Origin: Chloroflexota bacterium | GTDB taxonomy: Bacteria; Chloroflexota; UBA5177 | NCBI GenBank assembly: GCA_025966365.1 | Contig: JAICWV010000001.1 | Coordinates: forward strand, 911-64,910 | Length of the DNA stretch: 64,000 nt | Direction: 5' to 3' | Shown: positions 1 through 64,000 of the stretch, piece after piece | How the letters are laid out: each line of letters begins with the position of its first letter | How positions within the stretch are numbered: position 1 is the first letter of the stretch | Notes under the pieces: model-generated | What the model saw: only the letters and a program-made list of their open reading frames with translations | Told to the model about the DNA's origin: nothing | Database searches by the model: none | Position numbers and translations under genes: made by a program

Positions 1-1
1 G

Positions 2-291
2 CGCGAGCGGTCGGGGCTGGAGCAGAGCTCCCTCTCCCGGCTGGTGGATGGACTGGCCAGACGCGGCCTCATCGTGCTCCGGGCCGGCGCCGACCGGCGC
101 GTGCGTATCGCCTCCATCACCAATACCGGACGCGATCTACTCCAGACCACGCCCGGCGCGTCCGAGCTCGGCGGCGAGATCATGGTCGCCGGGCTCAGTC
201 TGAGTGAGCAGCAGGAATTGATCCGACTCCTGCGGCGCTGTAGCGATAATTTGACCGAACGGGACGGGACGCGGCTCCCGGCCGCGGAGCG

Positions 292-295
<4 letters not shown>
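2..295 (+). CDS. MarR-family transcriptional regulator, 5'-truncated at the window edge
   Basis: In-frame translation from the window start reads ...SRLVDGLARRGLIVLRAGADRRVRIASITNTGRDLL, a MarR winged-helix pattern (DRRV...LT..G). The stop overlaps the acnA start as ATGA. Confidence 0.6.
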
Positions 296-3029
<2,734 letters not shown>

Positions 3030-3033
<4 letters not shown>

Positions 3034-4079
3034 CCCTCACCCCCCTATACCCGATTCCCGTTACTATCCTCACCGGCTTTCTGGGCGCCGGGAAGACCAC
3101 GCTGCTGAACCGGATCCTGCGCGGGAATCATGGGCGGCGGATCGGGGTGCTTGTCAACGACTTCGGTGCGGTGAATATCGACGCGAAGCTGGTGGATTCG
3201 GTGGCGGATGGCGGCCAGGGGATCAACCTCTCCAACGGCTGCATTTGCTGCTCCATGCAGGGCGACCTGGTGACCAGCACCCTCACGATGCTCACCGGTC
3301 CCAACCCACCGGAGCAGATCGTGATCGAGGCCAGCGGTATCTCCGATCCCTTCGGGGTGGCCGGCGCCTTCCGCACCTCGCAGCTCCGCGACCGGACCCG
3401 GCTGGACGGGGTGGTGGCGCTGGTGGATGCCGAGAACGCGCGGAGCCGGTTCCTCGACCGTCAGCTGGTCGAGGATCAGATCCGGGCGGCGGACATCGTC
3501 CTCCTGAACAAGGCCGATCTGGTTGGAAGGGAGAGGCTGCTGGAGCTGGAGTTCTGGATCCGCGATCTCGTTCCGCGGGCGCGGGTGATCCCGACCATCC
3601 GGGCAGATGTCCCGCTCGATCTGCTGCTCGACGTGGGCGGTGCGACATCCTCCTCCGCTCACGATCACGCCCCCCACGATATCGCCCAGTTCACCACCCT
3701 CAGCTATGGGTCCGGGTGCCGGCTGGCCTATCGCAAGGTGCAGGCGGCGCTGGAGTCACTGCCTCTGGATGTCTTCCGGGCCAAGGGCACGCTCTATCTC
3801 GCCGATGCCCCCAACCTGCGTTTTGTCGCGCAAATGGTGGGCCGCCGCGTCAGCATCGACGTCGACCGACCCTGGGGCGAGGAGACGGCACGCACCGAGA
3901 TCGTCGTCATTGGTGCGCCCGGCAGCCTCACCGCCGAGGACGTCACCGCCCGCTTCGACGCCTGCATTACCGACGCCATTCCCATCATGGCCAATGAGCC
4001 GTTCCAGCGAATGCGGACACACCACAAGAAGGCCCGTGCTCTCCTGGCCAGTACTCACAGCACGGGAGAGACCTTCTAA
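3030..4079 (+). CDS. CobW/COG0523-family G3E GTPase (putative zinc metallochaperone)
   Basis: P-loop GFLGAGKTTLLN, a GCICCS metal-binding CxCC motif and NKADL. ATGA overlap with the acnA stop. Confidence 0.85.
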
Positions 4080-4168
4080 GGGGTATCGGCGGGGATCGGC
4101 GCCGATGTATACTTCCACTTCGCGGCAACCGGACGTTTACTACCCGTCCCGCGTAGCCAGGAGGAGAC

Positions 4169-5425
4169 TTGATGCAGGATCATGCGGCTGAAAGCGAGAG
4201 AGCGGCCCGGCTGCAGCTTGCGCAGGTCCTGCTCCATGCCGGCAACAATGCCGGCGCGCTGGAGCAGTTCGCCGCCGTCCTGGGTCAGAATCCGACCGAT
4301 ACTGATGCGTTGGCCGGGGCGGCGATGTGCTGCGATGCGCTTGGGGACAGCCGGCGGGCGGCGGAATATCGACGCATCCTGAGCGCGCTCGGCACTTCGG
4401 CACCAGATGACACGATGAAAGCGTCGGCCGAGAGCAGCGAGCTGGGGGACGAAGTAATTCCGCCCGCTGAATCTCCGCCGCAGCTCGACACATCATGGCT
4501 GCGGCCGCGACTTCGGATGGTGCCCGAACCAGAACCGGGGGACAGTGTGCCGGCAGCAGAGGTCTCCGTGACCACCCTGGAGGATGTCGCCGGCATGGAG
4601 GCGGTCAAGCGGCGGCTCAACACCGCCTTTCTCGGGCCGCTGCGCAACCCCGAGTTGCGTTCGCTCTACGGGAAGTCGCTCCGCGGCGGCCTGCTCCTTT
4701 TCGGGCCGCCGGGGTGCGGCAAGACCTTTCTGGCCCGAGCGACCGCCGGTGAGCTAGGAGCGAAGTTCATCTCCGTCGGCCTTTTCGACGTGCTGGACAT
4801 GTGGCTGGGCGAAAGCGAACGGCACATTCACGAGATCTTCGAGTCGGTGCGGCGCAGCGCGCCGGCCGTCCTCTTCTTCGACGAGATTGACGGGCTTGGC
4901 CGCAAGCGCAGCCAGTTGAAGTACAGCGGCGGGAGAACCCTGGTCAATCAGCTCCTCGCCGAGCTCGACGGCGTGGACGCAGCGAACGACGGGATCTTTG
5001 TCCTGGGCGCCTCGAACTCTCCCTGGGACGTCGACCCGGCTCTGCTTCGCCCCGGGCGGTTTGACCGACTCATCCTCGTACTGCCCCCTGATGAGAAAGC
5101 ACGTGCGGCAATCCTGCGTCTGCATCTGCGCGGCCGTCCCGCCGATGACGTGGATGTCCCCTGGATCGCAGCCAGGACGCCGGGCTTCTCCGGAGCCGAT
5201 CTCGCTCACCTCTGTGAGTCGGCCGCGGAGATCGCGATGGAGGCATCGCTGGCCGCCGCGAAGATCCGCCCCATCACAACAACCGACTTCAAGACCTGCC
5301 TGCGCGACCTCAAGCCGAGCACGCGCCAGTGGTTCGAAACGGCGCGCAACTACGTTATGTTCGCCAATGAAGGCGGCCAGTACGACGAGCTCCTCGCCTA
5401 CATGCGCACGAACAAGCTGCTCTGA
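4169..5425 (+). CDS. AAA+ ATPase with N-terminal TPR-like domain
   Basis: Walker A GPPGCGKTF and Walker B LFFDEID, with an SRH-type AAA module (SpoVK/Vps4-like class). N-terminal helical TPR-like repeats. Confidence 0.8.
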   Translation: MMQDHAAESERAARLQLAQVLLHAGNNAGALEQFAAVLGQNPTDTDALAGAAMCCDALGDSRRAAEYRRILSALGTSAPDDTMKASAESSELGDEVIPPAESPPQLDTSWLRPRLRMVPEPEPGDSVPAAEVSVTTLEDVAGMEAVKRRLNTAFLGPLRNPELRSLYGKSLRGGLLLFGPPGCGKTFLARATAGELGAKFISVGLFDVLDMWLGESERHIHEIFESVRRSAPAVLFFDEIDGLGRKRSQLKYSGGRTLVNQLLAELDGVDAANDGIFVLGASNSPWDVDPALLRPGRFDRLILVLPPDEKARAAILRLHLRGRPADDVDVPWIAARTPGFSGADLAHLCESAAEIAMEASLAAAKIRPITTTDFKTCLRDLKPSTRQWFETARNYVMFANEGGQYDELLAYMRTNKLL

Positions 5426-5449
5426 GGCCACACGATAACGGTCGAACTG

Positions 5450-6409
5450 GTGGACAACGAGACGAGCCGAGCAAGAGCCCTTCTGGATAGGGGTCGGTTT
5501 ACCGAAGCTGCATCGCTGCTGCGTCGCGCCATTGCGTCGGATCCCGCCGATACAAGCCTGCGCTGCTTCTATGCCATGGCGCTGCTGGGGGCCGGCGCCA
5601 CCGGGGAAGCGAGGAAAGCGGCAGAAGAGGCGGTGGCAACCGACCCGGAGTCCGAATGGCCATACCGGGTGCTCGCCGTGGTGCTCATTCGCTGCGGAAA
5701 GACCCGCGGGGCGCTCGCTGCCGCGCAACAGGCGGTGCAGCTGGGCCCGGCTGTGCCGGCCGCGCAGCTCGTCCTTGGGCAGGCTCAGCTGGCGGCAAAG
5801 AAGAAGCGTGGGGCACACGAGACGGCACTGCGATTGCGCGAGATGGCGCCCGATTTTGTCCACTCACACACACTCCTGGGCGATGTCGAGCGCACGTGCA
5901 AGAGGCCAGAGGCGGCGGCCGAGCACTATCGCGAGGCGCTTCGCCTCGAACCTACCTCCGAAGAGGTGCTGATCAGCCTTGGAGTCGTGCTGCTCAGAAG
6001 CGGCCACACCCAGGAAGCGATCGACCGCTTCCATGACGCGTTGCGAATCAATCCGGCCAGTACGGTCGCCCAGCGAGATCTCGAGATTGCAGTGATGCAG
6101 CACGTCAATCCGATCTGGCTACGCCGCCTCTACCGACGGCCTATCGCCCTCCTTCTCTGGATCGTGCCGCCGCTCCGCTTGATCTCCGGCTCGATCTTGT
6201 TGATCAACATACTCGTGAATCGGCTTCACCGCGGCCAGAAGCTTCAAGGCCAGCATCCCGCCGTCGAAATGTTCTTCCGCCGCGGCGCGCGTGGCCGCTT
6301 GTGGCGGACGCGCAGCCGCTTTGGCAAGGTGATCATCGTCTCGATGGGAACCCTGTTAGCCGTTCTCGGGATCATGATCTTCCTGACCGCGGTCGTGAAC
6401 ATACTCTGA
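5450..6409 (+). CDS. TPR-repeat protein with C-terminal transmembrane helices
   Basis: Several 34-residue TPR-like repeats (A..AL..P.....L), then two hydrophobic helices (LLLWIVPPLRLISGSILLINILV, IIVSMGTLLAVLGIMIFLTAVV). GTG start. Confidence 0.55.
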   Translation: MDNETSRARALLDRGRFTEAASLLRRAIASDPADTSLRCFYAMALLGAGATGEARKAAEEAVATDPESEWPYRVLAVVLIRCGKTRGALAAAQQAVQLGPAVPAAQLVLGQAQLAAKKKRGAHETALRLREMAPDFVHSHTLLGDVERTCKRPEAAAEHYREALRLEPTSEEVLISLGVVLLRSGHTQEAIDRFHDALRINPASTVAQRDLEIAVMQHVNPIWLRRLYRRPIALLLWIVPPLRLISGSILLINILVNRLHRGQKLQGQHPAVEMFFRRGARGRLWRTRSRFGKVIIVSMGTLLAVLGIMIFLTAVVNIL

Positions 6410-6610
6410 GCTCGATCCAGTCAGCCCTTCCCGGTGCCTCCAACGGGAAACACGTCGACCTGGTGAACCAGCTGCTGCGCGTAGGGCACCCCTTCCACCT
6501 CCGAATACTCTCCGTCCATGGTGTAGGTTTTTGCACCCGGTACAACGACCGCAGCGAAATAATCGCGGGCCACGGTCATGGCGGTAGCGGTGCTCCAGCA
6601 TGCACCCCCT

Positions 6611-7408
6611 TCACACCTCGGGGAGAAACACTCGCCCTTCCATGTACAACACGGCATGGCCTGCAATGGCGACACGATCGCCCAGCAGCTCACACCAGAG
6701 CTCGCCGCCGCGCGCCGAAAGCTGGCGGGCGTGGAGGGCGGTCTTTCCCAGCCGTGACGCCCAGTACGGCGTCAGGGCGGAATGAAGGGAACCTGTCACC
6801 GGGTCTTCCGGGATGCCGAGGCTGGGCACGAAGAAGCGCGACACGAAGTCTACCCCGTTGCCGGGCGCAGTGACGGCAATGCCGCGAGTGGCAAGTTCCT
6901 CAAAACGCTCCAGACGGGGATGCAGGTCGCGCACCGCCGCCTCATCCTCATAGACGGCGATGTAATCCTCCCCGCCCTGCAGCACGCTTGACGGCTGTAT
7001 GCCGAGTCCGAGGAGCAGCGCCGCGGGCGGATCATCGTCCTCGACTGGCGGGTAGGAAGGGAAGTCCATCACCAAAAGGTCGCCCTCGCGGCGAACCTCC
7101 AGCCGCCCGCTGAGTGTGTCGAAGAGCACCTTCTCCCCGTTGTAGCCAAGCTGGGTGAAGAGAACAAAGGCGGAGGCCAGGGTGGCATGGCCGCAGAGCT
7201 TGACTTCCGCTCGCGGGGTGAACCAGCGCAGTTGATACTCGCCGTCCTCTCCCACGAAAAACGCCGTCTCGGCCAGGTTGTTCTCGGCTGCGATGGCCTG
7301 CATGATGCCGTCGTCGAGCCAGTCGGGAAGCGGGCAAACCGCAGCCGGGTTGCCCCGGAAGATCTCGGAGGCAAAGGCATCCACCTGGTAGAGGATTTCC
7401 GTTCTCAC
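6611..7408 (-). CDS. PhzF-family phenazine-biosynthesis-like isomerase
   Basis: 265 aa. N-terminus ILYQVDAFASEIFRGNPAAV and the overall PhzF/YddE pattern, with catalytic E in AETAF. Confidence 0.85.
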   Translation of the reverse strand: MRTEILYQVDAFASEIFRGNPAAVCPLPDWLDDGIMQAIAAENNLAETAFFVGEDGEYQLRWFTPRAEVKLCGHATLASAFVLFTQLGYNGEKVLFDTLSGRLEVRREGDLLVMDFPSYPPVEDDDPPAALLLGLGIQPSSVLQGGEDYIAVYEDEAAVRDLHPRLERFEELATRGIAVTAPGNGVDFVSRFFVPSLGIPEDPVTGSLHSALTPYWASRLGKTALHARQLSARGGELWCELLGDRVAIAGHAVLYMEGRVFLPEV

Positions 7409-7487
7409 CCTTTGAGCTTAGACGAAGCCGTCACCTGGCCCGAGGCTTGCATTGGGGGATAGCGATACCTCTGAATGGAGGCACTCT

Positions 7488-7721
7488 ATGGACACCGACC
7501 TCCGGGATATCGCCGATTGGTGCAAGCGCTGGCACGACGCGCGGGAGCGCTACCTCGAGGCGCTGAAAGAGCCGGGCTCCTCACCGGAACTTCAGGACCT
7601 GCGGAACTGGGAAGATCGATATCGCATCGCCTTCGAGAACGCCTTCCACTCCTACTATGGGCGCTTTCCGATCCCCGGTGAGGATTGTGCCGAGGGCCGG
7701 CTGGCGGTATCAGACGCATAG
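7488..7721 (+). CDS. hypothetical small protein (77 aa)
   Basis: Non-biased composition (W/E/R rich). GGAGG lies 8 nt upstream of the ATG. Sits alone between two minus-strand genes. Confidence 0.4.
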   Translation: MDTDLRDIADWCKRWHDARERYLEALKEPGSSPELQDLRNWEDRYRIAFENAFHSYYGRFPIPGEDCAEGRLAVSDA

Positions 7722-7730
7722 CTCGTCCGG

Positions 7731-8486
7731 CTAGGCGCAGAGGCTGAGGATTTCCGTTCCCTTGCCGGTGGCCATGACGGTGTGCTCGAACTGTGCCGCC
7801 GGGCGGCCGTCAACGGTGACCACCGTCCAGCCATCCCGTTCTACCCCCGTTCGCGCGCTGCCCGCCACCACGATGGGCTCGATGGTGAAGACCAGGCCCT
7901 CCTCGATCCGAGGACCGGTGCCGCGGCGCCCGACGGACGGAACCGAGGGCGGCTCCCAGAGACGCGATCCCAGACCGTGTCCGCCGTACTCGCTCAGCAG
8001 CTTGCAGCCCTGGCTCTCCACGTAGGCCTGCATGGCATCGCCGATATCCCCGATATGACCGCCCACCCGCACGGCCTCGATGCCTCGATGCATCGCCTCC
8101 CGAGCGACGGCCATGACGTGATCCCGGTCCCGGGAAAGCGTCTGCGCGCCGCCGACGCCGCAGGTCACGGTGGTGTCGCCACAATAGCCGTTCAGCCGGA
8201 TTCCGCAGTCGATCTTGAGCAGATCGCCGAATCGCAAGACCCGGTCACCAGGCACGCCATGCACGGCCTGGTCGTTGATTGAGGTGTTGATGGCCCCGGG
8301 AAAGCCGTTCTGGGTGGCAAAAACGGGCTCACCGCCCATGTTCCGGATCGCCCGTACCGCGTAGTTGTTCAGCGCACGGGTGGTGACACCCGGCTGGGCT
8401 CGCGCGGCGAGCTCCTGTAACAGGCACGCAGTCGCCTCGTTGGCTCGCCGCAGTCCACGCCGGTCGCGGTCACTGGTCGCTACCAT
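7731..8486 (-). CDS. map: methionine aminopeptidase type I
   Basis: Metal-binding residues of MAP-1 (D...D...H...E...E pattern; FTIEPIV, GHGLG-like). Start moved to the MVATSD Met. Confidence 0.9.
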   Translation of the reverse strand: MVATSDRDRRGLRRANEATACLLQELAARAQPGVTTRALNNYAVRAIRNMGGEPVFATQNGFPGAINTSINDQAVHGVPGDRVLRFGDLLKIDCGIRLNGYCGDTTVTCGVGGAQTLSRDRDHVMAVAREAMHRGIEAVRVGGHIGDIGDAMQAYVESQGCKLLSEYGGHGLGSRLWEPPSVPSVGRRGTGPRIEEGLVFTIEPIVVAGSARTGVERDGWTVVTVDGRPAAQFEHTVMATGKGTEILSLCA

Positions 8487-11400
8487 GATGCCCTCCTGGG
8501 TCTGAGGCAAGCACAAGGTCTGCCTCCACAGAATGTTCAGCCAGAGCCTTCTTCCAGGCCTCTCGATCCTTGCCCATATCCAGGCCGGTAATCGCCGTCA
8601 GGTGATGGTGCGCCTGCTCGGCCAGGAGTGCACGCGCGTCGTCAAGGTAGTCGATCAAGACGTCGATGCCTTCTTCCGCGCCACAGCGGGCCAGGGCCCG
8701 CGCCAGCATCAGCTCCAGCATCGCCTGCCGCTCCAGGAAGAAGTCGGGCTGGAATCCCTCTCGGGCTGCCTGATCTCGCAGGACGGAGAAAGAGTGCAGC
8801 CGCTGCAGCATGGGGATCGCACCCGGATGTCCCAGCTGCTCCGCACTCCAGGCCAGAGCTTCCACGTAATAGAAGATGCCGTCGCGCCGGTCACGCACCC
8901 CCGCCTCTGTCGGCTCCAGTAGATGCGCGACCCGCTCCCAGACGGGCAGCGCCCGCTCGTCGTGCAGCATGCCGAGACTGTAGAGAAGGTAGACCAGGTC
9001 GGGCATGGCGCCCTGGTCGGGCGGATAGCCGGCGTGCCGAATGGTGTTGTCGCGCTGCGGTAGCCGGCCCCCCTGCAGAAGACGGCCGATCTCCTCGATC
9101 AGGATTGGCGCCGACGACCGCTCGCCGTGCATCGCCAACGCTTGCGCCAGATGAATCCGCCGCAGCCCGGCCGCACCCCGGAGCGCTCCCTCCAGGAGTG
9201 GGACGATCTCCGGTCCGGCAGTGGCCGCCTCCACTATGGGAATCGTTCCCTCATATATCTCACCCATCTCCATGTTGGAGTAGTCGTACAGCGGGCGGGT
9301 GCCGTCGATTGCATCCACCAGTCCCTGCAGATCCGGCCGCTCCTCAGCGGGTTCCTCCACCGGGACTCCTTCCGGCAGCACGCCTTCACGTCGCAGCCGA
9401 TCCTGCAGCTCAGCCACGTCGATCTGGCGCGGCTCCAGACCGGCGCGGACGGCCTGGACCGCGGCCAGCGCGGCCACGCCGCCAAGACTCTCCATGTCGG
9501 CCTGCATGCGGATGGCAGGGAGCGCATCGTGCGTGGCGGAGATGGCCTTCCCGGCCACGATCAGTCCCTCGAGGTTCCGGGGCAGCAGCATGCGGTAGGG
9601 AATCTCGATCTCCAGGTTGGGTGGAATCAGGCCCATACGCACCCAGGGAGAGGTACTGACACCCTTGACGTCATGGTTGCTGTAGTGGACGGTGACCGTG
9701 TCCGGCCAGTGACGGCGCCGAAGCTGATCGGTGTGCGTCATCACCACCTCGCCCACGATGTGCCGGGTTTCTCTTGGAGCCAGATAGACGCCGTGATCGT
9801 GAACGTTGCTGCCGCGCCGGCGTCCCGCCAGGATGGCCCGTGTGTAGTCCTCGATATTGGTCACGTCGCACATGCTGGTGAAGTTGTTGCGGGTCCGGCC
9901 GGGCGTGGTGAACTGCCCCAGGGAAAACCACATGACGGTGTGATCGCATTCAGCTCCGTAGACCGTGGGGACGCCGGCAAAGGCGGCAATATCGGCATCG
10001 CCGGTGGCGTCGATTGTCATCGACGCCCGTACCGCCGCCGGCCCCCACGGTGTTGCCGCCACCGCGCCGCGCACCCGGTTTCCTTCGACCAACGCGCCGA
10101 TGCTGACACAGCGAAAGTAGACATGCGCGCCCGCCCGCTCGGCATCTGATACAAGCGCGTACATCTTGGCCTCGATGTTCCACGGAGCGCGCGAATAGCC
10201 CAGCTTCCCTTGCTCCTCCTCGGTTCGCCGCTGGACACCGGCAGAGAAGCCGACGTGCCGGCCGTACCAGTAGGAGTTCACCCCGCCCAGCGTGCCGGTG
10301 CCGCCCAGTCCGGAGTTCATGTCCAACAGGACGGTCTCCACGCCCTCACCGGCAGCGGTAATGGTGGCGGTGGCGCCGCTGGTGCCGCCGCCAACCACCA
10401 GCACGTCGCAGGCGGCCAGCGTCGGTAAGGGCTGCGGCAATACGGAGACGCGGGGATAATCCCGACCCCGCTGCGGAGCCTCAGGCTCGGTAAGGTGTAG
10501 GGGCGATTTGCAATCGCTCTCCGGCCCGCAGGCCCGCTGTTCGTACCGCCATCCGACGTCTCTACCGTCGTCCAGAACCGGGTCTGCACGGCCCTCCATG
10601 GCATGGGGTGCCTGAACCGAAGCCGCCGTGCGCGGCTGGCGATTGCAAATCGCCCCTCCTGCCCCGACAATTTGTGCGGCGAGGCCACATCCGGATTTGG
10701 CTGCCCCATGAGGATCTCCATACCAGGCGGCGAGGGGCCAGAGACCGGGAACAGGGTCCTGTTCCTCAAGAAGCGGGGGAGCCTGGGGGCCGAACAACTC
10801 CAGGGAAGCGCTGCCAAGAACCGCGTCGTGGAACGGCTGCTCATTGGCGATCAGGTGAGCCGCCAGGGCCATTCCCACGTGCCGGCCGGCGACCTCTCGT
10901 GCCATATAACCATCCGGGCCGTCGTCGAAGGGAAGATCGAGGGCGAATTCCACCAGGACGTGCGCCGGGCCACGATATCCGGCGTGCGTCTCCACCTTCG
11001 AATCCACGATGCTCAGCCATGGGGGGACCTGGAACTGTCGTTCCACCACACCTCGTACCCCGTCAAACTCCAGGCTTCGGCGGTAGCGTGCTGCTCCCCG
11101 ACGCTCGAAGCGTCCGCCAGCAAGCCGGGAGACGAGAGCGGTGTCGGTAGCGTCCACGATATGCGGCGCTTCGATCACCTGACGACCCGATTTGTTGCCG
11201 ATGACCAGCACGCCCGGCTCCATTCCCACAGCTGTGGACGCGTACAACAGTGGGACCTCTGCCTCGAGCAAGAGATCTTCCAGTGCCAGCTTCAGAGCGC
11301 CCATGGGGAAGGCGATCTCGTTGCCGGCATCCACGATCTCCAGTCGCCGCAGCATCTCTCCCCAGAACGGCCCGCGGTCGGTTGAGGTTGCCAGCCAGGG

Positions 11401-11592
11401 GCGGAGGGTCGCCGTCATGTCGGAGCCGAGATAGGTCCGAGACTCGACCAGCACCACGCGGCGTCCGGCCCGCGCCAGGGTGAGAGCGGCAGCGACGCCC
11501 GCGATGGAGCCGCCGGCCACGGTCACGTCCCCCGATCGGAGAACCGGAAGCGATCGTGCCGGGAAATGGGCCGCTACATCCATCCGCGCCAC
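8470..11592 (-). CDS. large FAD-dependent oxidoreductase (two tandem FAD-binding domains) with C-terminal HEAT-like repeats
   Basis: Two Rossmann GxGxxG sites (VAGGSIAGVAAA; VVGGGTSGATATITAA) in PF12831-like domains. C-terminus has HEAT/PBS-lyase-like helical repeats. 1040 aa. Confidence 0.7.
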   Translation of the reverse strand: MARMDVAAHFPARSLPVLRSGDVTVAGGSIAGVAAALTLARAGRRVVLVESRTYLGSDMTATLRPWLATSTDRGPFWGEMLRRLEIVDAGNEIAFPMGALKLALEDLLLEAEVPLLYASTAVGMEPGVLVIGNKSGRQVIEAPHIVDATDTALVSRLAGGRFERRGAARYRRSLEFDGVRGVVERQFQVPPWLSIVDSKVETHAGYRGPAHVLVEFALDLPFDDGPDGYMAREVAGRHVGMALAAHLIANEQPFHDAVLGSASLELFGPQAPPLLEEQDPVPGLWPLAAWYGDPHGAAKSGCGLAAQIVGAGGAICNRQPRTAASVQAPHAMEGRADPVLDDGRDVGWRYEQRACGPESDCKSPLHLTEPEAPQRGRDYPRVSVLPQPLPTLAACDVLVVGGGTSGATATITAAGEGVETVLLDMNSGLGGTGTLGGVNSYWYGRHVGFSAGVQRRTEEEQGKLGYSRAPWNIEAKMYALVSDAERAGAHVYFRCVSIGALVEGNRVRGAVAATPWGPAAVRASMTIDATGDADIAAFAGVPTVYGAECDHTVMWFSLGQFTTPGRTRNNFTSMCDVTNIEDYTRAILAGRRRGSNVHDHGVYLAPRETRHIVGEVVMTHTDQLRRRHWPDTVTVHYSNHDVKGVSTSPWVRMGLIPPNLEIEIPYRMLLPRNLEGLIVAGKAISATHDALPAIRMQADMESLGGVAALAAVQAVRAGLEPRQIDVAELQDRLRREGVLPEGVPVEEPAEERPDLQGLVDAIDGTRPLYDYSNMEMGEIYEGTIPIVEAATAGPEIVPLLEGALRGAAGLRRIHLAQALAMHGERSSAPILIEEIGRLLQGGRLPQRDNTIRHAGYPPDQGAMPDLVYLLYSLGMLHDERALPVWERVAHLLEPTEAGVRDRRDGIFYYVEALAWSAEQLGHPGAIPMLQRLHSFSVLRDQAAREGFQPDFFLERQAMLELMLARALARCGAEEGIDVLIDYLDDARALLAEQAHHHLTAITGLDMGKDREAWKKALAEHSVEADLVLASDPGGHHGSDQ

Positions 11593-12683
11593 CGGAAGAT
11601 GCCGAGGGTAACCGCGGCCACGGCCGCGATGAGAAGTATCATGGCGACAAAGCCGCCAACGGTGTGGGATGGGATGCCACTGAACGAGGGTCCGAAGAAC
11701 CCTTCGATGAAGGTCGCGGTAAAGAGCACGGTCGCCACCATGGTCAGCACCTTCATGGCAGCATTGGTCCGATGAGACTCGCGCGAGAGATAGATATCGA
11801 AGGTGGTATTGACCTCCTGGCGCGTCAAGTCCAGCCGATCGACCAGGCGGGTCAGACGTTCGTCCAGGCTCCGAAAATGCGGCTGCACCTCCTCTTCCGA
11901 GACGTAGAGAAAGTCGGGGCGCAGAAAGGCCTGAAAGACCGGGTGATGTTGCTGCACCACCTGACTGAGCGCGAAGACGAACCGCTTGAACTGCAGAAGC
12001 TCGGTTAAAAACTCCTCACCGCTATCGCGGAGCGCCCGGATTTGCATCTCTTCGATGTCGCCCTGGACTGCCTCATCCAGGGTCTCGAAGTATCCGAGCA
12101 GCTCCTCCAGGATGATGTACAGCATGAAGGCAGAGTCCAGCCGCACAAGGTCCGGATCGTGGGCGGCGCGGGAGAGGATCCCATCGTAAAACGGCATCGG
12201 CTGATGGTGAGCGCTGAGCAGAAAGTTCTTGCCCACCACCAGGTCCATCTCGCGTGCCTGGAGCCGCGGCCCGTTCGGATCGAGCTCGGCCAGGGTGACG
12301 GAGAGGTGGAAGCGGTCGTTGAGGATGGCGAGGCGAGGGCGGCTCCAGGCCGTCAACATCGACTCGATCACGTCGGGAAGCAAGCCGAGGTGGCGGCCAA
12401 GGGCCCGGATATCCTTTTCATCGAATTGTGCGATGTCGATCCAGACAAGATTCGATTCGACCGTAATAAGCTCGGACACCGAATCGATCTCGATCTGCCG
12501 GGGTGGGATATCAGGCTGGAACAGCCAGATGGTCGCGACAGTCTCTGCCTCTGCCTCGACCGGCAGCTCCTCGGCTACCATGGCATCCCCGGCGGCACTG
12601 AAGACGCGGTCGCGTGTCGCGGCCAGGTGAGGAGCGTCCTCCTCTCCCACCACGGTCGCCTGCGGCTCGATCTTCTCCGCCAT
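11574..12683 (-). CDS. CorA-family divalent-cation transporter homologue (GMN motif replaced by GPS)
   Basis: Soluble N-domain plus two C-terminal TM helices. The C-terminus aligns to CorA (LTMVATVLFTATFIEGFFGPSF vs LTIIATIFMPLTFIAGIYGMNF). Confidence 0.65.
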   Translation of the reverse strand: MAEKIEPQATVVGEEDAPHLAATRDRVFSAAGDAMVAEELPVEAEAETVATIWLFQPDIPPRQIEIDSVSELITVESNLVWIDIAQFDEKDIRALGRHLGLLPDVIESMLTAWSRPRLAILNDRFHLSVTLAELDPNGPRLQAREMDLVVGKNFLLSAHHQPMPFYDGILSRAAHDPDLVRLDSAFMLYIILEELLGYFETLDEAVQGDIEEMQIRALRDSGEEFLTELLQFKRFVFALSQVVQQHHPVFQAFLRPDFLYVSEEEVQPHFRSLDERLTRLVDRLDLTRQEVNTTFDIYLSRESHRTNAAMKVLTMVATVLFTATFIEGFFGPSFSGIPSHTVGGFVAMILLIAAVAAVTLGIFRWRGWM

Positions 12684-12730
12684 ACGGGCCCACCTCTCCC
12701 GTCCATACTACCCGCCTCCGGGGGAGAAGG

Positions 12731-15145
12731 TTATGACGAGTGGGCGTCAATAACGGCCGTCACCTCGCCGGTGAAGGGGACATCAGACCAGACCTCATCG
12801 ACGCTGGGGTCGCAGGCGGGCCGGCGCTGTGAATCGACCGGCCGGCCATTCACCTGGATATCGACCCGCTTCGCCTCGTGCGGGACCCGGGCACCGACGG
12901 ACAGCGTATAGCCGTCGGGGACGGAATCAACCGGCGCCACGCGCAGATGCTGGGGACCGGACTCGTCACGCTGGAACACAACGTCAAAGCGCGTCTGGCC
13001 CACCTGCCTGCGGCAGGAGTAGCGGGGCCAGGAGTGGGGCGGATCCGGCCGAACCCGGACTCGCCGCTCGATCGCATCCACGCTGGCGCCCGAGAACGCG
13101 TGGAGAGACGCGACGAAGCCGGCCATGCTCCAGGCCTGGAAGTCAGCACCGAGAGGACCTTTCACGTCATAGAGTTCGCTCAAACCCCCGACGGCGAGCT
13201 GGTGCAGCGCGCTGTTCACCTCCCCCGCGAGATAGAGCTTGTAGGCGGTATCAGGGCTGCCGCACTCCAGCTCACCCTCGACCATGAACTGGTTGAGCCA
13301 GAGCCACTCCACGCCCCGGTGGTAGTTGTACAGACCAACGCTCTCCAGGTGGCCGTTCACGACGCTGCCTTGCGCCTTCAGGAACTCAGGGCTCAGTTCC
13401 CTCGCCCAGTCGCGCCGGGCCAGGCTGTTCACGCCGGCCCGCCCCGCCAGTTGATCGCGCGCCAGTGTGACCATGCGCCGCTTGAGATCGTCGGGGAGCG
13501 GAAAGTCCACGTCGAAGGCGATATAGCCATTGGGAGTGAGGATGGGCCGCGGCTTGAAGTCGTAGCTGAGGCTATCGGCCAGATACCCGTCCAGGCAGAA
13601 GTGATTGAAGCTCTTCATGCCCTCGTCGTGGACCTGTTTGAGCCTGTCCGCCAGCGCCGGATTGTGCCGGCGGATGATGGGCTCGTAGTCGTTCACGGCG
13701 GTGAGCCAGAGGAGCTCAATCTCGACCGGGTAGCCGTTCCGTGGGGTATAGGGCGTATCCTCCCAGGTTTCCCAGAGGTAGCTCTTGTCGATGATGCCGC
13801 CCGACGGCAGAAGGCCCCGCTTGACGAAGTCCAGGCTGGCAGCGAAGAAGTGTTCGACCATGCTGTACTTCTCGTTCAGGATGGTTTCGTCGCCGGTCAT
13901 CCGGGTGTACTGCCAGAGACGGCGCAGCGCCCAGAGTGTCCCGTCGCTGGAGTAGTACACCAGGGGCTCGCCAAACCGGATAATCTGCGGCAGCCTGCCG
14001 GTTCGTTGATCCTGGTACTGCCACGTCTCGCGCAGGATGGCGGCAACGGTCGGATAGTCGTTGGTGAGCAGCAGCGCGATCAGAGAGATATTCTCGTCGC
14101 GCTTCCAGGCGTCGAGGAAGTACTTGTTGCCGGCAAAGATGGCGCTGAAATGCTGGATATCCCGCTCCCCGGCATGAACCGTGATATCGCGAGCCACCAG
14201 CGCCTCATCGAAGCGGCTGAGCACCTGGTTATAGGTGGTATCGATATCGGCCACACCGGTGCTCAGCGCTCCACGTCCCAGAAGGCTGGTAACCTCATCC
14301 CGTTTCTGCTTTCGCAGGGCGGCGGGGTTTTTCGTCACCGCGTCCAACGCCTGGCGGGCGTCATTCATGGTCGCGCCGAAGGCGAACGCCAGCGTCGCCG
14401 TGCCCGGCGTCTGGATACGGGCGGGGACATACACCTGCGTTTCGTAGGTGTCCCAGATGGGCGCTTCGTCCGGCGCCGTCTCGTGGGTGAGGGCGTATGA
14501 CTGCATGATCAGCTTGCGGCGGTCCTCGTCCTTCAAGTAGGTCTTGGCACGCAGGCGCTCCGCCTCCGGAAGCATCCGCACGCTGGCCACCCCATCAATG
14601 GCGGCGATCAGGGCGTGAAACTCCAGAAAGTCAACGGTGGCCGGGCCTTTGATCCGGTTGCACACCGAGAGGACGGGCCGCCCGTCGATCTCGATCACCT
14701 CCGCCCGGTAGCCGCTGAAGTCGCTGTTGAACGCCTGATAGTAGCGCATATCGAACTCGGGCTCGACGCCGAACCCGGCCTCCGGATCGGCCTTCAGGGT
14801 CATGAGAAAGGCGCGAATCCCGTTCGGCACCATCACACTCTGACGGACGGAGGTGGTGCCGGAGCAAAAGTCACGTTCCGCCCGATCCAGGTACTGCGTG
14901 AACCCGGTCTGGTCGGCCCGGTCCAGACGGACATCCTTGCCGTCCAGATGGACCCAGAAGCAACTGACCTCCAGGTACTTGCGCCCGAACTCGGAGGCGC
15001 CGAACCATTTGATCGGCACCAGTGTCCGGTCCCGGATGTTCTCCTCGACGGGCAGATAGAGGACAAACCCGGCCTCGTTGCCCAGGAGAAAGGTCCGGGA
15101 CTTCTGAGCGCTACCGGTCAGATGGATGGCGAAGTCGTGCGTCAA
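12731..15145 (-). CDS. amylo-alpha-1,6-glucosidase / glycogen-debranching-enzyme-like six-hairpin glycosidase
   Basis: 804 aa. Central and C-terminal region has (alpha/alpha)6 glycosidase character (GDE_C-like: WETWEDTPYTPRNGYPVEIELLWL). TTG start with AGGAG 9 nt upstream. Confidence 0.6.
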   Translation of the reverse strand: MTHDFAIHLTGSAQKSRTFLLGNEAGFVLYLPVEENIRDRTLVPIKWFGASEFGRKYLEVSCFWVHLDGKDVRLDRADQTGFTQYLDRAERDFCSGTTSVRQSVMVPNGIRAFLMTLKADPEAGFGVEPEFDMRYYQAFNSDFSGYRAEVIEIDGRPVLSVCNRIKGPATVDFLEFHALIAAIDGVASVRMLPEAERLRAKTYLKDEDRRKLIMQSYALTHETAPDEAPIWDTYETQVYVPARIQTPGTATLAFAFGATMNDARQALDAVTKNPAALRKQKRDEVTSLLGRGALSTGVADIDTTYNQVLSRFDEALVARDITVHAGERDIQHFSAIFAGNKYFLDAWKRDENISLIALLLTNDYPTVAAILRETWQYQDQRTGRLPQIIRFGEPLVYYSSDGTLWALRRLWQYTRMTGDETILNEKYSMVEHFFAASLDFVKRGLLPSGGIIDKSYLWETWEDTPYTPRNGYPVEIELLWLTAVNDYEPIIRRHNPALADRLKQVHDEGMKSFNHFCLDGYLADSLSYDFKPRPILTPNGYIAFDVDFPLPDDLKRRMVTLARDQLAGRAGVNSLARRDWARELSPEFLKAQGSVVNGHLESVGLYNYHRGVEWLWLNQFMVEGELECGSPDTAYKLYLAGEVNSALHQLAVGGLSELYDVKGPLGADFQAWSMAGFVASLHAFSGASVDAIERRVRVRPDPPHSWPRYSCRRQVGQTRFDVVFQRDESGPQHLRVAPVDSVPDGYTLSVGARVPHEAKRVDIQVNGRPVDSQRRPACDPSVDEVWSDVPFTGEVTAVIDAHSS

Positions 15146-15388
15146 TACGGACTTCTCCTAGCAGGATTACATCTCCACGAGTGCATATTGAGTGCCAGAA
15201 GTGTATCCGCACGTAATTTGTAGAGACGCGATTCTATCGCGCCCTCCAGAACGAGGCAGGCAGCACCAGACTGACAGTGCAGACGCCGAAGCGAATGCCT
15301 GTTCCCTCTACCCCTCGGGGTTACAGATCGGCGGGAGTGAGCACGCGAACCAGTCGCCCAGCGCCGCGTCGAAGTCGATCGTCCAGGG

Positions 15389-15650
15389 TCAGAAGCGGAC
15401 AGGACAAATGACAGCCACGATGTTGGGCATGGGACGCCCGTCCATCATGCGATCCCAACCGGCCGGCAGCTCTACTTGCTCACCGATGCCCTTGACCGCC
15501 TCCAGATCCTCCTCGTCAATTACGTGCTGAGTTCCGATCTTGCGCGCGCAGCCGCCCGGATCGAATCCAGCGACGAATCGTTTCAGGGTCGCGGCCGCCG
15601 AGGCGAGCAGCCTCGGGAACAGTCAGCGTGTTGTAGTAGACAACGCTCAA
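15389..15650 (-). pseudogene. frameshifted excisionase/MerR-type HTH DNA-binding protein gene
   Basis: Frame 1 (TTG at 15650, right after galK TGA-TAA) reads MSVVYYNTLTVPEAARLGGRDPETIRRWIRSGRLRA then stops. The -1 frame continues KIGTQHVIDEEDLEAVKG... to 15389. Together they rebuild a canonical excisionase-family HTH. The shift sits in a (GC)4 tract near 15542-15549. Confidence 0.5.
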
Positions 15651-15653
15651 TTA

Positions 15654-16817
15654 TCAGATATGCCGAGCGCTGGCCCCGTTCGCAGTCTGCGCCGGGTACA
15701 TGGTTGGGGTGCGGCCGGTGCGGCGCGGGTACTCTTCCAGCACGCGTTCCTCGAACGCCTCCACCCGCTCCAACGGCACCAAATTGACGGTACAGCCGCC
15801 GAAACCGGCGCCGGTGAGTCGGGCGGCGATGAGGGAATCGACCTCGTGGGCGATCTCGACCAGCGTGTCCAGCTCTGGCGAGCTGACCTGGTACAGGTCT
15901 CGCAGACTTTCGTGTGAGGCGGCGAAGAGGGCCGCCAGCGAGGCCAGATCGCCCCGCTCCAGTGCATCCGCCGCTTCGAAGACACGCGCGTTCTCGGTGA
16001 TGACATGCTCGGCCCGGTCGCGATACGGCTCCGGTACCGTGTCCTTCAGCCGATCCCAGATCTCCGGCGTTACATCACGGAGGGACCGGATCTCCGGCTC
16101 GGATGCCTGGAGGGCCCGCACCGCCGACTCGCACTCCTCGCGACGCTCGTTGTACGCGGAGCGCGCCAGCTCGCGCGGGATGCCGGTGTGGCAGATGATC
16201 AGCGCCGCATCGACATTCATGGGGACGTACCGGTATTCCAGCGAGCGGCAGTCGAGGAGGAGCGCATCGCCGGCCTTGCCCAGTCGGGAGATGGACTGAT
16301 CCATGATGCCGGACTGCACCCCCACAAAGTCCCAGTCGGCGCGCTGGGCGATGCGAACCGCCTCCATGTCCGGTAGCTCAAAGCCGCCAATCTCTTCAAA
16401 AGCCTTCACCAGGGCCATTTCATAGGCGGCCGAAGAACTGAGACCTGCGCCCATGGGTACCTCGCTCCAGATCAGCAGATCCATGCCGGGCAGCCGGTGC
16501 CCGGCATCCTTGATGCCGTGAAGGATGCCGCCGGCGTAACCCAGCCAGAGCTCTCCTGCGACAGGATGCAGGTCGTCCAGGTCTAGCGTGCCTTCCTGTC
16601 CGAGGGTAAGGGAGCGCAGCCGTACCGTGCGTCCCTGGATGGCGCGGGCCAGGACGTGGGCGTCGTACGTGATAGCAGCAGGGAGGACGAGACCGTCATT
16701 GTAATCAGTATGCTCGCCGATGAGATTGACCCGGCCCGGTGCGCGCGCTTCCACGGTGGGTGCGGCTCCCGACCAGTCGAAGAAGGAAGCGGCGCTGTCA
16801 CCCGTCCGGCTCATCAT
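15654..16817 (-). CDS. galK: galactokinase
   Basis: GHMP-kinase galactokinase signature PGRVNLIGEHTDYN and the ATP-binding motif PMGAGLSSSAA. 387 aa. Confidence 0.9.
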   Translation of the reverse strand: MMSRTGDSAASFFDWSGAAPTVEARAPGRVNLIGEHTDYNDGLVLPAAITYDAHVLARAIQGRTVRLRSLTLGQEGTLDLDDLHPVAGELWLGYAGGILHGIKDAGHRLPGMDLLIWSEVPMGAGLSSSAAYEMALVKAFEEIGGFELPDMEAVRIAQRADWDFVGVQSGIMDQSISRLGKAGDALLLDCRSLEYRYVPMNVDAALIICHTGIPRELARSAYNERREECESAVRALQASEPEIRSLRDVTPEIWDRLKDTVPEPYRDRAEHVITENARVFEAADALERGDLASLAALFAASHESLRDLYQVSSPELDTLVEIAHEVDSLIAARLTGAGFGGCTVNLVPLERVEAFEERVLEEYPRRTGRTPTMYPAQTANGASARHI

Positions 16818-17713
16818 GTGACGGTGAAGGTGGCGGTTCCGTCGATCTCCCCGCCGGAGGGATCGCGGGCGGTGATGTAGACGGTTACCACCGCATTGTG
16901 GGTTGCCGCGGCCGGCACGATTTCGCCGCAGGATACATTGCCCGAGGCATCGGTCACAGCGTTGCAGAACGCAGGTGCTCCCGGAAACTCGAAGGTCATG
17001 CCGACCTCGGCCCCGGCAACCGGGTTTCCGCCGAGCGTCACCCGTGCGGTGACCGTCGCCAGGGTATTCGGCGCGAACGTCGGATTGGTGGGTGCAGCGG
17101 TCACCGCCAGAATGGGAACCGGGGTATCCGTGGGTGTCGAGCTGGGGTACGGGGTCGCGGTCGGGGGGACGGCGGTTGCGGTCGCCGTGGCCTGGGGCGT
17201 GGCGGAGAGCGTCGGTGTGGGTGTATCGCTAGCGGCAACCGTCGCCGTGGCGAGCGGCTCCGGAGTGGCTGTGGACCGCGGAGGCGGCGGCGGATGGTTG
17301 ATGCTCTTGTGGAGCTTTCTGGCCGCCGCGGCCAGATGGCGGTTCTGACGGAGGAACAGCGCGCGCAACGACGTCGCGACGCTTGCCGGCGCCGTCCCCT
17401 TGTACTCGTAATACGACTCCACCTCAATGCCTCGATAGCTGAAGAAGAGGAAGACGAGAGTCTGCTTGCCGTCGCTGCTCCGGTAGAGGCGAGAGTAGAT
17501 CTTCGACACCCGATACGGGGTCGTCTTGATCTTCAGGTTGGCTACCGCCGCCTTTGCGTCCTTCCTGGAGGGATAGACGTTGATCGCGTAGGCAAAGACA
17601 GTCTGGTGCGTTCGCCTGGCCCCGCCCTTCCCGGTGGTGAAGTGCCACAGCGCGGCCTGCACCCACCCCGCTCCATCGATGCGATGCAGCGCGCCGAAGC
17701 TGGAGTGATGCAC
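16814..17713 (-). CDS. secreted-type protein: N-domain, Thr/Pro-rich linker, C-terminal Ig-like domain (start uncertain)
   Basis: The ORF runs from the first GTG. In-frame upstream codons encode a signal-peptide-like RRIVFAASIISIGLVVPRTLFAAP with no canonical start. C-terminal beta-rich domain ...VTARVTLGGNPVAGAEV... Confidence 0.6.
   Translation of the reverse strand: MHHSSFGALHRIDGAGWVQAALWHFTTGKGGARRTHQTVFAYAINVYPSRKDAKAAVANLKIKTTPYRVSKIYSRLYRSSDGKQTLVFLFFSYRGIEVESYYEYKGTAPASVATSLRALFLRQNRHLAAAARKLHKSINHPPPPPRSTATPEPLATATVAASDTPTPTLSATPQATATATAVPPTATPYPSSTPTDTPVPILAVTAAPTNPTFAPNTLATVTARVTLGGNPVAGAEVGMTFEFPGAPAFCNAVTDASGNVSCGEIVPAAATHNAVVTVYITARDPSGGEIDGTATFTVT
17113..17296 (-). repeat. 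low-complexity Thr/Pro/Ala-rich linker-coding tract
   Basis: Encodes PPPPPRSTATPEPLATATVAASDTPTPTLSATPQATATATAVPPTATPYPSSTPTDTPVP. It also generates spurious P/R-rich ORFs on other frames. Confidence 0.5.
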
Positions 17714-18001
17714 CGGACCGAAGTAGCGGTCGGCAACCCGGTTGGTAGCAGGAAGTACGGCTACCCGACTTTTTTTGGGGTAGTCCGAGCGGGGAAGTGC
17801 CAGATTAGGAGCCGCGAAGAGGGTTCGCGGAACGACAAGCCCGATAGAGATAATGCTCGCCGCAAAGACTATTCGTCGGATAAACCTCTCCTCCCCTGCT
17901 CGATGCCATGATACCCAAAAGCGTGACCAGGCCGTAATACCGTGGTACGATGGACTCCTGCGAATCCTGGTGGTTCGGGGAGGAGAATCGAGGTCTCGGA
18001 C

Positions 18002-19423
18002 ATGCCGTCACTGCCTGCCCGTTTCCACCGCTATTCCTCCGTCGCCCTACCCGCGTCTCTCTCGCTCGCCGGAATCTGGTATGTGCACCATCAGCGCAAG
18101 GCGGCATCGGCAGCCCGCCGCGAGCTGGCCCGGCTGGAGCGTGTTTCCATGACCGACGCACTGACGGGCCTGGGAAACCACCGTTCCTTCCAGGAGGAGC
18201 TGCGGCGTGAAGTGAGCCGCGCCCATCGTCACCGGCACCCTCTCTCTCTGGCCCTGGTCGATCTCGACGAGTTCAAGGTGATCAATGACATGTACGGGCA
18301 CGTGCACGGAGACCGTGTGTTGCAGTCTGTCGCGGATTTGCTTGGCCGTCAGCGCGTGGAGGACCGGGCCTTCCGCGTCGGAGGGGATGAGTTCGCGGTA
18401 CTCCTTCCCCATACGGCGGCAAGCAGCGCCTACACCACGCTCGACCGCAGGCGGATTGAGATTGCGCGAACGGCTGGAGCGAGCATGAGTGTCGGAATCG
18501 CCGAACTGGAAGAGGGAAGTCTGGACCTGGATCGTATCCGCGAGCAAGCGGATGCCGCCCTCTACGAGGCCAAGCGGCGCGGACGCAATGCGGTCATGTT
18601 GTTCGATGAGGTCAAGGGCAGCGCGACCTTTGCCTCGCCTGCCAAGATGCAAGGCGTGCGGCAGCTGCTCACGGACCGTGAGGTTGGGGTGGTCTTCCAG
18701 CCCATCTGGAGCCTGCGGGACGGGAAGACCATCGGGCACGAAGCGCTGGCGCGCCCGGCGGAGCGATATGGGTTGCGGGGGCCGGGGGAGGCGTTCGACG
18801 TGGTGGCCAAGATCGGCCGGGTGCCCGAACTTGACGGTATCTGCCGGGATGCCGTCCTTGCCCACTCCTCGTCGCTTCCGCCCGGAGGGTCGCTCTTTCT
18901 CAACGTTGCCCCTCAGACGCTCGAACACGAGGTTTTGAGCGGCCGCACCCTGGTCAAGGCGGTGGAAGAAGCCGGTCTCACCCCGGAGCAGGTCGTGCTG
19001 GAAGTGACGGAGAACGCCGCTGATCGGCTGTCCCGCGTGGCGCGCGAAGCAGCCCGGCTGCGCTCGCTGGGTTTCCGCATTGCCCTGGACGACGTGGGTG
19101 GGGAACAGACCGGCCTCGGGTCACTGTGGATGGTCGAAGCGGACTATGTGAAGATCGATCAAAGCGTGACGCGGGCAGCAGTTGCGGACAACCGAGCCCG
19201 CGCTCTCCTCTCCGCCATCGTCAGCTTTGGCCGCCACACGGGCGCAACCGTGATCGCCGAGGGAATCGACTCGGAGGCAATGCTCAGGCTGGTAGGGACA
19301 AGCCAGGAGGAGGGGTTGAGCGTTGATGCCGTTCAGGGCTTCTTGCTCGGCGTGCCCAGTGACTCCCTCCCACTGCGTGCTGCCGCGGATCTCGATCCGG
19401 CACAGCTTATCCTGAACCTGTAA
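18002..19423 (+). CDS. bifunctional diguanylate cyclase/phosphodiesterase (GGDEF-EAL)
   Basis: GGDEF motif (RVGGDEF) and EAL domain motifs (HEALAR, DDVGG). GGGGAGGAG upstream of the ATG at 18002. Confidence 0.85.
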   Translation: MPSLPARFHRYSSVALPASLSLAGIWYVHHQRKAASAARRELARLERVSMTDALTGLGNHRSFQEELRREVSRAHRHRHPLSLALVDLDEFKVINDMYGHVHGDRVLQSVADLLGRQRVEDRAFRVGGDEFAVLLPHTAASSAYTTLDRRRIEIARTAGASMSVGIAELEEGSLDLDRIREQADAALYEAKRRGRNAVMLFDEVKGSATFASPAKMQGVRQLLTDREVGVVFQPIWSLRDGKTIGHEALARPAERYGLRGPGEAFDVVAKIGRVPELDGICRDAVLAHSSSLPPGGSLFLNVAPQTLEHEVLSGRTLVKAVEEAGLTPEQVVLEVTENAADRLSRVAREAARLRSLGFRIALDDVGGEQTGLGSLWMVEADYVKIDQSVTRAAVADNRARALLSAIVSFGRHTGATVIAEGIDSEAMLRLVGTSQEEGLSVDAVQGFLLGVPSDSLPLRAAADLDPAQLILNL

Positions 19424-19429
19424 GCGGCC

Positions 19430-20215
19430 GTGATCGATCTGCACAACCATATCCTTCCGGATCTTGATGACGGCGCCGCGGACATCGGCGAGAGCCTCGA
19501 CATCGCACGTCAATTCGTGGCCGAAGGTGTTTCAGCCATCGCCGCCACCCCGCACCTGAACCTCTCCGCCAGGGCGCCGGTCACCCGCGACGCCGTCGAA
19601 CGCGCGTTGACCGAGGTCCGGCATGCCCTCGGCCGCGAGGGAATCAGTCTCGACGTCGCCCAGGGAGAGGAAGTCTATCTCGTGCCCGAGGTCCTGCCTG
19701 CTTTGAAAGCAGGGCAGGCATGCACGCTGGGTGAGAGCCGCGGTGTGCTGGTCGAGCTGCCGTTCGAGGTCAGACCCGTCTACCTGGACGATCTCGTTTT
19801 TCAGATGCAGCTTGCCGGGTATACGGTAATCCTGGCCCACCCCGAGCGCTACCGGTTCGTCCAGCGAGACCTGTCGGCCGTCGAGTCGCTGGTCACTCGT
19901 GGAGTGATCTTGCAGGCCACGGCGCCGGCCCTGCACGGGGAGTACGGCCCGACCGTGAAGCGGACGGCAGAGAACCTCCTGCAGCACGGTCTCTACGCTC
20001 TCGCCGCCAGCGATCGCCACCATCCCGGCCCCCACCGGTCTCTCGCCCAGATGCACGACCGAATCGCTGCCCTGACCAATGCATCGCTGGCTGACCTGCT
20101 CCTCCGTGAGAATCCCCAACGCGTCCTCGCCGGCCACGCGGTCGTTCCACCGGAGTGGACACCGACCACCCGGAAGAAGGGATTCTTCGGGCGGTTTCGC
20201 TCCGGGCCGTCCTAG
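19430..20215 (+). CDS. CpsB/YwqE-type PHP-family protein-tyrosine phosphatase
   Basis: N-terminal MIDLHNHILPDLDDGA (HxH...DDG) and a downstream AHPERY-type histidine motif, typical of Mn-dependent capsule-associated tyrosine phosphatases. Confidence 0.8.
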   Translation: MIDLHNHILPDLDDGAADIGESLDIARQFVAEGVSAIAATPHLNLSARAPVTRDAVERALTEVRHALGREGISLDVAQGEEVYLVPEVLPALKAGQACTLGESRGVLVELPFEVRPVYLDDLVFQMQLAGYTVILAHPERYRFVQRDLSAVESLVTRGVILQATAPALHGEYGPTVKRTAENLLQHGLYALAASDRHHPGPHRSLAQMHDRIAALTNASLADLLLRENPQRVLAGHAVVPPEWTPTTRKKGFFGRFRSGPS

Positions 20216-20281
20216 CCGGAAGGGACGACGGGGCGGACCGCCAATGGCGGGCCGCCCCGTGGACGGAAAGAGGAGACGAGT

Positions 20282-21439
20282 CTAGCGGGCGAAGAGGGTC
20301 AGGGAGTGGACGTCGTGGACGATTGAGGAGACATGAAGCCGGGCGACGTCGTGCTCGCGTGCTTGCGCCGCCAGCGAGCCATCTTCCGGCACTGCCTCCG
20401 GGCCGCCATTCGACAGTAGCCGTCCGGTGACCGAATCGTTTCCCACCGGATCCGCTATGTATGCCCCGAGCAGCGGGTCCGAGGCATCGGCGGCAGTCAG
20501 CAGGCTGTAATGCCGGGTGTCGACGAAGAACTTCTCGCGCTGGGGATCAAAGGCCACCCAGCCGGCACCGGGGAAGTACACGTTGAGCCAGTCGTGAAAG
20601 GCTCCCTTGGTGCCTGGCGCCCAGGAAACGGTCTGGTAGCTCCCACCCGAGCGGATGGTCAGCGGTTTGGAAGAAACCCAGCCGTAAACGACCTGAGAGG
20701 GGATGCCGAGGACGCGAAGCATCCCGGCCATGAGGCTCGCGTACCCCTGGCAGGTGGCCCGCCGATTCGTCAAAACCCAGGAGGCATTATACGGACCGCC
20801 GGCAAGTGAGGCATCGTAGCGGAGATGCGAGGCCACCCAGTTGGCAACTCGATTCACGATCTTGCGCTCCAGACGGCGATGTCCCACCAGGCCCCGAACC
20901 AGGGATCGCTGCGATGCCGAGAGCTTCAGCGAGGGAGTGACCTGGAGGAACGGCTGCACGTCCGACGGGACGGACGAGAGAGGGTAGGCGGCGTGGCTGT
21001 GAGACCGGCGGAGAGGAGTTGTGACGCGCAGTGTGCGCTTGACGGTGACCCGGATGACGGTGTTGGCAGGGGGATCGGTCCAGGTGAAGCGCCGGATAGA
21101 AAGACCGTCCTGGATCAGATCTTCGTGGGACTGGGGGCGAACCGTGAAATGGAAGTGCTCGGCAACCACTGTCTCGTGGTAGCCGTGAGCGGTGACGCCG
21201 GTAGCGCGAAGCAGGTCCCAGGAGAGGTTGCGGGCATGACCCACGGAGAAAGCGCCGTGGAGCGTGAGATGAAGCGAGCTGGCCAGCTTCCCGCGCAACA
21301 GCACGGTTCCGGTTCCGCTCATCAGGCTCGGCGCGCCCAGCGGCGCAACCCGCACCGCGCCTGCCTGGAGTTGTGGCGCTGCCGGTGCCAGCAGGCTGGT
21401 GAGTGTCACGAGGACCCCTCCCACCAGTCGTCCGATCAT
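20282..21439 (-). CDS. secreted transglutaminase-like superfamily protein
   Basis: Signal peptide MIGRLVGGVLVTLTSLLAPAAPQLQA. Transglutaminase-core Cys context (ATCQGYASL) with downstream His/Asp. GGAGAGGGAGAG upstream of the chosen ATG. Confidence 0.65.
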   Translation of the reverse strand: MIGRLVGGVLVTLTSLLAPAAPQLQAGAVRVAPLGAPSLMSGTGTVLLRGKLASSLHLTLHGAFSVGHARNLSWDLLRATGVTAHGYHETVVAEHFHFTVRPQSHEDLIQDGLSIRRFTWTDPPANTVIRVTVKRTLRVTTPLRRSHSHAAYPLSSVPSDVQPFLQVTPSLKLSASQRSLVRGLVGHRRLERKIVNRVANWVASHLRYDASLAGGPYNASWVLTNRRATCQGYASLMAGMLRVLGIPSQVVYGWVSSKPLTIRSGGSYQTVSWAPGTKGAFHDWLNVYFPGAGWVAFDPQREKFFVDTRHYSLLTAADASDPLLGAYIADPVGNDSVTGRLLSNGGPEAVPEDGSLAAQAREHDVARLHVSSIVHDVHSLTLFAR

Positions 21440-21871
21440 GTCTCTCTCCCTCTCCACCGGGCAGAGACCCTGATCGGTCTGCCTCGGCAACCCGGCTAAC
21501 TCCAGAGAGTCCCGTGGCTTTGCGTCCCCGCCTCGCGGCGAGTTTGCCTTTATCGATTGCTGGATTCGGAACCTCTTGTTCCGGTCCTTACTCTAGATGG
21601 TTAGTGGCCATGACCGTAGTGCATGAAGTCCCGGTGCTCGGGTGACTTTGGTCCGGCGCACGTGCGTCAACAGTTGTCAAGGTGAGACTGGTTCGGCTAC
21701 TGTCTAGCTAACATTCGTCCGGTACAGACTGTGCCGATTTGCGCCCTTCTCGTGCTCGGGAGGAGCAGGAAGTGGTGGAGCGTGCCTTCCACGCAGACGA
21801 CTAGAGGGGAAGGGTAGGACAATACAGCACTGTATGCGTTACCCCATGCGCTCTATAGACCCGGACGACGT

Positions 21872-23791
21872 ATGTGTGGCATAGCCGGGATGGTTCTGCG
21901 GCAGCCCGACACCTCGACAGACGTTCGGGAACGGCTCTGCAAGATGACCCACGCGCAGCATCACCGCGGGCCGGACGACGAGGGTGTCTATGTCCTGCCC
22001 TGCGGGCGGGCGGGCCTGGGCAACAACCGCCTCGCGATCCGCGATCTCTCGCCTGCCGGGCATATGCCCATGGGCAACACCGACGGAACCGTCTGGATTA
22101 CCTACAACGGAGAAATCTATAACACCTATGAGGTCCGTCCTCAGCTGGAGGCTCTCGGATATACCTTCCAATCGTCGAGCGACACCGAGGTCATCCTGCA
22201 CGGCTACGAGGCCTGGGGGGAAGACGTGGTGGAGCGCCTCCGCGGCATCTTCGCCTTCGGTATCCTCGATGTGCGTCCGAACGTTGGCGACGGTACCCTC
22301 TTCCTGGCCCGCGATCGTCTCGGCGTCAAGCCGTTGTACTATGCCTTGACCCCAGACAGCCTCCTTTTCGGTTCAGAGATAGGGGCGATCCTGGCAGCGA
22401 GTCCTCGCGGTTGGGTGATCGACCAGACCGCGCTTCGAGCCTATCTCCTGCTGGGCTCCGTTCCCTCTCCCCTGACCATCTATGGGGAAATACGAGCGCT
22501 CGAGCCCGGATGCCTCCTCCGCGTCTCGCTCGACGGCGTGGCCGATTGTCCTCGCCGCTACTGGCCCATGCCCGCTGGAACCGATCAGATCTCGCGAGAC
22601 GAGGCCATCGATCGAACGCGAGCACTGCTCCAGGAGGCTGTCCGCACGCAGCTTGTCAGCGACGCCCCACTGGGCGCGTTCCTCAGCGGCGGTATCGACT
22701 CCAGTGCCGTGGTTTCGCTTATGCGCCGCGGCACCACTGGGACGATCCGGACCTGCTCTATCTCCTTCCGGGAGTCGGAGTTCGATGAGTCGCCGTACGC
22801 GCGAGAGGCAGCGGCCGCGGCGGGCGCGGAGCATGTGGAATACGTGGTGACCGCTGACGACCTGGGGCGCGAGCTTGACGCCGTTCTGGGGGCCATGGAC
22901 CAGCCCACGGTGGATGGCGTCAATACCTATTTTGTATCGCGCGCCGCCCACGAATCCGGACTGACCGTCGCCCTGTCCGGTCTGGGAGGCGACGAATTGT
23001 TCGGCGGCTATGATCCCACATTCCGGGGCGTGCCCCGGCTGATGCAAGCGGTGAGCACGACGCAGTCGATTCCGGGGGCAACCGCTTTATCAGGAGTCGC
23101 GCTTCGGCGCTTCCGGGGCAGCAGATGGCGGAAGCTGGAAGAGGCGATGCAGCGGCCTCCGTCCGCTGCCAGTGCCTACGTCGCCCGCCGCGGTCTCTTC
23201 GCGCCACGCGAGGTGCGGTCTCTGTTGGGGAACAACGTCTCGGGCGTATTTGACCCGGTCGACTACGTGGGCGCGCGAGCCGGTAGCGAGGCAGCCAGCG
23301 ATCTCTTCAGCTGGACCAGCAGGGCGGAGCTGGGTGTCTACACGACGAACCAGCTTCTGCGGGACACCGACGTCATGAGCATGGCCCATTCGCTCGAGGT
23401 GCGGGTTCCGCTGCTGGACGAGCGGCTTGTCGAGGGAGTGCTGCGTCTGCCGGCGTCGGTGAAAGCAGGCGGATCGAAGTCGCTTCTGCTCGCGGCGCTG
23501 GGATCGGACCTGCCCGAAAGCGTTCGCACCCGGAAACAGAAGCAGGGTTTTACCTTCCCCTTCGGTGCATGGCTGCGTGGCCCGCTGCGAGAGCGGGCGC
23601 GCAGCATGGTGCACGACGCCGCGGACGCGTTCAACCTCGACGCGGGCACGGTGAGCAGGGTCTGGTCCGACTTCGAGGCGGGAAAGACGCATTGGTCGCG
23701 GCCGTGGGCGATTCTAGCTCTGCTGGCATGCGCGCAAAGGACAAGCCCTGCCGTGGACGATAAGCCCCCCGCGATCGGAGCCGGGGTATGA
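21872..23791 (+). CDS. asnB: asparagine synthase (glutamine-hydrolysing) family amidotransferase
   Basis: Starts MCGIAG (Ntn Cys2 glutaminase). Synthetase domain with SGGIDSS PP-loop. 639 aa. Confidence 0.85.
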   Translation: MCGIAGMVLRQPDTSTDVRERLCKMTHAQHHRGPDDEGVYVLPCGRAGLGNNRLAIRDLSPAGHMPMGNTDGTVWITYNGEIYNTYEVRPQLEALGYTFQSSSDTEVILHGYEAWGEDVVERLRGIFAFGILDVRPNVGDGTLFLARDRLGVKPLYYALTPDSLLFGSEIGAILAASPRGWVIDQTALRAYLLLGSVPSPLTIYGEIRALEPGCLLRVSLDGVADCPRRYWPMPAGTDQISRDEAIDRTRALLQEAVRTQLVSDAPLGAFLSGGIDSSAVVSLMRRGTTGTIRTCSISFRESEFDESPYAREAAAAAGAEHVEYVVTADDLGRELDAVLGAMDQPTVDGVNTYFVSRAAHESGLTVALSGLGGDELFGGYDPTFRGVPRLMQAVSTTQSIPGATALSGVALRRFRGSRWRKLEEAMQRPPSAASAYVARRGLFAPREVRSLLGNNVSGVFDPVDYVGARAGSEAASDLFSWTSRAELGVYTTNQLLRDTDVMSMAHSLEVRVPLLDERLVEGVLRLPASVKAGGSKSLLLAALGSDLPESVRTRKQKQGFTFPFGAWLRGPLRERARSMVHDAADAFNLDAGTVSRVWSDFEAGKTHWSRPWAILALLACAQRTSPAVDDKPPAIGAGV

Positions 23792-24660
23792 GTGCAGGCG
23801 ACGCCGCGATTCCGCACGAGGAGCGGCGCATGGCCGCCCCGGTTCCCACCGTGCGGATCGAGCCGTCCCACGGATGGGCGGATCTGCGCCTGAGTGACAT
23901 ATGGGAGTACCGCGAGCTGCTGTACTTCCTGGCCTGGCGTGACATCAAGGTGCGGTATAAGCAGACCGCTCTGGGCGCGACCTGGGCAATCCTGCAGCCG
24001 TTTCTGACCATGGTCGTCTTCAGCGTCTTCTTCGGCCACCTTGCCAGGATGCCGTCCGAAGGGGTGCCGTACCCGATCTTCAGCTTCGCGGCGCTGGTGC
24101 CGTGGACCTTCTTTGCCAACGGGCTCACACTGTCGTCGAACAGCCTGGTTGCCAATGCCAACCTCATCTCCAAGGTGTATTTTCCCAGGCTGGTGGTACC
24201 GATCGCCGGAGTCCTCTCCGGCATCGTGGACTTCGGCCTGGCCTTCGTTGTCCTGCTCGGCATGATGGCCTACTATCATGTCGTTCCGACCGTCAACGTC
24301 GTCCTTCTGCCCCTCTTCCTGCTCCTGGCGTTGGTGACGTCGCTCGGAGTCGGCATCTGGCTGGCGGCACTGAATGTCGAGTTCCGGGATGTGCGCTACG
24401 TCGTTCCGTTTCTGGTCCAGATCTGGCTCTTCGCCACGCCGATCGCCTACGCCAGCAGCCTGCTGCACGGTCCCTGGCGGACGCTCTACGGGCTCAACCC
24501 CATGGTGGGCGTGGTCGAAGGGTTCCGCTGGGCACTCCTGGGCACGCGCGTGGATATCGGGCCCTCTGTCGCGATCTCAGCGGTCGTCTCGCTTCTGCTG
24601 CTCATCACCGGCGCCCTCTACTTCCGCCGTATGGAAAGGACCTTTGCCGATGTTGTGTGA
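23788..24660 (+). CDS. wzm: ABC-2 type polysaccharide export permease (Wzm/TagG-like)
   Basis: Six predicted TM helices and ABC-2 family character (ALGATWAILQPF...ISKVYFPR). ATGA overlap with asnB. Confidence 0.8.
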   Translation: MSAGDAAIPHEERRMAAPVPTVRIEPSHGWADLRLSDIWEYRELLYFLAWRDIKVRYKQTALGATWAILQPFLTMVVFSVFFGHLARMPSEGVPYPIFSFAALVPWTFFANGLTLSSNSLVANANLISKVYFPRLVVPIAGVLSGIVDFGLAFVVLLGMMAYYHVVPTVNVVLLPLFLLLALVTSLGVGIWLAALNVEFRDVRYVVPFLVQIWLFATPIAYASSLLHGPWRTLYGLNPMVGVVEGFRWALLGTRVDIGPSVAISAVVSLLLLITGALYFRRMERTFADVV

Positions 24661-24669
24661 GGCGACGCC

Positions 24670-25989
24670 ATGAGCGATGTGGCGATTCAGGCCGAGGGCT
24701 TGAGCAAGCGCTACCGAATCGGGACGGCATCGGGCCCGTACAAAACCCTTCGCGAGTCCCTTATGGCCGCTCCAATGCGTCCGCTTAGCGTGGTGAAGTC
24801 CCGTCTGGGCGGAGCGCGCCCGGAGAGTAAGCGCCAGGAGGAGATCTGGGCGCTCCGGGATGTCTCCTTTGAGGTTCGAGCCGGCGAGGTGCTGGGCATT
24901 ATCGGGCGGAACGGAGCCGGCAAGAGCACTCTGTTGAAAGTGCTCTCGCGCATCACCGAGCCCACCTCGGGCCTGGCAGACGTCCACGGTCGGGTGGGCT
25001 CACTCCTCGAAGTCGGAACCGGCTTCCACCCTGAGCTGACCGGACGTGAGAACATCTTCCTGAACGGCGCCATCCTGGGCATGAAGCGGGCAGAGATCAA
25101 AGCCCGCTTCGACGAGATCGCGGCCTTCGCCGAGATCGAGCAGTTTCTGGACACGCCGGTGAAGCGCTACTCCTCGGGCATGTATATGCGGCTGGCATTC
25201 TCCGTAGCAGCGCATCTCGAACCCGAGATCCTGATTGTGGACGAGGTACTGGCGGTAGGCGACGCCTCGTTCCAGAAGAAGTGCTTGAACAAGATGGAGG
25301 ACGTGGGACGCCAGGGACGCACCGTGATCTTCGTGTCGCACAACATGGCAGCAGTCACGCGGCTGTGTCAGCGCGCAGTTCTTCTCGTCGGAGGCCACGT
25401 GGTTGATGACGGCCCGGCTCATCGAATCGTAAGCAGCTATATGGATGCCGGCATGGGAATAAGCGCGATGCGTGAGTGGCCGGATTGGAGGACGGCGCCC
25501 GGTGACGACGTGGCACGCCTGCGGAGCGTGCGCGTACGCACGGAGGGTGGTCAGACAGTCGAAAGTGTCGATATTCGGCAGCCGGTGCTAATCGAAGTCG
25601 AGTATGTGAATCTCCAGTCCACTCTGCGCCCTACCGCGGTTCTCCACTTCTTTAATGACACCGGCGTCTGCCTCTTCTCCTCAAATGACTTCACGAATCG
25701 CGAGTGGTGGAACGCTCCACGCACGCCGGGAATCGTGCGCGCGACGTGCCGGATCCCCGGTAACTTCCTCGCCGAGGGGAGCATCGCGGTGCTGGCGGCG
25801 ATCAGCAGCTATGAACCACATGTAGTTCACGCACTAGAGCGCGATGCCGTGTCCTTCCAGGTTGTGGATCACAGCACTGGCGACGGGGCCCGCGGGCCCT
25901 ATGGAGGAACCGTTCCGGGGCTCGTTCGCCCGATGCTGGAATGGGACGTGGACGTTGAGCCAGCCGTTCCCAACGCGGCCACCGGATGA
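24670..25989 (+). CDS. wzt: polysaccharide ABC-transporter ATP-binding protein (Wzt-like) with C-terminal glycan-binding extension
   Basis: Walker A GRNGAGKST, ABC signature YSSGM, Walker B ILIVDE. Carries a C-terminal ~190-aa beta-rich extension beyond the NBD, as in O-antigen Wzt proteins. Confidence 0.85.
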   Translation: MSDVAIQAEGLSKRYRIGTASGPYKTLRESLMAAPMRPLSVVKSRLGGARPESKRQEEIWALRDVSFEVRAGEVLGIIGRNGAGKSTLLKVLSRITEPTSGLADVHGRVGSLLEVGTGFHPELTGRENIFLNGAILGMKRAEIKARFDEIAAFAEIEQFLDTPVKRYSSGMYMRLAFSVAAHLEPEILIVDEVLAVGDASFQKKCLNKMEDVGRQGRTVIFVSHNMAAVTRLCQRAVLLVGGHVVDDGPAHRIVSSYMDAGMGISAMREWPDWRTAPGDDVARLRSVRVRTEGGQTVESVDIRQPVLIEVEYVNLQSTLRPTAVLHFFNDTGVCLFSSNDFTNREWWNAPRTPGIVRATCRIPGNFLAEGSIAVLAAISSYEPHVVHALERDAVSFQVVDHSTGDGARGPYGGTVPGLVRPMLEWDVDVEPAVPNAATG

Positions 25990-26975
25990 GCGAGCGAATT
26001 GTGACTCATGATCGATTGGTCGGTGTCGCCTCGCGCCTGCTCCCTCCTGCAACCTACGAATCGGTGAGGGAGATCTACCACCACATGCGACATGCACACG
26101 AGCGCGCCAACTCCGTTTACGCTCGTCTTGTCGATTTATCGACCGGTCGAATGGAACTGTTAAGCCTGATGAGTGCGGTTACGCGTTTGTTCCTATCCCT
26201 GGCTCGCACCTCTGAGTCGGGCCGCAAGGATGTAACCCTTCGACTTGGCGGCGGCGTCTATGTGGTGGACCTGTCGCTGATGGAGGCAGAGACCCTGGCG
26301 GAGCTGTACGTTGACCGTCATCACGATCGAATAGATCGCTTTATCCCGCAAGAGGGCTGGAATGTGGTCGATATCGGTGCCAACGTCGGTATGTACGCGG
26401 TGATGCAAAGCAAGCGGGGCGCGAAGGTCTACGCGTTTGAGGCCAATCCGGAATGCTACGGACGTCTACTCAAGACCGTACGCGCTAACCGACTGAGGAC
26501 CCGTGTCGCCGCGTGGAATCAGGCAATCGGGGGCGCACCAGGCTGGGGTGTGGTGACCGCTCCCTATGGCGGACGTGGAACGCCCGCGGGCTTCGTTACG
26601 GCTCTTGAAGGTCCCTCGGAGGACACCAATGCGGTCAGTGTCAAACCGCTCGATTCCATTGAGGAACTGAGGGGAATCGAGCGGATTCACCTACTGAAGG
26701 TCGATGTCGAAGGCGCCGAAGTTGAGGTGCTCCGTGGTGCTCGGCTGATCCTGACGCGGGTAGAACGCATCGTCATCGAATATCACTCTCCTACATTGGA
26801 CGAGCAGGTGACCCAGCTGCTGACGGGGAGCGGTTTCTCTACCGTGACCCGCGTAGACGTCCTCCCGGAGCAGCACGTGGGCCTGATCTATGCCGAGCGC
26901 AGCGTCGGCGAGCGTACGACGCTCAATCAGTCTCAGTCTGACGTTGGCCCAGAGGGAGCGCAGCAGCCAGCATGA
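25986..26975 (+). CDS. FkbM-family SAM-dependent methyltransferase
   Basis: VVDIGANVGMYA SAM-binding motif and FkbM-type pattern ...KVDVEGAE.... ATGA overlap with wzt. Confidence 0.75.
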   Translation: MSERIVTHDRLVGVASRLLPPATYESVREIYHHMRHAHERANSVYARLVDLSTGRMELLSLMSAVTRLFLSLARTSESGRKDVTLRLGGGVYVVDLSLMEAETLAELYVDRHHDRIDRFIPQEGWNVVDIGANVGMYAVMQSKRGAKVYAFEANPECYGRLLKTVRANRLRTRVAAWNQAIGGAPGWGVVTAPYGGRGTPAGFVTALEGPSEDTNAVSVKPLDSIEELRGIERIHLLKVDVEGAEVEVLRGARLILTRVERIVIEYHSPTLDEQVTQLLTGSGFSTVTRVDVLPEQHVGLIYAERSVGERTTLNQSQSDVGPEGAQQPA

Positions 26976-28351
26976 CGGGTTATGGTCAGGGCCTGGCCAC
27001 CGGGCGTCGTGTATATGACGAAGGTAGGCAAGCCGAGGAGCCATCCGGAACCCGCCCGGACCGATTGGCGGGCGAAGGATTTCCACGTGTCTCTTACGAC
27101 ATATCGCTGCTTGGGCGATGGCACGTAAACAATCGAACGGGCATCTTTCGTGTTGTGGAGGAAACTCTCATTGCCTTGGTCGAGCAGAACGAGTGTGACC
27201 TGGTTCTGACCAGTACTGCGTCAGTTCGAGCCGCGCGGCAGTGCCTTGAGTACTTGCGAACTGTCCCCTCACTCGCTCATCTCCCGTTTGTGCGGAGCGA
27301 GTCGGCACTTCGTGTTTCGGCGATACTGCAGACGGGCCTCGATTACCCACGTGTTTCCTCTGAACACTCTATCCCGGTGAAGGTCTTCCACAAACCGCTC
27401 TGGTGGGCGGCGAAGCTAAATCAGAGATATGCGGACTGGCGCGACGCGCGGACCTCGCGCCGCCTCGATATCTTTCACTCTCCCTTCTATCCCCTGCCCA
27501 GGCCGAGACGGACTGGCGGGGCGCAGCGATATCTGACCGTCTACGACCTGATACCGCTCCGTTTTCCGCAGTTCTGCGGAGTGGGAGCAGTCAACGATCA
27601 CACCTCTATCCTGCAGAGCCTGCGTCCGTCAGATTGGGCTATTTGTATCTCACAGGCAACGAAGGACGACCTTTGTGCCTACACGTCGCGTGATCCGGCA
27701 CGCACTTTTGTCGTTCCCCTGGCGGCGTCCCGGGATGTCTTCCATCCAGTCGGAGATGCAGCCACGATAAGGACGGTGGCACAGCGGTACGGCATTCCCG
27801 ATGCCCCGTACATCCTGAGCCTGAACACGCTCGAGCCCCGGAAGAATATTGACCTGGCAATTCGCTCGTTCAGTCAGATGGTGCGGCAGGAGGGTATCAA
27901 AGAACTTCACTTCGTTCTCGTGGGCTACCGAGGCTGGATGTATGACAAGATTTTCGAGGCAATTGGACAATCCGGCCTGAGCCCTGACCGATTCATCGTC
28001 ACGGGGTACGTCCCCGACCAAGATCTGGCAGCCATCTATGGCGGCGCGATTTCATTTGTCTTTCCCTCCTTCTACGAGGGCTTTGGACTCCCTGTTCTGG
28101 AGGCAATGCAGTGCGGAACCCCGGTTCTCTCCTCCAACACATCCTCGCTGCCGGAAGTGGCCGGCGATGCTGCTATCCTTCTCGATCCGCACGATGCGGA
28201 TGGATGGTCGCAGGGCATGCTCGATCTCTATCGCAGTGCCGACCTCAGAGCTAGCATGAGCGCCCGGTCGCGAGAACGCGCGTCGTGCTTCAGTTGGAAA
28301 AGAACTGCTCAGGAGACCTTGAACGCCTACAGAGTTGCGACGGCCGGATAG
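26972..28351 (+). CDS. glycosyltransferase family 4 (GT-B)
   Basis: C-terminal EX7E region: FPSFYEGFGLPVLEAMQCGTPVLSS. Confidence 0.8.
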   Translation: MTGYGQGLATGRRVYDEGRQAEEPSGTRPDRLAGEGFPRVSYDISLLGRWHVNNRTGIFRVVEETLIALVEQNECDLVLTSTASVRAARQCLEYLRTVPSLAHLPFVRSESALRVSAILQTGLDYPRVSSEHSIPVKVFHKPLWWAAKLNQRYADWRDARTSRRLDIFHSPFYPLPRPRRTGGAQRYLTVYDLIPLRFPQFCGVGAVNDHTSILQSLRPSDWAICISQATKDDLCAYTSRDPARTFVVPLAASRDVFHPVGDAATIRTVAQRYGIPDAPYILSLNTLEPRKNIDLAIRSFSQMVRQEGIKELHFVLVGYRGWMYDKIFEAIGQSGLSPDRFIVTGYVPDQDLAAIYGGAISFVFPSFYEGFGLPVLEAMQCGTPVLSSNTSSLPEVAGDAAILLDPHDADGWSQGMLDLYRSADLRASMSARSRERASCFSWKRTAQETLNAYRVATAG

Positions 28352-28359
28352 GAAGTCGC

Positions 28360-29604
28360 TTGCGTAGCCCTGTTTCGACCCCAACTCTGGATCAGCGCAT
28401 CATCGTTGTGACCAGGCACTCTCCTACACCGACGGGACACGGCGGCAATCATCGGAGTTATCAGATCCTATCGGACGTGCGCGGACTCGCTGATGCGAGG
28501 GTAGAAAGCTTCTGTCTTGACGACTGGGAGCGAGATCATCCCTCAGCCCATAACTCCCATCCGCGCGACCCCCTCAGCCGAGTGCGGGCCAGCGTTCGCT
28601 ATCGTTGGGATCGCATCTCTCGCAACCCCTTCTGGCTCCTTGGGCCCACTAATTTCACCACAGCACCTGGACTACCCGACTCCTTCGTTCACGAGTACTA
28701 CGAGGTGGCGGCAGCCCAGCCTGTGCCTGCCGCCTGTGTCATGGACCATACACTCTTCGGCGCTCTCCACGCTATCAACCATGAGCTCAAGGTCCCCACG
28801 ATTCTCTGTCCTCAGAACATCGATTCACTCTCCCAGAATTTGCCGCTCCTTGCACCCGAGTTCCGAACGAGCCGGTGGAGGGCATATGCCGGTGTAACCG
28901 ATCTCATAAGTGAGCTCGACGCCTTTCGTAGCTATGACGATCTCCACCTCATTTCCCGGGTTGAGTCGAGCATAGTCGCATCGCTCGGCCTCCAATCGTC
29001 CTACTACCCCTACGTGCCGGTGGCTGAGATACGACAACGGCTCCTCTCTATCCGCGGGCAGAGGGTTTCCGGAAAGAGCGTCGAGCCCGGTCTGCTGGTC
29101 GCCATGGGGAGTGCCCGCCACTACCCAACCCGGAAGTCCCTGGAGTGGTTCCTGCGGGGTATCCATCAATCGGGTTTCCCTGAGGGCGTCACGCTCGAGA
29201 TAGTCGGCCACGACACCGACACGCTCGCCGGAAGCGAGGACGTCCCGGATGGCATCAGGCTGCGCGGGTGGCTCGGTCAGGACGAACTCGACGACCTGCT
29301 CATGCATGCGCATGCGGTGTTGATTCCACAGGTCCTGGGCTTTGGAACCCTTACGCGACTGCCCGAGTTGGCCTGCGCAGGTATTCCCGTACTTGTCACG
29401 CCGTATCCAACATACGCTCTCGATCCTCCTCCCAATATCACCACCGTTGAAAGCGACCCGAAGGCATGGTTTGCCGCCATGGACGCAATGGCACGATCCA
29501 ACGCCACATTGGTGGGTGGTTACGAAGAGTGGGAGAGCCGTCAGCCGTCCACCCTCACGAACTCCCTCCGCACCTACCTGTCGAGCCGAGCTGCATATGC
29601 CTAG
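28360..29604 (+). CDS. putative divergent GT-B-fold glycosyltransferase (start uncertain; TTG 28360 or GTG 28408)
   Basis: N-terminal RIIVVTRHSPTPTGHGGN and C-terminal LPELACAGIPVLVTP resemble the halves of GT-B enzymes. No clear EX7E motif. Confidence 0.4.
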   Translation: MRSPVSTPTLDQRIIVVTRHSPTPTGHGGNHRSYQILSDVRGLADARVESFCLDDWERDHPSAHNSHPRDPLSRVRASVRYRWDRISRNPFWLLGPTNFTTAPGLPDSFVHEYYEVAAAQPVPAACVMDHTLFGALHAINHELKVPTILCPQNIDSLSQNLPLLAPEFRTSRWRAYAGVTDLISELDAFRSYDDLHLISRVESSIVASLGLQSSYYPYVPVAEIRQRLLSIRGQRVSGKSVEPGLLVAMGSARHYPTRKSLEWFLRGIHQSGFPEGVTLEIVGHDTDTLAGSEDVPDGIRLRGWLGQDELDDLLMHAHAVLIPQVLGFGTLTRLPELACAGIPVLVTPYPTYALDPPPNITTVESDPKAWFAAMDAMARSNATLVGGYEEWESRQPSTLTNSLRTYLSSRAAYA

Positions 29605-30565
29605 CACCGTGTCGGTTATCATTCCCTGCTTCAACGCCTCTCGATTCATTCGAGAGACGATTGCCAGCATTGCCACCCAGGGCTATCCGGCGCTCGAAGT
29701 CATCGTCGTGGATGACCACTCAATGGACGGCAGCGCGGAGCTCATCGAGCGTACTTTTCCATGGGTGCGAGTGATGCAGGCCGTCGGCCAAGGTGTGAGT
29801 GCCGCCCGCAATCTTGGTACCGAGCTAGCTACGGGTGCATTCATCCAGTACCTCGATGCCGATGATCTCCTGGCACCCGAAAAGCTCGCTCGCCAGGTAA
29901 GTCTCCTCGACAGGACCGGCGCCGATGTTGCCTACGGGGACTGGCAACGGCTCGTTCCATCCGGCGACAGGTACGTGCCCGGTGAGCGGGTCTCTCGCGC
30001 GCTGACCGCCCCCGAGATCGACCTCTTCACCAACGGCTGGTCTCCGCTGGCTGCGTACCTCTTTCGCCGGTCCATCGTCGATCGGGTCGGAGGCTGGAGC
30101 GAGAATCTTCCCATCATTCAGGACGCCCGGTTCGTGCTAGACTGCGCGCTGCGCGGCGGTCGCTTCGTCCGCTGCGAAGGTCTCATGGCCTACTACCGAA
30201 CCCATGCTTTCGGCTCCGTCTCTACCCGCGATCCACTCGCCTTCGCCCGCGACTGTTTTCTCAACGGGACCGAGATCGAGTCCTGGTGGCGCGGTCACGG
30301 CGGCCTCGACTCCCGGCGAGTGGCGGCACTCGTCTGGTGCTATGAGTACGTGGCGCGCTCAACCTATGAGCGAGATCGCTCCACGTTCAACGCCGCTTAC
30401 CAGGCTCTTCAGCGGGTTCGACCCGGCTATTCCCCGAACTCGCCCCGTCATCTCGCCCTCGCCTCACATCTCCTTGGCTATCCGCACGCCGAATGGCTCG
30501 CACTTCGGTACCGCCGCGCTAAGGCCCTCGCCCGCCGTTTCTATCCGTCAGGAAAAGTCGTATGA
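29597..30565 (+). CDS. glycosyltransferase family 2
   Basis: VSVIIPCFNASRFIRETIASIATQGYPALEVIVVDDHSMDGS and a DAD(D) motif (YLDADD). The ATG overlaps the upstream stop (ATGCCTAG). Confidence 0.8.
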   Translation: MPSTVSVIIPCFNASRFIRETIASIATQGYPALEVIVVDDHSMDGSAELIERTFPWVRVMQAVGQGVSAARNLGTELATGAFIQYLDADDLLAPEKLARQVSLLDRTGADVAYGDWQRLVPSGDRYVPGERVSRALTAPEIDLFTNGWSPLAAYLFRRSIVDRVGGWSENLPIIQDARFVLDCALRGGRFVRCEGLMAYYRTHAFGSVSTRDPLAFARDCFLNGTEIESWWRGHGGLDSRRVAALVWCYEYVARSTYERDRSTFNAAYQALQRVRPGYSPNSPRHLALASHLLGYPHAEWLALRYRRAKALARRFYPSGKVV

Positions 30566-31884
30566 AGGTCCTGCACATCCCCTTCACCTACTTCCCCGAC
30601 CCCATTGGCGGCACCGAAGTCTACGTTCGGGACCTGATCGCCGGCCTCTGCCCCCTCGGGGTCGATGCTGTCGTCCTGGCAGACTCCGATCGGCCGCGAT
30701 CGTATAACCACGATGGTGTCCGCGTCCGGCGCATTGCGTTGCCTCGCGCCGCCAACCTCCGTCAACAGTACGGGCTGCCCGGCCCGGCCGTCAACGCCGC
30801 TCTGTCCGACGTCATCGACGCCGAGCGCCCTGACCTGGCGCACATTCATGCCCCCACCTGGGCCGCCACCCCCGGCGTCGTCGCGCAGTTTCATCGCCGC
30901 GACATTCCCGTTGTCTTCACCTATCATTCGCCCCTCGCCACCTGCCAGCGCGGCACGCTGATGCGCTGGGGCACAGAGATCTGTGATGGCCGCCTCGATC
31001 TCGATCGCTGTACCGCCTGTACCCTCCACGCTCACGGCCTGCCGAAAACGGCAGCACGCGTCGTGGCGCGTGTGCCGGCTGCCGCGGCACACCGTCTGGG
31101 CCGGGAGGGCGGTCCCTGGACCGCCCTCCGTATGCGCGAGCTTATGTCCATCCGCCTTGACTCCGTTCGCGCCTTTCTCCGTGAGGTCGATCGTATCGTC
31201 GTTCTGTCCGGCTGGTCGCACACACTCTTACTGGCGAACGGCATCGCCCCGGAGCGCATGACCCTCTCGCGCCATGGGATCGAATCCGGTGGCGACCTTC
31301 CGGTGCGAGCCCCGCTCTCCGCTCCTCCGCCGTTGCGCATCGCCTTTCTGGGCCGTCTCGATCCCGTCAAGGGGCCCGACATCCTGGTGCGCGCCCTCCG
31401 GCTCATGCCTGATGCCCCGATCGTGCTCGATCTCTATGGGATCGCTCAGGAGCCCGGCGGCGGGCACTATCTTGCTGCGTTACGCACCCTGGCCGCCGGC
31501 GACGACCGCATCCGGTTCCTTCCCCCCGTTCCATCGGACAGGGTGATTCCCCTCCTGCGCGGCTATCACGCCCTTGCCGTTCCCTCCCGCTGGCTGGAGA
31601 CCGGCCCTCTGGTCGTGCTCGAGGCCTTTGCAGCCGGTATTCCGATCCTTGGTATGGACCGGGGTGGGATCGGGGAGATTGTCACCGACGAGAGAGACGG
31701 CCTCCTGGTCGCGGGGGAAGATCCTACCCTCTGGGCATCCGCTCTCAAACGGCTGCTCTCCGAGCCTTCACTCCTGGCGCGGCTTGGCCGCGGTGTTCGA
31801 GCGCCGCGGAGCACCGGCGACGTGGCAGCGGACATGATGGCGGTCTATTCATCGCTCCTGGCTCCCGCCGGCGTGGCACGATGA
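30562..31884 (+). CDS. glycosyltransferase family 4
   Basis: LETGPLVVLEAFAAGIPILGMDRGGIGEIV...DGLLV, a GT4 C-terminal motif. Confidence 0.8.
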   Translation: MKVLHIPFTYFPDPIGGTEVYVRDLIAGLCPLGVDAVVLADSDRPRSYNHDGVRVRRIALPRAANLRQQYGLPGPAVNAALSDVIDAERPDLAHIHAPTWAATPGVVAQFHRRDIPVVFTYHSPLATCQRGTLMRWGTEICDGRLDLDRCTACTLHAHGLPKTAARVVARVPAAAAHRLGREGGPWTALRMRELMSIRLDSVRAFLREVDRIVVLSGWSHTLLLANGIAPERMTLSRHGIESGGDLPVRAPLSAPPPLRIAFLGRLDPVKGPDILVRALRLMPDAPIVLDLYGIAQEPGGGHYLAALRTLAAGDDRIRFLPPVPSDRVIPLLRGYHALAVPSRWLETGPLVVLEAFAAGIPILGMDRGGIGEIVTDERDGLLVAGEDPTLWASALKRLLSEPSLLARLGRGVRAPRSTGDVAADMMAVYSSLLAPAGVAR

Positions 31885-33161
31885 TCGGCTCCAATCCTGG
31901 AGGAGTCGTTCTTGCGCATCCCGGGACCAGCCCCTTTGTCCAGCAGACAGCACGTGCGCTCCACGAGGCGGGCTTGCTTGCCGATTACGTGACGACGTTT
32001 GCCTACCGTCCGGAGAGCCTGTCGGGGAAGCTTCTCCGCCAGGGACTTCGGCTGCGGACCAAGAACCCCGAGGCTCTGCTCCAGCGGCGTCGTGTCACGG
32101 AGGTACCGGAGAGCCTCGTTGCCACGCACCCTCTGCGAGAGTATCTGCGCATGTTTGCCGCCTCCGGACTGGGGCCGGTTGTTGCCGATAGGGTTTGGGA
32201 GGTCACGGAGCTGTCGTTTGCCAGACATGTGGCGCGTCACCATCTTCGAGATGCCCGGGCAATATACGGGTATAGTCATGCGTCCCTCGAGCCATTTCGG
32301 TCGCAGGCGTCGCGGGGTGGCCTCCGGGTCTATGAGGTCTCGCACGCGCACCATGCAACGGTTACAGCGCTGCTTCAGCCGGAATTCGATGCGTTTCCTG
32401 AGCTGCGCACCGAGTACGTGGAACACACGAGCCGCCTCGACGCGCGGCGCAACCGCCGGCGTGATGAGGAACTGGAGCTTGCCGATCTCATCATTGTCAA
32501 CTCGTCATTTGCGCGCGACTCGTTCCTTCGCGCCGGTACCCGGTCGGAGCGTATCAGGGTTGTGCCGCTGGGCGCGCCATCAGTGACCCAACCACCCCAC
32601 CGCCGGGAACGGCGCCCATTTATCTTTCTGAGTGCGGGCAGTCAGTCCGTTGCCAAAGGCACCCACTATCTGCTGAACGCATGGCGGCGGCTGGCTCCCA
32701 ACGCTGGAGCCGAGCTATGGCTGGTTGGAAACATGCAGCTTCCGGCAGGCACGCTCGACAACCTGCCCGGGACGGTGGTGCAGCGTCCGACCGTTTCGCG
32801 ACCCGAGCTTTTCAGCATTTATCAACGAGCGGGAGCACTGGTGTTTCCCTCGCTCTTCGAGGGATTCGGCATGGTGATCACCGAGGCGATGGCCCAGGGA
32901 CTACCCGTCATCACCACGCCGCATACCGCCGGGCGAGATATCATCACCGACAGAGAAGACGGCATCCTCGTTCCCGTCCGCGATCCGGACGCTCTCGCGG
33001 CTGCCATGCAATGGTGCATCGAGAATCCCGATGCGATCCGGGACATGGGAGAGCGTGCCGCGACAACCGCAGCGTCGTGGCAATGGGACGATTACCGGCG
33101 CGTCTTATCGGCCGCCGTATCCGAACTGCTTGCCGGTGAGACACGAGTGGGCTCGATCTGA
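31881..33161 (+). CDS. glycosyltransferase family 4
   Basis: FPSLFEGFGMVITEAMAQGLPVITT, the EX7E motif. Confidence 0.75.
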   Translation: MIGSNPGGVVLAHPGTSPFVQQTARALHEAGLLADYVTTFAYRPESLSGKLLRQGLRLRTKNPEALLQRRRVTEVPESLVATHPLREYLRMFAASGLGPVVADRVWEVTELSFARHVARHHLRDARAIYGYSHASLEPFRSQASRGGLRVYEVSHAHHATVTALLQPEFDAFPELRTEYVEHTSRLDARRNRRRDEELELADLIIVNSSFARDSFLRAGTRSERIRVVPLGAPSVTQPPHRRERRPFIFLSAGSQSVAKGTHYLLNAWRRLAPNAGAELWLVGNMQLPAGTLDNLPGTVVQRPTVSRPELFSIYQRAGALVFPSLFEGFGMVITEAMAQGLPVITTPHTAGRDIITDREDGILVPVRDPDALAAAMQWCIENPDAIRDMGERAATTAASWQWDDYRRVLSAAVSELLAGETRVGSI

Positions 33162-34180
33162 TGCGGATTGCACTGACGGTTGACCCGGAGATACCGGTTC
33201 CTCCCGTCCTGTACGGCGGGATCGAGCGAATCGTGGACATGCTCGCGCGGGGCCTGGTGTCTCGCAGCCACAATGTCTCGCTCTTTGCGCACCGCGACTC
33301 AACCACGGCCGGCGCTCTGCACCCGTACCCGGGCGCCACAAGCCGAGGAAAAGATGATCTGCTCCGAAACGCGTGGCATGTGTCGTCGGAGATCGTCTCC
33401 GGCCGCTACGATGTCGTCCACAGCTTCGGCCGCCTCGCCTACCTTCTGCCGATCCTGCCCCTCTCCGTTCCAAAGGTCATGAGCTACCAGCGTGAGATCT
33501 CTCCCCGCAGTGTCGCCTGGGGAGAGCGGCTGTCCCGCGGTACCCTCCACTTCGCCGGCTGCAGCCGCTGGCTTATCGAGGCCTGGGCCGGCCGGCCCAA
33601 CTGGCACGTCGTCTACAATGCCGCTCCCGCCTCGGCCTTCCATGTTGCTCCCACCGTTCCTGACGATGCGCCGCTCGTGTTCCTGGGGCGTCTTGAGGAG
33701 ATCAAGGGCGTCCACCTTGCGATCGAGGTCGCCCTCCGCTCCGGCTTGCCGCTCGTGCTCGCCGGCAACGTCCCCGATAACGCCCGAGACTACTTTCAGG
33801 AGCGCATCGAGCCCTTTCTCGATGGGGAACGGATTCGCTATGTGGGCCCGGTCGACGACGAGTGCAAAGATGCCATTCTCGGCCGCTCTCGTGCCCTTCT
33901 CATGCCGGTCCTATGGGATGAGCCGTTCGGTATCGTCATGGCCGAGGCCCTGGCCTGCGGAACTCCCGTGATCGGCCTCAGGCGCGGAGCTGTTCCTGAA
34001 GTGATCGACGACGGCATCACCGGCTTTGTGTGCGATTCGATCGACGAGATGGTGACGGCTGTTGGCCGCCTCACGATTCTTGACCGGCTGGCGTGTCGCC
34101 GGACCATGGAAGAACGCTTCAGCGATACCGCGTTGGTGTCGGCCTTCGAGCGTCTGTACCTCGCTGCACAGCGGCGTTAG
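33161..34180 (+). CDS. glycosyltransferase family 4
   Basis: LMPVLWDEPFGIVMAEALACGTPVIG, the GT4 donor-binding motif. Confidence 0.75.
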   Translation: MRIALTVDPEIPVPPVLYGGIERIVDMLARGLVSRSHNVSLFAHRDSTTAGALHPYPGATSRGKDDLLRNAWHVSSEIVSGRYDVVHSFGRLAYLLPILPLSVPKVMSYQREISPRSVAWGERLSRGTLHFAGCSRWLIEAWAGRPNWHVVYNAAPASAFHVAPTVPDDAPLVFLGRLEEIKGVHLAIEVALRSGLPLVLAGNVPDNARDYFQERIEPFLDGERIRYVGPVDDECKDAILGRSRALLMPVLWDEPFGIVMAEALACGTPVIGLRRGAVPEVIDDGITGFVCDSIDEMVTAVGRLTILDRLACRRTMEERFSDTALVSAFERLYLAAQRR

Positions 34181-34182
34181 GC

Positions 34183-35457
34183 ATGGCCGGCATCTGCATT
34201 CTGACCGGGGGCCAGCCCTCCTCCGACCCACGCCTCGTCAAGGAGGCTGATGCTCTTGCCGAGGCAGGGCACGAGGTTCAGGTCCTGGCGGTTGCTGCCC
34301 CCTGGTCTCAGGCGCGTGACGCACAGTTGGTCGCACGTCGTCGCTGGTCGTGCCGGTTTGTCGGCGGCCTCCCCGACAACCAACGGATGCGCTACTACTG
34401 GACCCGCCTGCGCCATGCAGCCGCCCGCCGCGCTCCCGGGCGCCTGGCCGGCGTCACGCCCATAACACGATGGGCCACCTCGCGGGCAGTTCCCGAGCTG
34501 ACCGTGGCAGCACGGCGGGTTCGAGCCGAACTCTATATTGCGCATGGGTCGGATGCCCTCTTCGCCGCCGAGCGGGCTACGCGCGCTCACAATGCCCTTC
34601 TCGGCTATGACGCCGAGGATTTTCTACCCGGCATGCACGCACCGAGTCACCCCGTTCGTCCCGTCGAGCGTGCGCGTGTCGCCGCCGAATGTCGTCTCAT
34701 GCGGCATTGCTCCTACCTCACCGCGGCCTCACCCGGCATCGCCGCCGCCTATGCCGATCACTGCCATCTGCCCCAACCCACCCCCATTCTCAATGTGTTT
34801 CCGCTGGATCAGCGGCCTCCCGCGTTTCGCCCCACCGCGGATGACGGCCCCCTCACCCTCTACTGGTTCTCGCAGACAATCGGTCCCGGTCGCGGTCTCG
34901 AGGACGCCGTCCTCGCCCTCGGCAACCTCCGGGACTGTGATGTCGAGCTTCACCTGCAGGGCTTCTGGGCTCCCGGCTATCGCCAGAGTCTTTTCGCCCT
35001 TGCCGCTGAAGCGGGTGTCGATCCGCAACGGATAATCTCTCACGATCCGGCTCATCCCGACGACCTCGTTAGCATTGCCGCAGGATACGACGTGGGTCTG
35101 GCCCTCGAGCGGCGGCTGCCCGTCAACCGCGATGTGTGTCTGACGAACAAGGTCTTCACCTCGCTTCTCGCAGGCAATGCCCTCGTGATGACCGGCACAC
35201 AGGCCCAGCGCGCTCTGGGGGAAGAACTCGGGCAGGGGGCCTTTTGCTACACTCCCGGCGATATCGACGCGCTGGCGTCACAAATCCGACGCTGGCACCA
35301 TGACCGGGGCTCTCTCGACGTGGCCCGCCACTCCTCCTGGGACTGGGGGACGCGCCGCTTCAATTGGGACCGGGAAAAGGAGACGTTCTTGACCCTTGTG
35401 GATGCGGTCCTGTCCGGCCGAGCTCCTCTTCCCGCGTCCGGGGCCGCGACCCCATGA
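34183..35457 (+). CDS. GT-B glycosyltransferase (GT4-like, divergent)
   Basis: N-terminus MAGICILTGGQPSSDPRL (Gly-rich loop) and GT-B organisation. Start at the ATG after the upstream stop. Confidence 0.55.
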   Translation: MAGICILTGGQPSSDPRLVKEADALAEAGHEVQVLAVAAPWSQARDAQLVARRRWSCRFVGGLPDNQRMRYYWTRLRHAAARRAPGRLAGVTPITRWATSRAVPELTVAARRVRAELYIAHGSDALFAAERATRAHNALLGYDAEDFLPGMHAPSHPVRPVERARVAAECRLMRHCSYLTAASPGIAAAYADHCHLPQPTPILNVFPLDQRPPAFRPTADDGPLTLYWFSQTIGPGRGLEDAVLALGNLRDCDVELHLQGFWAPGYRQSLFALAAEAGVDPQRIISHDPAHPDDLVSIAAGYDVGLALERRLPVNRDVCLTNKVFTSLLAGNALVMTGTQAQRALGEELGQGAFCYTPGDIDALASQIRRWHHDRGSLDVARHSSWDWGTRRFNWDREKETFLTLVDAVLSGRAPLPASGAATP

Positions 35458-36785
35458 AGCGCGTCGTCCTGGTCGGGTCCGATTTCTCCCCGAGCAGTCT
35501 CCCGCCTGCGCTTCGCCTCCGCTTCTTCGCGTCCCATCTGCCCGAGTTTGGCTGGCAGCCCACCGTTCTGACCGTCGATCCCCGTTTCTACGAGGCGGCG
35601 ATCGATCCCGAGAACGCCAGACTTCTCCCTGACTGGCTCGAGGTCATCCGGACGGGCGCGATCCCGCAGCGCGTCTCGCGCCGTGCCGGTGTCGGAGATA
35701 TAGGCCTCCGCAGCCTCGTTCATCATGCGCTGGCCCTCGACCGCCTCTGCCGTCGAGGCGACGTGGACCTCGTGTTCATCCCCATCCCACCGAATTTCCC
35801 CGTGCTCCTCGGGCGGCTCATGTACGAGCGTCACGGCGTGCCTTACGTCGTCGATTACATCGATCCGTGGGTCGATGAGTATTACGCCCGGCTCCCCATC
35901 CAGGAGCGGCCGGGCGGGTACAAGTGGCGCCTCTCCTATGCCCTGGCTCGAATCCTCGAGCCGGTGGCCCTGCGCCATGCCGCGCATCTCGTCGGCGTCT
36001 CGACGTCCTACACCGCTCCCATCATCGCCCGCTACCCCTGGCTTACAGATGCCGACCATACCGGCATTCCATACGGAGGCGAGCCGGGCGACGTCGAGTA
36101 CGTGCGCCGTCATCCGCGCCGCAATTCCATCTTTGATCCAGATGACGGTGCCGTGCACATCAGCTACGTGGGGCGCGGAGGCGCTGACATGCATCCAACC
36201 CTTCGCGCCGTCTTTGCCGCGGTTCGCGCGGGTCTTGACCAGCATCCCGCGCTGTTTCGGAGGCTCCGCCTTCACTTCGTCGGCACCACCTACGACCCCC
36301 ACTGGGACGGCACCTACGACATTCTCCCCCTCGCCCGTGAGGTGGGAGCCGAGGAGCTCGTGAGCGAGCACCCGCGGCGCGTGCCCTATCTCGATGCCCT
36401 CCAGATCATGATCGACTCCCATGCGCTCCTGGCAGTGGGCTCCGACCAGCCTCACTACACGGCATCCAAGATCTTTCCCTTTATCCTTGCCGAGCGCCCT
36501 CTTCTGGCCGTCTTCCACCGCGACAGCACCGTTGTGGACGTGCTATCCCGGACGGGCGCGGGTGATGCCGTCACTTTCTCCGACGAGGGCCCCGGCGCGC
36601 ACGTCTCGTCAATTCACGACCACCTTCTCCGCCTCCTGTCGCTTCCGGCCGGCACCCGTCCGGCCACATGCTGGGATGCTTTCGATCAGTACACGGCGCG
36701 GTCCATGAGTCGCCGCCTCGCCGCGGTGTTCGATGATGCCCTCCGCGCAGCCGGTCCCCACGTACGGGCCAAGGGGCGGGTATGA
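35454..36785 (+). CDS. GT-B-fold glycosyltransferase-like protein (divergent)
   Basis: N-terminus MKRVVLVGSDFSPSS and two Rossmann-like halves. No canonical EX7E. ATGA overlap with the upstream gene. Confidence 0.45.
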   Translation: MKRVVLVGSDFSPSSLPPALRLRFFASHLPEFGWQPTVLTVDPRFYEAAIDPENARLLPDWLEVIRTGAIPQRVSRRAGVGDIGLRSLVHHALALDRLCRRGDVDLVFIPIPPNFPVLLGRLMYERHGVPYVVDYIDPWVDEYYARLPIQERPGGYKWRLSYALARILEPVALRHAAHLVGVSTSYTAPIIARYPWLTDADHTGIPYGGEPGDVEYVRRHPRRNSIFDPDDGAVHISYVGRGGADMHPTLRAVFAAVRAGLDQHPALFRRLRLHFVGTTYDPHWDGTYDILPLAREVGAEELVSEHPRRVPYLDALQIMIDSHALLAVGSDQPHYTASKIFPFILAERPLLAVFHRDSTVVDVLSRTGAGDAVTFSDEGPGAHVSSIHDHLLRLLSLPAGTRPATCWDAFDQYTARSMSRRLAAVFDDALRAAGPHVRAKGRV

Positions 36786-37987
36786 TGCCGTCATCTGGGC
36801 CGCGGCGCCGAATGGCAATCGTGGTGACGCACCCCATCCAGTACCAGGCGTCCTGGTTCCGCGCACTGACCGCCTCACCACGCCTGGACATCGAGGTGTT
36901 CTTCTGCCACGATGCTCGGCCGGAAGAGCAGGCGGGAGCGGGATTCGATGTTCAGTTCACCTGGGACCGGCCGCTCCTCGAAGGCTATCCATACCGCTTC
37001 CTCAACAACATCGCCCGCCAGCCATCCATCGCCGCGTTCAACGGTCTCAACACGCCGGAGATAGGAGAAATCATCCGCGCCGGGTATTACGATGCTCTGC
37101 TGGTGAACGGCTGGAACTATCGCAGCGCCTGGCAGGCATTTATCGCCGCCCGGCGTGCCGGCGTTCCTGTCATGGTGCGCGGCGATTCTCAGCTCCATAC
37201 ACCCCGCCACCCTGCCAAGCGCCTTGCCAAGGAACTCCTCTACCGCCAGTTCATTCCGCGCTTCAGCGCCTGCCTGGCGGTAGGCTCCCGCTCCAGGGAA
37301 TACTATCTCCACTACGGCGCCAGCCCCGATCGCGTCTTTCTGGTGCCGCATACCGTGGATGAGGATTTCTTCACCGCCGAACGAGATCGCCTCCGGCCGC
37401 ATCGGGACGAGCTCCGCCGCTGCTGGGATCTCCCGACGTCCGCCACCGTCTTTCTTTTCGTCGGCAAGTTCATCCCCAAAAAGCGGCCCCTCGACTTCGT
37501 CGAAGCTGTGGCGGGTCTCGCCGGACGTGGCGCGCCGGTCGCCGGCCTCATGGTTGGAGACGGTCCCCTACGGCCCGAGATCGAGTCACTCATCGCGGCC
37601 ACCGGCGCCCCCGTTCACCTTACCGGCTTCCTCAATCAGTCAGGTATTCCCCGGGCCTACGCAGCGTCTGATGTTCTTGTCCTGCCGTCCGACGGCGGCG
37701 AGACCTGGGGTCTGGTAGTGAACGAAGCCATGCTTTTCGGTATCCCGGCGGTTGTCAGCGATGCCGCCGGCTGTGCGCCGGACCTCACCGCTCCCGGAGC
37801 AGGAGCCACCTTTCCGATGGGCAACGTGGACGTGCTGGTAGATCGACTTTCCACCTATACTGACGGCGACCAGCGACTCCGTGCCGAATCCGATGCCGTT
37901 CGCATCGCCGCAGAGCGGTGGTCGGTTCGTTCCGCCGTCCTCGGCCTGACCGCCGCGGTCGATGCTATCACCTTCCATGCAAACTGA
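36782..37987 (+). CDS. glycosyltransferase family 4
   Basis: LPSDGGETWGLVVNEAMLFGIPAVVSD. Confidence 0.8.
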   Translation: MMPSSGPRRRMAIVVTHPIQYQASWFRALTASPRLDIEVFFCHDARPEEQAGAGFDVQFTWDRPLLEGYPYRFLNNIARQPSIAAFNGLNTPEIGEIIRAGYYDALLVNGWNYRSAWQAFIAARRAGVPVMVRGDSQLHTPRHPAKRLAKELLYRQFIPRFSACLAVGSRSREYYLHYGASPDRVFLVPHTVDEDFFTAERDRLRPHRDELRRCWDLPTSATVFLFVGKFIPKKRPLDFVEAVAGLAGRGAPVAGLMVGDGPLRPEIESLIAATGAPVHLTGFLNQSGIPRAYAASDVLVLPSDGGETWGLVVNEAMLFGIPAVVSDAAGCAPDLTAPGAGATFPMGNVDVLVDRLSTYTDGDQRLRAESDAVRIAAERWSVRSAVLGLTAAVDAITFHAN

Positions 37988-39488
37988 CTACTCAATCCCT
38001 CGCTCGTACCCTGTTCCCAAGGAGCGTGTCGCCCCGAGGCATCTCTCGCTCTACATGCTCTGTCTGCCGCCGATCCTGATCACCGCCGTCTTATGGCTGA
38101 CGCGCCTCAACAACGTGTCGATCATGGATGTCGTCGCCGCCTTCGTCCTCGCCATCGTTCCTTGGTGGTCGTACCTGCGCTGGCGCCGCGACGCTACGGC
38201 GTTCGTGCCCCTCCTTGCGGCCATCACGCTAGTCTACTGGGTCTACTTCGCAGTGACGCTGTTCTGGGGTACGCTTTCCGTTCAACTCGCCTTTGTGCGC
38301 GTCCCCATTGCTCCAAACACCATCACGCAGACCATGGTTATGGCTGCCGGCGGCGTACTTGCTCTTGCCGCCGGCAAGCAGATTCGATTCGGATCCCGTC
38401 TTCGCCTGACGAGTCGTCTCGATGTATCCGCGGATCCGGCTGGCTGGACCTACCTTCGCGTCATCTTTCTTCCCCTCACCATCCTCGGGTTCGTGCCCGT
38501 CGTTGCCGGATTAGGAGGTGGGTCCGGCCGCGAGATCGTACAAGACATCTTCCAGATCGTGCCCCTGGTGATCTGCTTCCTCCTTCTGGAACGGATATTC
38601 TCCGGCGGCTCGCGTCAGCTGGATAAGCTGCTCGTCATCGTGTACCTGATTCTGACCTCCGTCTTTGGCGTGGCCAGCGGAGCTATTGCGCCCTGGCTCT
38701 TTGTCGCCATCGGTGTGCTCCTCGTCTACATCGGGGTAAAGCGCCGTATGCCGCTCCTGCCCGTCGTTCTGGTTGCGGTCGTCTTTCTCTTCTTTCAGCC
38801 GGGCAAGGATGCGTTTCGCAGCGCTTACGTCTACAGCAGTGGGGGGCAGCAGGTGTCTGCCGGAATCCTGACCCGCGCTCACGCCTGGCTGACGCTGTCG
38901 ATTGACGCCTGGTCCGGAGCTTTTTCCGGGCAGAGCGGGCTGGCACCCCTCGATCTTGTCCGCACGACCATCGACCGCGCCTCTCTCCTCACCACCGACG
39001 CGCACGTGATCGATTACACCCCCTCCATCGTCCCGTATCAGGACGGCAGCACCTATGCCTACCTGCCGGTCAGCTTCGTCCCGCGCTTCCTCTGGCCCGA
39101 TAAGCCCTCCATCAACGACGCCAACCACTTCTACGAGACCGCGTACGGCGTGACCAACGCCCAGGAGAACCACAACAACGTCTCCATCTCCGTCGGCTCC
39201 CTCGCCGAGGGCTACATGAACTTCGGCTGGGTTGGGGCAATCCTGGTCATGTTCTTTCTGGGCATCCTCTTCGATTGGGTCGAGACCACCTTCCTCGCGC
39301 GCGACTCCGGTTTCCTCTTCACCGCCTTCGGCATCGTCATGGTTCTCCAGTTTCTCCTGATCGAGTCGCAGATGAGTGTCTACCTGAGCGGCATCATCCA
39401 GAAGGCCCTGATCGTCGGCATCGTGCTCCTTCCCGCCTGGCGTGGGCAAAGGCGGACTGAACGGATGGGGAGGATCGAACCTGTCTGA
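37977..39488 (+). CDS. polytopic membrane protein, O-antigen polymerase/ligase (Wzy/WaaL)-like
   Basis: About 10-12 predicted TM helices with a large extracytoplasmic loop (…YQDGSTYAYLPVSFVPRFLWPDKPS…), the architecture of Wzy/WaaL-type enzymes. ATG overlaps the upstream stop. Confidence 0.55.
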   Translation: MQTDYSIPRSYPVPKERVAPRHLSLYMLCLPPILITAVLWLTRLNNVSIMDVVAAFVLAIVPWWSYLRWRRDATAFVPLLAAITLVYWVYFAVTLFWGTLSVQLAFVRVPIAPNTITQTMVMAAGGVLALAAGKQIRFGSRLRLTSRLDVSADPAGWTYLRVIFLPLTILGFVPVVAGLGGGSGREIVQDIFQIVPLVICFLLLERIFSGGSRQLDKLLVIVYLILTSVFGVASGAIAPWLFVAIGVLLVYIGVKRRMPLLPVVLVAVVFLFFQPGKDAFRSAYVYSSGGQQVSAGILTRAHAWLTLSIDAWSGAFSGQSGLAPLDLVRTTIDRASLLTTDAHVIDYTPSIVPYQDGSTYAYLPVSFVPRFLWPDKPSINDANHFYETAYGVTNAQENHNNVSISVGSLAEGYMNFGWVGAILVMFFLGILFDWVETTFLARDSGFLFTAFGIVMVLQFLLIESQMSVYLSGIIQKALIVGIVLLPAWRGQRRTERMGRIEPV

Positions 39489-40599
39489 GTCGCGGGGTTC
39501 GTCAGCCGCCGCCTTACCCATCGGCCCGATCTATCACCTCGCACCGGAACTCAATCACCGGGCTAGCGGGATCGCTCATCACGCACGCCTGGTCCATCGT
39601 GCCCTCGCCGAGCGCGGCGAGGCTGTGACCACGATCGCTCTGCTCGATCAACCCGGGCACCCCGCGGGCGACCAGTCCATTGCCTGCGGCGGCAGTCGCG
39701 TTCGCTTTATCGCCCACACTCTTGCAGCGGCTCTCCGGCGTCCCGAGCTGATCCTGGTCGAACACCTCGCGCTTGCTCCGCTCGGCTGGATCGCCGCTCG
39801 CCTGGCCGGAGCTCGCCTGGTCGTCTTTCTGCATGGGATCGAAGCCTGGAAGCCGGCCGGACGCCTGGAGCGCTGGGCACTTCACCGCGCCGATTGTCTC
39901 CTTGCCGTGAGCCGGACCACTGCCCGGCGGGCCGCGGCAGCCGCCAACGCGCCGCCGGACCGTACCCATGTGCTGCACAACTGTCTGGATCCGGACTTTG
40001 CCGTCACGGACGCTCCACGCCGGCAAAGTACCTCCCTCTCACTTCTCACCGTCTCTCGCATACGGGCCTCCGAGAGCTACAAGGGCCACGATCTCGTCAT
40101 CCACGTCCTCCCCCATCTTCTGCCGGATTTCCCCGACCTGTGCTACGACATCGTCGGCGATGGCGACGGGCGTCCATCCCTCGAGCGGCTCGTGGCCGAC
40201 CTGGGGCTCCAGTCCCGCGTCCATTTTCATGGCGAAGTCCCTGACTCCGCGCTGGAGGAGTTCTACCGGAACGCTTCGCTCTTCGTCATGCCCAGTGCGG
40301 GGGAAGGCTTCGGCTATGTCTTTCTGGAGGCAATGGCTTCCGGACTACCGGTCGTGGCCGCCCACTCGGACGCCACGGGGGAGGTTGTCCGGGACGGAGT
40401 GACCGGTGTGCTCGTCGAACGCGATGAAGAGCATCTCCTATCTGCGCTCTCCGCCCTCCTGGGCGACAGTGAGCGCCTCCGCCGTATGTCCCTGGCCGCC
40501 CGCGAGCACGTGGCATCGTCGTTCGGTTTCGCGGACTTCCAGGCCGCCCTCCTGTCCCACCTCGGTCCGGAACCTCCGGAACAGCCCGGTCATCACTAG
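39442..40599 (+). CDS. glycosyltransferase family 4 (start uncertain)
   Basis: MPSAGEGFGYVFLEAMASGLPVVAA. The N-terminal region overlaps the upstream gene by 47 nt. Confidence 0.7.
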   Translation: MGKGGLNGWGGSNLSESRGSSAAALPIGPIYHLAPELNHRASGIAHHARLVHRALAERGEAVTTIALLDQPGHPAGDQSIACGGSRVRFIAHTLAAALRRPELILVEHLALAPLGWIAARLAGARLVVFLHGIEAWKPAGRLERWALHRADCLLAVSRTTARRAAAAANAPPDRTHVLHNCLDPDFAVTDAPRRQSTSLSLLTVSRIRASESYKGHDLVIHVLPHLLPDFPDLCYDIVGDGDGRPSLERLVADLGLQSRVHFHGEVPDSALEEFYRNASLFVMPSAGEGFGYVFLEAMASGLPVVAAHSDATGEVVRDGVTGVLVERDEEHLLSALSALLGDSERLRRMSLAAREHVASSFGFADFQAALLSHLGPEPPEQPGHH

Positions 40600-40606
40600 T
40601 TCGCCG

Positions 40607-41782
40607 ATGCGAGTCCTCCACGTTATCCCATCGCTCGGACCGCAGCGGGGCGGCCCCAGCTATATCTTGCCGCTCCTCGCCCGGAGCCTCCAGCAATCGG
40701 GAGTTGCCGTCGAGATTGCGACCACCGACGATGACGGCTCTGAGCGGCTAAGCGTCCCGCCCGGCTACCCCGTTCTATTCGAGGGGGTGACGACCCATTT
40801 CTTCTCACGGCAGGCCCACTTCTACACTTTCTCACTCCCGCTCGCAGCCTGGCTCTGGACCCATATCGCCGCCTACGACCTCGTCCACATCCACGCTCTC
40901 TTTTCTTTCGCAGCGCTCCCGGCGGCCCTCGGCGCTCAGCGCCGGAATGTCCCGTATATCGTCCGGCCTCTCGGCACGCTGAACCACTACGGCCGCGAAC
41001 AGCGGCGTCCCCAACTCAAGCGCGTCTCCTACCGCTTCATCGAGCACCCTATCCTGGAGCACGCGGCTGCCATCCACTACACCAGCGAGCAAGAGCGTGC
41101 GGAGGCCGCTGATCTCCGGTTGAGTCGGCCGTCCGCCGTTATCCCTCTCGGCATCGACCTTTCGTCCTTTGACGCCCTACCGTCGCCTGAATCGTTTCTG
41201 ACCCGCCATCCCGAGCTTCGCTCCCGCCCCACCGTGCTCTTCCTCTCGCGCATCGATCCCAAGAAGGGGCTCGATCTCCTCCTCCCCGCCTTTGCCGATG
41301 CAGCCCCGTCCGACGCGGCCCTGGTCATCGCCGGGCGCGGCAATGAGGAGTACACCGCTGCACTCCGGCGCCAATCAGCCGATCTCGGTATTACCGACCG
41401 TATCACCTGGACCGGACACCTGAGCGGCGAGCAGAAGCTGGCGGCGTTCGCCGCCGCAACCGTTTTCGTGCTTCCGTCGTACTCTGAAAACTTCGGCATC
41501 GCTGCCGTCGAAGCACTGGCCGCCGGGACTCCCACCATCGTCTCCACCGGCGTTGCCGTCGCCTCTGACATCCGCAGCCACGATGCGGGCGTGGTCGTCG
41601 GACCCAACACCACCGATCTCGCGGAGGGACTTCGCCGTCTGCTATCGTCCGAGTCCCTCCGCGCCGGGGTGTCCCGGCGCGGCCGGGACCTGGCGCGCGA
41701 CAATTTCTCGATGCAGACAGCCGCCGAGAGGACACGCGACCTGTATCGTGGGATTCTGTCCGGCGGAGGGCTGACAGCATGA
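40607..41782 (+). CDS. glycosyltransferase family 4
   Basis: N-terminus MRVLHVIPSLGPQRGGP. LPSYSENFGIAAVEALAAGTPTIVS. Confidence 0.8.
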   Translation: MRVLHVIPSLGPQRGGPSYILPLLARSLQQSGVAVEIATTDDDGSERLSVPPGYPVLFEGVTTHFFSRQAHFYTFSLPLAAWLWTHIAAYDLVHIHALFSFAALPAALGAQRRNVPYIVRPLGTLNHYGREQRRPQLKRVSYRFIEHPILEHAAAIHYTSEQERAEAADLRLSRPSAVIPLGIDLSSFDALPSPESFLTRHPELRSRPTVLFLSRIDPKKGLDLLLPAFADAAPSDAALVIAGRGNEEYTAALRRQSADLGITDRITWTGHLSGEQKLAAFAAATVFVLPSYSENFGIAAVEALAAGTPTIVSTGVAVASDIRSHDAGVVVGPNTTDLAEGLRRLLSSESLRAGVSRRGRDLARDNFSMQTAAERTRDLYRGILSGGGLTA

Positions 41783-42684
41783 CCGGCCCCGGGGATCGCA
41801 CGCCGATCAGTGTGATCGTCCTCACCTTTAATGAGGCCGCCAATATTGCGACCTGCCTGGAGAGCGTGGCCGGCTGGGCCGGCGAGATTTTCATCGTGGA
41901 CTCGGGAAGTACCGACCAGACCACCGAGATTGCCCGGCGGTACACCGACCAGATTGTCACTCACCCCTTCGTCAACCAGTCGCAGCAGTTCAACTGGGCA
42001 CTCGACCACCTTCCCATCCACATGCCCTGGGTGATGAGACTCGACGCCGACGAATTTTTGCTGCCCGAGCTACGTGAGGAGATTGCTCGGGTTCTGCCGG
42101 CTCTGGCCGCTGAGGTGACCGGTGTCATGATGAAGCGGCGCGTCTACTTTCAAGGCCGCTGGATACGGCATGGGGGATACTACCCGACGTGGCTCCTGCG
42201 CCTCTTCCGCCGCGGATTCGCCCGGAGCGAGGAGCTGGCGATGGATGAGCACATTGTTGTCTTGAGCGGCAAGACCATTGAGCTTCAGCATGACTTCGTC
42301 GACTTCAATCACATGAGCCTGGCTGAGTGGCTGGCAAAGCACGCGCGCTACGCTGCGCGTGAGGCATCGGTTGCAGAGTCGGGTACGGAGAGCACCTATT
42401 CGGCTCGTCTTACCTCGCAGCCGGCCCGCAAACGGTGGCTCAAGAACCACGTGTACCGGCGTTTCCCACCGTTCTTCCGTGCCCTCCTGTTCTTCCTGTA
42501 CCGGTATATCCTGCGGGCGGGGTTTCTGGACGGCCCGCAGGGTCTCATCTTCCACGTCCTCCAGGGCTTCTGGTACCGCTTCTACGTTGATGCGCTCGTC
42601 TGGGAGGCCCATCGCAGCGCCAGTGTCGATGGGAATCCGGTACCCGGGGAGACTGGCGGCAGCGGGCCCGGTGCATTCTCCTGA
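41779..42684 (+). CDS. glycosyltransferase family 2
   Basis: ISVIVLTFNEAANI...IVDSGSTD...LDADE motifs. ATGA overlap with the upstream gene. Confidence 0.75.
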   Translation: MTGPGDRTPISVIVLTFNEAANIATCLESVAGWAGEIFIVDSGSTDQTTEIARRYTDQIVTHPFVNQSQQFNWALDHLPIHMPWVMRLDADEFLLPELREEIARVLPALAAEVTGVMMKRRVYFQGRWIRHGGYYPTWLLRLFRRGFARSEELAMDEHIVVLSGKTIELQHDFVDFNHMSLAEWLAKHARYAAREASVAESGTESTYSARLTSQPARKRWLKNHVYRRFPPFFRALLFFLYRYILRAGFLDGPQGLIFHVLQGFWYRFYVDALVWEAHRSASVDGNPVPGETGGSGPGAFS

Positions 42685-42803
42685 CAAGGGAAGCAGGGTG
42701 TGGCCGCCGGATCGTGGGCCGCGCTATGCTCTACCCATACCATCGCACATGTGAATGCGTGGCCAACAGCACCGTGACCACGCGGCGCTAGAAAGACGTT
42801 GCC

Positions 42804-44528
42804 TTGCACATTCTCGGGATCAACGCCTACCACGGCGGCGCCTCGGCCTGCCTTATTCGTGACGGCCAATTAGTCGCTGCCGTCGAGGAAGAGCGATTCA
42901 GCCGGGTCAAGTACCAGGCCGGGTTCCCGGTTGAAGCGATTCGCTGGGTGCTCGCCGAGGGCGGTATTGCGCCTCCGGATCTCGATCATATCGGGATTAG
43001 CCGCAAGCCTACCGCCAATCTGGTGAAGAAAGCGCTCTTCGCCTTCCAGCGCCGCCCGTCGGTTGGCCTGATCCGGGATCGACTGAACAACAGCATGAAG
43101 GTCGCCGATCTCAAGTCGGCCTTTTGTGAGGGGCTGGGCGTGGACGCCGCCTCGCTGCACGCCGAGTTCCACAACGTGGAGCACCACCGCGCCCACATGG
43201 CCAGCGCCTTCTTCGTTTCCCCCTTCCGTGAGGCCGCCATCCTCTCGGTGGACGGCATGGGCGACTTCGTCAGCACCATGTGGGGGACGGGTTGTGACAC
43301 AGAGATGCAGGTGCTTGGCGAGGTCAACTTCCCCCACTCCCTCGGCCTCTTCTACACCGCCGTCACTCAGTGGCTGGGATTCCCGAAGTATGGAGACGAG
43401 GGCAAGGTCATGGGCCTGGCCCCGCTTGGTCGCCCGGCGCACATGGACAAGATGGAGAAGCTGGTACGTGAACAGCGCGACGGCACCTTCGAGCTGAACC
43501 TGGACTACTTCGTTCACCATGCCGAGGGCGCGACCATGACCTGGAACGAAGCGGAGCCCAAGCTCGGCGCCATCTTCTCCGGCGAGTTCGTCAAGCTCTT
43601 TGGCGAGCCACGTGTTCCACGGAGCGACATCACCGAGTACCACGAGGACGTTGCAGCCTCTCTGCAGGTCATGCTGGAGCAGGTGGAGTTGCAGCTCGTG
43701 CGGAAACTGCAGCGAGTGACCGGCCAGAAGGCGCTCTGCATGGCGGGTGGGGTGGCGCTCAACAGCGCCTTCAACGGAAAAATACTGCCCTGCACCGACT
43801 TCGAGGACATCTACATCCAGCCCGCGGCCGGCGATGCAGGGACGTCCCTTGGCGTCTGCTACTACATCTATCACCAGCTCCTGGGCCGGCCTCGTACCTA
43901 CGTCATGAACGACGCCTATACCGGGCCGCGGTACTCGCCTGATGCCATCGAGGCTGCGCTCCAGAACGCGGGTCTCTTATATGAGCAACTGGAGGAGGAG
44001 GACCTCACCGCGCGGGCAGCGGAGATCGTGGCCGGCGGTAACGTGTTGGGCTGGTTCCAGGGACGGCTGGAATGGGGGCCCCGTGCACTCGGGAATCGCA
44101 GCATCATCGCCGATCCGCGGCGACAGGATATGAAGGCCATCCTCAACGCCCGCATCAAGCACCGCGAGCCGTTCCGTCCCTTCGCTCCGTCGGTTCTCAT
44201 GGAGCACGTGGGTGAATACTTCGACCAGACGTATCCCGACCCCTTCATGATCAAGGTCTATAACGTCCTCGAGGAAAAACAGCCGGTCATTCCCGCCGTC
44301 ACCCATGTGGACGGCACTGGCCGCCTGCAGACCGTTGATCAGGAGCACTCACCGCTCTACTGGAAGCTGATCAACGCCTTCAAGGAACGCACGGGCGTTC
44401 CCATCGTCCTCAACACCAGCTTCAACGAGAATGAGCCGATTGTGTGCACTCCCGAGGAGGCAATCGCGGTACTCCAGCGCACCAAGATGGATGCGTTGGC
44501 GATCGGGAATTACCTGGTACTCACGTAG
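42804..44528 (+). CDS. carbamoyltransferase (NodU/CmcH family)
   Basis: N-terminal Kae1/HypF-like domain (ILGINAYHGGASACL, HHRAHMASAF) and C-terminal carbamoyltransferase domain (RALGNRSI..DPR). TTG start. Confidence 0.8.
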   Translation: MHILGINAYHGGASACLIRDGQLVAAVEEERFSRVKYQAGFPVEAIRWVLAEGGIAPPDLDHIGISRKPTANLVKKALFAFQRRPSVGLIRDRLNNSMKVADLKSAFCEGLGVDAASLHAEFHNVEHHRAHMASAFFVSPFREAAILSVDGMGDFVSTMWGTGCDTEMQVLGEVNFPHSLGLFYTAVTQWLGFPKYGDEGKVMGLAPLGRPAHMDKMEKLVREQRDGTFELNLDYFVHHAEGATMTWNEAEPKLGAIFSGEFVKLFGEPRVPRSDITEYHEDVAASLQVMLEQVELQLVRKLQRVTGQKALCMAGGVALNSAFNGKILPCTDFEDIYIQPAAGDAGTSLGVCYYIYHQLLGRPRTYVMNDAYTGPRYSPDAIEAALQNAGLLYEQLEEEDLTARAAEIVAGGNVLGWFQGRLEWGPRALGNRSIIADPRRQDMKAILNARIKHREPFRPFAPSVLMEHVGEYFDQTYPDPFMIKVYNVLEEKQPVIPAVTHVDGTGRLQTVDQEHSPLYWKLINAFKERTGVPIVLNTSFNENEPIVCTPEEAIAVLQRTKMDALAIGNYLVLT

Positions 44529-44538
44529 CCGGCCGCGG

Positions 44539-44697
44539 TCAGGACCCGAGAGCGGCGTACAGGCATTGCACGATGACGATGATCACCAGGGAAGCTGCCG
44601 ATACAGCGATGAGGGCGGATCCAAGACGCAGCTGCAGGGACTCTGCCGGAATCACCGCGGTTCGTCCTGGAGCCAGATCCGTAAACGTGCGTGCCAT
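44539..44697 (-). CDS. candidate small membrane protein (52 aa)
   Basis: Reads MARTFTDLAPGRTAVIPAESLQLRLGSALIAVSAASLVIIVIVQCLYAALGS with one TM helix. GGAAAGGGG lies ~8 nt upstream of the ATG. Sits in a 290-bp AT-richer gap, antisense to nothing. Tentative. Confidence 0.3.
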   Translation of the reverse strand: MARTFTDLAPGRTAVIPAESLQLRLGSALIAVSAASLVIIVIVQCLYAALGS

Positions 44698-44817
44698 GAC
44701 AGATGCCCCTTTCCGTGTGTCTTGTCTGGCTATATTGGACCACTCATTCGTGCTCAGCAGTAGGGTCGTCGTGCCTGCTCTCGGAGAGACCATGGTCATG
44801 GCAGGAGATGTTGCTCC

Positions 44818-46086
44818 ATGATCCGCCGCACCACGCCACGCCACATCGTCTTTCTCTCGCTGGACTTCTATCCTGACGATCAGGCAGTCAGCCAGCTCTT
44901 CACCGACCTCCTCCTGGCCGTGCGCCGCGACATGCCCTATGTCAGGATCACGGTCCTGTGCGGATTCCCCATGCAGACAGCGGCCGGCGCTGGAGAGCCT
45001 ATCCCGCGGCGAGAGAGCTTGAATGGTATAGAAATCCGGCGTTGCGGTATCCGCGTGCGGGACAAGAGCACACTCATCCGTCGCGCGACACTCTACGCCT
45101 CGTTTTTGCTCCACGCCGGATGGGAATTGCTTTGGTTGGGCCGAGGAAGCCTGGTCTTCGGCGTCACCAGTCCGCCATTCGGGGCGCATCTCCTCTGGCT
45201 TACCTCGTGGCTGGCGCGCTTCCCCTACCAATACATGTTCCTGGACATCTATCCCGAAGCGCTCGTTGCGCTTGGCCGACTGAAGCCGAACGCTTTTCTG
45301 ACCCGCTGCTGGATGTTTCTCAACCATCTGAGCTACCGCCGCGCGTCGAAGCTTGCTGTGCTCGGACGCGATATGATCCCCCTCCTCCAGCACCACTACG
45401 AGATCGCTCCCGGTCGGATCACCTACATTCCACACTGGAGCGCGTCTGAGGTCGAGTGCCCGAGCCTCTTCACGGAAAACAGATTGGCACGGCGGCTGGG
45501 TCTGGAGGATAAATTCGTCGTCCAGTACTCCGGCAATATGGGTCTGCTGCACGATATCGACACGCTGGTCCGTGCCGCCGACCTCCTGAAGAACACTCCG
45601 AACATCCACTTCCTCTTCATCGGCAAGGGACGCAGACGGGCAACGGCCGAGCGGCTCGCGCGCGAGCTCGATCTTCCCAATATCACCTGGCTGGATTTCG
45701 TGCCGCGTGAGCGACTGCATGAGACGCTCTCTTGCTGCCGGGTGGCACTGGTCTCGCTGCGCCAGGGCATGGAAGGCGTGGCCGTCCCCAGCAAGCTTTA
45801 CGGCATCCTGGCTTCGGGCCGCACCGTGGTGGCACAGGTTCCCCATGGGTCCGAGATCGCGTGCGTGGTCGAGGAAGAAGGCTGCGGCGTGGTGGTCGAG
45901 CCGGGAGACGCGGCCGGACTGGCCGAGGTCCTACGAATGCTGGCGTCGAGCCCGGAGCAAACCGAACTCATGGGCGCCAACGCCTTCGAAGCCTACCGCG
46001 CAACGTACACGCTGGAGCAGGCAGTCACCGCCTTCGAAGAACTCTGGGGACTCCGGAAAACCGGACTGCTCAGCTCAGCCGGATAG
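44818..46086 (+). CDS. glycosyltransferase family 4
   Basis: GT-B fold. C-terminal donor-binding region (…VPSKLYGILASGRTVVA…) as in WbuB-like GT4 enzymes. Confidence 0.7.
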   Translation: MIRRTTPRHIVFLSLDFYPDDQAVSQLFTDLLLAVRRDMPYVRITVLCGFPMQTAAGAGEPIPRRESLNGIEIRRCGIRVRDKSTLIRRATLYASFLLHAGWELLWLGRGSLVFGVTSPPFGAHLLWLTSWLARFPYQYMFLDIYPEALVALGRLKPNAFLTRCWMFLNHLSYRRASKLAVLGRDMIPLLQHHYEIAPGRITYIPHWSASEVECPSLFTENRLARRLGLEDKFVVQYSGNMGLLHDIDTLVRAADLLKNTPNIHFLFIGKGRRRATAERLARELDLPNITWLDFVPRERLHETLSCCRVALVSLRQGMEGVAVPSKLYGILASGRTVVAQVPHGSEIACVVEEEGCGVVVEPGDAAGLAEVLRMLASSPEQTELMGANAFEAYRATYTLEQAVTAFEELWGLRKTGLLSSAG

Positions 46087-46088
46087 CT

Positions 46089-46403
46089 CTATCGAGCGGC
46101 ACCGCCCGTGGACGGAAGCGACGAAATGCGGCCACTGTTGGTCGTTGCCCCGGTACCGTACGACGGCGCGCTCCCCACGACAGGTTTGGTTCCTGCCACC
46201 GGATAGGTTCCACCAGCACCCGTCTTCACCGGCGCATGGGGTTTGACGGTCGCGACTCTCCGTACGGGAGTCTTGGTCGGAGGGGGGGTCTTGTAGGCAT
46301 GAGTGGTCGATTGACTTCGATGCGCCAGCGTCGGAGTTGCGGCCAGGCCCATCCCCATCGCCACCGCAATCGCGAGGACGGAGACGGCGCGCTTACTCTT
46401 CAT
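46089..46403 (-). CDS. small secreted Pro/Thr-rich protein
   Basis: Signal peptide MKSKRAVSVLAIAVAMGMGLAATPTLA. AAGGTGAAGGA lies 4 nt upstream of the ATG. Ends ...SSLPSTGGAAR. Confidence 0.5.
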   Translation of the reverse strand: MKSKRAVSVLAIAVAMGMGLAATPTLAHRSQSTTHAYKTPPPTKTPVRRVATVKPHAPVKTGAGGTYPVAGTKPVVGSAPSYGTGATTNSGRISSLPSTGGAAR

Positions 46404-46647
46404 TATCCTTCACCTTTCTCACAGGCTCCACGCAGATGACTTCGTTGTTGAGTCCTAGCGTACTAGAGAAACGTGGATACGTCAACTAAAAGCTTCAGTC
46501 ATCACGGGCCCCGGATTGTTGCGGCGCGTACTGTCTCACCAGCCGCGGTCAGGGATATCCGTCACCTGCACGTCTTGACGTTGCATGTGGCGAGGCGTAA
46601 CCTTGTACTACCTCGGACGCGCCTATCCACGTGAGTAGCGAGCAGCC

Positions 46648-49431
46648 ATGACCGAGCTCTCCCCCGCCGTCGCCTCCCCTCCTGACGACCCGGCAACGCA
46701 GTTCCTCGCCTTCCTCATCGCCGACGTCCGCGGCTACACCAGCTTTACGGTCGAGCACGGTACGCCGGCCGGGGCCCGGCTGGCCAGGAAGTTCGCCGAG
46801 CTCTCGAAAGTTCTGGTGGCGGCACGTGGGGGCGAGGTGATCGAGCTGCGTGGCGACGAGGCACTCGCGATTTTCGCCGATCCGCGTCAGGCGCTATACG
46901 CGGCGGCGGAAATGCAAGAGCGCTTCCAGCAGGAGATGGAGGAGGATCCTTCCCTCCCACTGAAGGTCGGCATCGGCGTGGACGCCGGTGATGTGGTCCC
47001 CGTGGAGGGCGGCTATCGCGGTCTGGCGTTGAACCTGGCCGCGCGGCTGTGCAGCCTGGCCAAGGCCGGCGAAGTATATGCAACCGAGGGAATCGTCCAC
47101 CTCTCCGATAAATTGGACGGCTACGTCTACGTCGAGCGCGGCCGTGTCGCGCTCAAAGGGTTCTCGGACCTGGTCCGGGTGATCCAGGTGCTCCCTGAAG
47201 GAGAGCTTCCGGCAGGGTTCCCGCCGCTGGTGTCACTGGTGGCCAGGCCCAGCAACCTCCCCTTACAACCAACTCCGTTCGTCGGCCGCGAGGCCGAAAT
47301 CGCGGCCGTGACCGACATGCTCCGACGCGACGACATCCGCCTCCTGACGCTCACCGGTCCGGGAGGAACCGGGAAGACCCGGCTCGCTCTGCAGGGCGCG
47401 GCGGCGGTGCTGGACGACTTCCAGCGCGGAGCTTTCTGGATCCCGCTGGGCTCCGTGGCCGACCCCGGCTTGCTGGCCTCTACCATCGCGGGCACACTCA
47501 AAGTGAAGGAAGCACCGGGGGTCCCCATCCTCGAGACCCTGTCGGACTATTTGAAAGATCGGCAGATGCTGCTGGTGCTGGATAACTTCGAGCACCTGGC
47601 GGACGCGGCACCCGTGGTCGCAGCGCTGCTGGCGGCCTGTCCGGACCTGAAGATTCTCACCACCAGCCGCTCTCCACTTCACGTAAGCGGCGAGCACACC
47701 TTCGATGTTCCCCCACTGACGCTGCCCAACCTCCAGCGGCTTCCGTCGGTCGAGGAGCTGCTGTCGTACGATGCCATCGCGCTCTTCGTGCAACGGGCGC
47801 AGGCAGCCAGGTCCGACTTTACACTCACCGCCGAGGTTGCTCGGCCGGTGGCGGAGATCTGCGCCGGCGTCGACGGCCTGCCCCTGGCGATCGAGCTTGC
47901 CGCCGCAAGAATCAAAGTCTTCCCACCACCGATCCTGCTGCGCCGCCTCTCCAGGCGGCTGAGCCTGCTTACCGGGGGCGCCCGCGACCTCTCGGCCCGG
48001 CAGCAGACGCTGCAGGCGACCATCGACTGGAGCTTCAGCCTGCTCGATCCCGGCGAGCAGCGGATCTTTGCCCGCATGGCCGTCTTTGCCGGCGGCTCTA
48101 CCCTCCATGCCATCGGCCGGGTGTGCATGGAGCCGGATGAACACCTGGATGAGGGCACTCTGGCATCGCTGGTGGATAAGAGCCTGATGCGGAAGGAGGG
48201 AGGAGACGATCGCTTCTTCATGCTCCGGACGATCCGGGACTACGCCTGGCAGCGGCTGGAGCTCAGTGGCGATACCGATCCAATGCAGCGCCGCCATGCC
48301 TCCTACTATCTCGATCTGGCCAGGGAGGCCGAGCCGGCATTTCGCGCACCCGACCAGGACATCTGGATGAGCCTGCTGGAGCGAGAGCACGACAATATGC
48401 GCGCCGCTCTCAGCTGGGCCCTGGAAGGCGAGGATCGCGAGCTGGCGCTGCAGCTGAGCGCCGCGCTCCATCGGTTCTGGCAGGTCCACGGTCACCTGAC
48501 CGAGGGACGGCAGTGGGTCGAGCAGTCGCTGGAGCGGGCAGGGGAAGTGCGCACCCGCGACCAGATCGAAGCGCTCGTCGGCGCCGGATGGCTGGCATTT
48601 TACCAGGATGACATCGACAGATCGGAACGCTTTCTGTCCAGGGCGCTCTCCCTGGCGGAGGAGCTGAACGACGAAATCGGCCGCGCCGACGCGCTTTACG
48701 GTCTGGGCTGTATTGCCGATGCGCAGGGCGACTACGATCGCGCCGAGACGCTCATCGAGGAGTGTCTGGACGCCTATCTCGGTCTGAACGATACCTGGGG
48801 CGTGGCCCTGGCCATGAACAACCTCGGTCTCATTGCCAAATACCGCGGCGAGCTGGAGCGAGCGCAGGAGCTGATGGAGGAGGGGCTGGAGCTGGCACGG
48901 CACCTGGGCCAGCGGCGTGCCCTCGGCATCCTCCTCTTCAACCTCGGCTGCGTTCACTGGTGTATCGGCGATATGTCCGGGGCCAGGGAGCGCTACCAGG
49001 AAGCGCTGGTCGAGCTTCAGGACGTCGGCGAGCGGTTGGTCACAGCGATGACGGAAGGGGAGCTTGGCCTGGTGGCAGGCGCCGAGGGCGATTATTCCCG
49101 CGCCCAGGAGCTGCTGGCGCAAACCCTGGAGACGTACCAGGAGCTCGATTACAGGCCGGGCATCCCGGAGTGGCTGGAGAACCAATCCCGCATCGCCGGG
49201 TTCCGGGGTGACGCAGAGCGCGCGGCCCTGCTCTACGGTGCCGCCGATGCTCTCCGCCAGGAGCTCAATCTGTCGCTCCCCGTCGTGGACAAAAACGCGC
49301 ACGAGCGAGATCTGGAACCGGCTCGCTCGCAGCTGGGCGAGGATTGGCAAACCGCCCTCCACAGAGGTCGTGAGCTGACAGCCGAGCAGGCGATCGAGCT
49401 GGCACAGGCCGCATCATCGGTACCGGGCTAA
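46648..49431 (+). CDS. STAND-type signalling protein: class III adenylyl/guanylyl cyclase domain - NB-ARC/AAA ATPase - TPR repeats
   Basis: Cyclase motifs (FLIADVRGYTSF, GDEALAIF, GIGVDAGDV, NLAARL). P-loop LTGPGGTGKTRLA. C-terminal TPR array. Confidence 0.8.
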   Translation: MTELSPAVASPPDDPATQFLAFLIADVRGYTSFTVEHGTPAGARLARKFAELSKVLVAARGGEVIELRGDEALAIFADPRQALYAAAEMQERFQQEMEEDPSLPLKVGIGVDAGDVVPVEGGYRGLALNLAARLCSLAKAGEVYATEGIVHLSDKLDGYVYVERGRVALKGFSDLVRVIQVLPEGELPAGFPPLVSLVARPSNLPLQPTPFVGREAEIAAVTDMLRRDDIRLLTLTGPGGTGKTRLALQGAAAVLDDFQRGAFWIPLGSVADPGLLASTIAGTLKVKEAPGVPILETLSDYLKDRQMLLVLDNFEHLADAAPVVAALLAACPDLKILTTSRSPLHVSGEHTFDVPPLTLPNLQRLPSVEELLSYDAIALFVQRAQAARSDFTLTAEVARPVAEICAGVDGLPLAIELAAARIKVFPPPILLRRLSRRLSLLTGGARDLSARQQTLQATIDWSFSLLDPGEQRIFARMAVFAGGSTLHAIGRVCMEPDEHLDEGTLASLVDKSLMRKEGGDDRFFMLRTIRDYAWQRLELSGDTDPMQRRHASYYLDLAREAEPAFRAPDQDIWMSLLEREHDNMRAALSWALEGEDRELALQLSAALHRFWQVHGHLTEGRQWVEQSLERAGEVRTRDQIEALVGAGWLAFYQDDIDRSERFLSRALSLAEELNDEIGRADALYGLGCIADAQGDYDRAETLIEECLDAYLGLNDTWGVALAMNNLGLIAKYRGELERAQELMEEGLELARHLGQRRALGILLFNLGCVHWCIGDMSGARERYQEALVELQDVGERLVTAMTEGELGLVAGAEGDYSRAQELLAQTLETYQELDYRPGIPEWLENQSRIAGFRGDAERAALLYGAADALRQELNLSLPVVDKNAHERDLEPARSQLGEDWQTALHRGRELTAEQAIELAQAASSVPG

Positions 49432-49445
49432 GACATGGGAGTGAT

Positions 49446-50573
49446 GTGCGGGCGCTTCTAGCGGCTCTGTGCTTTGCGAGCGTGCTGATGCTCGGCGCCT
49501 CCGGCGGCAGCTCATGGCCGATGTCGAGTCACGATCCCGAGGCAACCAACTTCAACAGCGGCGAAACCTCCCTCACCCCCGGCAACCTTCGGCATCTGCA
49601 TCCGGTGTGGAAGCAGACCGGTCACCTCTCCGGGTTCGTTGTCGCGAGCGGTCGTGTATACGCCGCGTTTCCGCAAGGGATTCTGGTACTTCAGCCACGG
49701 ACAGGGAAACGGCTCATGCTGGTAACGCTCAGATCTCTTCACCTGACATCGGCGCTGCTGGCCGTGAACCTTGCCTACTCGAGAGGCGTGCTCGTGGTCG
49801 CGACGCACGACGCCATCATTGCCATTCAGGCACACTCCGGCCGGTTCCTCTGGTCATTTCCGGTGAGCTTTACGACGGGGGTGCTGGTGCAAGGCACAAC
49901 GGTGTTCACGGGAAGCTACTGCTTCAATGGCTGTCCCACGCGCGCCCTTGATCTACGCACCGGCAAGATCCTCTGGGAGAATGCGACGGGGGGACTGCTG
50001 CAGGCAATTGTTGGCGGGCGAGTATATGAGGGGCTTCTCTGGCACGGCTCGTGTCAGAACCGTGTCTTGAGCGCTGACAGCGGTGCTCTGATTACGATCC
50101 TCCCCTCTTGTACGCAGCCGATTGGCGCCGGCAACCACCTGTACGCAGAGGTCTTTCCCGGCGATGCTCACCGGCCAAACATGCTCGGCGGCCTCTCGCC
50201 CGCCGGCCGGTTGACGTGGAGTATCCCCCTTGGGAAGGCCGACGAGCACCCGCTGGCGCTGGGCTATGGCACAATCTTCGCCGCCGCCCACGGACGCCGC
50301 GACGCCCTGGTGGCCGTGAGCACGCGCGCGAAACGCGTCCTCTGGCGGCGTCCCGTGGAGGGCTCCAGTGCTCTCCTGCTGGCGAGCCACATGGTTTTCG
50401 TGGTCGACAAAGAAAGCCGAAGCGTGAAGGTGCTGACGGTGGCGAGTGGCCGAACCATCAGGACCATCCGCGTCCCCGGATCCGACAAGTCTAACCCGCT
50501 CTCTGGGACCGTCGTGGCGGACGGAGCAGTCTATGCGTGGCTCTTTAATGGGCTGGTGGCGATGAGGCCGTGA
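49446..50573 (+). CDS. secreted PQQ-like beta-propeller repeat protein
   Basis: Signal peptide. Repeated G-x-hydrophobic-Y/W-A...G-x-hydrophobic PQQ/BamB-like blades (RVYAA, FLWSF, KILWE, RVLWRR). Confidence 0.6.
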   Translation: MRALLAALCFASVLMLGASGGSSWPMSSHDPEATNFNSGETSLTPGNLRHLHPVWKQTGHLSGFVVASGRVYAAFPQGILVLQPRTGKRLMLVTLRSLHLTSALLAVNLAYSRGVLVVATHDAIIAIQAHSGRFLWSFPVSFTTGVLVQGTTVFTGSYCFNGCPTRALDLRTGKILWENATGGLLQAIVGGRVYEGLLWHGSCQNRVLSADSGALITILPSCTQPIGAGNHLYAEVFPGDAHRPNMLGGLSPAGRLTWSIPLGKADEHPLALGYGTIFAAAHGRRDALVAVSTRAKRVLWRRPVEGSSALLLASHMVFVVDKESRSVKVLTVASGRTIRTIRVPGSDKSNPLSGTVVADGAVYAWLFNGLVAMRP

Positions 50574-50587
50574 AGGCGGCTGTCTCC

Positions 50588-52333
50588 TTACTTGAAGTGG
50601 AAGTTGGCCAGATGCTGGGTGGTGTCCGCCAGGGTGACGGTGAGGACCCGGCAGGTCCCCTTCCAGCTCGAATCGGTCTTCCAGGCGTACGTGTATTGAT
50701 CAGCCGTGGCGTCGTAGCTCAAGCTGCTGTTTCCGGCCGTCACCGTCTGATCGATTTGCGATGACGTGGAGGACAGAGATCCGCAATCGACCTGTTGCGA
50801 CGCCGGAGAGCCGGCCGGGAAGATGCTCAGCCCCTGGTTCCCGGTCAGGCTGAACTTCACCGGGACGGTGCTGCCCGCCTTTGCCGTGTTGACAACCGTG
50901 GGATTATCTACCGGCTGGAAGAAGCCCTTGAAGTTGTAGATCACGGTGTAGGTGCACGCCATGGACGTGCCGGTGTTGCCGGCAACATCCGTGGGGGCCG
51001 GCGCGGTGACGGTGTGCGGCCCCACCGTGGAGGTATCGAGCGGGATTGAGCCGGTTGCCTGGGTCGCCACGCCGGAGCCATTGGAGTTGTCGGTGGCGGT
51101 CCATGTCGCCGCGGGCGGCGAGGACCCAAGGATCACCGTCGAGGGGCAGGTACCCGCATCAAAGGCCACGGTGGGAGCGGTGCTGTCGATTTTGAACGTC
51201 AGCGTGTGCGTCGACTCCACGTCCGGAGTCGGAGACGCAGAATCCTCCGAGTGAAATTGCAGCGTGTGTGTTCCATCGCCCTGGACGGTCAGAGAGTTCC
51301 CTGCCTGCGACGAACCCCCGTCAACAGAGTAGTAGGTCGTGACGTTACCACCCAGGTAGTACACCTTGTGCGGCGCCAGGCTGACGGAAACATCCTCCCG
51401 ATACCAGCCGTTTTGATCCGGAGGCAGATAGGAGGCGGTGGTCTGCGGCGGAGCCTGATCGACCACGCAATCCTGGACCAGGCTCGTGCTGGGATCAGGC
51501 TGCACATCGAACGACGGGGTGTTGTTGGGGTTATTGGGATCGACACCTGAGCCGGTCGGCTCCTGGTCAGTTTGCAGGACATCATCGAAGCTGGAGCCAT
51601 CGGTGTTCGCTGTGAAGTCCCCATCTGCGCCCGTGCCGAAGGGGGGCGCGGCTCCATTTTCGCCATCGTCGGTGGCTACCCACCCGCCAATACGGCCGGC
51701 ATCGTCGCCATTTGAATCGGGGAAGGCAGCGGGCCCTCCTGTCCTATCGTCGTCCTCGTTGAGCAGCCCATTGGTTCCTGGAGCCCCATGATCGAGACGC
51801 CAGATGGAGGCAACGATCTCCTCACCCACGCTCTGCGTGGCGTAGTGAACGATCTGGGTGTCCCCGGTCCAGGTCCCGTCCGCATTGGTGGCGGGCGATC
51901 CCACGTGGGCATCCGAGGTCGAATCGGTGCTCGGGGAGGTGAAGAGCATGTGGGGGAAGCTTCCCTCGGTGATCGGGACCTGAGTCGGGGAGCTATTCGT
52001 GTTGGATGGCGTGCCGTAGTCACGAATATCCGCTATCTGCAACGAATGCGCCTCGTGGCCCGTATTGCGCAGGTCTCCGAGCTCCTGGTAGGCGACATTG
52101 ACCGCGATTCCGTCGGTGCAGATGTAGTTGCTCAGCGTGTAGAGGTTGTCCATTCCCTCGTCGCCACCGCCGAAGGCCCTGGGATCCGAGGCGAAGCTCA
52201 TGCCATTGGCCGCGGCGGCGGACGCAAGCTGGGTTCCCGGCGCCGTCCGACCGCCCACTATGCGGGCGCTACCGCTTCCAAGCACACCCGCGACCACGGT
52301 AATCACGATGAAACTCAAGATTCTCTGGTACAT
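50588..52333 (-). CDS. secreted acidic (Asp/Gly-rich, Ca-binding-like) protein with C-terminal beta-domain
   Basis: Signal peptide MYQRILSFIVITVVAGVLGSGSA. DxDxDG-like acidic repeats. The C-terminal domain has P-x-K-F-like segments (FKGFFQPV, TVPVKFSL). Strong SD AGGAGGAAGGAAGAGGAG. Confidence 0.6.
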   Translation of the reverse strand: MYQRILSFIVITVVAGVLGSGSARIVGGRTAPGTQLASAAAANGMSFASDPRAFGGGDEGMDNLYTLSNYICTDGIAVNVAYQELGDLRNTGHEAHSLQIADIRDYGTPSNTNSSPTQVPITEGSFPHMLFTSPSTDSTSDAHVGSPATNADGTWTGDTQIVHYATQSVGEEIVASIWRLDHGAPGTNGLLNEDDDRTGGPAAFPDSNGDDAGRIGGWVATDDGENGAAPPFGTGADGDFTANTDGSSFDDVLQTDQEPTGSGVDPNNPNNTPSFDVQPDPSTSLVQDCVVDQAPPQTTASYLPPDQNGWYREDVSVSLAPHKVYYLGGNVTTYYSVDGGSSQAGNSLTVQGDGTHTLQFHSEDSASPTPDVESTHTLTFKIDSTAPTVAFDAGTCPSTVILGSSPPAATWTATDNSNGSGVATQATGSIPLDTSTVGPHTVTAPAPTDVAGNTGTSMACTYTVIYNFKGFFQPVDNPTVVNTAKAGSTVPVKFSLTGNQGLSIFPAGSPASQQVDCGSLSSTSSQIDQTVTAGNSSLSYDATADQYTYAWKTDSSWKGTCRVLTVTLADTTQHLANFHFK

Positions 52334-52350
52334 GCTCCTCTTCCTTCCTC

Positions 52351-52387
52351 CTGTGGCCGGAAATGGTCTCCTGCCTCCCGGCCACAG
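52351..52387 (-). promoter_or_regulatory. perfect 10-bp inverted repeat (CTGTGGCCGG-N17-CCGGCCACAG) in the 5' leader beside the RBS of the 50588..52333 gene
   Basis: Read directly from the sequence. Sits 18-55 nt upstream of the start codon, adjoining the SD. Confidence 0.4.
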
Positions 52388-52651
52388 CGCGCCCGATTCC
52401 TGGGCGCGCAGCTACCTAAGCCCGCATGTAGTCTCCAATCCACGCGCCGCGCGGCGTTGTTACCCAGGCGGGCGCCGGAGCGCCTACTGTTGCCTGTGTT
52501 CGCCGGGAAGCGATGGCTACCATGAGGATTTCAGCGGGTGATTAAAACCAGGGTATACCCCTCCATGACTTTCGTCAACTCGGTCTTGACAATGGACAGT
52601 GGAGTGCGCCGCTGGGTTTTGTACCGGACGCCATCGAGGGCGGCCGTTCGG

Positions 52652-54634
52652 CTACAGGTGCGGGCCCTGGAAATACAGGTGTGGCTCGAGCCAGTGGTTG
52701 GGTGAGACCACCGGCGGCGGCTGCCGGGGAAGAGGTATGGGCTGGATGGCGCGAGGCACGATGGGCGCGGTGATAGACCACTGGCGGTCGGGGTGCATGA
52801 GGCGCCAGGTTCTGGTTCCTCCCAGCGCATCGTGAAGCGTCACCACCACCGAGTCCGGGTGGCTTCCCGGCTGATGCTGAAGGACCAGGCCGTAGCGCCG
52901 TCCACCCGACCAGGAGAGGGCATTGGGCGGCACGACGTAGTGCAGCCTGATAACCGCGGTCTTGCCGCGCCGAACGATGACATAGCCGGGAAACTCGGTC
53001 TTGCCGTAGGCGGGCCCCGGCGTCCACGGGTCTGTCCACCCAGACTGATCCACAAGCTGGCCACCGGCGGGAACGAGCACGCGGAGGTAGCTGGCGTAAT
53101 CGTCCGGACCTCCCAGCATGCCGCCTCCCGGACCGACGCCCTGGCTCATCCTGTCGGCCGGCTCCGGCTCGTTCCAGAAGCGGACCGCCAGCCGCGCGTC
53201 AAGCCAGCGGTCGGGCCGGACCGTGACGTTGTAGCGAACCGACTCGTGCACGTAGGGGTTGATCTTGTTGAAGGACAGGTTGCTGTCGACCAGGTACAGA
53301 TAGTCGCCGGTCGTCCGGCTGATCTCGCCGGAGGCGCCGAGGAGGCGAACCAGCTGCTCGTCCCGGGCGTCGGAAAAATGGAGCAGGAGATCGCCTCTGG
53401 CCACGGCGTCTTGCAATTGCGAGGCGAGACGCAGCCAGCCCCGGACATCCAGCGACTGAATCCGGGCGATCAGGTGCCCGGCCACGATGGGAATGAATCG
53501 CTTGGATGCGTTTGGCGCCCAGTGGGCGTAATAGTCCGTGAGCTGAGCGAGGTTATCGGCGGTGACCTGGCGGTGGTACTCGGGGACATACATGGGGCCG
53601 GTCGCGGCAAGGACGGCGGCTGCCGCCTGCGGGGTCACATTGATGACGCCGGTGGGGTTGGCACCCAGGTCCATGCGCACGAAATAGCGCTCCACCGCAG
53701 CGGTGGTGGGAAAGTCCGGTGACCAGTTGGAGTCGCGGAGCAGCCACCAGATCTCGTTATACAGCCGTATGGGCTCGGGGGCAGGAACCCGGAGCTGCTC
53801 GCGCTTCCGGATCTCGCTATTTTCGAAATGTTGTTTCACGGAGCCGCGATTGACCGTCACCAGGCCGAAGCTTCCGATGAACCCTCCCGTCGGCCGCAAC
53901 TCCAGCGGATCCTGATAGGCGATGAAGTACGTCATGGGGGTGGTTGCGCCGAGAAGGCGGGGGGCGAGCGTCAGGCTCAGGCAGGCAGCGCGCAGCGGCG
54001 GGAGCGCGGCATCAAAGGTGTGCAGCGCCGACGCCAGTTGAGCGGGTGGGTGCGCCGGGATCGTGCGGCGGATCCGCGCTGCCGAGCTGAAGAGCGCATA
54101 TGCGTGCTGGAAGGCGCCGCGCTGCGATGCAATACCCACTGAGAGCTCTTGCAGCCGGTGCCCACCCTTCTGCGCGCGTGCCCGGTGGACCACCGGACGG
54201 AGTGCATCGAGCAGCACCAGAATCCCATCCGAGGTGGTGGAGGCGAGCCGGGTGGCCGGCGGGGCCGCCGCCAGCTGACTGCCGATAACGGGAACCCACG
54301 CCAGATGCGCCAGGATCGGGCTGAGCGGCTCCAGACGCGCGTCGGCCGCCCCGAAATCAGCCCGGGCCCGGCGTACGCGGACCGTGGCCCCGGCGAGGGC
54401 CGTATCCGCTGAGGCAGCCGTGGTCACTCCACTCAGCCCTGTCCTGGCGAGATCGATCTGTGTGACTCCGGAGGTGATGAGGCCGCGCGCGGAAAGGAGC
54501 AGGTAGGCCGAGAGAATCAGCGCCGCCAGGAGGACGAGCACGGCAACACCTGCCAGGAGCAGCGGAGTGCGCGAGTGTCTTCGGGGCGCCGGAAGGGGCC
54601 GGGCCTCCGGCTCGACCGCGGGTCGTCTCACCAC
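52652..54634 (-). CDS. membrane-anchored extracytoplasmic protein, DUF4012-like
   Basis: N-terminal Arg-rich tail plus one TM helix (LLLAGVAVLVLLAALILSAYLLL), then a large ectodomain. Motif YQDPLELRPTGGFIGSFGLV recalls DUF4012. GTG start 1 nt from the upstream sortase stop. Confidence 0.5.
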   Translation of the reverse strand: MVRRPAVEPEARPLPAPRRHSRTPLLLAGVAVLVLLAALILSAYLLLSARGLITSGVTQIDLARTGLSGVTTAASADTALAGATVRVRRARADFGAADARLEPLSPILAHLAWVPVIGSQLAAAPPATRLASTTSDGILVLLDALRPVVHRARAQKGGHRLQELSVGIASQRGAFQHAYALFSSAARIRRTIPAHPPAQLASALHTFDAALPPLRAACLSLTLAPRLLGATTPMTYFIAYQDPLELRPTGGFIGSFGLVTVNRGSVKQHFENSEIRKREQLRVPAPEPIRLYNEIWWLLRDSNWSPDFPTTAAVERYFVRMDLGANPTGVINVTPQAAAAVLAATGPMYVPEYHRQVTADNLAQLTDYYAHWAPNASKRFIPIVAGHLIARIQSLDVRGWLRLASQLQDAVARGDLLLHFSDARDEQLVRLLGASGEISRTTGDYLYLVDSNLSFNKINPYVHESVRYNVTVRPDRWLDARLAVRFWNEPEPADRMSQGVGPGGGMLGGPDDYASYLRVLVPAGGQLVDQSGWTDPWTPGPAYGKTEFPGYVIVRRGKTAVIRLHYVVPPNALSWSGGRRYGLVLQHQPGSHPDSVVVTLHDALGGTRTWRLMHPDRQWSITAPIVPRAIQPIPLPRQPPPVVSPNHWLEPHLYFQGPHL

Positions 54635-56034
54635 CAGAGCCGGATAGGCTTGCCGCCGGATGAAAGCTCTTGCACGCGATTGTTCTGGCTATCCACCACG
54701 TACACATTGCTGCGCGCGTCCACCGCAACGCCGTAGGGCTTTCGGAATTGGCCGAGACCTGATCCCGTCTTGCCCCACGTCGCGCTCAGTTTGCCCGAGG
54801 TCGAATAGCGCAGCACGCTGTCGATCTTGGGGCTCACCACGTAGACGTGACCGCTGCCATCTGCCGCCACGCCCTCTGGTGGGACGGACTCCCAGCGCTT
54901 GAGCTTGACCTTGACCTTCCACATCTTCAGGAAGTCCCCGTTGGGCGAGAGCTTCTGAATCCGTCCGTTTGCCGAGTCGGCCACGTAGATGGTCCCGTCC
55001 GGCGCGACCGCCACGCTGTCCGGGTACCAGAATTCGCCGTGGCCGTGACCGAAATGCCCCCAGGTGGCGAGCACCTGCCCGGAGGGCGACAGCTTCACAA
55101 TCTGATTGGCGCTCGAATTCGCCACGTACACGTTCCCCTGAGCGTCCACGGCAACACCGGCGGGATCATCCAGACTGACCTTGACTGATCCGGTGTCACC
55201 CCACTGCGCCAGCGGCTGACCGGTGGCAGAAAAGACCTGAACTCGATGATTGCCGTCATCCGCTACATAGACGGTGCCGTTGAGGGCCACGGCCACGCCG
55301 GAGAGTCCCCGGAACTGGCTGGTTCCCGTGCCGTAGGTACCCCACCTGTGCAGTGCACGCCGCCGCGCGTCGAACGTGGCGATCCTGTTGTTGCCGGCAT
55401 CGGCAATGAACACATCTCCCTTGCGGTTGACCGCGACGCCGAGCGGTGTCGTCAGCGAGGGCAGCGCGGCGCCACCGGGGAGCGTGGTGAGGGTGGCATA
55501 GACGATCTGCCGGTGGTCGTATCCGGTCCCGTCGCGGTGGAACACGCCCGCGCAGGTGATCAGGAAGAGGCCGCGCTCCTTGGTGGCGGCATCCATAAAG
55601 CCAGTCGGCATTCCGCTGTCGGAGTACTCGCGATTCCACCGCACCTTGAATGTCAGGCTCTGACCGTCAGCGTATTGCACGGTAATTCCGTCACCCCGCA
55701 CCAGGTCCTTCAAGTGCCAGAACACGGCGGGACAGCAGTATGAGTCGAGGTGGCCGTAGATCTGGGCGCGCCCCATATCGCCCGGGCGCGGTCCCTGCGA
55801 GTACCAGGCGACATCTCCCCATTTGTACGGCGCCTCGGTATCGGTTGGATGCGTCATGGAGACTGACTCGACGGCCGTGCGGATGCCGAGTCTGGGAATG
55901 CTCACCACCCTGGGCCAGCCGGGCGGCACGATTTGCATCCGCGTGGCGATAGGGGTTGCCGCGCGTAACGTTGAGGCCGGCGTGACGATCGGAAACAGGA
56001 TCAGTCCGATCATGACGATCAGCGCGCGGTTCAT
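54628..56034 (-). CDS. sortase (class E/F-like) fused to six NHL beta-propeller repeats
   Basis: Signal anchor MNRALIVMIGLILFPIV. Sortase catalytic pattern (IYGHLDS...GDGITV...LFLITCAG...R). Six NHL repeats (GVAVDAQGNVYVAD, PDSVAVAPDGTIYVAD...). Confidence 0.7.
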   Translation of the reverse strand: MNRALIVMIGLILFPIVTPASTLRAATPIATRMQIVPPGWPRVVSIPRLGIRTAVESVSMTHPTDTEAPYKWGDVAWYSQGPRPGDMGRAQIYGHLDSYCCPAVFWHLKDLVRGDGITVQYADGQSLTFKVRWNREYSDSGMPTGFMDAATKERGLFLITCAGVFHRDGTGYDHRQIVYATLTTLPGGAALPSLTTPLGVAVNRKGDVFIADAGNNRIATFDARRRALHRWGTYGTGTSQFRGLSGVAVALNGTVYVADDGNHRVQVFSATGQPLAQWGDTGSVKVSLDDPAGVAVDAQGNVYVANSSANQIVKLSPSGQVLATWGHFGHGHGEFWYPDSVAVAPDGTIYVADSANGRIQKLSPNGDFLKMWKVKVKLKRWESVPPEGVAADGSGHVYVVSPKIDSVLRYSTSGKLSATWGKTGSGLGQFRKPYGVAVDARSNVYVVDSQNNRVQELSSGGKPIRLWW

Positions 56035-56177
56035 TCCGTTCTTGCCAGTGGGAGAATGCACAACGCCAATAGTACGCCGCCTGGACGGCGGACGCGAACC
56101 GAGGGCCCTCTTCCCGCGGCTGTCCCGGCGTGTTACTGCTGATGCGGGGGTAATTGACGGAATTTCCATTCAGACTC

Positions 56178-56206
56178 TTTACGATGCACGAGAACCATGA
56201 TATAGT
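56178..56206 (+). promoter_or_regulatory. sigma-70-like promoter candidate (TTTACG-17-TATAGT) upstream of the PqqD-fusion gene
   Basis: AT-rich island in a GC-rich genome. 17-nt spacer. Lies ~105 nt upstream of the ATG at 56312. Confidence 0.4.
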
Positions 56207-56311
56207 GGCTCTCACATAGATTTGACGCTTCACGCAGCAGGCGGCCCCATTGGCCGCGTAGAGGCTTATTTACAGCGATTGCAAGACGGAAGGGGCGGCA
56301 CGGGAGGGATC

Positions 56312-56923
56312 ATGGACGGGCGAGCAGAAGATCTAGCACCCTTGGCGCGGTCCAAAGGGCTCGTTGTTCGCGAGCTCGACGGTGAGATTCTCATCTTTGA
56401 CCGCGAGAGTGATGCAGCGCACTGTTTGAATGATGTGGCAGCGGGCGTCTGGAAACGTTGCGATGGCTATACCACCATTGCCGAGATGGTGGACGATCTA
56501 TCGAGCACCTCGGGAACTCGGGTTGACGAGTACGTGATTTACAAAGCGCTTGCCGACCTGAGCAAGAAGGATCTCTTGCTCGAGGAGGTGAAGTCGCCAC
56601 GATCACGCAAGGAGATGTCGCGGCGCGACATGATGGTGAAGTCCGCGGCCGCCGCAGTCATCATGATCCCGGTGATCAAGTCGCTGTCGTCACCCAGTGG
56701 CGCTTACGCAGCAGGTGTATGCACCGGCTGCGTCGCGCACAATCAGCCCTGTTCCAGCACGCAACCGTGCTGCGGCGCCGGCGTTAATTGCAAACTCTCC
56801 GGCTGCTGCTATCTCGGGACTGCCTGTTCCGGGACCGGCACCTGCGGTGTCTGCAGCGGATGTGAGTGCCAGCCCAATAGCCACACCGGCTGCGGTCAGC
56901 CGTGCGCGGAGACCGGCTGCTAA
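56312..56923 (+). CDS. PqqD-like (RRE) domain fused in frame to a twin-arginine-like signal/TM segment and a 16-Cys C-terminal domain
   Basis: GGGAGGG 4 nt upstream of ATG 56312. PqqD pattern LVVRELDGEILIFDRESDAAHCLNDVAAGVWKRCDGYTTIAEMVDDL. Then MSRRDMMVKSAAAAVIMIPVIKSLSSPSGAYAAG. Then VCTGCVAHNQPCSSTQPCCGAG...CAETGC. Confidence 0.6.
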   Translation: MDGRAEDLAPLARSKGLVVRELDGEILIFDRESDAAHCLNDVAAGVWKRCDGYTTIAEMVDDLSSTSGTRVDEYVIYKALADLSKKDLLLEEVKSPRSRKEMSRRDMMVKSAAAAVIMIPVIKSLSSPSGAYAAGVCTGCVAHNQPCSSTQPCCGAGVNCKLSGCCYLGTACSGTGTCGVCSGCECQPNSHTGCGQPCAETGC

Positions 56924-56985
56924 GACGCCAACCGAGTAGCGGATCCATGCAGGTTCGTCCTGCGTGTGGGTTTCAGATTCGGATG

Positions 56986-57019
56986 GGCGGACGCGGGTTC
57001 TCTTCCACCCACGTCCGCC
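56986..57019 (+). terminator. GC-rich hairpin (GGCGGACGCGGG-loop-CCCACGTCCGCC, 11/12 bp) 60 nt downstream of the Cys-rich gene stop
   Basis: Read from the sequence. No U-tract (I-shaped), as is common in high-GC bacteria. Confidence 0.35.
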
Positions 57020-57069
57020 TGTGGGGCACTGGTGCGTCCACACCACAGCCGATTCGCGCACGGTCCGGA

Positions 57070-57098
57070 TTGATTTGAGCCGGAACTCCGCGTATTAT
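57070..57098 (+). promoter_or_regulatory. sigma-70-like promoter candidate (TTGATT-17-TATTAT) upstream of the MauE-thioredoxin gene
   Basis: Near-consensus hexamers with a 17-nt spacer, ~50 nt upstream of the ATG at 57151. Confidence 0.4.
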
Positions 57099-57150
57099 CA
57101 GTACCAACCTGCCGTGGGGCAGTTCATTTGACCCGTTGGGAGAGTCCTTG

Positions 57151-58698
57151 ATGCCTGTACTTGTCCTCATTGTCCGCCTGTTGCTGGCGGGCGTGTTTGT
57201 GTTGTCCGCGACCACAAAGCTTTTTGATCGCCTGGGCACACGGCAAGCTGTTGCGGACTTTGGTGTGCCGGAAGCGCTCGTGGAGGGCGTTGCGTTCGCG
57301 CTGCCGGTGGCCGAGCTGCTCGTCGCGGTGCTTCTCATCCCCGGCTCGATCGCCTGGGTCGGCGGGATCGGGGCGGCAATCATCCTGGTGGCTTTCTGCG
57401 TCGCCATCTCAGTCAATCTCGTGCGCGGCAATATCGTGGATTGCCACTGCTTCGGGCAGGTCCATTCAGAGCCCATCAGCACGCGGGTACTGGTTCGCAA
57501 CGCGGTCCTCATCGTGGCAGCTGCATTCGTCGCGATAGCGGGTCGTCCCAATCGAGACCCCAGCGCCTTTCAATCACTGGGATTGACGTCCAGCTTCCGG
57601 TGGGAGGCCGCGGGCATGGGTCTGCTGATGCTCGCGCTGCTCGGAACACTCACCTGGCTCGTGCTCCGCATGAGCGCTGACAACAAGCAATTATTTATCA
57701 GGATGAAGCTGCTCGAGGCCGACATTCGGAGCGGAGGCGTTACTGCCCGTGCCGGCGACGAGGAGGACGCCGTTGAGGACGAAGATCCGAACGTGGGGAA
57801 GCCCGCTTCGTGGCTGGAGCTGCCGAACCTGACGGGCCAGAAAATAACTCTGGCGGATCTCGCGGCACGCGGGAAGCCGATTCTGATGGTCTTTGTCCAT
57901 CCCTCCTGCGCCACGTGCTCGGTGGTGCTGCCCATGGTCGCCCGCTGGCAGCAGGAGTACTCATCCCGATTGACGATTTCGATCATCAGCGGCGGCAAGC
58001 TCCGGGCGAATGTCGAGAAAGCGGAGGAGTACGGCCTTCAGGAAGTCCTGGTGCAGAAACGGCACGAGATAGAGCAGGCATACTCGATTCCCAGAGTACC
58101 GAGCGCAGTCATGGTCTTGCCGGATGGAAGGATTGGAAGTCCCGTCGCGACCGGGCCCGACGACATCCGCGCCCTGTTTGACATCGTGCTGGACCTCGTC
58201 CACGAGCAGATGACCGGTGCTCCCACGCCGCACGTCCATGACAATCCCAATGGCCATAGCCAGGTGGCATGGCCCGATATCAGCATCCCGGCCCCAACGG
58301 TCAGGCTTCCGGACGCAACCGGCCGAATCGTCGACCTGAAGGAGTTCCGAGGTCAGCGGGTTATGCTGCTCTTCTGGGGAACCAACTGCTACCACTGCGA
58401 CCAGATGCATCTCGATATCAAGGAGTGGGAGGCGGATCCGCCGGAGGGGGCCCCAACCCTTGTCATGGTCGCCGTCGGTCCCGAGGAGGAGGTGCGTGCC
58501 TCGGCCAGGGAGTACAGGTCCACCATGCTCGTGGATCCCGAGTTTGAGGTTGGACCCACCTTCAACATCAGTGGCGCCCCCCTCGCAGCGCTGATCGACG
58601 AGGATGGAACATATGTCACGCGTATCGCGGGCGCATACGACATCCTCGGAGTGCTCCGGAACGAGATTCCATGGCCGTCCGCCCTCACCCGGAGCTGA
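57151..58698 (+). CDS. MauE/DoxX-family membrane domain fused to two thioredoxin-like (TlpA/MauD-like) domains
   Basis: Four TM helices with a CHCFG motif (MauE-like). Two thioredoxin-fold segments with CxxC (HPSCATCS; GTNCYHCDQ). GGGAGAG 8 nt upstream of the ATG. Confidence 0.75.
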   Translation: MPVLVLIVRLLLAGVFVLSATTKLFDRLGTRQAVADFGVPEALVEGVAFALPVAELLVAVLLIPGSIAWVGGIGAAIILVAFCVAISVNLVRGNIVDCHCFGQVHSEPISTRVLVRNAVLIVAAAFVAIAGRPNRDPSAFQSLGLTSSFRWEAAGMGLLMLALLGTLTWLVLRMSADNKQLFIRMKLLEADIRSGGVTARAGDEEDAVEDEDPNVGKPASWLELPNLTGQKITLADLAARGKPILMVFVHPSCATCSVVLPMVARWQQEYSSRLTISIISGGKLRANVEKAEEYGLQEVLVQKRHEIEQAYSIPRVPSAVMVLPDGRIGSPVATGPDDIRALFDIVLDLVHEQMTGAPTPHVHDNPNGHSQVAWPDISIPAPTVRLPDATGRIVDLKEFRGQRVMLLFWGTNCYHCDQMHLDIKEWEADPPEGAPTLVMVAVGPEEEVRASAREYRSTMLVDPEFEVGPTFNISGAPLAALIDEDGTYVTRIAGAYDILGVLRNEIPWPSALTRS

Positions 58699-59585
58699 AT
58701 CCATTCCACGCTGATCGGCTGGTTGTGCTCCGGGGTGAGGATCTCCCCCGGCTGAGGTACCCGGTGGCCGGCTTGCGTGAGCTCGATGGGCGGGCCTGGG
58801 GTGCCGGGATAGCAGTCAGCGCCTACGGCGTTCGTCTCGGCGTGCGAGCAGAGCATTCCTCTGTGCTGCTTGGCCTTGGTGATGTTCTCCCGCCGGGATG
58901 GCGCAGCGTGACCGGACCGTCACCGCGAGTCGATCGCCTGTACTCTCTGGTCTTTCCGCAGGATGGTCCGCCGCTCGTGTACGACAACGCCACGTCGTGG
59001 ATCGGGCTCAGCTCCTTCCCGTGGCCTGATGTTCTGGAGCAACTGACGACGTCCCGCGTGGTGCGTCTGGCCACCCGGTACGTCTTCGTGCATTCCGGCG
59101 TCGTGGCATGGCAGGACCGAGCCATCGTGATTCCCGGCGACAGCCGGTCCGGAAAGACCACACTGGTGGCCGCGCTGATTCGGGCCGGCGCAACGTACTA
59201 TTCGGATGACTTCGCCGTCATCGATTCGTCGGGGCTGGTTCGCCCATATGCGCGGCCACTGAAAATACGACGCTCGAGGTTCGGAGAGTTTGACAGGCAC
59301 CGGGTGGAAGAACTGGGTGGCCGGCGGGGGATCAATCCGATTCCCATGGGCGCGGTGGTACTGGCGCCCTATGAAGAAGGAGCCGGCTGGCAGCCGCACA
59401 CGCTCTCGCGGACCGAAGGGCTCGCGTTGCTCATGATGAACAGCATGCAAAAGCGACGGCGGCCCGAGTGGGTGCTGGACGCCCTGACGAGAGCTGCGTC
59501 TCATGCCGTAATGATTGGCAGCAGTCGGGGCGACGCCGACGAAACGGCGCGGCGCATTCTCGAGACCGCCTCCACCCTCACGTGA
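58671..59585 (+). CDS. HPr-kinase-related serine kinase (HprK C-terminal-domain homologue)
   Basis: P-loop IPGDSRSGKTTLVAALIRAG, comparable to the HprK GxSGxGKS. ~300 aa. 28-nt overlap with the upstream gene. Confidence 0.65.
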   Translation: MAVRPHPELNPFHADRLVVLRGEDLPRLRYPVAGLRELDGRAWGAGIAVSAYGVRLGVRAEHSSVLLGLGDVLPPGWRSVTGPSPRVDRLYSLVFPQDGPPLVYDNATSWIGLSSFPWPDVLEQLTTSRVVRLATRYVFVHSGVVAWQDRAIVIPGDSRSGKTTLVAALIRAGATYYSDDFAVIDSSGLVRPYARPLKIRRSRFGEFDRHRVEELGGRRGINPIPMGAVVLAPYEEGAGWQPHTLSRTEGLALLMMNSMQKRRRPEWVLDALTRAASHAVMIGSSRGDADETARRILETASTLT

Positions 59586-60532
59586 GCCGTTCTTTCAGCG
59601 CAGCGGCTCACAACCTCCGGGTGTGGGGCCACGCCCTCCCCATACTCGAGAAGCTGTCCGAGGCGGACATTCCGGTGGTCATTCTCAAGGGTCTTCCTCA
59701 AATCGAGGATCTGTATGGCGACCCGGGGACACGAATGACCTCGGATGTCGACATGCTCGTTCCGTCCCGGCACGCACGATCCACGCTCGCGCTTCTTGCC
59801 GACGCAGGATGGCAGCCGGGAAGCGCGTCCACGCTGCGCTGGCTCACCTCATCCCAGGGGGCCGAAGCCGCATCGTCGCGTCCATGGCACATGCATCCGC
59901 CTCCGAACCTGACCGGCTGCCTCATCGATCTGCATTTCGATCGCATGACCCGGAGCCCGAAGCCGACTCTTGACCCGAGCATCTGGGAGCGAGCCGTGCG
60001 GATGTCACGTGACGGTGCCGATTTCCTGGTCCTCGGTCGGGAGGATCAACTGCTTTTTCTGTGCTACCACTTCGTGACCGACCACCTTCCCTGGCACAAG
60101 CTTCGAGATATCGAGGTGCTCCTGGGCCGCTCGACAGAGCTGGATTGGGACTACATTGCCCGGCGCGCTCGCCTCTCCGGTGTCACCATTGCCGTCTACC
60201 TTGCGTGCCGGCTCGCGGCGCGCGATGCAACGGATCCAGTCCCGGACAACTGGCGGGGTGTCGCTCCGGTGGACCGTCTCCGCGCCTCGGTCCTGGCCGC
60301 CATGTTGGATCGCCGCCCCGGGCTTGCCCAGTCGCGTTACTGGGCGCTCGTGTGGCTGCTCGCGCATGATCGTCCCTGGGACATGCGGACGGTGTGGCGC
60401 CACATCTTCTTCCCTGACCGGGTTACCATCGCGGCTGAATATCTTGGCCGCTGGCCATCGCGGGCCGAGTATCTCGCCGAACTGGGGCGCATCTACCTGC
60501 GTCGTATCCGGAAAAGTTTCGGACGCGCATAG
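59582..60532 (+). CDS. nucleotidyltransferase-family protein (PF14907-like)
   Basis: GTG start overlapping the upstream stop (GTGA). Pol-beta-type motif ...KGLPQIEDLYGDPGTRMTSDVDMLV (G..D.D). Confidence 0.55.
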   Translation: MSRSFSAAAHNLRVWGHALPILEKLSEADIPVVILKGLPQIEDLYGDPGTRMTSDVDMLVPSRHARSTLALLADAGWQPGSASTLRWLTSSQGAEAASSRPWHMHPPPNLTGCLIDLHFDRMTRSPKPTLDPSIWERAVRMSRDGADFLVLGREDQLLFLCYHFVTDHLPWHKLRDIEVLLGRSTELDWDYIARRARLSGVTIAVYLACRLAARDATDPVPDNWRGVAPVDRLRASVLAAMLDRRPGLAQSRYWALVWLLAHDRPWDMRTVWRHIFFPDRVTIAAEYLGRWPSRAEYLAELGRIYLRRIRKSFGRA

Positions 60533-60656
60533 CGACAGGCGTGGTACAGACCTATTCTGAGCAGGTATACTGCCGCTTAGCCTGGCTCAGCCAGGGTGGA
60601 AGGCCCGTACACGTGGGCGGTAGTGATCCGAGTACAGGCGGAGAGAAGTCGCGATC

Positions 60657-62294
60657 ATGCACCTTGGAAACCTGAATCTTTCGACCTATCTCCGCTATAC
60701 GCGTCTCTGGATTCTCTTCGCTGTCCTGCCCGCTCTGGTCGCGGGAGCCCTGGGCTATCTGAACACCAGGGCGCAGCCGAAGACGTACAACGCCTCCGCG
60801 TCTCTCTACGTGCAGCAGCCGACACAGAGCGGCATCGGCGTCAGTGGGGTGCAGGACCTGTATGCCAGCAGCCAGTTGGCTCAGACATACAGCCAGCTCG
60901 CGGTGCAGCCGACCGTCGAAGCGGCAGCCGACGTGCTGCTGGCGAAGAAGTATCCTGGATACCGGATCGAGGATCACGGCCTCCAGAGCGCCCCTGCCAG
61001 CATTCAGCAACAGACTCCTCTGATCATCCTCAGCCTGTCGGACACGGTGCCCAAGCGTGCGGCTGATGCGGTCAACGCGGCCAGCCGCGCATTCATCGGT
61101 CGCATCGATCAATTCAACCAGCTTCGCTTTGCCACCGATGACCAGGCACTGTCGGCTCAGATCGGCAAGCAGAAGGCGGCGATCAACAAGATTCTGGGCC
61201 AGATCGCAGTCTATAGAGGGCCGACAAGCGGCCTGGATGGTCTGAAGACGGCCCTCAGTGCCTACCAATCGACGTATCAGTCGCTCGTCTCGTCTCAGCA
61301 GCAACTGCGTATCGAGCGCGACATCTCGTCGAGCACCATCAACGTCTATTCCAGGGCCACACCGCCCACATCGCCAACCGGTCCTCACCCGACGCGCACA
61401 GCACTCTACTGGGCGCTGCTCGTGCTCCTGGCCGGATCGGCAGCGGTGTATGGATACGAGTATTTGAGTGACCTGCCGGCAACGCCGGAAGAGGTGAGTG
61501 AGATCGCGGGGGCTCCAGTCCTGGCGGCGATCCCGGCCGCACGCGGTCGCCGGGCGCGGCGCCGCCTCATCGAGGAAGGTCAAGCCCAGCCGCTCGACGA
61601 CGAGGGATACCGCCTGATCCGGACCAACATTCAGTTCGCCAGCATCGATCGTCCGCCACACACCTTGCTGGTCACCAGCGCGCTTCCCGGCGAGGGCAAG
61701 ACGACCACGGCATCCAACCTGGCGCTGGCATTTGCCGATGGCGGCCGATCGGTCATCCTGGTGGACGGCGATTTGCGCCGCCCCTCGATGCACCATCTGT
61801 TCGACACTCGGTCGGCCAACGGCCTGACCCAGCTTATTCTGTCGGTGCAGACAAACGGGCATCGGCCGGGTCATGAGGTATACCGCAACCTGGCCGTGAT
61901 TCCAGCCGGTCCCCTTCCGCCCAATCCTGCCGATATCCTCGGCTCCACCCGGATGGTCGAACTGGTCCGCAATCTGCGCGGGCATTCCGAGGTCGTCATC
62001 ATCGATGCTCCTCCCGTTCTGGCGGCATCAGACGCGGCCATCCTCTCCACCCTCGTGGATGGGGTGATCCTCGTGGTCGATCTGCACAAGACCAAGCGCC
62101 GGGAGATCAGGCGAGCGCGCGAGGCGATCGAGGCAGTCAACGCCAGGTTTATGGGCGTCGTCATCAACCGCTTCCAGGTGCGCGACCGCTCGTACTATTA
62201 CGAGTATTCCGAGAGCTATGGAGCGAAGAGGACACCCGGCGGCCCGCCGGACAGCAGGGATGCGAGCCCGTCGCTGCCCAGTTCCCTTCGCTAG
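60657..62294 (+). CDS. polysaccharide co-polymerase / tyrosine autokinase (Wzc/BY-kinase)
   Basis: N-terminal Wzz-like domain with two TM helices. CpsD-like ATPase with Walker A SALPGEGKTTTASNLA and DxD. C-terminal tyrosine cluster YYYEYSESYG. Confidence 0.85.
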   Translation: MHLGNLNLSTYLRYTRLWILFAVLPALVAGALGYLNTRAQPKTYNASASLYVQQPTQSGIGVSGVQDLYASSQLAQTYSQLAVQPTVEAAADVLLAKKYPGYRIEDHGLQSAPASIQQQTPLIILSLSDTVPKRAADAVNAASRAFIGRIDQFNQLRFATDDQALSAQIGKQKAAINKILGQIAVYRGPTSGLDGLKTALSAYQSTYQSLVSSQQQLRIERDISSSTINVYSRATPPTSPTGPHPTRTALYWALLVLLAGSAAVYGYEYLSDLPATPEEVSEIAGAPVLAAIPAARGRRARRRLIEEGQAQPLDDEGYRLIRTNIQFASIDRPPHTLLVTSALPGEGKTTTASNLALAFADGGRSVILVDGDLRRPSMHHLFDTRSANGLTQLILSVQTNGHRPGHEVYRNLAVIPAGPLPPNPADILGSTRMVELVRNLRGHSEVVIIDAPPVLAASDAAILSTLVDGVILVVDLHKTKRREIRRAREAIEAVNARFMGVVINRFQVRDRSYYYEYSESYGAKRTPGGPPDSRDASPSLPSSLR

Positions 62295-62537
62295 CTCCCA
62301 TGGCCCCTGATTGACCCAGTTGTCAATTTAGGGGGTGACAACTGTCTCATTCGGTGGTACAGTGGTCACGGTCAAAAGTCCCAGCAATCCGAGGACGTAA
62401 GTCCTGGCTGGTCTTTGCGTGATCCATAGGAGGTATGGAAGGGACCGGCGGGAAGGAAAGGGAAAGGCCCAGCCTGTGGTCTGGTTGGGGGGGACAGAAC
62501 GGTGGATATAGTTCGTCTGGTTGCTGCGGGTGTGGAC

Positions 62538-63650
62538 ATGCCCCTCATCGCCGCAGCACTTCTGGTAACGGTGGCCTCGTACGTCGGGGTCGCGTTGGTT
62601 CGATTCTATGCCCCGCGCGTCGGCTTTTTCGATCTGCCCAATGAGCGGAGCTCGCACGCTCGTCCAATACCTTCCGGCGGCGGTCTTGCCTTTGCCGTCA
62701 TCACCCTTGGCGCCTGGTGGTGGTTGCTCGAGTTCCATCCGAGCATTCCCCTGGTTCAGGCGGTCAGGACGCAGCACGCGCTGGCCTTTATCATTGCCGG
62801 CGCCCTCATCGCCGGAATCAGCCTGATCGACGATCTCGGTCATGTGCCGGTCGTCTTCCGACTGGCGGTCCATGCCATCGGGGCGGCGGTCTTTGTCGCG
62901 TTCTTCGCGTGGTGGTCAGCGCTGAATCTGCCACTCCTGGGCTGGGTCACCCTGGGAACCGCCGGGGTATTCATCTCGATCTTCTGGATCGTCGGCATGG
63001 TCAATGCCTACAACTTCATCGACGGTCTCGACGGAATGGCCGGTGGCCAGGCGGCCGCAGCCGGGCTTGGGTGGGTGGCTCTGGGCTTCTCAACCGGCCA
63101 CTTCGCCATCGAAGCCATGGGTGCTCTGCTTGCCGCCAGCAGTATTGGGTTCCTCTTCCACAACTGGCACCCTGCCAGGATCTTTATGGGAGACGTGGGC
63201 AGTACCTTCCTGGGATTCTGCTTTGCCATTCTGCCGATCATCGCCGCTCAATACGATCCACGATTGGCGCTGGCGGGCGTGCTTCTCGTGTGGCCCGCAC
63301 TCTTCGATACCGGCTTTACCATCGTCAATCGCCTGCGCCGCGGCGAGAACGTCTTTACCGGGCACAAAGAGTTCCTCTTTCACCGCCTGGTAGCAGCTGG
63401 ATGGAGCCATGCCGCCGCATCCACGCTCTATTTCACGCTGCCGCTGGCTGGAGCAGGCCTGGCCTTCACCTGGCAGTACGGAAGCACGTCGCTGCACGTC
63501 GCTGCGTTGTGCTCCATCGTGCTTCTCTGCGTTGGTCTCTGGGCACTCGTCCGCGACCAGGAGAAGCGACACCTGGCGCAGCTGCAGGAAGTTCCCTCGG
63601 CCGACAGCATGCGGCCGGAACCCGCCAGGAGAGTGGCCGGGCGGGTCTAG
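62538..63650 (+). CDS. UDP-HexNAc:polyprenyl-phosphate HexNAc-1-phosphate transferase (WecA/MraY family)
   Basis: About 10-11 TM helices. Conserved motifs NAYNFIDGLDG and MGDVGS. Confidence 0.85.
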   Translation: MPLIAAALLVTVASYVGVALVRFYAPRVGFFDLPNERSSHARPIPSGGGLAFAVITLGAWWWLLEFHPSIPLVQAVRTQHALAFIIAGALIAGISLIDDLGHVPVVFRLAVHAIGAAVFVAFFAWWSALNLPLLGWVTLGTAGVFISIFWIVGMVNAYNFIDGLDGMAGGQAAAAGLGWVALGFSTGHFAIEAMGALLAASSIGFLFHNWHPARIFMGDVGSTFLGFCFAILPIIAAQYDPRLALAGVLLVWPALFDTGFTIVNRLRRGENVFTGHKEFLFHRLVAAGWSHAAASTLYFTLPLAGAGLAFTWQYGSTSLHVAALCSIVLLCVGLWALVRDQEKRHLAQLQEVPSADSMRPEPARRVAGRV

Positions 63651-63717
63651 CGCCGTCGCCTATCAATTGTCTTGACCCGGGATGCCCGGCTCCATATCAT
63701 GGCAAGGTAGTGCCGGT

Positions 63718-64000
63718 ATGGGGGGAGTGGTGGTCACAAACGTCGAGACGGCACGACCGGCGGAACAGGTCTGGCTCGTCACCTGGCTGATCATGGGCGC
63801 CATTCTGGTGGCGTCGTGCGCCTGGGCGGTTGCGGAGCTCCTGCCGGGCGTGGGGTTCGCGGTGGTTTCGCCGTCGCTGCAGGTTGGAGTCGAGGCGGCG
63901 GGCGCCATCATCCGGCTGTTCGCGGCGCTGGTGCTCTTCCTCCTCCCGACCCGGCGGAACCCCGAGCGTGTCCGCTGGATCGCGCTTGGGCTCCTCACAC
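63718..64000 (+). CDS. membrane protein, 3'-truncated at the window end
   Basis: ATG followed by two hydrophobic helices (LVTWLIMGAILVASCAWAVAELL; IIRLFAALVLFLL). No stop before the window edge. Confidence 0.35.
   Translation, partial: MGGVVVTNVETARPAEQVWLVTWLIMGAILVASCAWAVAELLPGVGFAVVSPSLQVGVEAAGAIIRLFAALVLFLLPTRRNPERVRWIALGLLT

Follow-up and report, generated by a model that had tools for sequence, protein, structure and literature searches.

A PqqD-domain fusion protein with an internal twin-arginine-type signal and a cysteine-rich tail as a candidate self-contained precursor of a secreted peptide

A single gene of a Chloroflexota bacterium, at positions 56312–56923 on the forward strand of the window (the whole 64,000-nucleotide stretch of DNA analysed here), encodes a 203-aa protein in which a PqqD-type RiPP-recognition element (RRE), a linker, a twin-arginine (Tat)-type signal and a tail with 16 cysteines follow one another in one frame. 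The same architecture, with the same conserved motifs, recurs in every homologue found, and the gene usually sits between the genes of an HPr-kinase-like protein and a nucleotidyltransferase. We give an even chance to the reading of this fusion as a self-contained precursor, from which the tail would be exported, cleaved off and oxidized to yield a secreted, disulfide-rich peptide.

The start of the gene at ATG 56312 is backed by the N-termini of the homologues (MDG/MNG...), by a GGGAGGG sequence a few nucleotides upstream and by the gene calls in four assemblies. The gene sequence is identical across four independent assemblies and the architecture is family-wide, so a frameshift or assembly artefact joining two genes was rejected. 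The RRE occupies residues 1–95 (56312–56596) and presumably lies in the cytoplasm. It is followed by a variable linker of residues 96–101 (PRSRKE, 56597–56614), which includes an AAGGAG sequence at 56609–56614 and is unconserved in two alignments (A1 and A2), and by the signal of residues 102–133 (56615–56710), with a signal-peptidase site predicted after A133. The remaining 70 residues (56711–56920), AG and 68 others, contain the 16 cysteines counted in the earlier note and constitute the predicted exported, disulfide-bonded product. Directly 3' of the gene, a GC-rich stem-loop without a T run (56985–57019, forward strand; region z = -2.6) is possibly an attenuator that separates the precursor gene from those of the enzymes, judging from its predicted folding.

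The PqqD domain of about 95 residues upstream of the signal, first recognized in the earlier note, is borne out by profile, model and structural comparison. Pfam PF05402 matches residues 26–67 of the window protein with 26.7 bits (cut-off 23.4), and a match to the same family is precomputed for most homologues. In the AF2 model, pLDDT is 95–98 across residues 11–90, and the fold is that of a winged helix (beta3-alpha3), with strands at residues 17–22, 25–30 and 35–39, followed by helices at 41–48, 56–67 and 73–85. The best Foldseek matches of the domain are the lasso RRE TbiB1 (target TM 0.75), PqqD and lasso B1. The NCBIfam matches stay below their cut-offs, both for ScmD (28.9 bits, cut-off 100) and for the PqqD equivalog (17.8 bits, cut-off 46). 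A SynChlorMet cassette was discarded on the first of these scores, and PQQ biosynthesis on the second, together with the absence of pqqA, pqqB, pqqC and pqqE nearby. Current annotations label members of the family “PqqD family protein” or “PqqD family peptide modification chaperone”, treating them as accessory.

Behind this domain and in the same frame, the window protein reads M102-S-R-R-D-M-M-V-K-SAAAAVIMIPVI-K-SLSSPSGAYA133 / A134-G, which is the signal-like segment pointed out earlier. The Tat-type motif S-R-R-D-M-M-V-K begins at residue 103, the core SAAAAVIMIPVI comprises 12 uncharged residues between K110 and K123, with one proline inside, and the cleavage-type site is P128-S-G-A-Y-A133. 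The family logo is G-[MLIV]-[ST]-R-R-[EDQ]-[MLV]-[LIVM]-[RK]-[KR]-x-G, followed by a stretch of about 15 residues rich in Ala, Val and Leu and by P-T-A-A-x-A, with Pro at +16 and +24 and Ala at +27 and +29. In the RR motif, S or T is present in 86% of the members, the first Arg in 100% and the second in 89%, followed by hydrophobic residues at +3/+4 and R or K at +5/+6; in the cleavage region, Pro +24 reaches 63%, Ala +27 51% and Ala +29 66%. R104, R105, P120 and three tail cysteines are invariant among 61 aligned sequences, and P128 is nearly so. The Tat consensus is S/T-R-R-x-F-L-K, and signal-peptidase sites obey the -3/-1 rule; read from its sequence, the conserved segment matches both. 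The RR motif, the hydrophobic core, the P...AxA site and the Cys-rich tail were found in every homologue examined, a recurrence far beyond chance.

The motif is internal in all homologues, so that the signal is Tat-like only and no canonical Tat signal peptide. To our knowledge, all validated cleaved Tat signals are N-terminal, which counts against an internal cleaved one. The hydrophobicity of the segment is low, with a 19-residue KD maximum of 1.67 in the window protein and 1.89 ± 0.19 in the family. A beta strand is modelled in the signal core of one member (P0173) by AF2. Low hydrophobicity is a requirement of internal Tat-dependent TM segments (PMC5449189).

The earlier note had offered two readings of this arrangement: a single polypeptide whose internal signal leaves the RRE in the cytoplasm and the Cys domain outside, or a further translation start, at ATG 56615 or 56630. 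The comparative data favour the first and not the second: one protein, not two, is indicated because every homologue is fused and the internal start is unconserved, the outcome that the note itself had named as speaking against a second start. A nested start at ATG 56615 (or 56630/56633), yielding a separate short Tat/Sec pre-peptide beside or instead of the fusion, therefore appears highly improbable. The elements described for it are present, as AAGGAG abuts ATG 56615 (codon 102 of the ORF from ATG 56312), an ATGATG pair follows at 56630–56635 (codons 107–108), and translation from M102 would give a Tat pre-peptide of textbook form. Working Shine-Dalgarno (SD) sequences lie about 5–10 nt from the start codon, whereas the spacing of AAGGAG is 0 nt to ATG 56615, 15 nt to 56630 and 18 nt to 56633; none of these ATGs has a ribosome-binding site at a working distance. 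The twin arginines would moreover be lost on initiation at 56630.

Among 272 proteins, the Met position is occupied by V in 48, M in 43, L in 41, R in 35, I in 35, Q in 33 and others in the rest. Met directly before SRR occurs in about 16–23% of the members and ranks first or second among the residues at this position, above what is expected of a generic hydrophobic position. This slight enrichment at -2 may mean occasional internal initiation in some members. The closest relatives (P0003, P0005, P0006, P0007 and P0023), however, have Ile there. Within the 15 codons before RR, an in-frame ATG, GTG or TTG is absent in 16 of 27 related genes and an ATG is present in one; a start with an SD-like site at 5–12 nt is found in two of the 27. 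The internal start was accordingly rejected as a feature of the family. The listed homologues (20 + 150 + 120) are all fusions, of 143–366 aa. A profile of signal and tail only, searched against 5.8 billion proteins, gave 253 matches, and the 120 of these that were listed all bear PqqD and measure 150–181 aa. Orthologues split into two genes, which the earlier note had suggested looking for, are thus absent among the 120 listed matches; very short ORFs often go uncalled, and rare split forms may exist among the family members.

The basic residues of the signal can also be read as an effect of the positive-inside rule in a Sec/YidC-type insertion, in which the tail would cross the membrane unfolded and then be cleaved and oxidized, with the RRE and its partner enzymes having some other target. 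We regard this as quite unlikely. It is in keeping with the small size of the tails and their oxidation outside the cell, for which Tat is not required, and with a c-region devoid of basic Sec-avoidance residues. The positive-inside rule alone, however, gives no explanation for the invariant R-R, for the S/T before it and for the x-h-h-[RK]-[RK] pattern after it, and the core is low in hydrophobicity. A signal emerging behind a folded domain of 100 aa would moreover be ill-suited to co-translational targeting. In favour of the Sec/YidC route, MauE/Trx partners, one of which is encoded beside the fusion gene, have unfolded exported cysteines as their substrates (preprint 10.64898/2026.03.05.709764).

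The homologues amount to 5,403 cluster representatives (over 5,000 clusters when grouped at 50% identity), the fusion being present in all those found, and the named matches come from Acidobacteriota and Actinomycetota MAGs. In the full-text literature, related systems only were retrieved and no description of the RRE-signal-Cys-tail fusion architecture was found; for this large family, we thus found no published description in the literature searched. A genome scan with alignment A1 yielded eight genome loci. The fusion gene is multicopy, with tandem pairs and one array of eight genes, and the contigs of MAGs end within the RRE two to three times per MAG. While the RRE and the signal are conserved, the tails are hypervariable in sequence and length (13–159 aa). 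This combination of a conserved RRE and signal, a hypervariable tail, tandem pairs, an eight-copy array and contig breaks in the RRE amounts to precursor-like behaviour.

The number of cysteines is even in 140 of 144 family tails. Many six-Cys members share the spacing C-x6-C-x5-CC-x3-C-x4-6-C, and the AF2 model of one of them has a tail pLDDT of 81–89. This modelled tail superposes on ICK toxins, omega-atracotoxin and a conotoxin (target TM 0.86 and 0.62), with Foldseek E-values of about 2.4 that are non-significant because the tail domain is tiny. The 16-Cys tail of the window protein is not reducible to a single knot, and AF2 confidence for it is low, leaving its model unusable. One family tail (L011) matches Pfam UPF0506. 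The even Cys counts, the ICK-like tail model, the UPF0506 match and a neighbouring MauE/thioredoxin gene all support an extracytoplasmic location of the tail.

This neighbouring gene (57151–58698, forward strand, as are the genes that follow) encodes a MauE/DoxX membrane domain and two thioredoxin-like (ResA/MauD-like) domains in one protein. Pfam matches it to MauE with 97.7 bits and to AhpC-TSA/Redoxin, NCBIfam gives partial matches to ResA and MauD, and its translation contains a C-H-C within the MauE part as well as two CxxC motifs, C-A-T-C and C-Y-H-C. MauE replaces DsbB, with CXC as the active site (preprint 10.64898/2026.03.05.709764), and the motifs of the fused protein suggest a dedicated disulfide-forming module. 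Only the members of the close clade (L001, L005 and L009) have this module beside the fusion gene. The 3' end of its gene is overlapped by the gene of an HPr-kinase-like P-loop protein (58671–59585; motif GDSRSGKTT), whose match to TIGR04352 (HprK_rel_A) is partial and weak (47.5 bits, cut-off 200) and for which a PDB sequence search gave nothing useful. With a 4-nt overlap follows the gene of an NTP_transf_5 nucleotidyltransferase (59582–60532; Pfam PF14907, 123 bits, and gene call). A polysaccharide tyrosine autokinase (BY-kinase; 60657–62294; TIGR01007, 177 bits) completes the context.

Across the family, no other gene accompanies the fusion gene as constantly as the HPr-kinase-like one, and NTP_transf_5 lies directly downstream of the fusion gene in L011, L020, L024, L026, L036, L040 and L049. 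In 10 of 15 non-redundant loci with both flanks, one or both of these genes adjoin the fusion gene, with both present in seven. The five well-flanked loci in which both enzymes are absent count against a tailoring model. In lasso-peptide systems, an HPr-kinase homologue and a nucleotidyltransferase phosphorylate and glycosylate the precursor (PMC8498205); this precedent, the adjacency of the enzymes and the structural matches of the RRE to the leader-binding B1 proteins of lasso systems support a role of both enzymes on the precursor. The substrate of the lasso kinases is a C-terminal Ser, and only six of 144 family tails end in Ser, which counts against a lasso-like acceptor. A lasso cluster as such was rejected, as the cassette has neither a cyclase, which is an Asn-synthase homologue, nor a transglutaminase-like B2 protease. 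Asn synthases in the window (21872–23791) and in L005 bear GATase domains and lie among glycosyltransferases.

The cassette lies within or next to polysaccharide loci, both in the window and in L005, L009, L011, L037, L040 and L049, and the BY-kinase of the window has counterparts beside the cassette in L005, L009, L011, L037 and L040. Such a recurrent position could reflect a role unrelated to peptide maturation. It would suit an uncleaved signal-anchor, which would make the fusion a bitopic protein with a cytoplasmic RRE, one span and an external Cys domain that would sense or regulate the polysaccharide machinery (BY-kinase, glycosyltransferases) or serve as its scaffold, with the kinase-like protein and NTP_transf_5 as cytoplasmic partners. 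We consider this unlikely, though not negligible. The hydrophobic stretch of the family consensus, about 17 residues, could span the membrane, and uncleaved internal Tat-dependent TM segments are known (PMC5449189). The core of the window protein, however, with just 12 uncharged residues including a Pro, is too short for a stable anchor, in which neither the conserved Pro at -5/-6 nor the A-x-A site would have an obvious purpose; the Pro/AxA site and the shortness of the core together speak for a cleavable export signal and against a permanent anchor. The hypervariable tails and the tandem and eight-copy genes, which occur apart from polysaccharide and enzyme genes, also fit secreted products better than a receptor. 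Of the internal “signal-anchor” that had been proposed initially, the topology is retained and permanent anchoring considered the less likely alternative.

In the self-contained precursor, the RRE would fold and remain in the cytoplasm, where it would serve as a built-in leader to which the HPr-kinase-like protein and the NTP_transf_5 nucleotidyltransferase encoded alongside would dock, both being predicted binding partners. These enzymes would probably modify the precursor before export, by phosphorylation and then by sugar or nucleotide transfer; modification in the cytoplasm would account for an export route that is post-translational and tolerates folded cargo. SRRDMMVK, the short weakly hydrophobic core and P..AYA would together form an internal twin-arginine-type export signal, which would insert as a hairpin so that only the C-terminal 70-aa tail crosses the membrane. 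Signal peptidase would cleave after AYA133 to release the free tail, and the MauE-thioredoxin-thioredoxin membrane protein would pair its 16 cysteines into eight disulfides. It is conceivable, though on balance doubtful, that these steps make up a maturation logic new to the literature searched, with an RRE in the precursor, an internal Tat-type leader and export tag, cytoplasmic decoration by a kinase and a nucleotidyltransferase, and thousands of hypervariable knottin-like peptides of soil bacteria, perhaps linked to loci for cell-surface polysaccharide.

If true, this would be a RiPP precursor carrying its own recognition domain, and genome-mining tools would need a different precursor search. 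It would also represent a natural twin-arginine-type signal that acts mid-protein behind a folded soluble domain and is cleaved there, and would bring to light a very large, hypervariable reservoir of small bacterial peptides, disulfide-rich and partly knottin-like. If the segment were an uncleaved anchor instead, the fusion would still count as a conserved element in many polysaccharide loci, one on which we found nothing published.

Several known systems share parts of this arrangement. In the spacing of the six-Cys members and the resemblance of one modelled tail to omega-atracotoxin and conotoxin (E non-significant), the family recalls the animal and plant knottins (ICK), whereas the poorly modelled 16-Cys tail of the window protein is not one knot. 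Bufferins are likewise Cys-rich ribosomal peptides with an export signal that doubles as leader (PMC11626156), and in the candidate clusters found by decRiPPter in Streptomyces, MauE is paired with precursors of at least eight Cys (PMC7794033). The signals of both are N-terminal, however (of the Sec type in bufferins), and their precursors have no RRE; bufferins also depend on MNIO enzymes in place of a kinase and a nucleotidyltransferase. MauA, methylamine dehydrogenase's small subunit, is a small, very Cys-rich exported polypeptide beside MauE and a thioredoxin-like partner (MauD), according to PMC7794033 (citing van der Palen 1997) and preprint 10.64898/2026.03.05.709764. In contrast to the mau system, the other mau genes are absent here, MauE is fused to two thioredoxin domains, and the cargo is hypervariable and no enzyme subunit.

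With respect to export, a parallel is provided by the dual Sec-Tat membrane proteins (the actinobacterial Rieske protein Sco2149, Sco3746 and polyferredoxins), in which an internal twin-arginine motif precedes a weakly hydrophobic segment and the C-terminal domain is translocated post-translationally (PMC3471235, PMC5449189). Their motif comes after Sec-inserted TM helices, the present one after a domain that is soluble and folded; their cargo is a large cofactor domain behind an uncleaved segment, and here it is a Cys-rich peptide of 13–159 aa behind AxA.

The HPr-rel-A system, defined by the TIGR04352 kinase and the PqqD-family protein TIGR04353, named PqqD_rel_X, resembles the window in the position of a kinase-like gene beside a PqqD-family gene. 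It differs in that the window kinase scores 47.5 bits against a cut-off of 200 and TIGR04353 is not among the NCBIfam matches listed at E <= 0.01. The description of this system is not known to include the signal or the Cys-rich tail, and the full-text literature searched yielded nothing on an HprK-related kinase. Overlap is also seen with the phosphorylated and phospho-glycosylated lasso systems of paeninodin and pseudomycoidin, in which a PqqD-like RRE (B1), an HPr-kinase-like protein and NTP_transf_5 are co-encoded (PMC8498205), and the best structural matches of the fusion RRE are indeed lasso B1 proteins. The fusion cassette, however, has no lasso cyclase or B2 protease, and its presumed substrate has an export signal, many cysteines and no conserved C-terminal Ser. 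The RRE is a separate protein in the lasso systems, whereas here it is fused to the presumed substrate itself.

The fusion gene lies on the forward strand of the window and ends at position 56923. The ATG at 56312, giving a protein of 203 aa, is the preferred start, because the N-termini of homologues (MDG or MNG) coincide with it, a GGGAGGG is found a few nt upstream and the gene is called alike in four independent assemblies. The window itself matches contig JAICMP010000001.1 of GCA_025929235.1. Residues 1-95 are a RiPP recognition element (RRE): the Pfam PqqD score is above the cut-off, AlphaFold2 models the domain with a pLDDT of 95-98 in the order beta3-alpha3, and Foldseek matches it best to TbiB1 and B1, lasso proteins that bind leaders, and to PqqD. 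None of the curated NCBIfam models reaches its cut-off for this protein, and the public naming of its relatives goes no further than “PqqD family protein” or “PqqD family peptide modification chaperone”. The RRE is followed by ...PRSRKE-M102-SRRDMMVK-SAAAAVIMIPVI-K-SLSSPSGAYA133, a putative cleavage site and a tail beginning with AG; the C-terminal 70 residues contain 16 Cys.

The earlier note located an AAGGAG abutting ATG 56615 and an ATGATG at 56630-56635, and these positions are exact on re-reading of the sequence: the AAGGAG occupies 56609-56614, ATG 56615 is codon 102, and the ATGATG forms codons 107-108. Its proposal that translation starts a second time at ATG 56615 or 56630 is not supported, as the homologues listed are all fused and share no conserved internal Met or SD site. 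A word-index search returned 20 relatives, and HMMER, run exhaustively over 1.84 billion cluster representatives, gave 5,403 at E <= 1e-3 (2,544 at E <= 1e-10). The HMMER matches listed are all 143-366 aa long, and in nearly all of them the best match spans the RRE, the hydrophobic segment and the tail. A profile of the signal and tail alone, with the RRE left out, was run against 5.8 billion proteins; the 120 matches listed are all 150-181 aa long, 118 of them carry the PqqD Pfam domain, and no split version, with signal and tail as a gene of their own, was found among them.

The residue at the position of M102 is not conserved. It is M in 23%, L in 20%, I in 16% and V in 11% of 162 proteins anchored on the twin Arg, and a set of 272 proteins gives V48, M43, L41, R35, I35, Q33 and others; several of the closest relatives have Ile. 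At the DNA level, 27 distinct related genes were inspected over the 15 codons preceding the twin Arg: an in-frame ATG, GTG or TTG is absent there from 16, an ATG is present in only one, and only two have an SD-like site at 5-12 nt before a start codon. In the window, the AAGGAG is poorly spaced, with 0 nt between it and ATG 56615 and distances of 15 and 18 nt to the two ATGs that follow, and initiation at either of the latter would remove the twin arginines. Met is somewhat over-represented family-wide at -2 from the first Arg (16-23%, above the expectation for a generic hydrophobic site), which could be a relic of an ancient fusion between a PqqD gene and a downstream pre-peptide gene, or a mere hydrophobic preference. 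Members that carry this Met thus retain a low probability of making some internal product in minor amounts. The interest of the finding rests on the family, not on the internal ATG.

The segment following the RRE resembles a Tat signal. The Tat consensus is S/T-R-R-x-F-L-K, and signal peptidase sites follow the -3/-1 rule, with a helix-breaking Pro. The family logo anchored on the twin Arg begins G-[MLIV]-[ST]-R-R-[EDQ]-[MLV]-[LIVM]-[RK]-[KR]-x-G and continues with an Ala/Val/Leu-rich part with Pro at +16, then [TS]-S-[IL]-x-A-P(+24)-T-A-A-x-A(+29), so that by sequence its start and end match these two patterns, respectively. The twin Arg and the two prolines are invariant or nearly so across alignments, and the first tail Cys comes at about +31 or later. 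The core has low hydrophobicity (19-residue Kyte-Doolittle maximum of 1.89 +/- 0.19 in the family and 1.67 in the window). In the window, only 12 uncharged residues, including one Pro, separate K110 from K123, which is the length of a signal peptide and not of a membrane span. The topology put forward in the earlier note for a single polypeptide is supported, but for the segment a cleavable export signal is likelier than a plain anchor. Internal twin-arginine motifs are known to drive post-translational membrane passage of the C-terminal domain in actinobacterial Rieske and related proteins, where low segment hydrophobicity mattered (PMC3471235, PMC5449189). In those Rieske-type proteins, however, the motif comes after Sec-inserted helices and is uncleaved. 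The AlphaFold2 model of a six-Cys homologue, P0173, has a beta strand at residues 119-123 (VTSIV), part of the hydrophobic core of the signal. Pairing of this modelled strand with beta3 of the RRE, if it occurs, might allow the domain to retain the signal in cis, in the manner of a Tat proofreading chaperone.

The tails are 13-159 residues long and cannot be aligned across the family. An even number of Cys is found in 140 of 144 tails (6 in 62, 8 in 26, 10 in 13, 12 in 14, 14 in 11 and 16 in 4), which argues that all tail Cys are paired and hence that the tail would be extracytoplasmic. Among tails with six Cys, the patterns C-x6-C-x5-CC-x3-C-x4-6-C and C-x-C-x5-C-x5-C-x5-C-x5-C are both common, and the tail of one related locus (L011) matches Pfam UPF0506 above its cut-off. 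The tail of P0173 is modelled with a pLDDT of 81-89. Its structural matches are omega-atracotoxin-Hv1a, on which it superposes with a target TM of 0.86 and an rmsd of 0.7 A, and a conotoxin, with non-significant E-values for so tiny a domain. The 16-Cys tail of the window itself gives a low-confidence AlphaFold2 model.

Directly 3' of the fusion gene, a strong GC-rich stem-loop without a T run is present at 56985-57019 (+), the 146-nt 3' region having a z of -2.6. It is followed by genes for a protein that joins a MauE/DoxX domain to two thioredoxin-like ones (MauE-Trx-Trx, 57151-58698), an HPr-kinase-like P-loop protein (58671-59585), an NTP_transf_5 nucleotidyltransferase (59582-60532) and, downstream, a BY-kinase and an initiating glycosyltransferase. 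The kinase-like gene overlaps MauE-Trx-Trx by 28 nt (58671-58698) and NTP_transf_5 by 4 nt (59582-59585); these overlaps suggest translational coupling of the three enzyme genes. Together with sigma-70-like sites before the fusion gene (56178-56206) and before the MauE gene (57070-57098), the stem-loop could provide a high precursor-to-enzyme ratio. As read from the translation, a C-H-C motif is present in the MauE domain and a CxxC in each of the thioredoxin domains; a 2026 preprint shows MauE to be a replacement of DsbB with a CXC active site (10.64898/2026.03.05.709764).

Divergent from the fusion gene, a protein combining a class F sortase domain with a multi-blade NHL beta-propeller (partial match, ScyF-like) is encoded at 54628-56169 (-), an unusual sortase architecture that also adjoins the fusion gene in L009/L010. 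A DUF4012 protein is also encoded upstream on the other strand and, further upstream, a polysaccharide operon of ~23 kb. The large polysaccharide locus around the cassette (21872-44528 (+), 60657-63650 (+) and 52652-54634 (-)) encodes an AsnB-type amidotransferase, an ABC-2/Wzt exporter, an FkbM methyltransferase, ~8 GT4/GT2 glycosyltransferases, Wzy, a carbamoyltransferase, the BY-kinase, a WecA-like initiating transferase and DUF4012. Two proteins of 581 aa (50588-52333 (-)) and 435 aa (44539-45846 (-)) have no Pfam match; a hydrophobic segment at its N-terminus and stretches rich in Ser, Thr and Pro make the former a candidate surface protein connected with the adjoining sortase. The cassette recurs within polysaccharide loci (the window, L005, L009, L011, L037, L040 and L049), a placement compatible with the fusion protein acting as a regulator or scaffold anchored in the membrane.

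In iterated HMM searches over 40 non-redundant related loci, the commonest neighbour is the kinase-like gene, usually immediately upstream of the fusion gene, and the Pfam-confirmed NTP_transf_5 gene is usually immediately downstream. In 15 of the loci the sequence extends for at least 1.5 kb on either side of the gene; one or both enzymes are present in 10 of these, and the pair in seven. MauE-Trx-Trx is beside the fusion gene only in the close clade of the window (L001, L005, L009), whose tails have 8-16 Cys; L013 has a further copy ~5 kb away on the other strand. Three of the five enzyme-free loci are multicopy: L027 and L045 carry tandem pairs, and L048 carries eight paralogues in 14.5 kb. 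Their copies conserve the RRE and signal regions with unrelated Cys-rich tails. In L048 (JGI Ga0671665_0000025, a 141-kb contig), the paralogues lie on both strands with tails of ~45-100 aa and many Cys, and no kinase-like or NTP_transf_5 gene is found within 1-14495. In Pyrinomonadaceae/Blastocatellia MAGs (L012-L018), seven of eight matches are contigs ending within the RRE-coding region (aa 47-59), 2-3 per MAG, which suggests that several near-identical copies, repeated in their 5' regions, break the assemblies. We infer that a conserved front, hypervariable cargo and multicopy genes, some far from the enzymes, represent the pattern of RiPP precursor families.

In lasso clusters, an HPr-kinase homologue and a nucleotidyltransferase together phosphorylate the C-terminal Ser of the precursor and then attach hexoses to that phosphate; the pair occurs alongside the PqqD-like B1, which binds the precursor leader (PMC8498205). 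Since the same enzyme pair is found there with a PqqD-like protein, a scheme of four steps is the most economical reading. The RRE would be a built-in docking domain that recruits the kinase-like and NTP_transf_5 enzymes, within the cytoplasm, to the polypeptide of which it is part. The internal signal is then predicted to export the tail through Tat, which acts post-translationally and tolerates folded or modified cargo. Signal peptidase would free the tail, and in the clade of the window, MauE-Trx-Trx would oxidise it. Tat dependence, cleavage and modification are predictions of this scheme, and the rarity of a C-terminal Ser (6 of 144 tails) is a weak point of a lasso-like modification.

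The fusion protein belongs to a very large family whose architecture is unusual, and full-text literature searches found no account of an RRE joined in this way to a signal and Cys-rich tail. The system shares a partial likeness with several known ones. A lasso cluster is ruled out by the absence of a cyclase and a B2 protease, and the curated HPr-rel-A system by a score of 47.5 bits against a cut-off of 200, with TIGR04353 not among the matches listed. A component of a PQQ or SynChlorMet system was also rejected, and a canonical Tat pre-protein is ruled out because the signal is not N-terminal. Partial resemblances extend to MauA/MauE/MauD, to the bufferins, which are RiPP precursors bearing signal peptides (PMC11626156), and to decRiPPter candidate classes in which MauE is paired with precursors of 8 or more Cys (PMC7794033). 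The family is akin to known kinds, namely RiPP-like maturation and Tat-type export.

Follow-up and report, generated by a model that had tools for sequence, protein, structure and literature searches.

The gene at positions 57,151 to 58,698 (+ strand) of the window, the 64,000-nucleotide stretch of Chloroflexota contig JAICWV010000001.1 analyzed here, encodes a MauE-type membrane domain fused to two thioredoxin-like (Trx) domains. It lies downstream of a gene for a Cys-rich, precursor-like protein with a twin-arginine-type (Tat) signal. We read the fusion as a membrane thiol–disulfide oxidoreductase that would serve as the dedicated folding catalyst of the precursor encoded at 56,312 to 56,923 and would act on the cytoplasmic side of the membrane, with a probability of about 0.5 for this reading as a whole.

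The proposal of MauE as a third family of bacterial disulfide-forming enzymes, beside DsbB and VKOR, is very recent. The locus would offer a defined enzyme–substrate pair, i.e., the fused MauE–Trx–Trx protein and a 16-Cys peptide that brings its own recognition domain, and with its conserved accessory genes the pathway lends itself to tests in a heterologous host. A cytoplasmic orientation, if true, would settle at which site the six disulfides of MauA, a Tat-exported subunit, are made and explain how Tat substrates that need disulfides to fold satisfy Tat proofreading. It would also provide a natural intracellular route to disulfide-rich peptides, of practical interest for producing knotted peptides, and a natural counterpart of the engineered inverted DsbB and VKOR systems. 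With a periplasmic enzyme, the locus would remain the first cassette described in which a PqqD-tagged Tat precursor and a MauE oxidase are joined with an HPr-kinase/nucleotidyltransferase pair.

The MauE–Trx–Trx Fusion

On the + strand the open reading frame can start at a TTG at 57,136 or an ATG at 57,151, and it ends at 58,698. A Shine–Dalgarno-like GGGAGAG lies about 6 nt 5′ of the ATG, and NCBI's call for the identical protein P0001 (515 aa; GCA_025929235.1) begins at the same codon. The 515-aa protein from this ATG is supported by domain profiles, homologues, and an AlphaFold2 (AF2) model.

The membrane domain (57,151–57,669) matches the Pfam MauE family PF07291 over residues 6–134 with an E-value of 8e-28 and 97.7 bits against a cut-off of 27. 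The original prediction gave this domain four transmembrane helices, but AF2 predicts five, at residues 5–30, 46–66, 70–97, 116–135, and 153–198. The active-site motif C103-H-C105, followed by F-G, sits in the loop between TM3 and TM4 (57,442–57,450) and is invariant in 30 homologues.

Thioredoxin-like domain 1 (57,772–58,215; ResA/TlpA/MauD-like) is supported by NCBIfam, AF2, and Foldseek and carries C258-A-T-C261 at 57,907–57,918. Domain 2 (58,273–58,656), with C418-Y-H-C421 at 58,387–58,398, is recognized by the Pfam AhpC-TSA, Redoxin, and Thioredoxin_2 families over aa 385–501, and the two AhpC-TSA/Redoxin/Thioredoxin-like stretches of the fusion lie at about aa 213–335 and 385–495. Both are also hit by the NCBIfam models for ResA and MauD (2.6e-19 and 2e-17, respectively, on aa 212–335), each below its equivalog cut-off, and the 63.3 bits reached with MauD TIGR02661 compare with a cut-off of 188.6. 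By sequence, then, the Trx domains are relatives of MauD, and the score rules out MauD equivalog status. Both domains are modeled with pLDDT above 90 and have a thioredoxin fold with a CxxC motif and a cis-Pro loop. Foldseek places them near ResA, TlpA, CcmG, DsbE/F, and Etrx, with a target-normalized TM-score of 0.85 for domain 1 against ResA 1st9.

All six cysteines of the fusion are invariant in an alignment of the 30 homologues (30–46% identity), as are K28, E60, F106, G107, and the cis-Pro P322; P482 of domain 2 is nearly so, and the family consensus of the domain 1 motif is CGPC. The MauE and MauD proteins of Paracoccus denitrificans both align to the fusion (E-values of 2e-11 and 4e-11). 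The protein is thus a MauE+MauD-type fusion, scoring above the MauE profile cut-off. The original prediction had proposed this union of the two functions, with CHCFG, CATC, and CYHC motifs, and had named CxxC motifs not conserved in homologues as grounds for refuting it; the profile matches, the motifs as read, and their invariance all bear it out, so no loss of CxxC motifs in homologues speaks against it.

The Upstream Precursor-Like Protein

The gene at 56,312 to 56,923 (+ strand) encodes a protein of 203 aa, supported by the open reading frame, the NCBI gene call, and 19 homologues that share its architecture of a PqqD domain, a Tat-type signal, and a Cys-rich tail. The original prediction of a Tat-signal, Cys-rich protein upstream of the fusion was correct as to the signal and the tail, but the signal lies within the protein, after a PqqD/RiPP-recognition-element domain that had gone unmentioned.

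This domain spans about aa 14–95 (56,351–56,596, + strand) and matches Pfam PF05402 with 26.7–27.1 bits against a cut-off of 23.4. Its AF2 model (pLDDT about 90) has a beta3-alpha3 topology, and the best fold matches in the PDB are the lasso leader-binding proteins TbiB1 (5v1v) and B1 (6jx3), together with PqqD (5sxy). By analogy, it is a candidate leader-binding-type domain with a putative role in delivering the core to enzymes. Swaps of the domain among precursor, oxidoreductase, and kinase, described below, bear on that role.

The twin-arginine-type signal occupies aa 102–133 (56,615–56,710, + strand; MSRRDMMVKSAAAAVIMIPVIKSLSSPSGAYA), with cleavage predicted at an A-x-A site after A133, and reads MSRRDMMVK..AAAAVIMIPVI..AYA. 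The S/T-R-R-x-h-h motif, h-region, and A-x-A site are all present, and within the 19 family members the S/T-R-R motif, h-region, and A-x-A site are kept and R104 is invariant. Profile scores are low; TIGR01409 (TAT_signal) matches aa 103–131 with 10.9 bits, below its cut-off of 16.7, and at E ≤ 1 it matches 5 of the 19 members, with 6 matched by the formate_TAT model. The tail that follows (aa 134–203; 56,711–56,920, + strand), delimited by reading the sequence, contains 16 cysteines and is a putative exported product, presumably leaving through the Tat pathway. The number of tail cysteines is even in 19 of 19 members of the PqqD-precursor family. A profile search with the tail matched no curated family, and its AF2 model is of low confidence, so no fold is claimed. 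A scan for intrinsic terminators between the precursor and fusion genes gave nothing better than shuffled sequence.

Accessory Genes and a Recurring Cassette

Two further genes follow on the + strand. The first (58,671–59,585) shares 28 nt with the 3′ end of the fusion gene and encodes a 304-aa, HPr-kinase-related P-loop protein. It matches TIGR04352 (HprK_rel_A) with an E-value of 1.3e-12 and 47.5 bits, where the cut-off is 200; its Walker A residues G156..G161-K162-T163 are invariant in nine homologues, and its family profile matches the HPr kinase 1ko7 (E 2e-4). The second (59,582–60,532; start from the NCBI gene call) overlaps the kinase-like gene by 4 nt and encodes a 316-aa nucleotidyltransferase-family protein (NTP_transf_5, PF14907; E 1.8e-35).

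Precursor, fusion, kinase-like protein, and NTP_transf_5 protein form a four-gene cassette that recurs elsewhere in shuffled order. A search across 80 related loci found it at four loci by tblastn with the window neighbors and at five, plus metagenomic loci, by profile searches (the shuffled loci are L081–83, L086–88, L090, L028, L032, and L034). The linkage persists across phyla despite the reshuffling of gene order, and the closest homologues of the fusion (P0005 and P0011, 44–46% identity) are linked to the cassette. Most members of the fusion family lie outside it.

The PqqD domain is exchanged among the cassette proteins. While it is found on the precursor in the window, it can sit at the C terminus of the MauE–Trx–Trx protein (P0056, P0076, P0098, and locus L053) or on the kinase (L053). 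Where it sits on the enzyme or kinase, the adjoining Cys-rich protein has a plain N-terminal RR signal; such plain N-terminal Tat-type versions are found at L092, L093, and L053.

Association with Cys-Rich Proteins

The fusion family is widespread, with at least 559 related loci in species-representative genomes and best homologues reaching an E-value of 1e-138. A Cys-rich, Tat-type protein is encoded within 1.5 kb of the gene in at least 18 of 80 related loci, about a quarter. In these 80 loci, genes for Cys-rich proteins with RR signals are about 30-fold denser per kilobase beside the fusion gene than farther away (216 kb of near flank contain some 20 real matches, 691 kb of far flank about 2). 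An even number of tail cysteines is found in 22 of 24 Cys-rich neighbor proteins, and their leaders, of the form FDxLTKxLA..SRR, resemble the leader of MauA. Some upstream open reading frames clustered with the fusion family as if they were extra thioredoxin paralogues; those that were printed proved to be Cys-rich RR-signal proteins.

The shuffled gene set, the PqqD swaps, the Cys-rich, Tat-type neighbors, and the even cysteine counts together make a dedicated pairing of the fusion with a Cys-rich precursor probable, and they go further than the adjacency on which the original prediction rested. Genome mining with decRiPPter independently picked out mauE/mauD clusters whose precursors have eight or more cysteines (PMC7794033).

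Not all loci conform. Fifteen homologues from Pyrinomonadaceae sit among der, tgt, yajC, and secDF and have no Cys-rich neighbor, and one precursor homologue with the PqqD–Tat–Cys architecture (P0119) has no MauE gene nearby. Both observations were weighed against the main model.

Membrane Orientation

Topology was called from the positive-inside rule with a crude hydropathy finder. Lys and Arg residues average 9.8 on the side of the CXC loop and Trx domains vs 2.5 on the opposite side, a polarity found in 106 of 107 homologues that places both the CXC loop and the segment following TM5 inside the cell. The natural fusions point in the same direction. In these, PqqD follows the second Trx domain without a membrane helix between them, and PqqD domains of this type are elsewhere joined to a P-loop kinase or lie N-terminal to a Tat signal. 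During Tat targeting, a recognition element that precedes the RR motif remains cytoplasmic.

The charge bias and the PqqD fusions suggest that the CXC loop and both Trx domains are cytoplasmic, and oxidation would therefore take place before Tat export. The original prediction expected the Trx domains outside the cell and would count a predicted cytoplasmic location as refuting it; on this evidence they are predicted to be cytoplasmic. Its broader proposal of a dedicated, extracytoplasmic disulfide role thus divides. The dedicated link is upheld by the gene set, the PqqD swaps, and the Cys-rich neighbors, but the extracytoplasmic location becomes doubtful, kept alive by the published dsbB complementation by two other MauE proteins (bioRxiv 10.64898/2026.03.05.709764).

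The same charge argument extends to the classical pair. Lys+Arg counts on the two sides of five canonical MauE proteins, which also have five hydrophobic segments, are 12:0, 12:0, 8:2, 10:0, and 9:5, and canonical MauD has no Lys or Arg before its anchor and RQxGxLxER after it. This would turn the classical MauE/MauD pair toward the cytoplasm as well. The canonical mau clusters were found via MauA; a search of plasmids for canonical MauE with the window MauE domain returned three Streptomyces matches only. A further homologue search, with only the MauE domain as query, gave for the most part fragments that share this charge polarity, and no relative of reversed polarity, and a literature search on MauE/DoxX topology or the location of MauD found nothing usable.

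Experiments on other MauE proteins count on the opposite side. Two of them restore motility and PhoA activity in Escherichia coli without dsbB (bioRxiv 10.64898/2026.03.05.709764), a rescue that needs a periplasm-facing CXC loop and so argues against the cytoplasmic orientation. The same preprint reports that TOPCONS puts the CXC loop of the tested proteins outside. The proteins tested experimentally were B8FLW7 and H1XRV2.

Proposed Mechanism and Alternatives

The model that we favor begins at the cytoplasmic face of the membrane, where the PqqD domain of the precursor would tether it to the maturation proteins; in sister systems the tether would be provided by the enzyme or the kinase instead. 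A MauE-type, quinone-linked oxidase with five helices and a C-x-C motif, fused to two MauD/ResA-like Trx domains, would be the catalyst. The Trx domains would introduce and shuffle eight disulfides in the 16-Cys tail, with electrons passing through the C-x-C loop to the membrane quinone. The HPr-kinase-like and NTP_transf_5 proteins may add or control some further modification. The folded peptide would then exit via the Tat pathway and be cut after AYA. Of all this, the identities of the domains, the invariance of the cysteines, the recurring gene set, and the domain swaps are observed, whereas the precursor as substrate, an oxidative direction of the reaction, and the cytoplasmic site are inferred.

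The chemistry is consistent with what is known of MauE. The CXC-F-G motif is essential in two MauE proteins (bioRxiv 10.64898/2026.03.05.709764), and K28, E60, and CxCFG of the fusion coincide with active-site and likely quinone-site residues identified in that preprint. Two considerations count against a cytoplasmic site of action: all of the close structural relatives of the fusion Trx domains work outside the cytoplasm, and eight disulfides would be hard to form in a reducing cytoplasm.

A more general proposal, somewhat short of even odds, is that the fusion family and classical MauE/MauD alike face the cytoplasm and represent natural quinone-linked disulfide formation on Tat-signal, Cys-rich precursors before export. 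The precursors would be recognized via an element N-terminal to the twin-arginine motif, either an FDxLTKxLA helix (at most loci) or PqqD (in the cassette).

The same dedicated partnership could operate on the outer face of the membrane, with the CHC loop and Trx domains on the periplasmic or cell-wall side, oxidizing the tail after export as a fused DsbB–DsbA(–DsbC) would. We consider this arrangement less likely than the cytoplasmic one. Small hydrophilic unfolded peptides can cross the Tat pathway, so a Tat signal need not force prior folding. The Trx domains resemble the extracytoplasmic ResA, TlpA, and CcmG, and MauE proteins from two phyla replace DsbB with an essential CXC motif that is predicted to be periplasmic (bioRxiv 10.64898/2026.03.05.709764). 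In the same preprint, the 8.2% of InterPro MauE entries that are Trx fusions are read as analogues of VKOR–Trx. However, the charge bias runs strongly against an outer-face enzyme, both in canonical MauE and MauD and in 106 of 107 homologues. Such an enzyme would also place the C-terminal PqqD domain, with no helix before it, outside the cell, yet in sister systems PqqD domains of this type are joined to a P-loop kinase that depends on ATP and precede the Tat signal. The consistent RR-type signals, with a conserved element N-terminal to the RR motif, are left unexplained on this reading.

The cytoplasmic, oxidative model must also be set against a role without oxidation, in which the Trx domains would maintain the cysteines in the reduced state, so that metal can be loaded or the kinase-like and nucleotidyltransferase proteins can make another modification, or would serve solely to isomerize or chaperone the Tat substrate until it is ready. 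The CGPC consensus of domain 1 is the classical reducing thioredoxin motif, the relatives ResA, TlpA, and CcmG are reductants, and a 16-Cys tail could bind metal; Alvarez et al., cited in the preprint, suggest that MauE may be a reductase (bioRxiv 10.64898/2026.03.05.709764). We nonetheless regard such a role as improbable, given that the quinone-linked CXC chemistry of MauE was shown to be oxidative (bioRxiv 10.64898/2026.03.05.709764), that even cysteine counts fit complete pairing, and that the annotated cassette genes include no DsbD/CcdA-like electron donor.

Least probable of all is a general housekeeping oxidoreductase serving many envelope proteins, with the Cys-rich adjacency carrying no special meaning: the family is very widespread, its gene lies between der/tgt and yajC–secDF without a Cys-rich neighbor in the 15 Pyrinomonadaceae loci, and MauE is argued to be a generalist (bioRxiv 10.64898/2026.03.05.709764), but the linkage outlasts gene-order shuffling across phyla, three kinds of PqqD fusion tie enzyme, kinase, and precursor together, and Cys-rich RR-signal genes are enriched about 30-fold per kilobase beside the gene.

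Comparison with Known Systems

The closest parallel is the methylamine dehydrogenase cluster. In mau clusters of Paracoccus, Methylobacterium, Novosphingobium, Pseudomonas (aau), and Cupriavidus, MauE and MauD are encoded side by side, next to the Tat-signal, Cys-rich MauA (10–14 Cys), a layout paralleled by the locus here; mauE, mauD, and mauA are adjacent in real mau clusters. The Lys/Arg polarity is the same, and an F-D-x-h..SRR element in MauA leaders resembles that in leaders of the Cys-rich neighbors of the fusion family. Unlike mau clusters, the window joins MauE and two MauD-like domains in one polypeptide, adds the kinase-like and nucleotidyltransferase genes, and has no MauA, MauB, or MauG. 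The putative substrate also differs from MauA in being a short peptide tail without MauA homology that carries a PqqD domain.

The DsbB-like MauE oxidases (Gonzalez et al., bioRxiv 10.64898/2026.03.05.709764) share with the fusion the CXC-F-G motif between TM3 and TM4, a conserved Lys in TM1, and a conserved Glu in TM2, and fusion to the thioredoxin superfamily is shared with 8.2% of MauE entries and with VKOR–Trx fusions. The tested proteins are described as four-helix generalists with a periplasmic CXC motif, whereas members of the fusion family combine five helices with two Trx domains and have a charge bias and fusions that point to the opposite orientation, along with a dedicated candidate substrate encoded next door.

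In candidate RiPP families from Streptomyces identified with decRiPPter (PMC7794033), mauE (and mauD) homologues that do not belong to a mau cluster adjoin a predicted precursor of eight or more cysteines, as here. These families are untested genome-mining candidates, and the paper describes neither a PqqD–Tat precursor nor a kinase/nucleotidyltransferase pair, nor does it make a topology argument.

Lasso-peptide tailoring sets and Haft's HPr-rel-A system are related through individual components. The B1 proteins of lasso systems share the fold of the precursor PqqD domain, and genes for an HPr kinase and a nucleotidyltransferase accompany PqqD in lasso clusters (PMC7533575, PMC8498205). The combination of PqqD, HPr-kinase, and NTP_transf_5 suggested a lasso-peptide cluster, which was rejected, as neither an Asn-synthase-like cyclase nor a B2 protease is found among the annotated genes at 35–64 kb of the window or at the cassette loci. 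At one cassette locus (L081) an Asn synthase with a glutamine amidotransferase domain is encoded amid polysaccharide genes. HPr-rel-A combines a PqqD chaperone, an HprK-related kinase, and a nucleotidyltransferase, components similar to those of the cassette. HprK_rel_A matches the kinase-like protein, and PqqD_rel_X (TIGR04353) weakly matches 9 of the 19 precursor family members (best E 0.001), with all NCBIfam scores far below the equivalog cut-offs. Unlike in the lasso and HPr-rel-A systems, the PqqD domain in the window is fused to the precursor itself and is followed by a Tat-type signal.

A Probable Disulfide Catalyst for a Cys-Rich Precursor

The protein encoded at 57151–58698 (+) is supported as a disulfide catalyst of the MauE/MauD type that is dedicated to the Cys-rich, Tat-type precursor encoded next to it (56312–56923, +), a sequence-based reading that draws on conserved synteny, domain fusions, and cysteine parity and that upholds the original prediction in part. 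What is new here is the PqqD–Tat–Cys architecture of the precursor, the four-gene cassette, and a mobile PqqD domain. Also new are a suggestive sharing of the leader with MauA and a predicted inward orientation of the enzyme.

The Fusion Protein and Its Relatives

The open reading frame runs on the + strand from 57136 (TTG) or 57151 (ATG) to 58698. A GGGAGAG ribosome-binding-like motif precedes the ATG, which is also the start used in the public record for an identical 515-aa protein (GCA_025929235.1, contig JAICMP010000001.1). Pfam identifies a MauE domain at residues 6–134 (E 8e-28) and two AhpC-TSA/Redoxin/Thioredoxin-like stretches at ~213–335 and ~385–495, both of which are matched by the NCBIfam ResA and MauD models with scores under the equivalog cut-offs. 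The AlphaFold2 model (alignment input of 30 homologues, mean pLDDT 85) contains two thioredoxin folds connected by disordered linkers, with ResA, TlpA, CcmG, DsbE/DsbF, and Etrx as the nearest solved structures. The proposed fusion of a MauE membrane domain to two thioredoxin-like domains is thus borne out, with the correction that the membrane domain has five long helices in the model (5–30, 46–66, 70–97, 116–135, and 153–198) instead of four. The CHCFG, CATC, and CYHC motifs noted at the outset are all found. Their cysteines (C103, C105, C258, C261, C418, and C421) are invariant in 30 homologues at 30–46% identity, as are F106, G107, K28, E60, and the cis-proline P322.

In a March 2026 preprint, the CXC motif followed by Phe-Gly is essential in MauE, a quinone site is probably lined by a Lys in TM1 and a Glu in TM2, both conserved, and a thioredoxin-superfamily domain is fused in 8.2% of InterPro MauE entries (bioRxiv 10.64898/2026.03.05.709764). 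Every residue of this set also occurs in the protein studied here, so the MauE–thioredoxin fusion is an already recognized kind of protein. The fusion studied here aligns with both canonical MauE and MauD of Paracoccus denitrificans, encoded in an actual mau cluster (E 2e-11 and 4e-11), and MauD matches each of the two thioredoxin domains. Five mau/aau clusters have the order mauB–mauE–mauD–mauA, and the fusion corresponds to such neighbors joined.

A protein search recovered 107 clusters of homologues down to E = 6e-34, and scanning one genome per species gave at least 559 loci with relatives in the Chloroflexota, Rubrobacteraceae, Acidobacteriota (Pyrinomonadaceae, Blastocatellia), and other phyla. 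Some relatives have three or four thioredoxin domains (P0002, P0004). A Streptomyces sp. NBC_01562 linear plasmid encodes a 510-aa protein annotated "MauE/DoxX family redox-associated membrane protein" (L099:6001–7533), with a DUF6193 "natural product biosynthesis" gene ~4 kb away.

The Precursor and the Four-Gene Cassette

The 203-aa precursor (56312–56923, +) has three parts. A PqqD domain at residues ~14–95, scoring above the Pfam cut-off and missed by the original prediction, is modeled with beta3-alpha3 topology (pLDDT ~90); by fold it most closely matches PqqD and two proteins that bind lasso leaders, TbiB1 and B1. Residues 102–133, MSRRDMMVKSAAAAVIMIPVIKSLSSPSGAYA, comprise a twin-arginine motif and an A-x-A site with a stretch of moderate hydrophobicity between them, and residues 134–203 hold 16 Cys; these two parts agree with the Cys-rich Tat-signal protein that had been proposed. 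The same plan is common to 19 precursor homologues, in which R104 is invariant and the tails vary from ~27 to 120 residues with 4–16 Cys. The tail Cys count is even in all 19 family members (chance ~two in a million), which makes full pairing of the cysteines probable. Because curated Tat-signal models match the family only under their cut-offs, Tat export is something we infer rather than assign.

The fusion gene is followed by genes for a 304-aa kinase-like protein (58671–59585, +) and an NTP_transf_5 nucleotidyltransferase-family protein (59582–60532, +; PF14907, E 1.8e-35). The kinase-like protein has an invariant Walker A motif and resembles HPr kinase weakly but specifically (TIGR04352, E 1.3e-12; family profile versus PDB 1ko7, E 2e-4). 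These three genes overlap, by 28 nt and then by 4 nt, whereas 227 nt separate the precursor and fusion genes. Sigma-70-like hexamer pairs lie before the precursor gene (56178–56206) and the fusion gene (57070–57098), two observed against 0.2 expected from shuffles. The same four genes, in varied order, occur in metagenomic contigs (L081–83, L086–88, L090) and Blastocatellia genomes (L028, L032, L034), and the nearest relatives of the fusion (P0005 and P0011, 44–46% identity) belong to such cassettes. If lasso-peptide tailoring is a guide, phosphorylation and further decoration of the precursor may be the work of the kinase-like and nucleotidyltransferase proteins. The cassette was also considered as a lasso cluster, which was rejected: annotation of the window from 35 to 64 kb and of the cassette loci shows neither a lasso cyclase nor a B2 protease.

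Genes for a DUF4012 protein and for a class F sortase with fused NHL repeats lie on one side of the cassette (52652–56169, −); the other side has a Wzc-like tyrosine autokinase gene and one for a WecA/MraY-family transferase (60657–63650, +). This position between DUF4012 and the Wzc-like kinase, bordering a polysaccharide locus, recurs in L081–83, a sign that the cassette may be linked to the production of envelope polysaccharide. A long run of polysaccharide genes at 35364–44528 (+) has genes for a Wzy-like polymerase, a carbamoyltransferase, and several glycosyltransferases (GT1/GT4 and GT2). The stretch 46648–52333, a short way upstream of the cassette region, encodes a STAND NTPase (NB-ARC plus TPR), a PQQ_2 beta-propeller protein, and a PxKF-domain protein. 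One PqqD–Tat–Cys homologue (P0119, in the region L084:6742–9637) lies without a MauE gene and adjoins PQQ_2 and NHL/SGL propeller proteins.

Cys-Rich Neighbors

The open reading frames adjoining the fusion gene were read in the 80 best of the at least 559 genomic loci. Many encode Cys-rich proteins of ~80 to ~880 residues with up to 124 Cys (L002, L006, L008, L011–L013, L015–L017, L019, L020, L024, L025, L042, L048, L051, L061, L065, L078, L080), none of which matched a curated family. They begin with M..(F)D(D/E)LTKALA..(S/T)RR.ALK and continue into a hydrophobic stretch; 22 of 24 have an even Cys count. By a strict pattern, 18 of the 80 loci have a Cys-rich RR-signal gene within 1.5 kb, which in most cases shares the strand and lies immediately upstream; real hits number ~20 over 216 kb of near flank versus ~2 over 691 kb of far flank. 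In MauA leaders the twin arginines are preceded by a similar element, for example FDDLFEKMSRKVAGHTSRRGFIG, a suggestive likeness at the level of the leaders. Genome mining in Streptomyces has likewise described candidate RiPP families in which mauE/mauD clusters accompany precursors of at least 8 Cys (PMC7794033).

Fifteen Pyrinomonadaceae loci have no Cys-rich neighbor beside the MauE–Trx–Trx gene (L021, L029, L035, L036, L045–L047, L050, L054, L063, L067, L070, L072–L074). The gene sits there in a fixed housekeeping neighborhood, with der upstream and tgt, yajC, and secD/secF downstream.

A Mobile PqqD Domain

In P0056, P0076, P0098, and L053, PqqD is found on the C terminus of MauE–Trx–Trx or MauE–Trx, and the sequences of the first three have no hydrophobic segment between the thioredoxin and PqqD domains. 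The Cys-rich neighbor in such loci has an ordinary N-terminal RR signal without PqqD; plain signals of this kind are exemplified by L092 (...AIDRRDIIKKGLKIGG...) and L093 (...TSRRELIKKAVKAGG...). L053 carries PqqD of a single type twice, at the C terminus of MauE–Trx–Trx and again at the N terminus of the kinase-like protein encoded directly downstream (7905–9824 and 9871–11097). PqqD is therefore mobile among precursor, oxidoreductase, and kinase, being fused to each in different loci, and this is a classical signature of proteins that act as one complex. The MauE–Trx–PqqD protein P0098 (L091:7001–8380, on a 3.5-Mb contig) has a His-rich C-terminal tail, DHGEGVDHSGHDHAGHQGHAHAH, and is encoded without a Cys-rich neighbor, upstream of genes with S1 (rpsA-like) and CoaE domains.

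Membrane Orientation

The balance tilts modestly toward a predicted cytoplasmic location for the CXC loop and thioredoxin domains of the fusion, judged by charge bias, the polarity of canonical MauE and MauD, and the location of PqqD. With a simple charge rule and a crude helix finder, mean Lys+Arg counts in a 30-sequence alignment are 3.7 in loop 1, 2.3 in the CXC loop, and 3.5 in the 22 residues after TM5, versus 0.07 in the N-tail, 0.2 in loop 2, and 1.3 in loop 4 on the opposite side. Across 107 homologues, the totals are 9.8 on the CXC/Trx side versus 2.5, with 106 of 107 biased alike. Canonical MauE from five genera has five hydrophobic segments and the same polarity, nearly all Lys/Arg being on the CXC side (12:0, 12:0, 8:2, 10:0, and 9:5). 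In canonical MauD the hydrophobic anchor is preceded by no Lys/Arg and followed by RQxGxLxER, an N-out, C-in pattern (MauE/MauD regions L094:2605–3769, L095:1085–2268, L096:1164–2311, L097:1109–2272, and L098:1076–2303). By the positive-inside rule, the active sites of both proteins are predicted to be cytoplasmic, which runs counter to the usual assumption on methylamine dehydrogenase maturation. A fused PqqD, lying directly after Trx2, must be on the thioredoxin side of the membrane; in sister systems this PqqD type occurs on an ATP-dependent P-loop protein or N-terminal to an RR signal, both cytoplasmic positions.

The original prediction placed these domains outside the cytoplasm and treated a cytoplasmic prediction for the thioredoxin domains as counting against it; charge counts and PqqD location do predict the inside. 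Extracytoplasmic action is the somewhat less probable reading, contradicted by these features yet favored by published work on other MauE proteins: the rescue of a dsbB mutant by two of them needs a periplasm-facing CXC, where TOPCONS placed it (bioRxiv 10.64898/2026.03.05.709764). Structural relatives of the thioredoxin domains are also all extracytoplasmic, and eight disulfides are hard to make in the cytoplasm. The MauE family may contain both orientations. If the inward orientation is true, the enzyme would oxidize its substrate before Tat export, which would explain both the RR-type signals and the recognition element upstream of RR.

P0099 (656 aa, from a single ENA contig of 3425 nt) joins MauE, a single thioredoxin domain, a segment resembling an RR signal (RRELLVRGAGALAATGPLL..AFA), and an extended Cys-rich region of Stig1-like type. 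Either a true fusion or read-through from one gene into its neighbor may account for it; a true fusion would place the thioredoxin and Cys-rich domains on opposite sides of the membrane.
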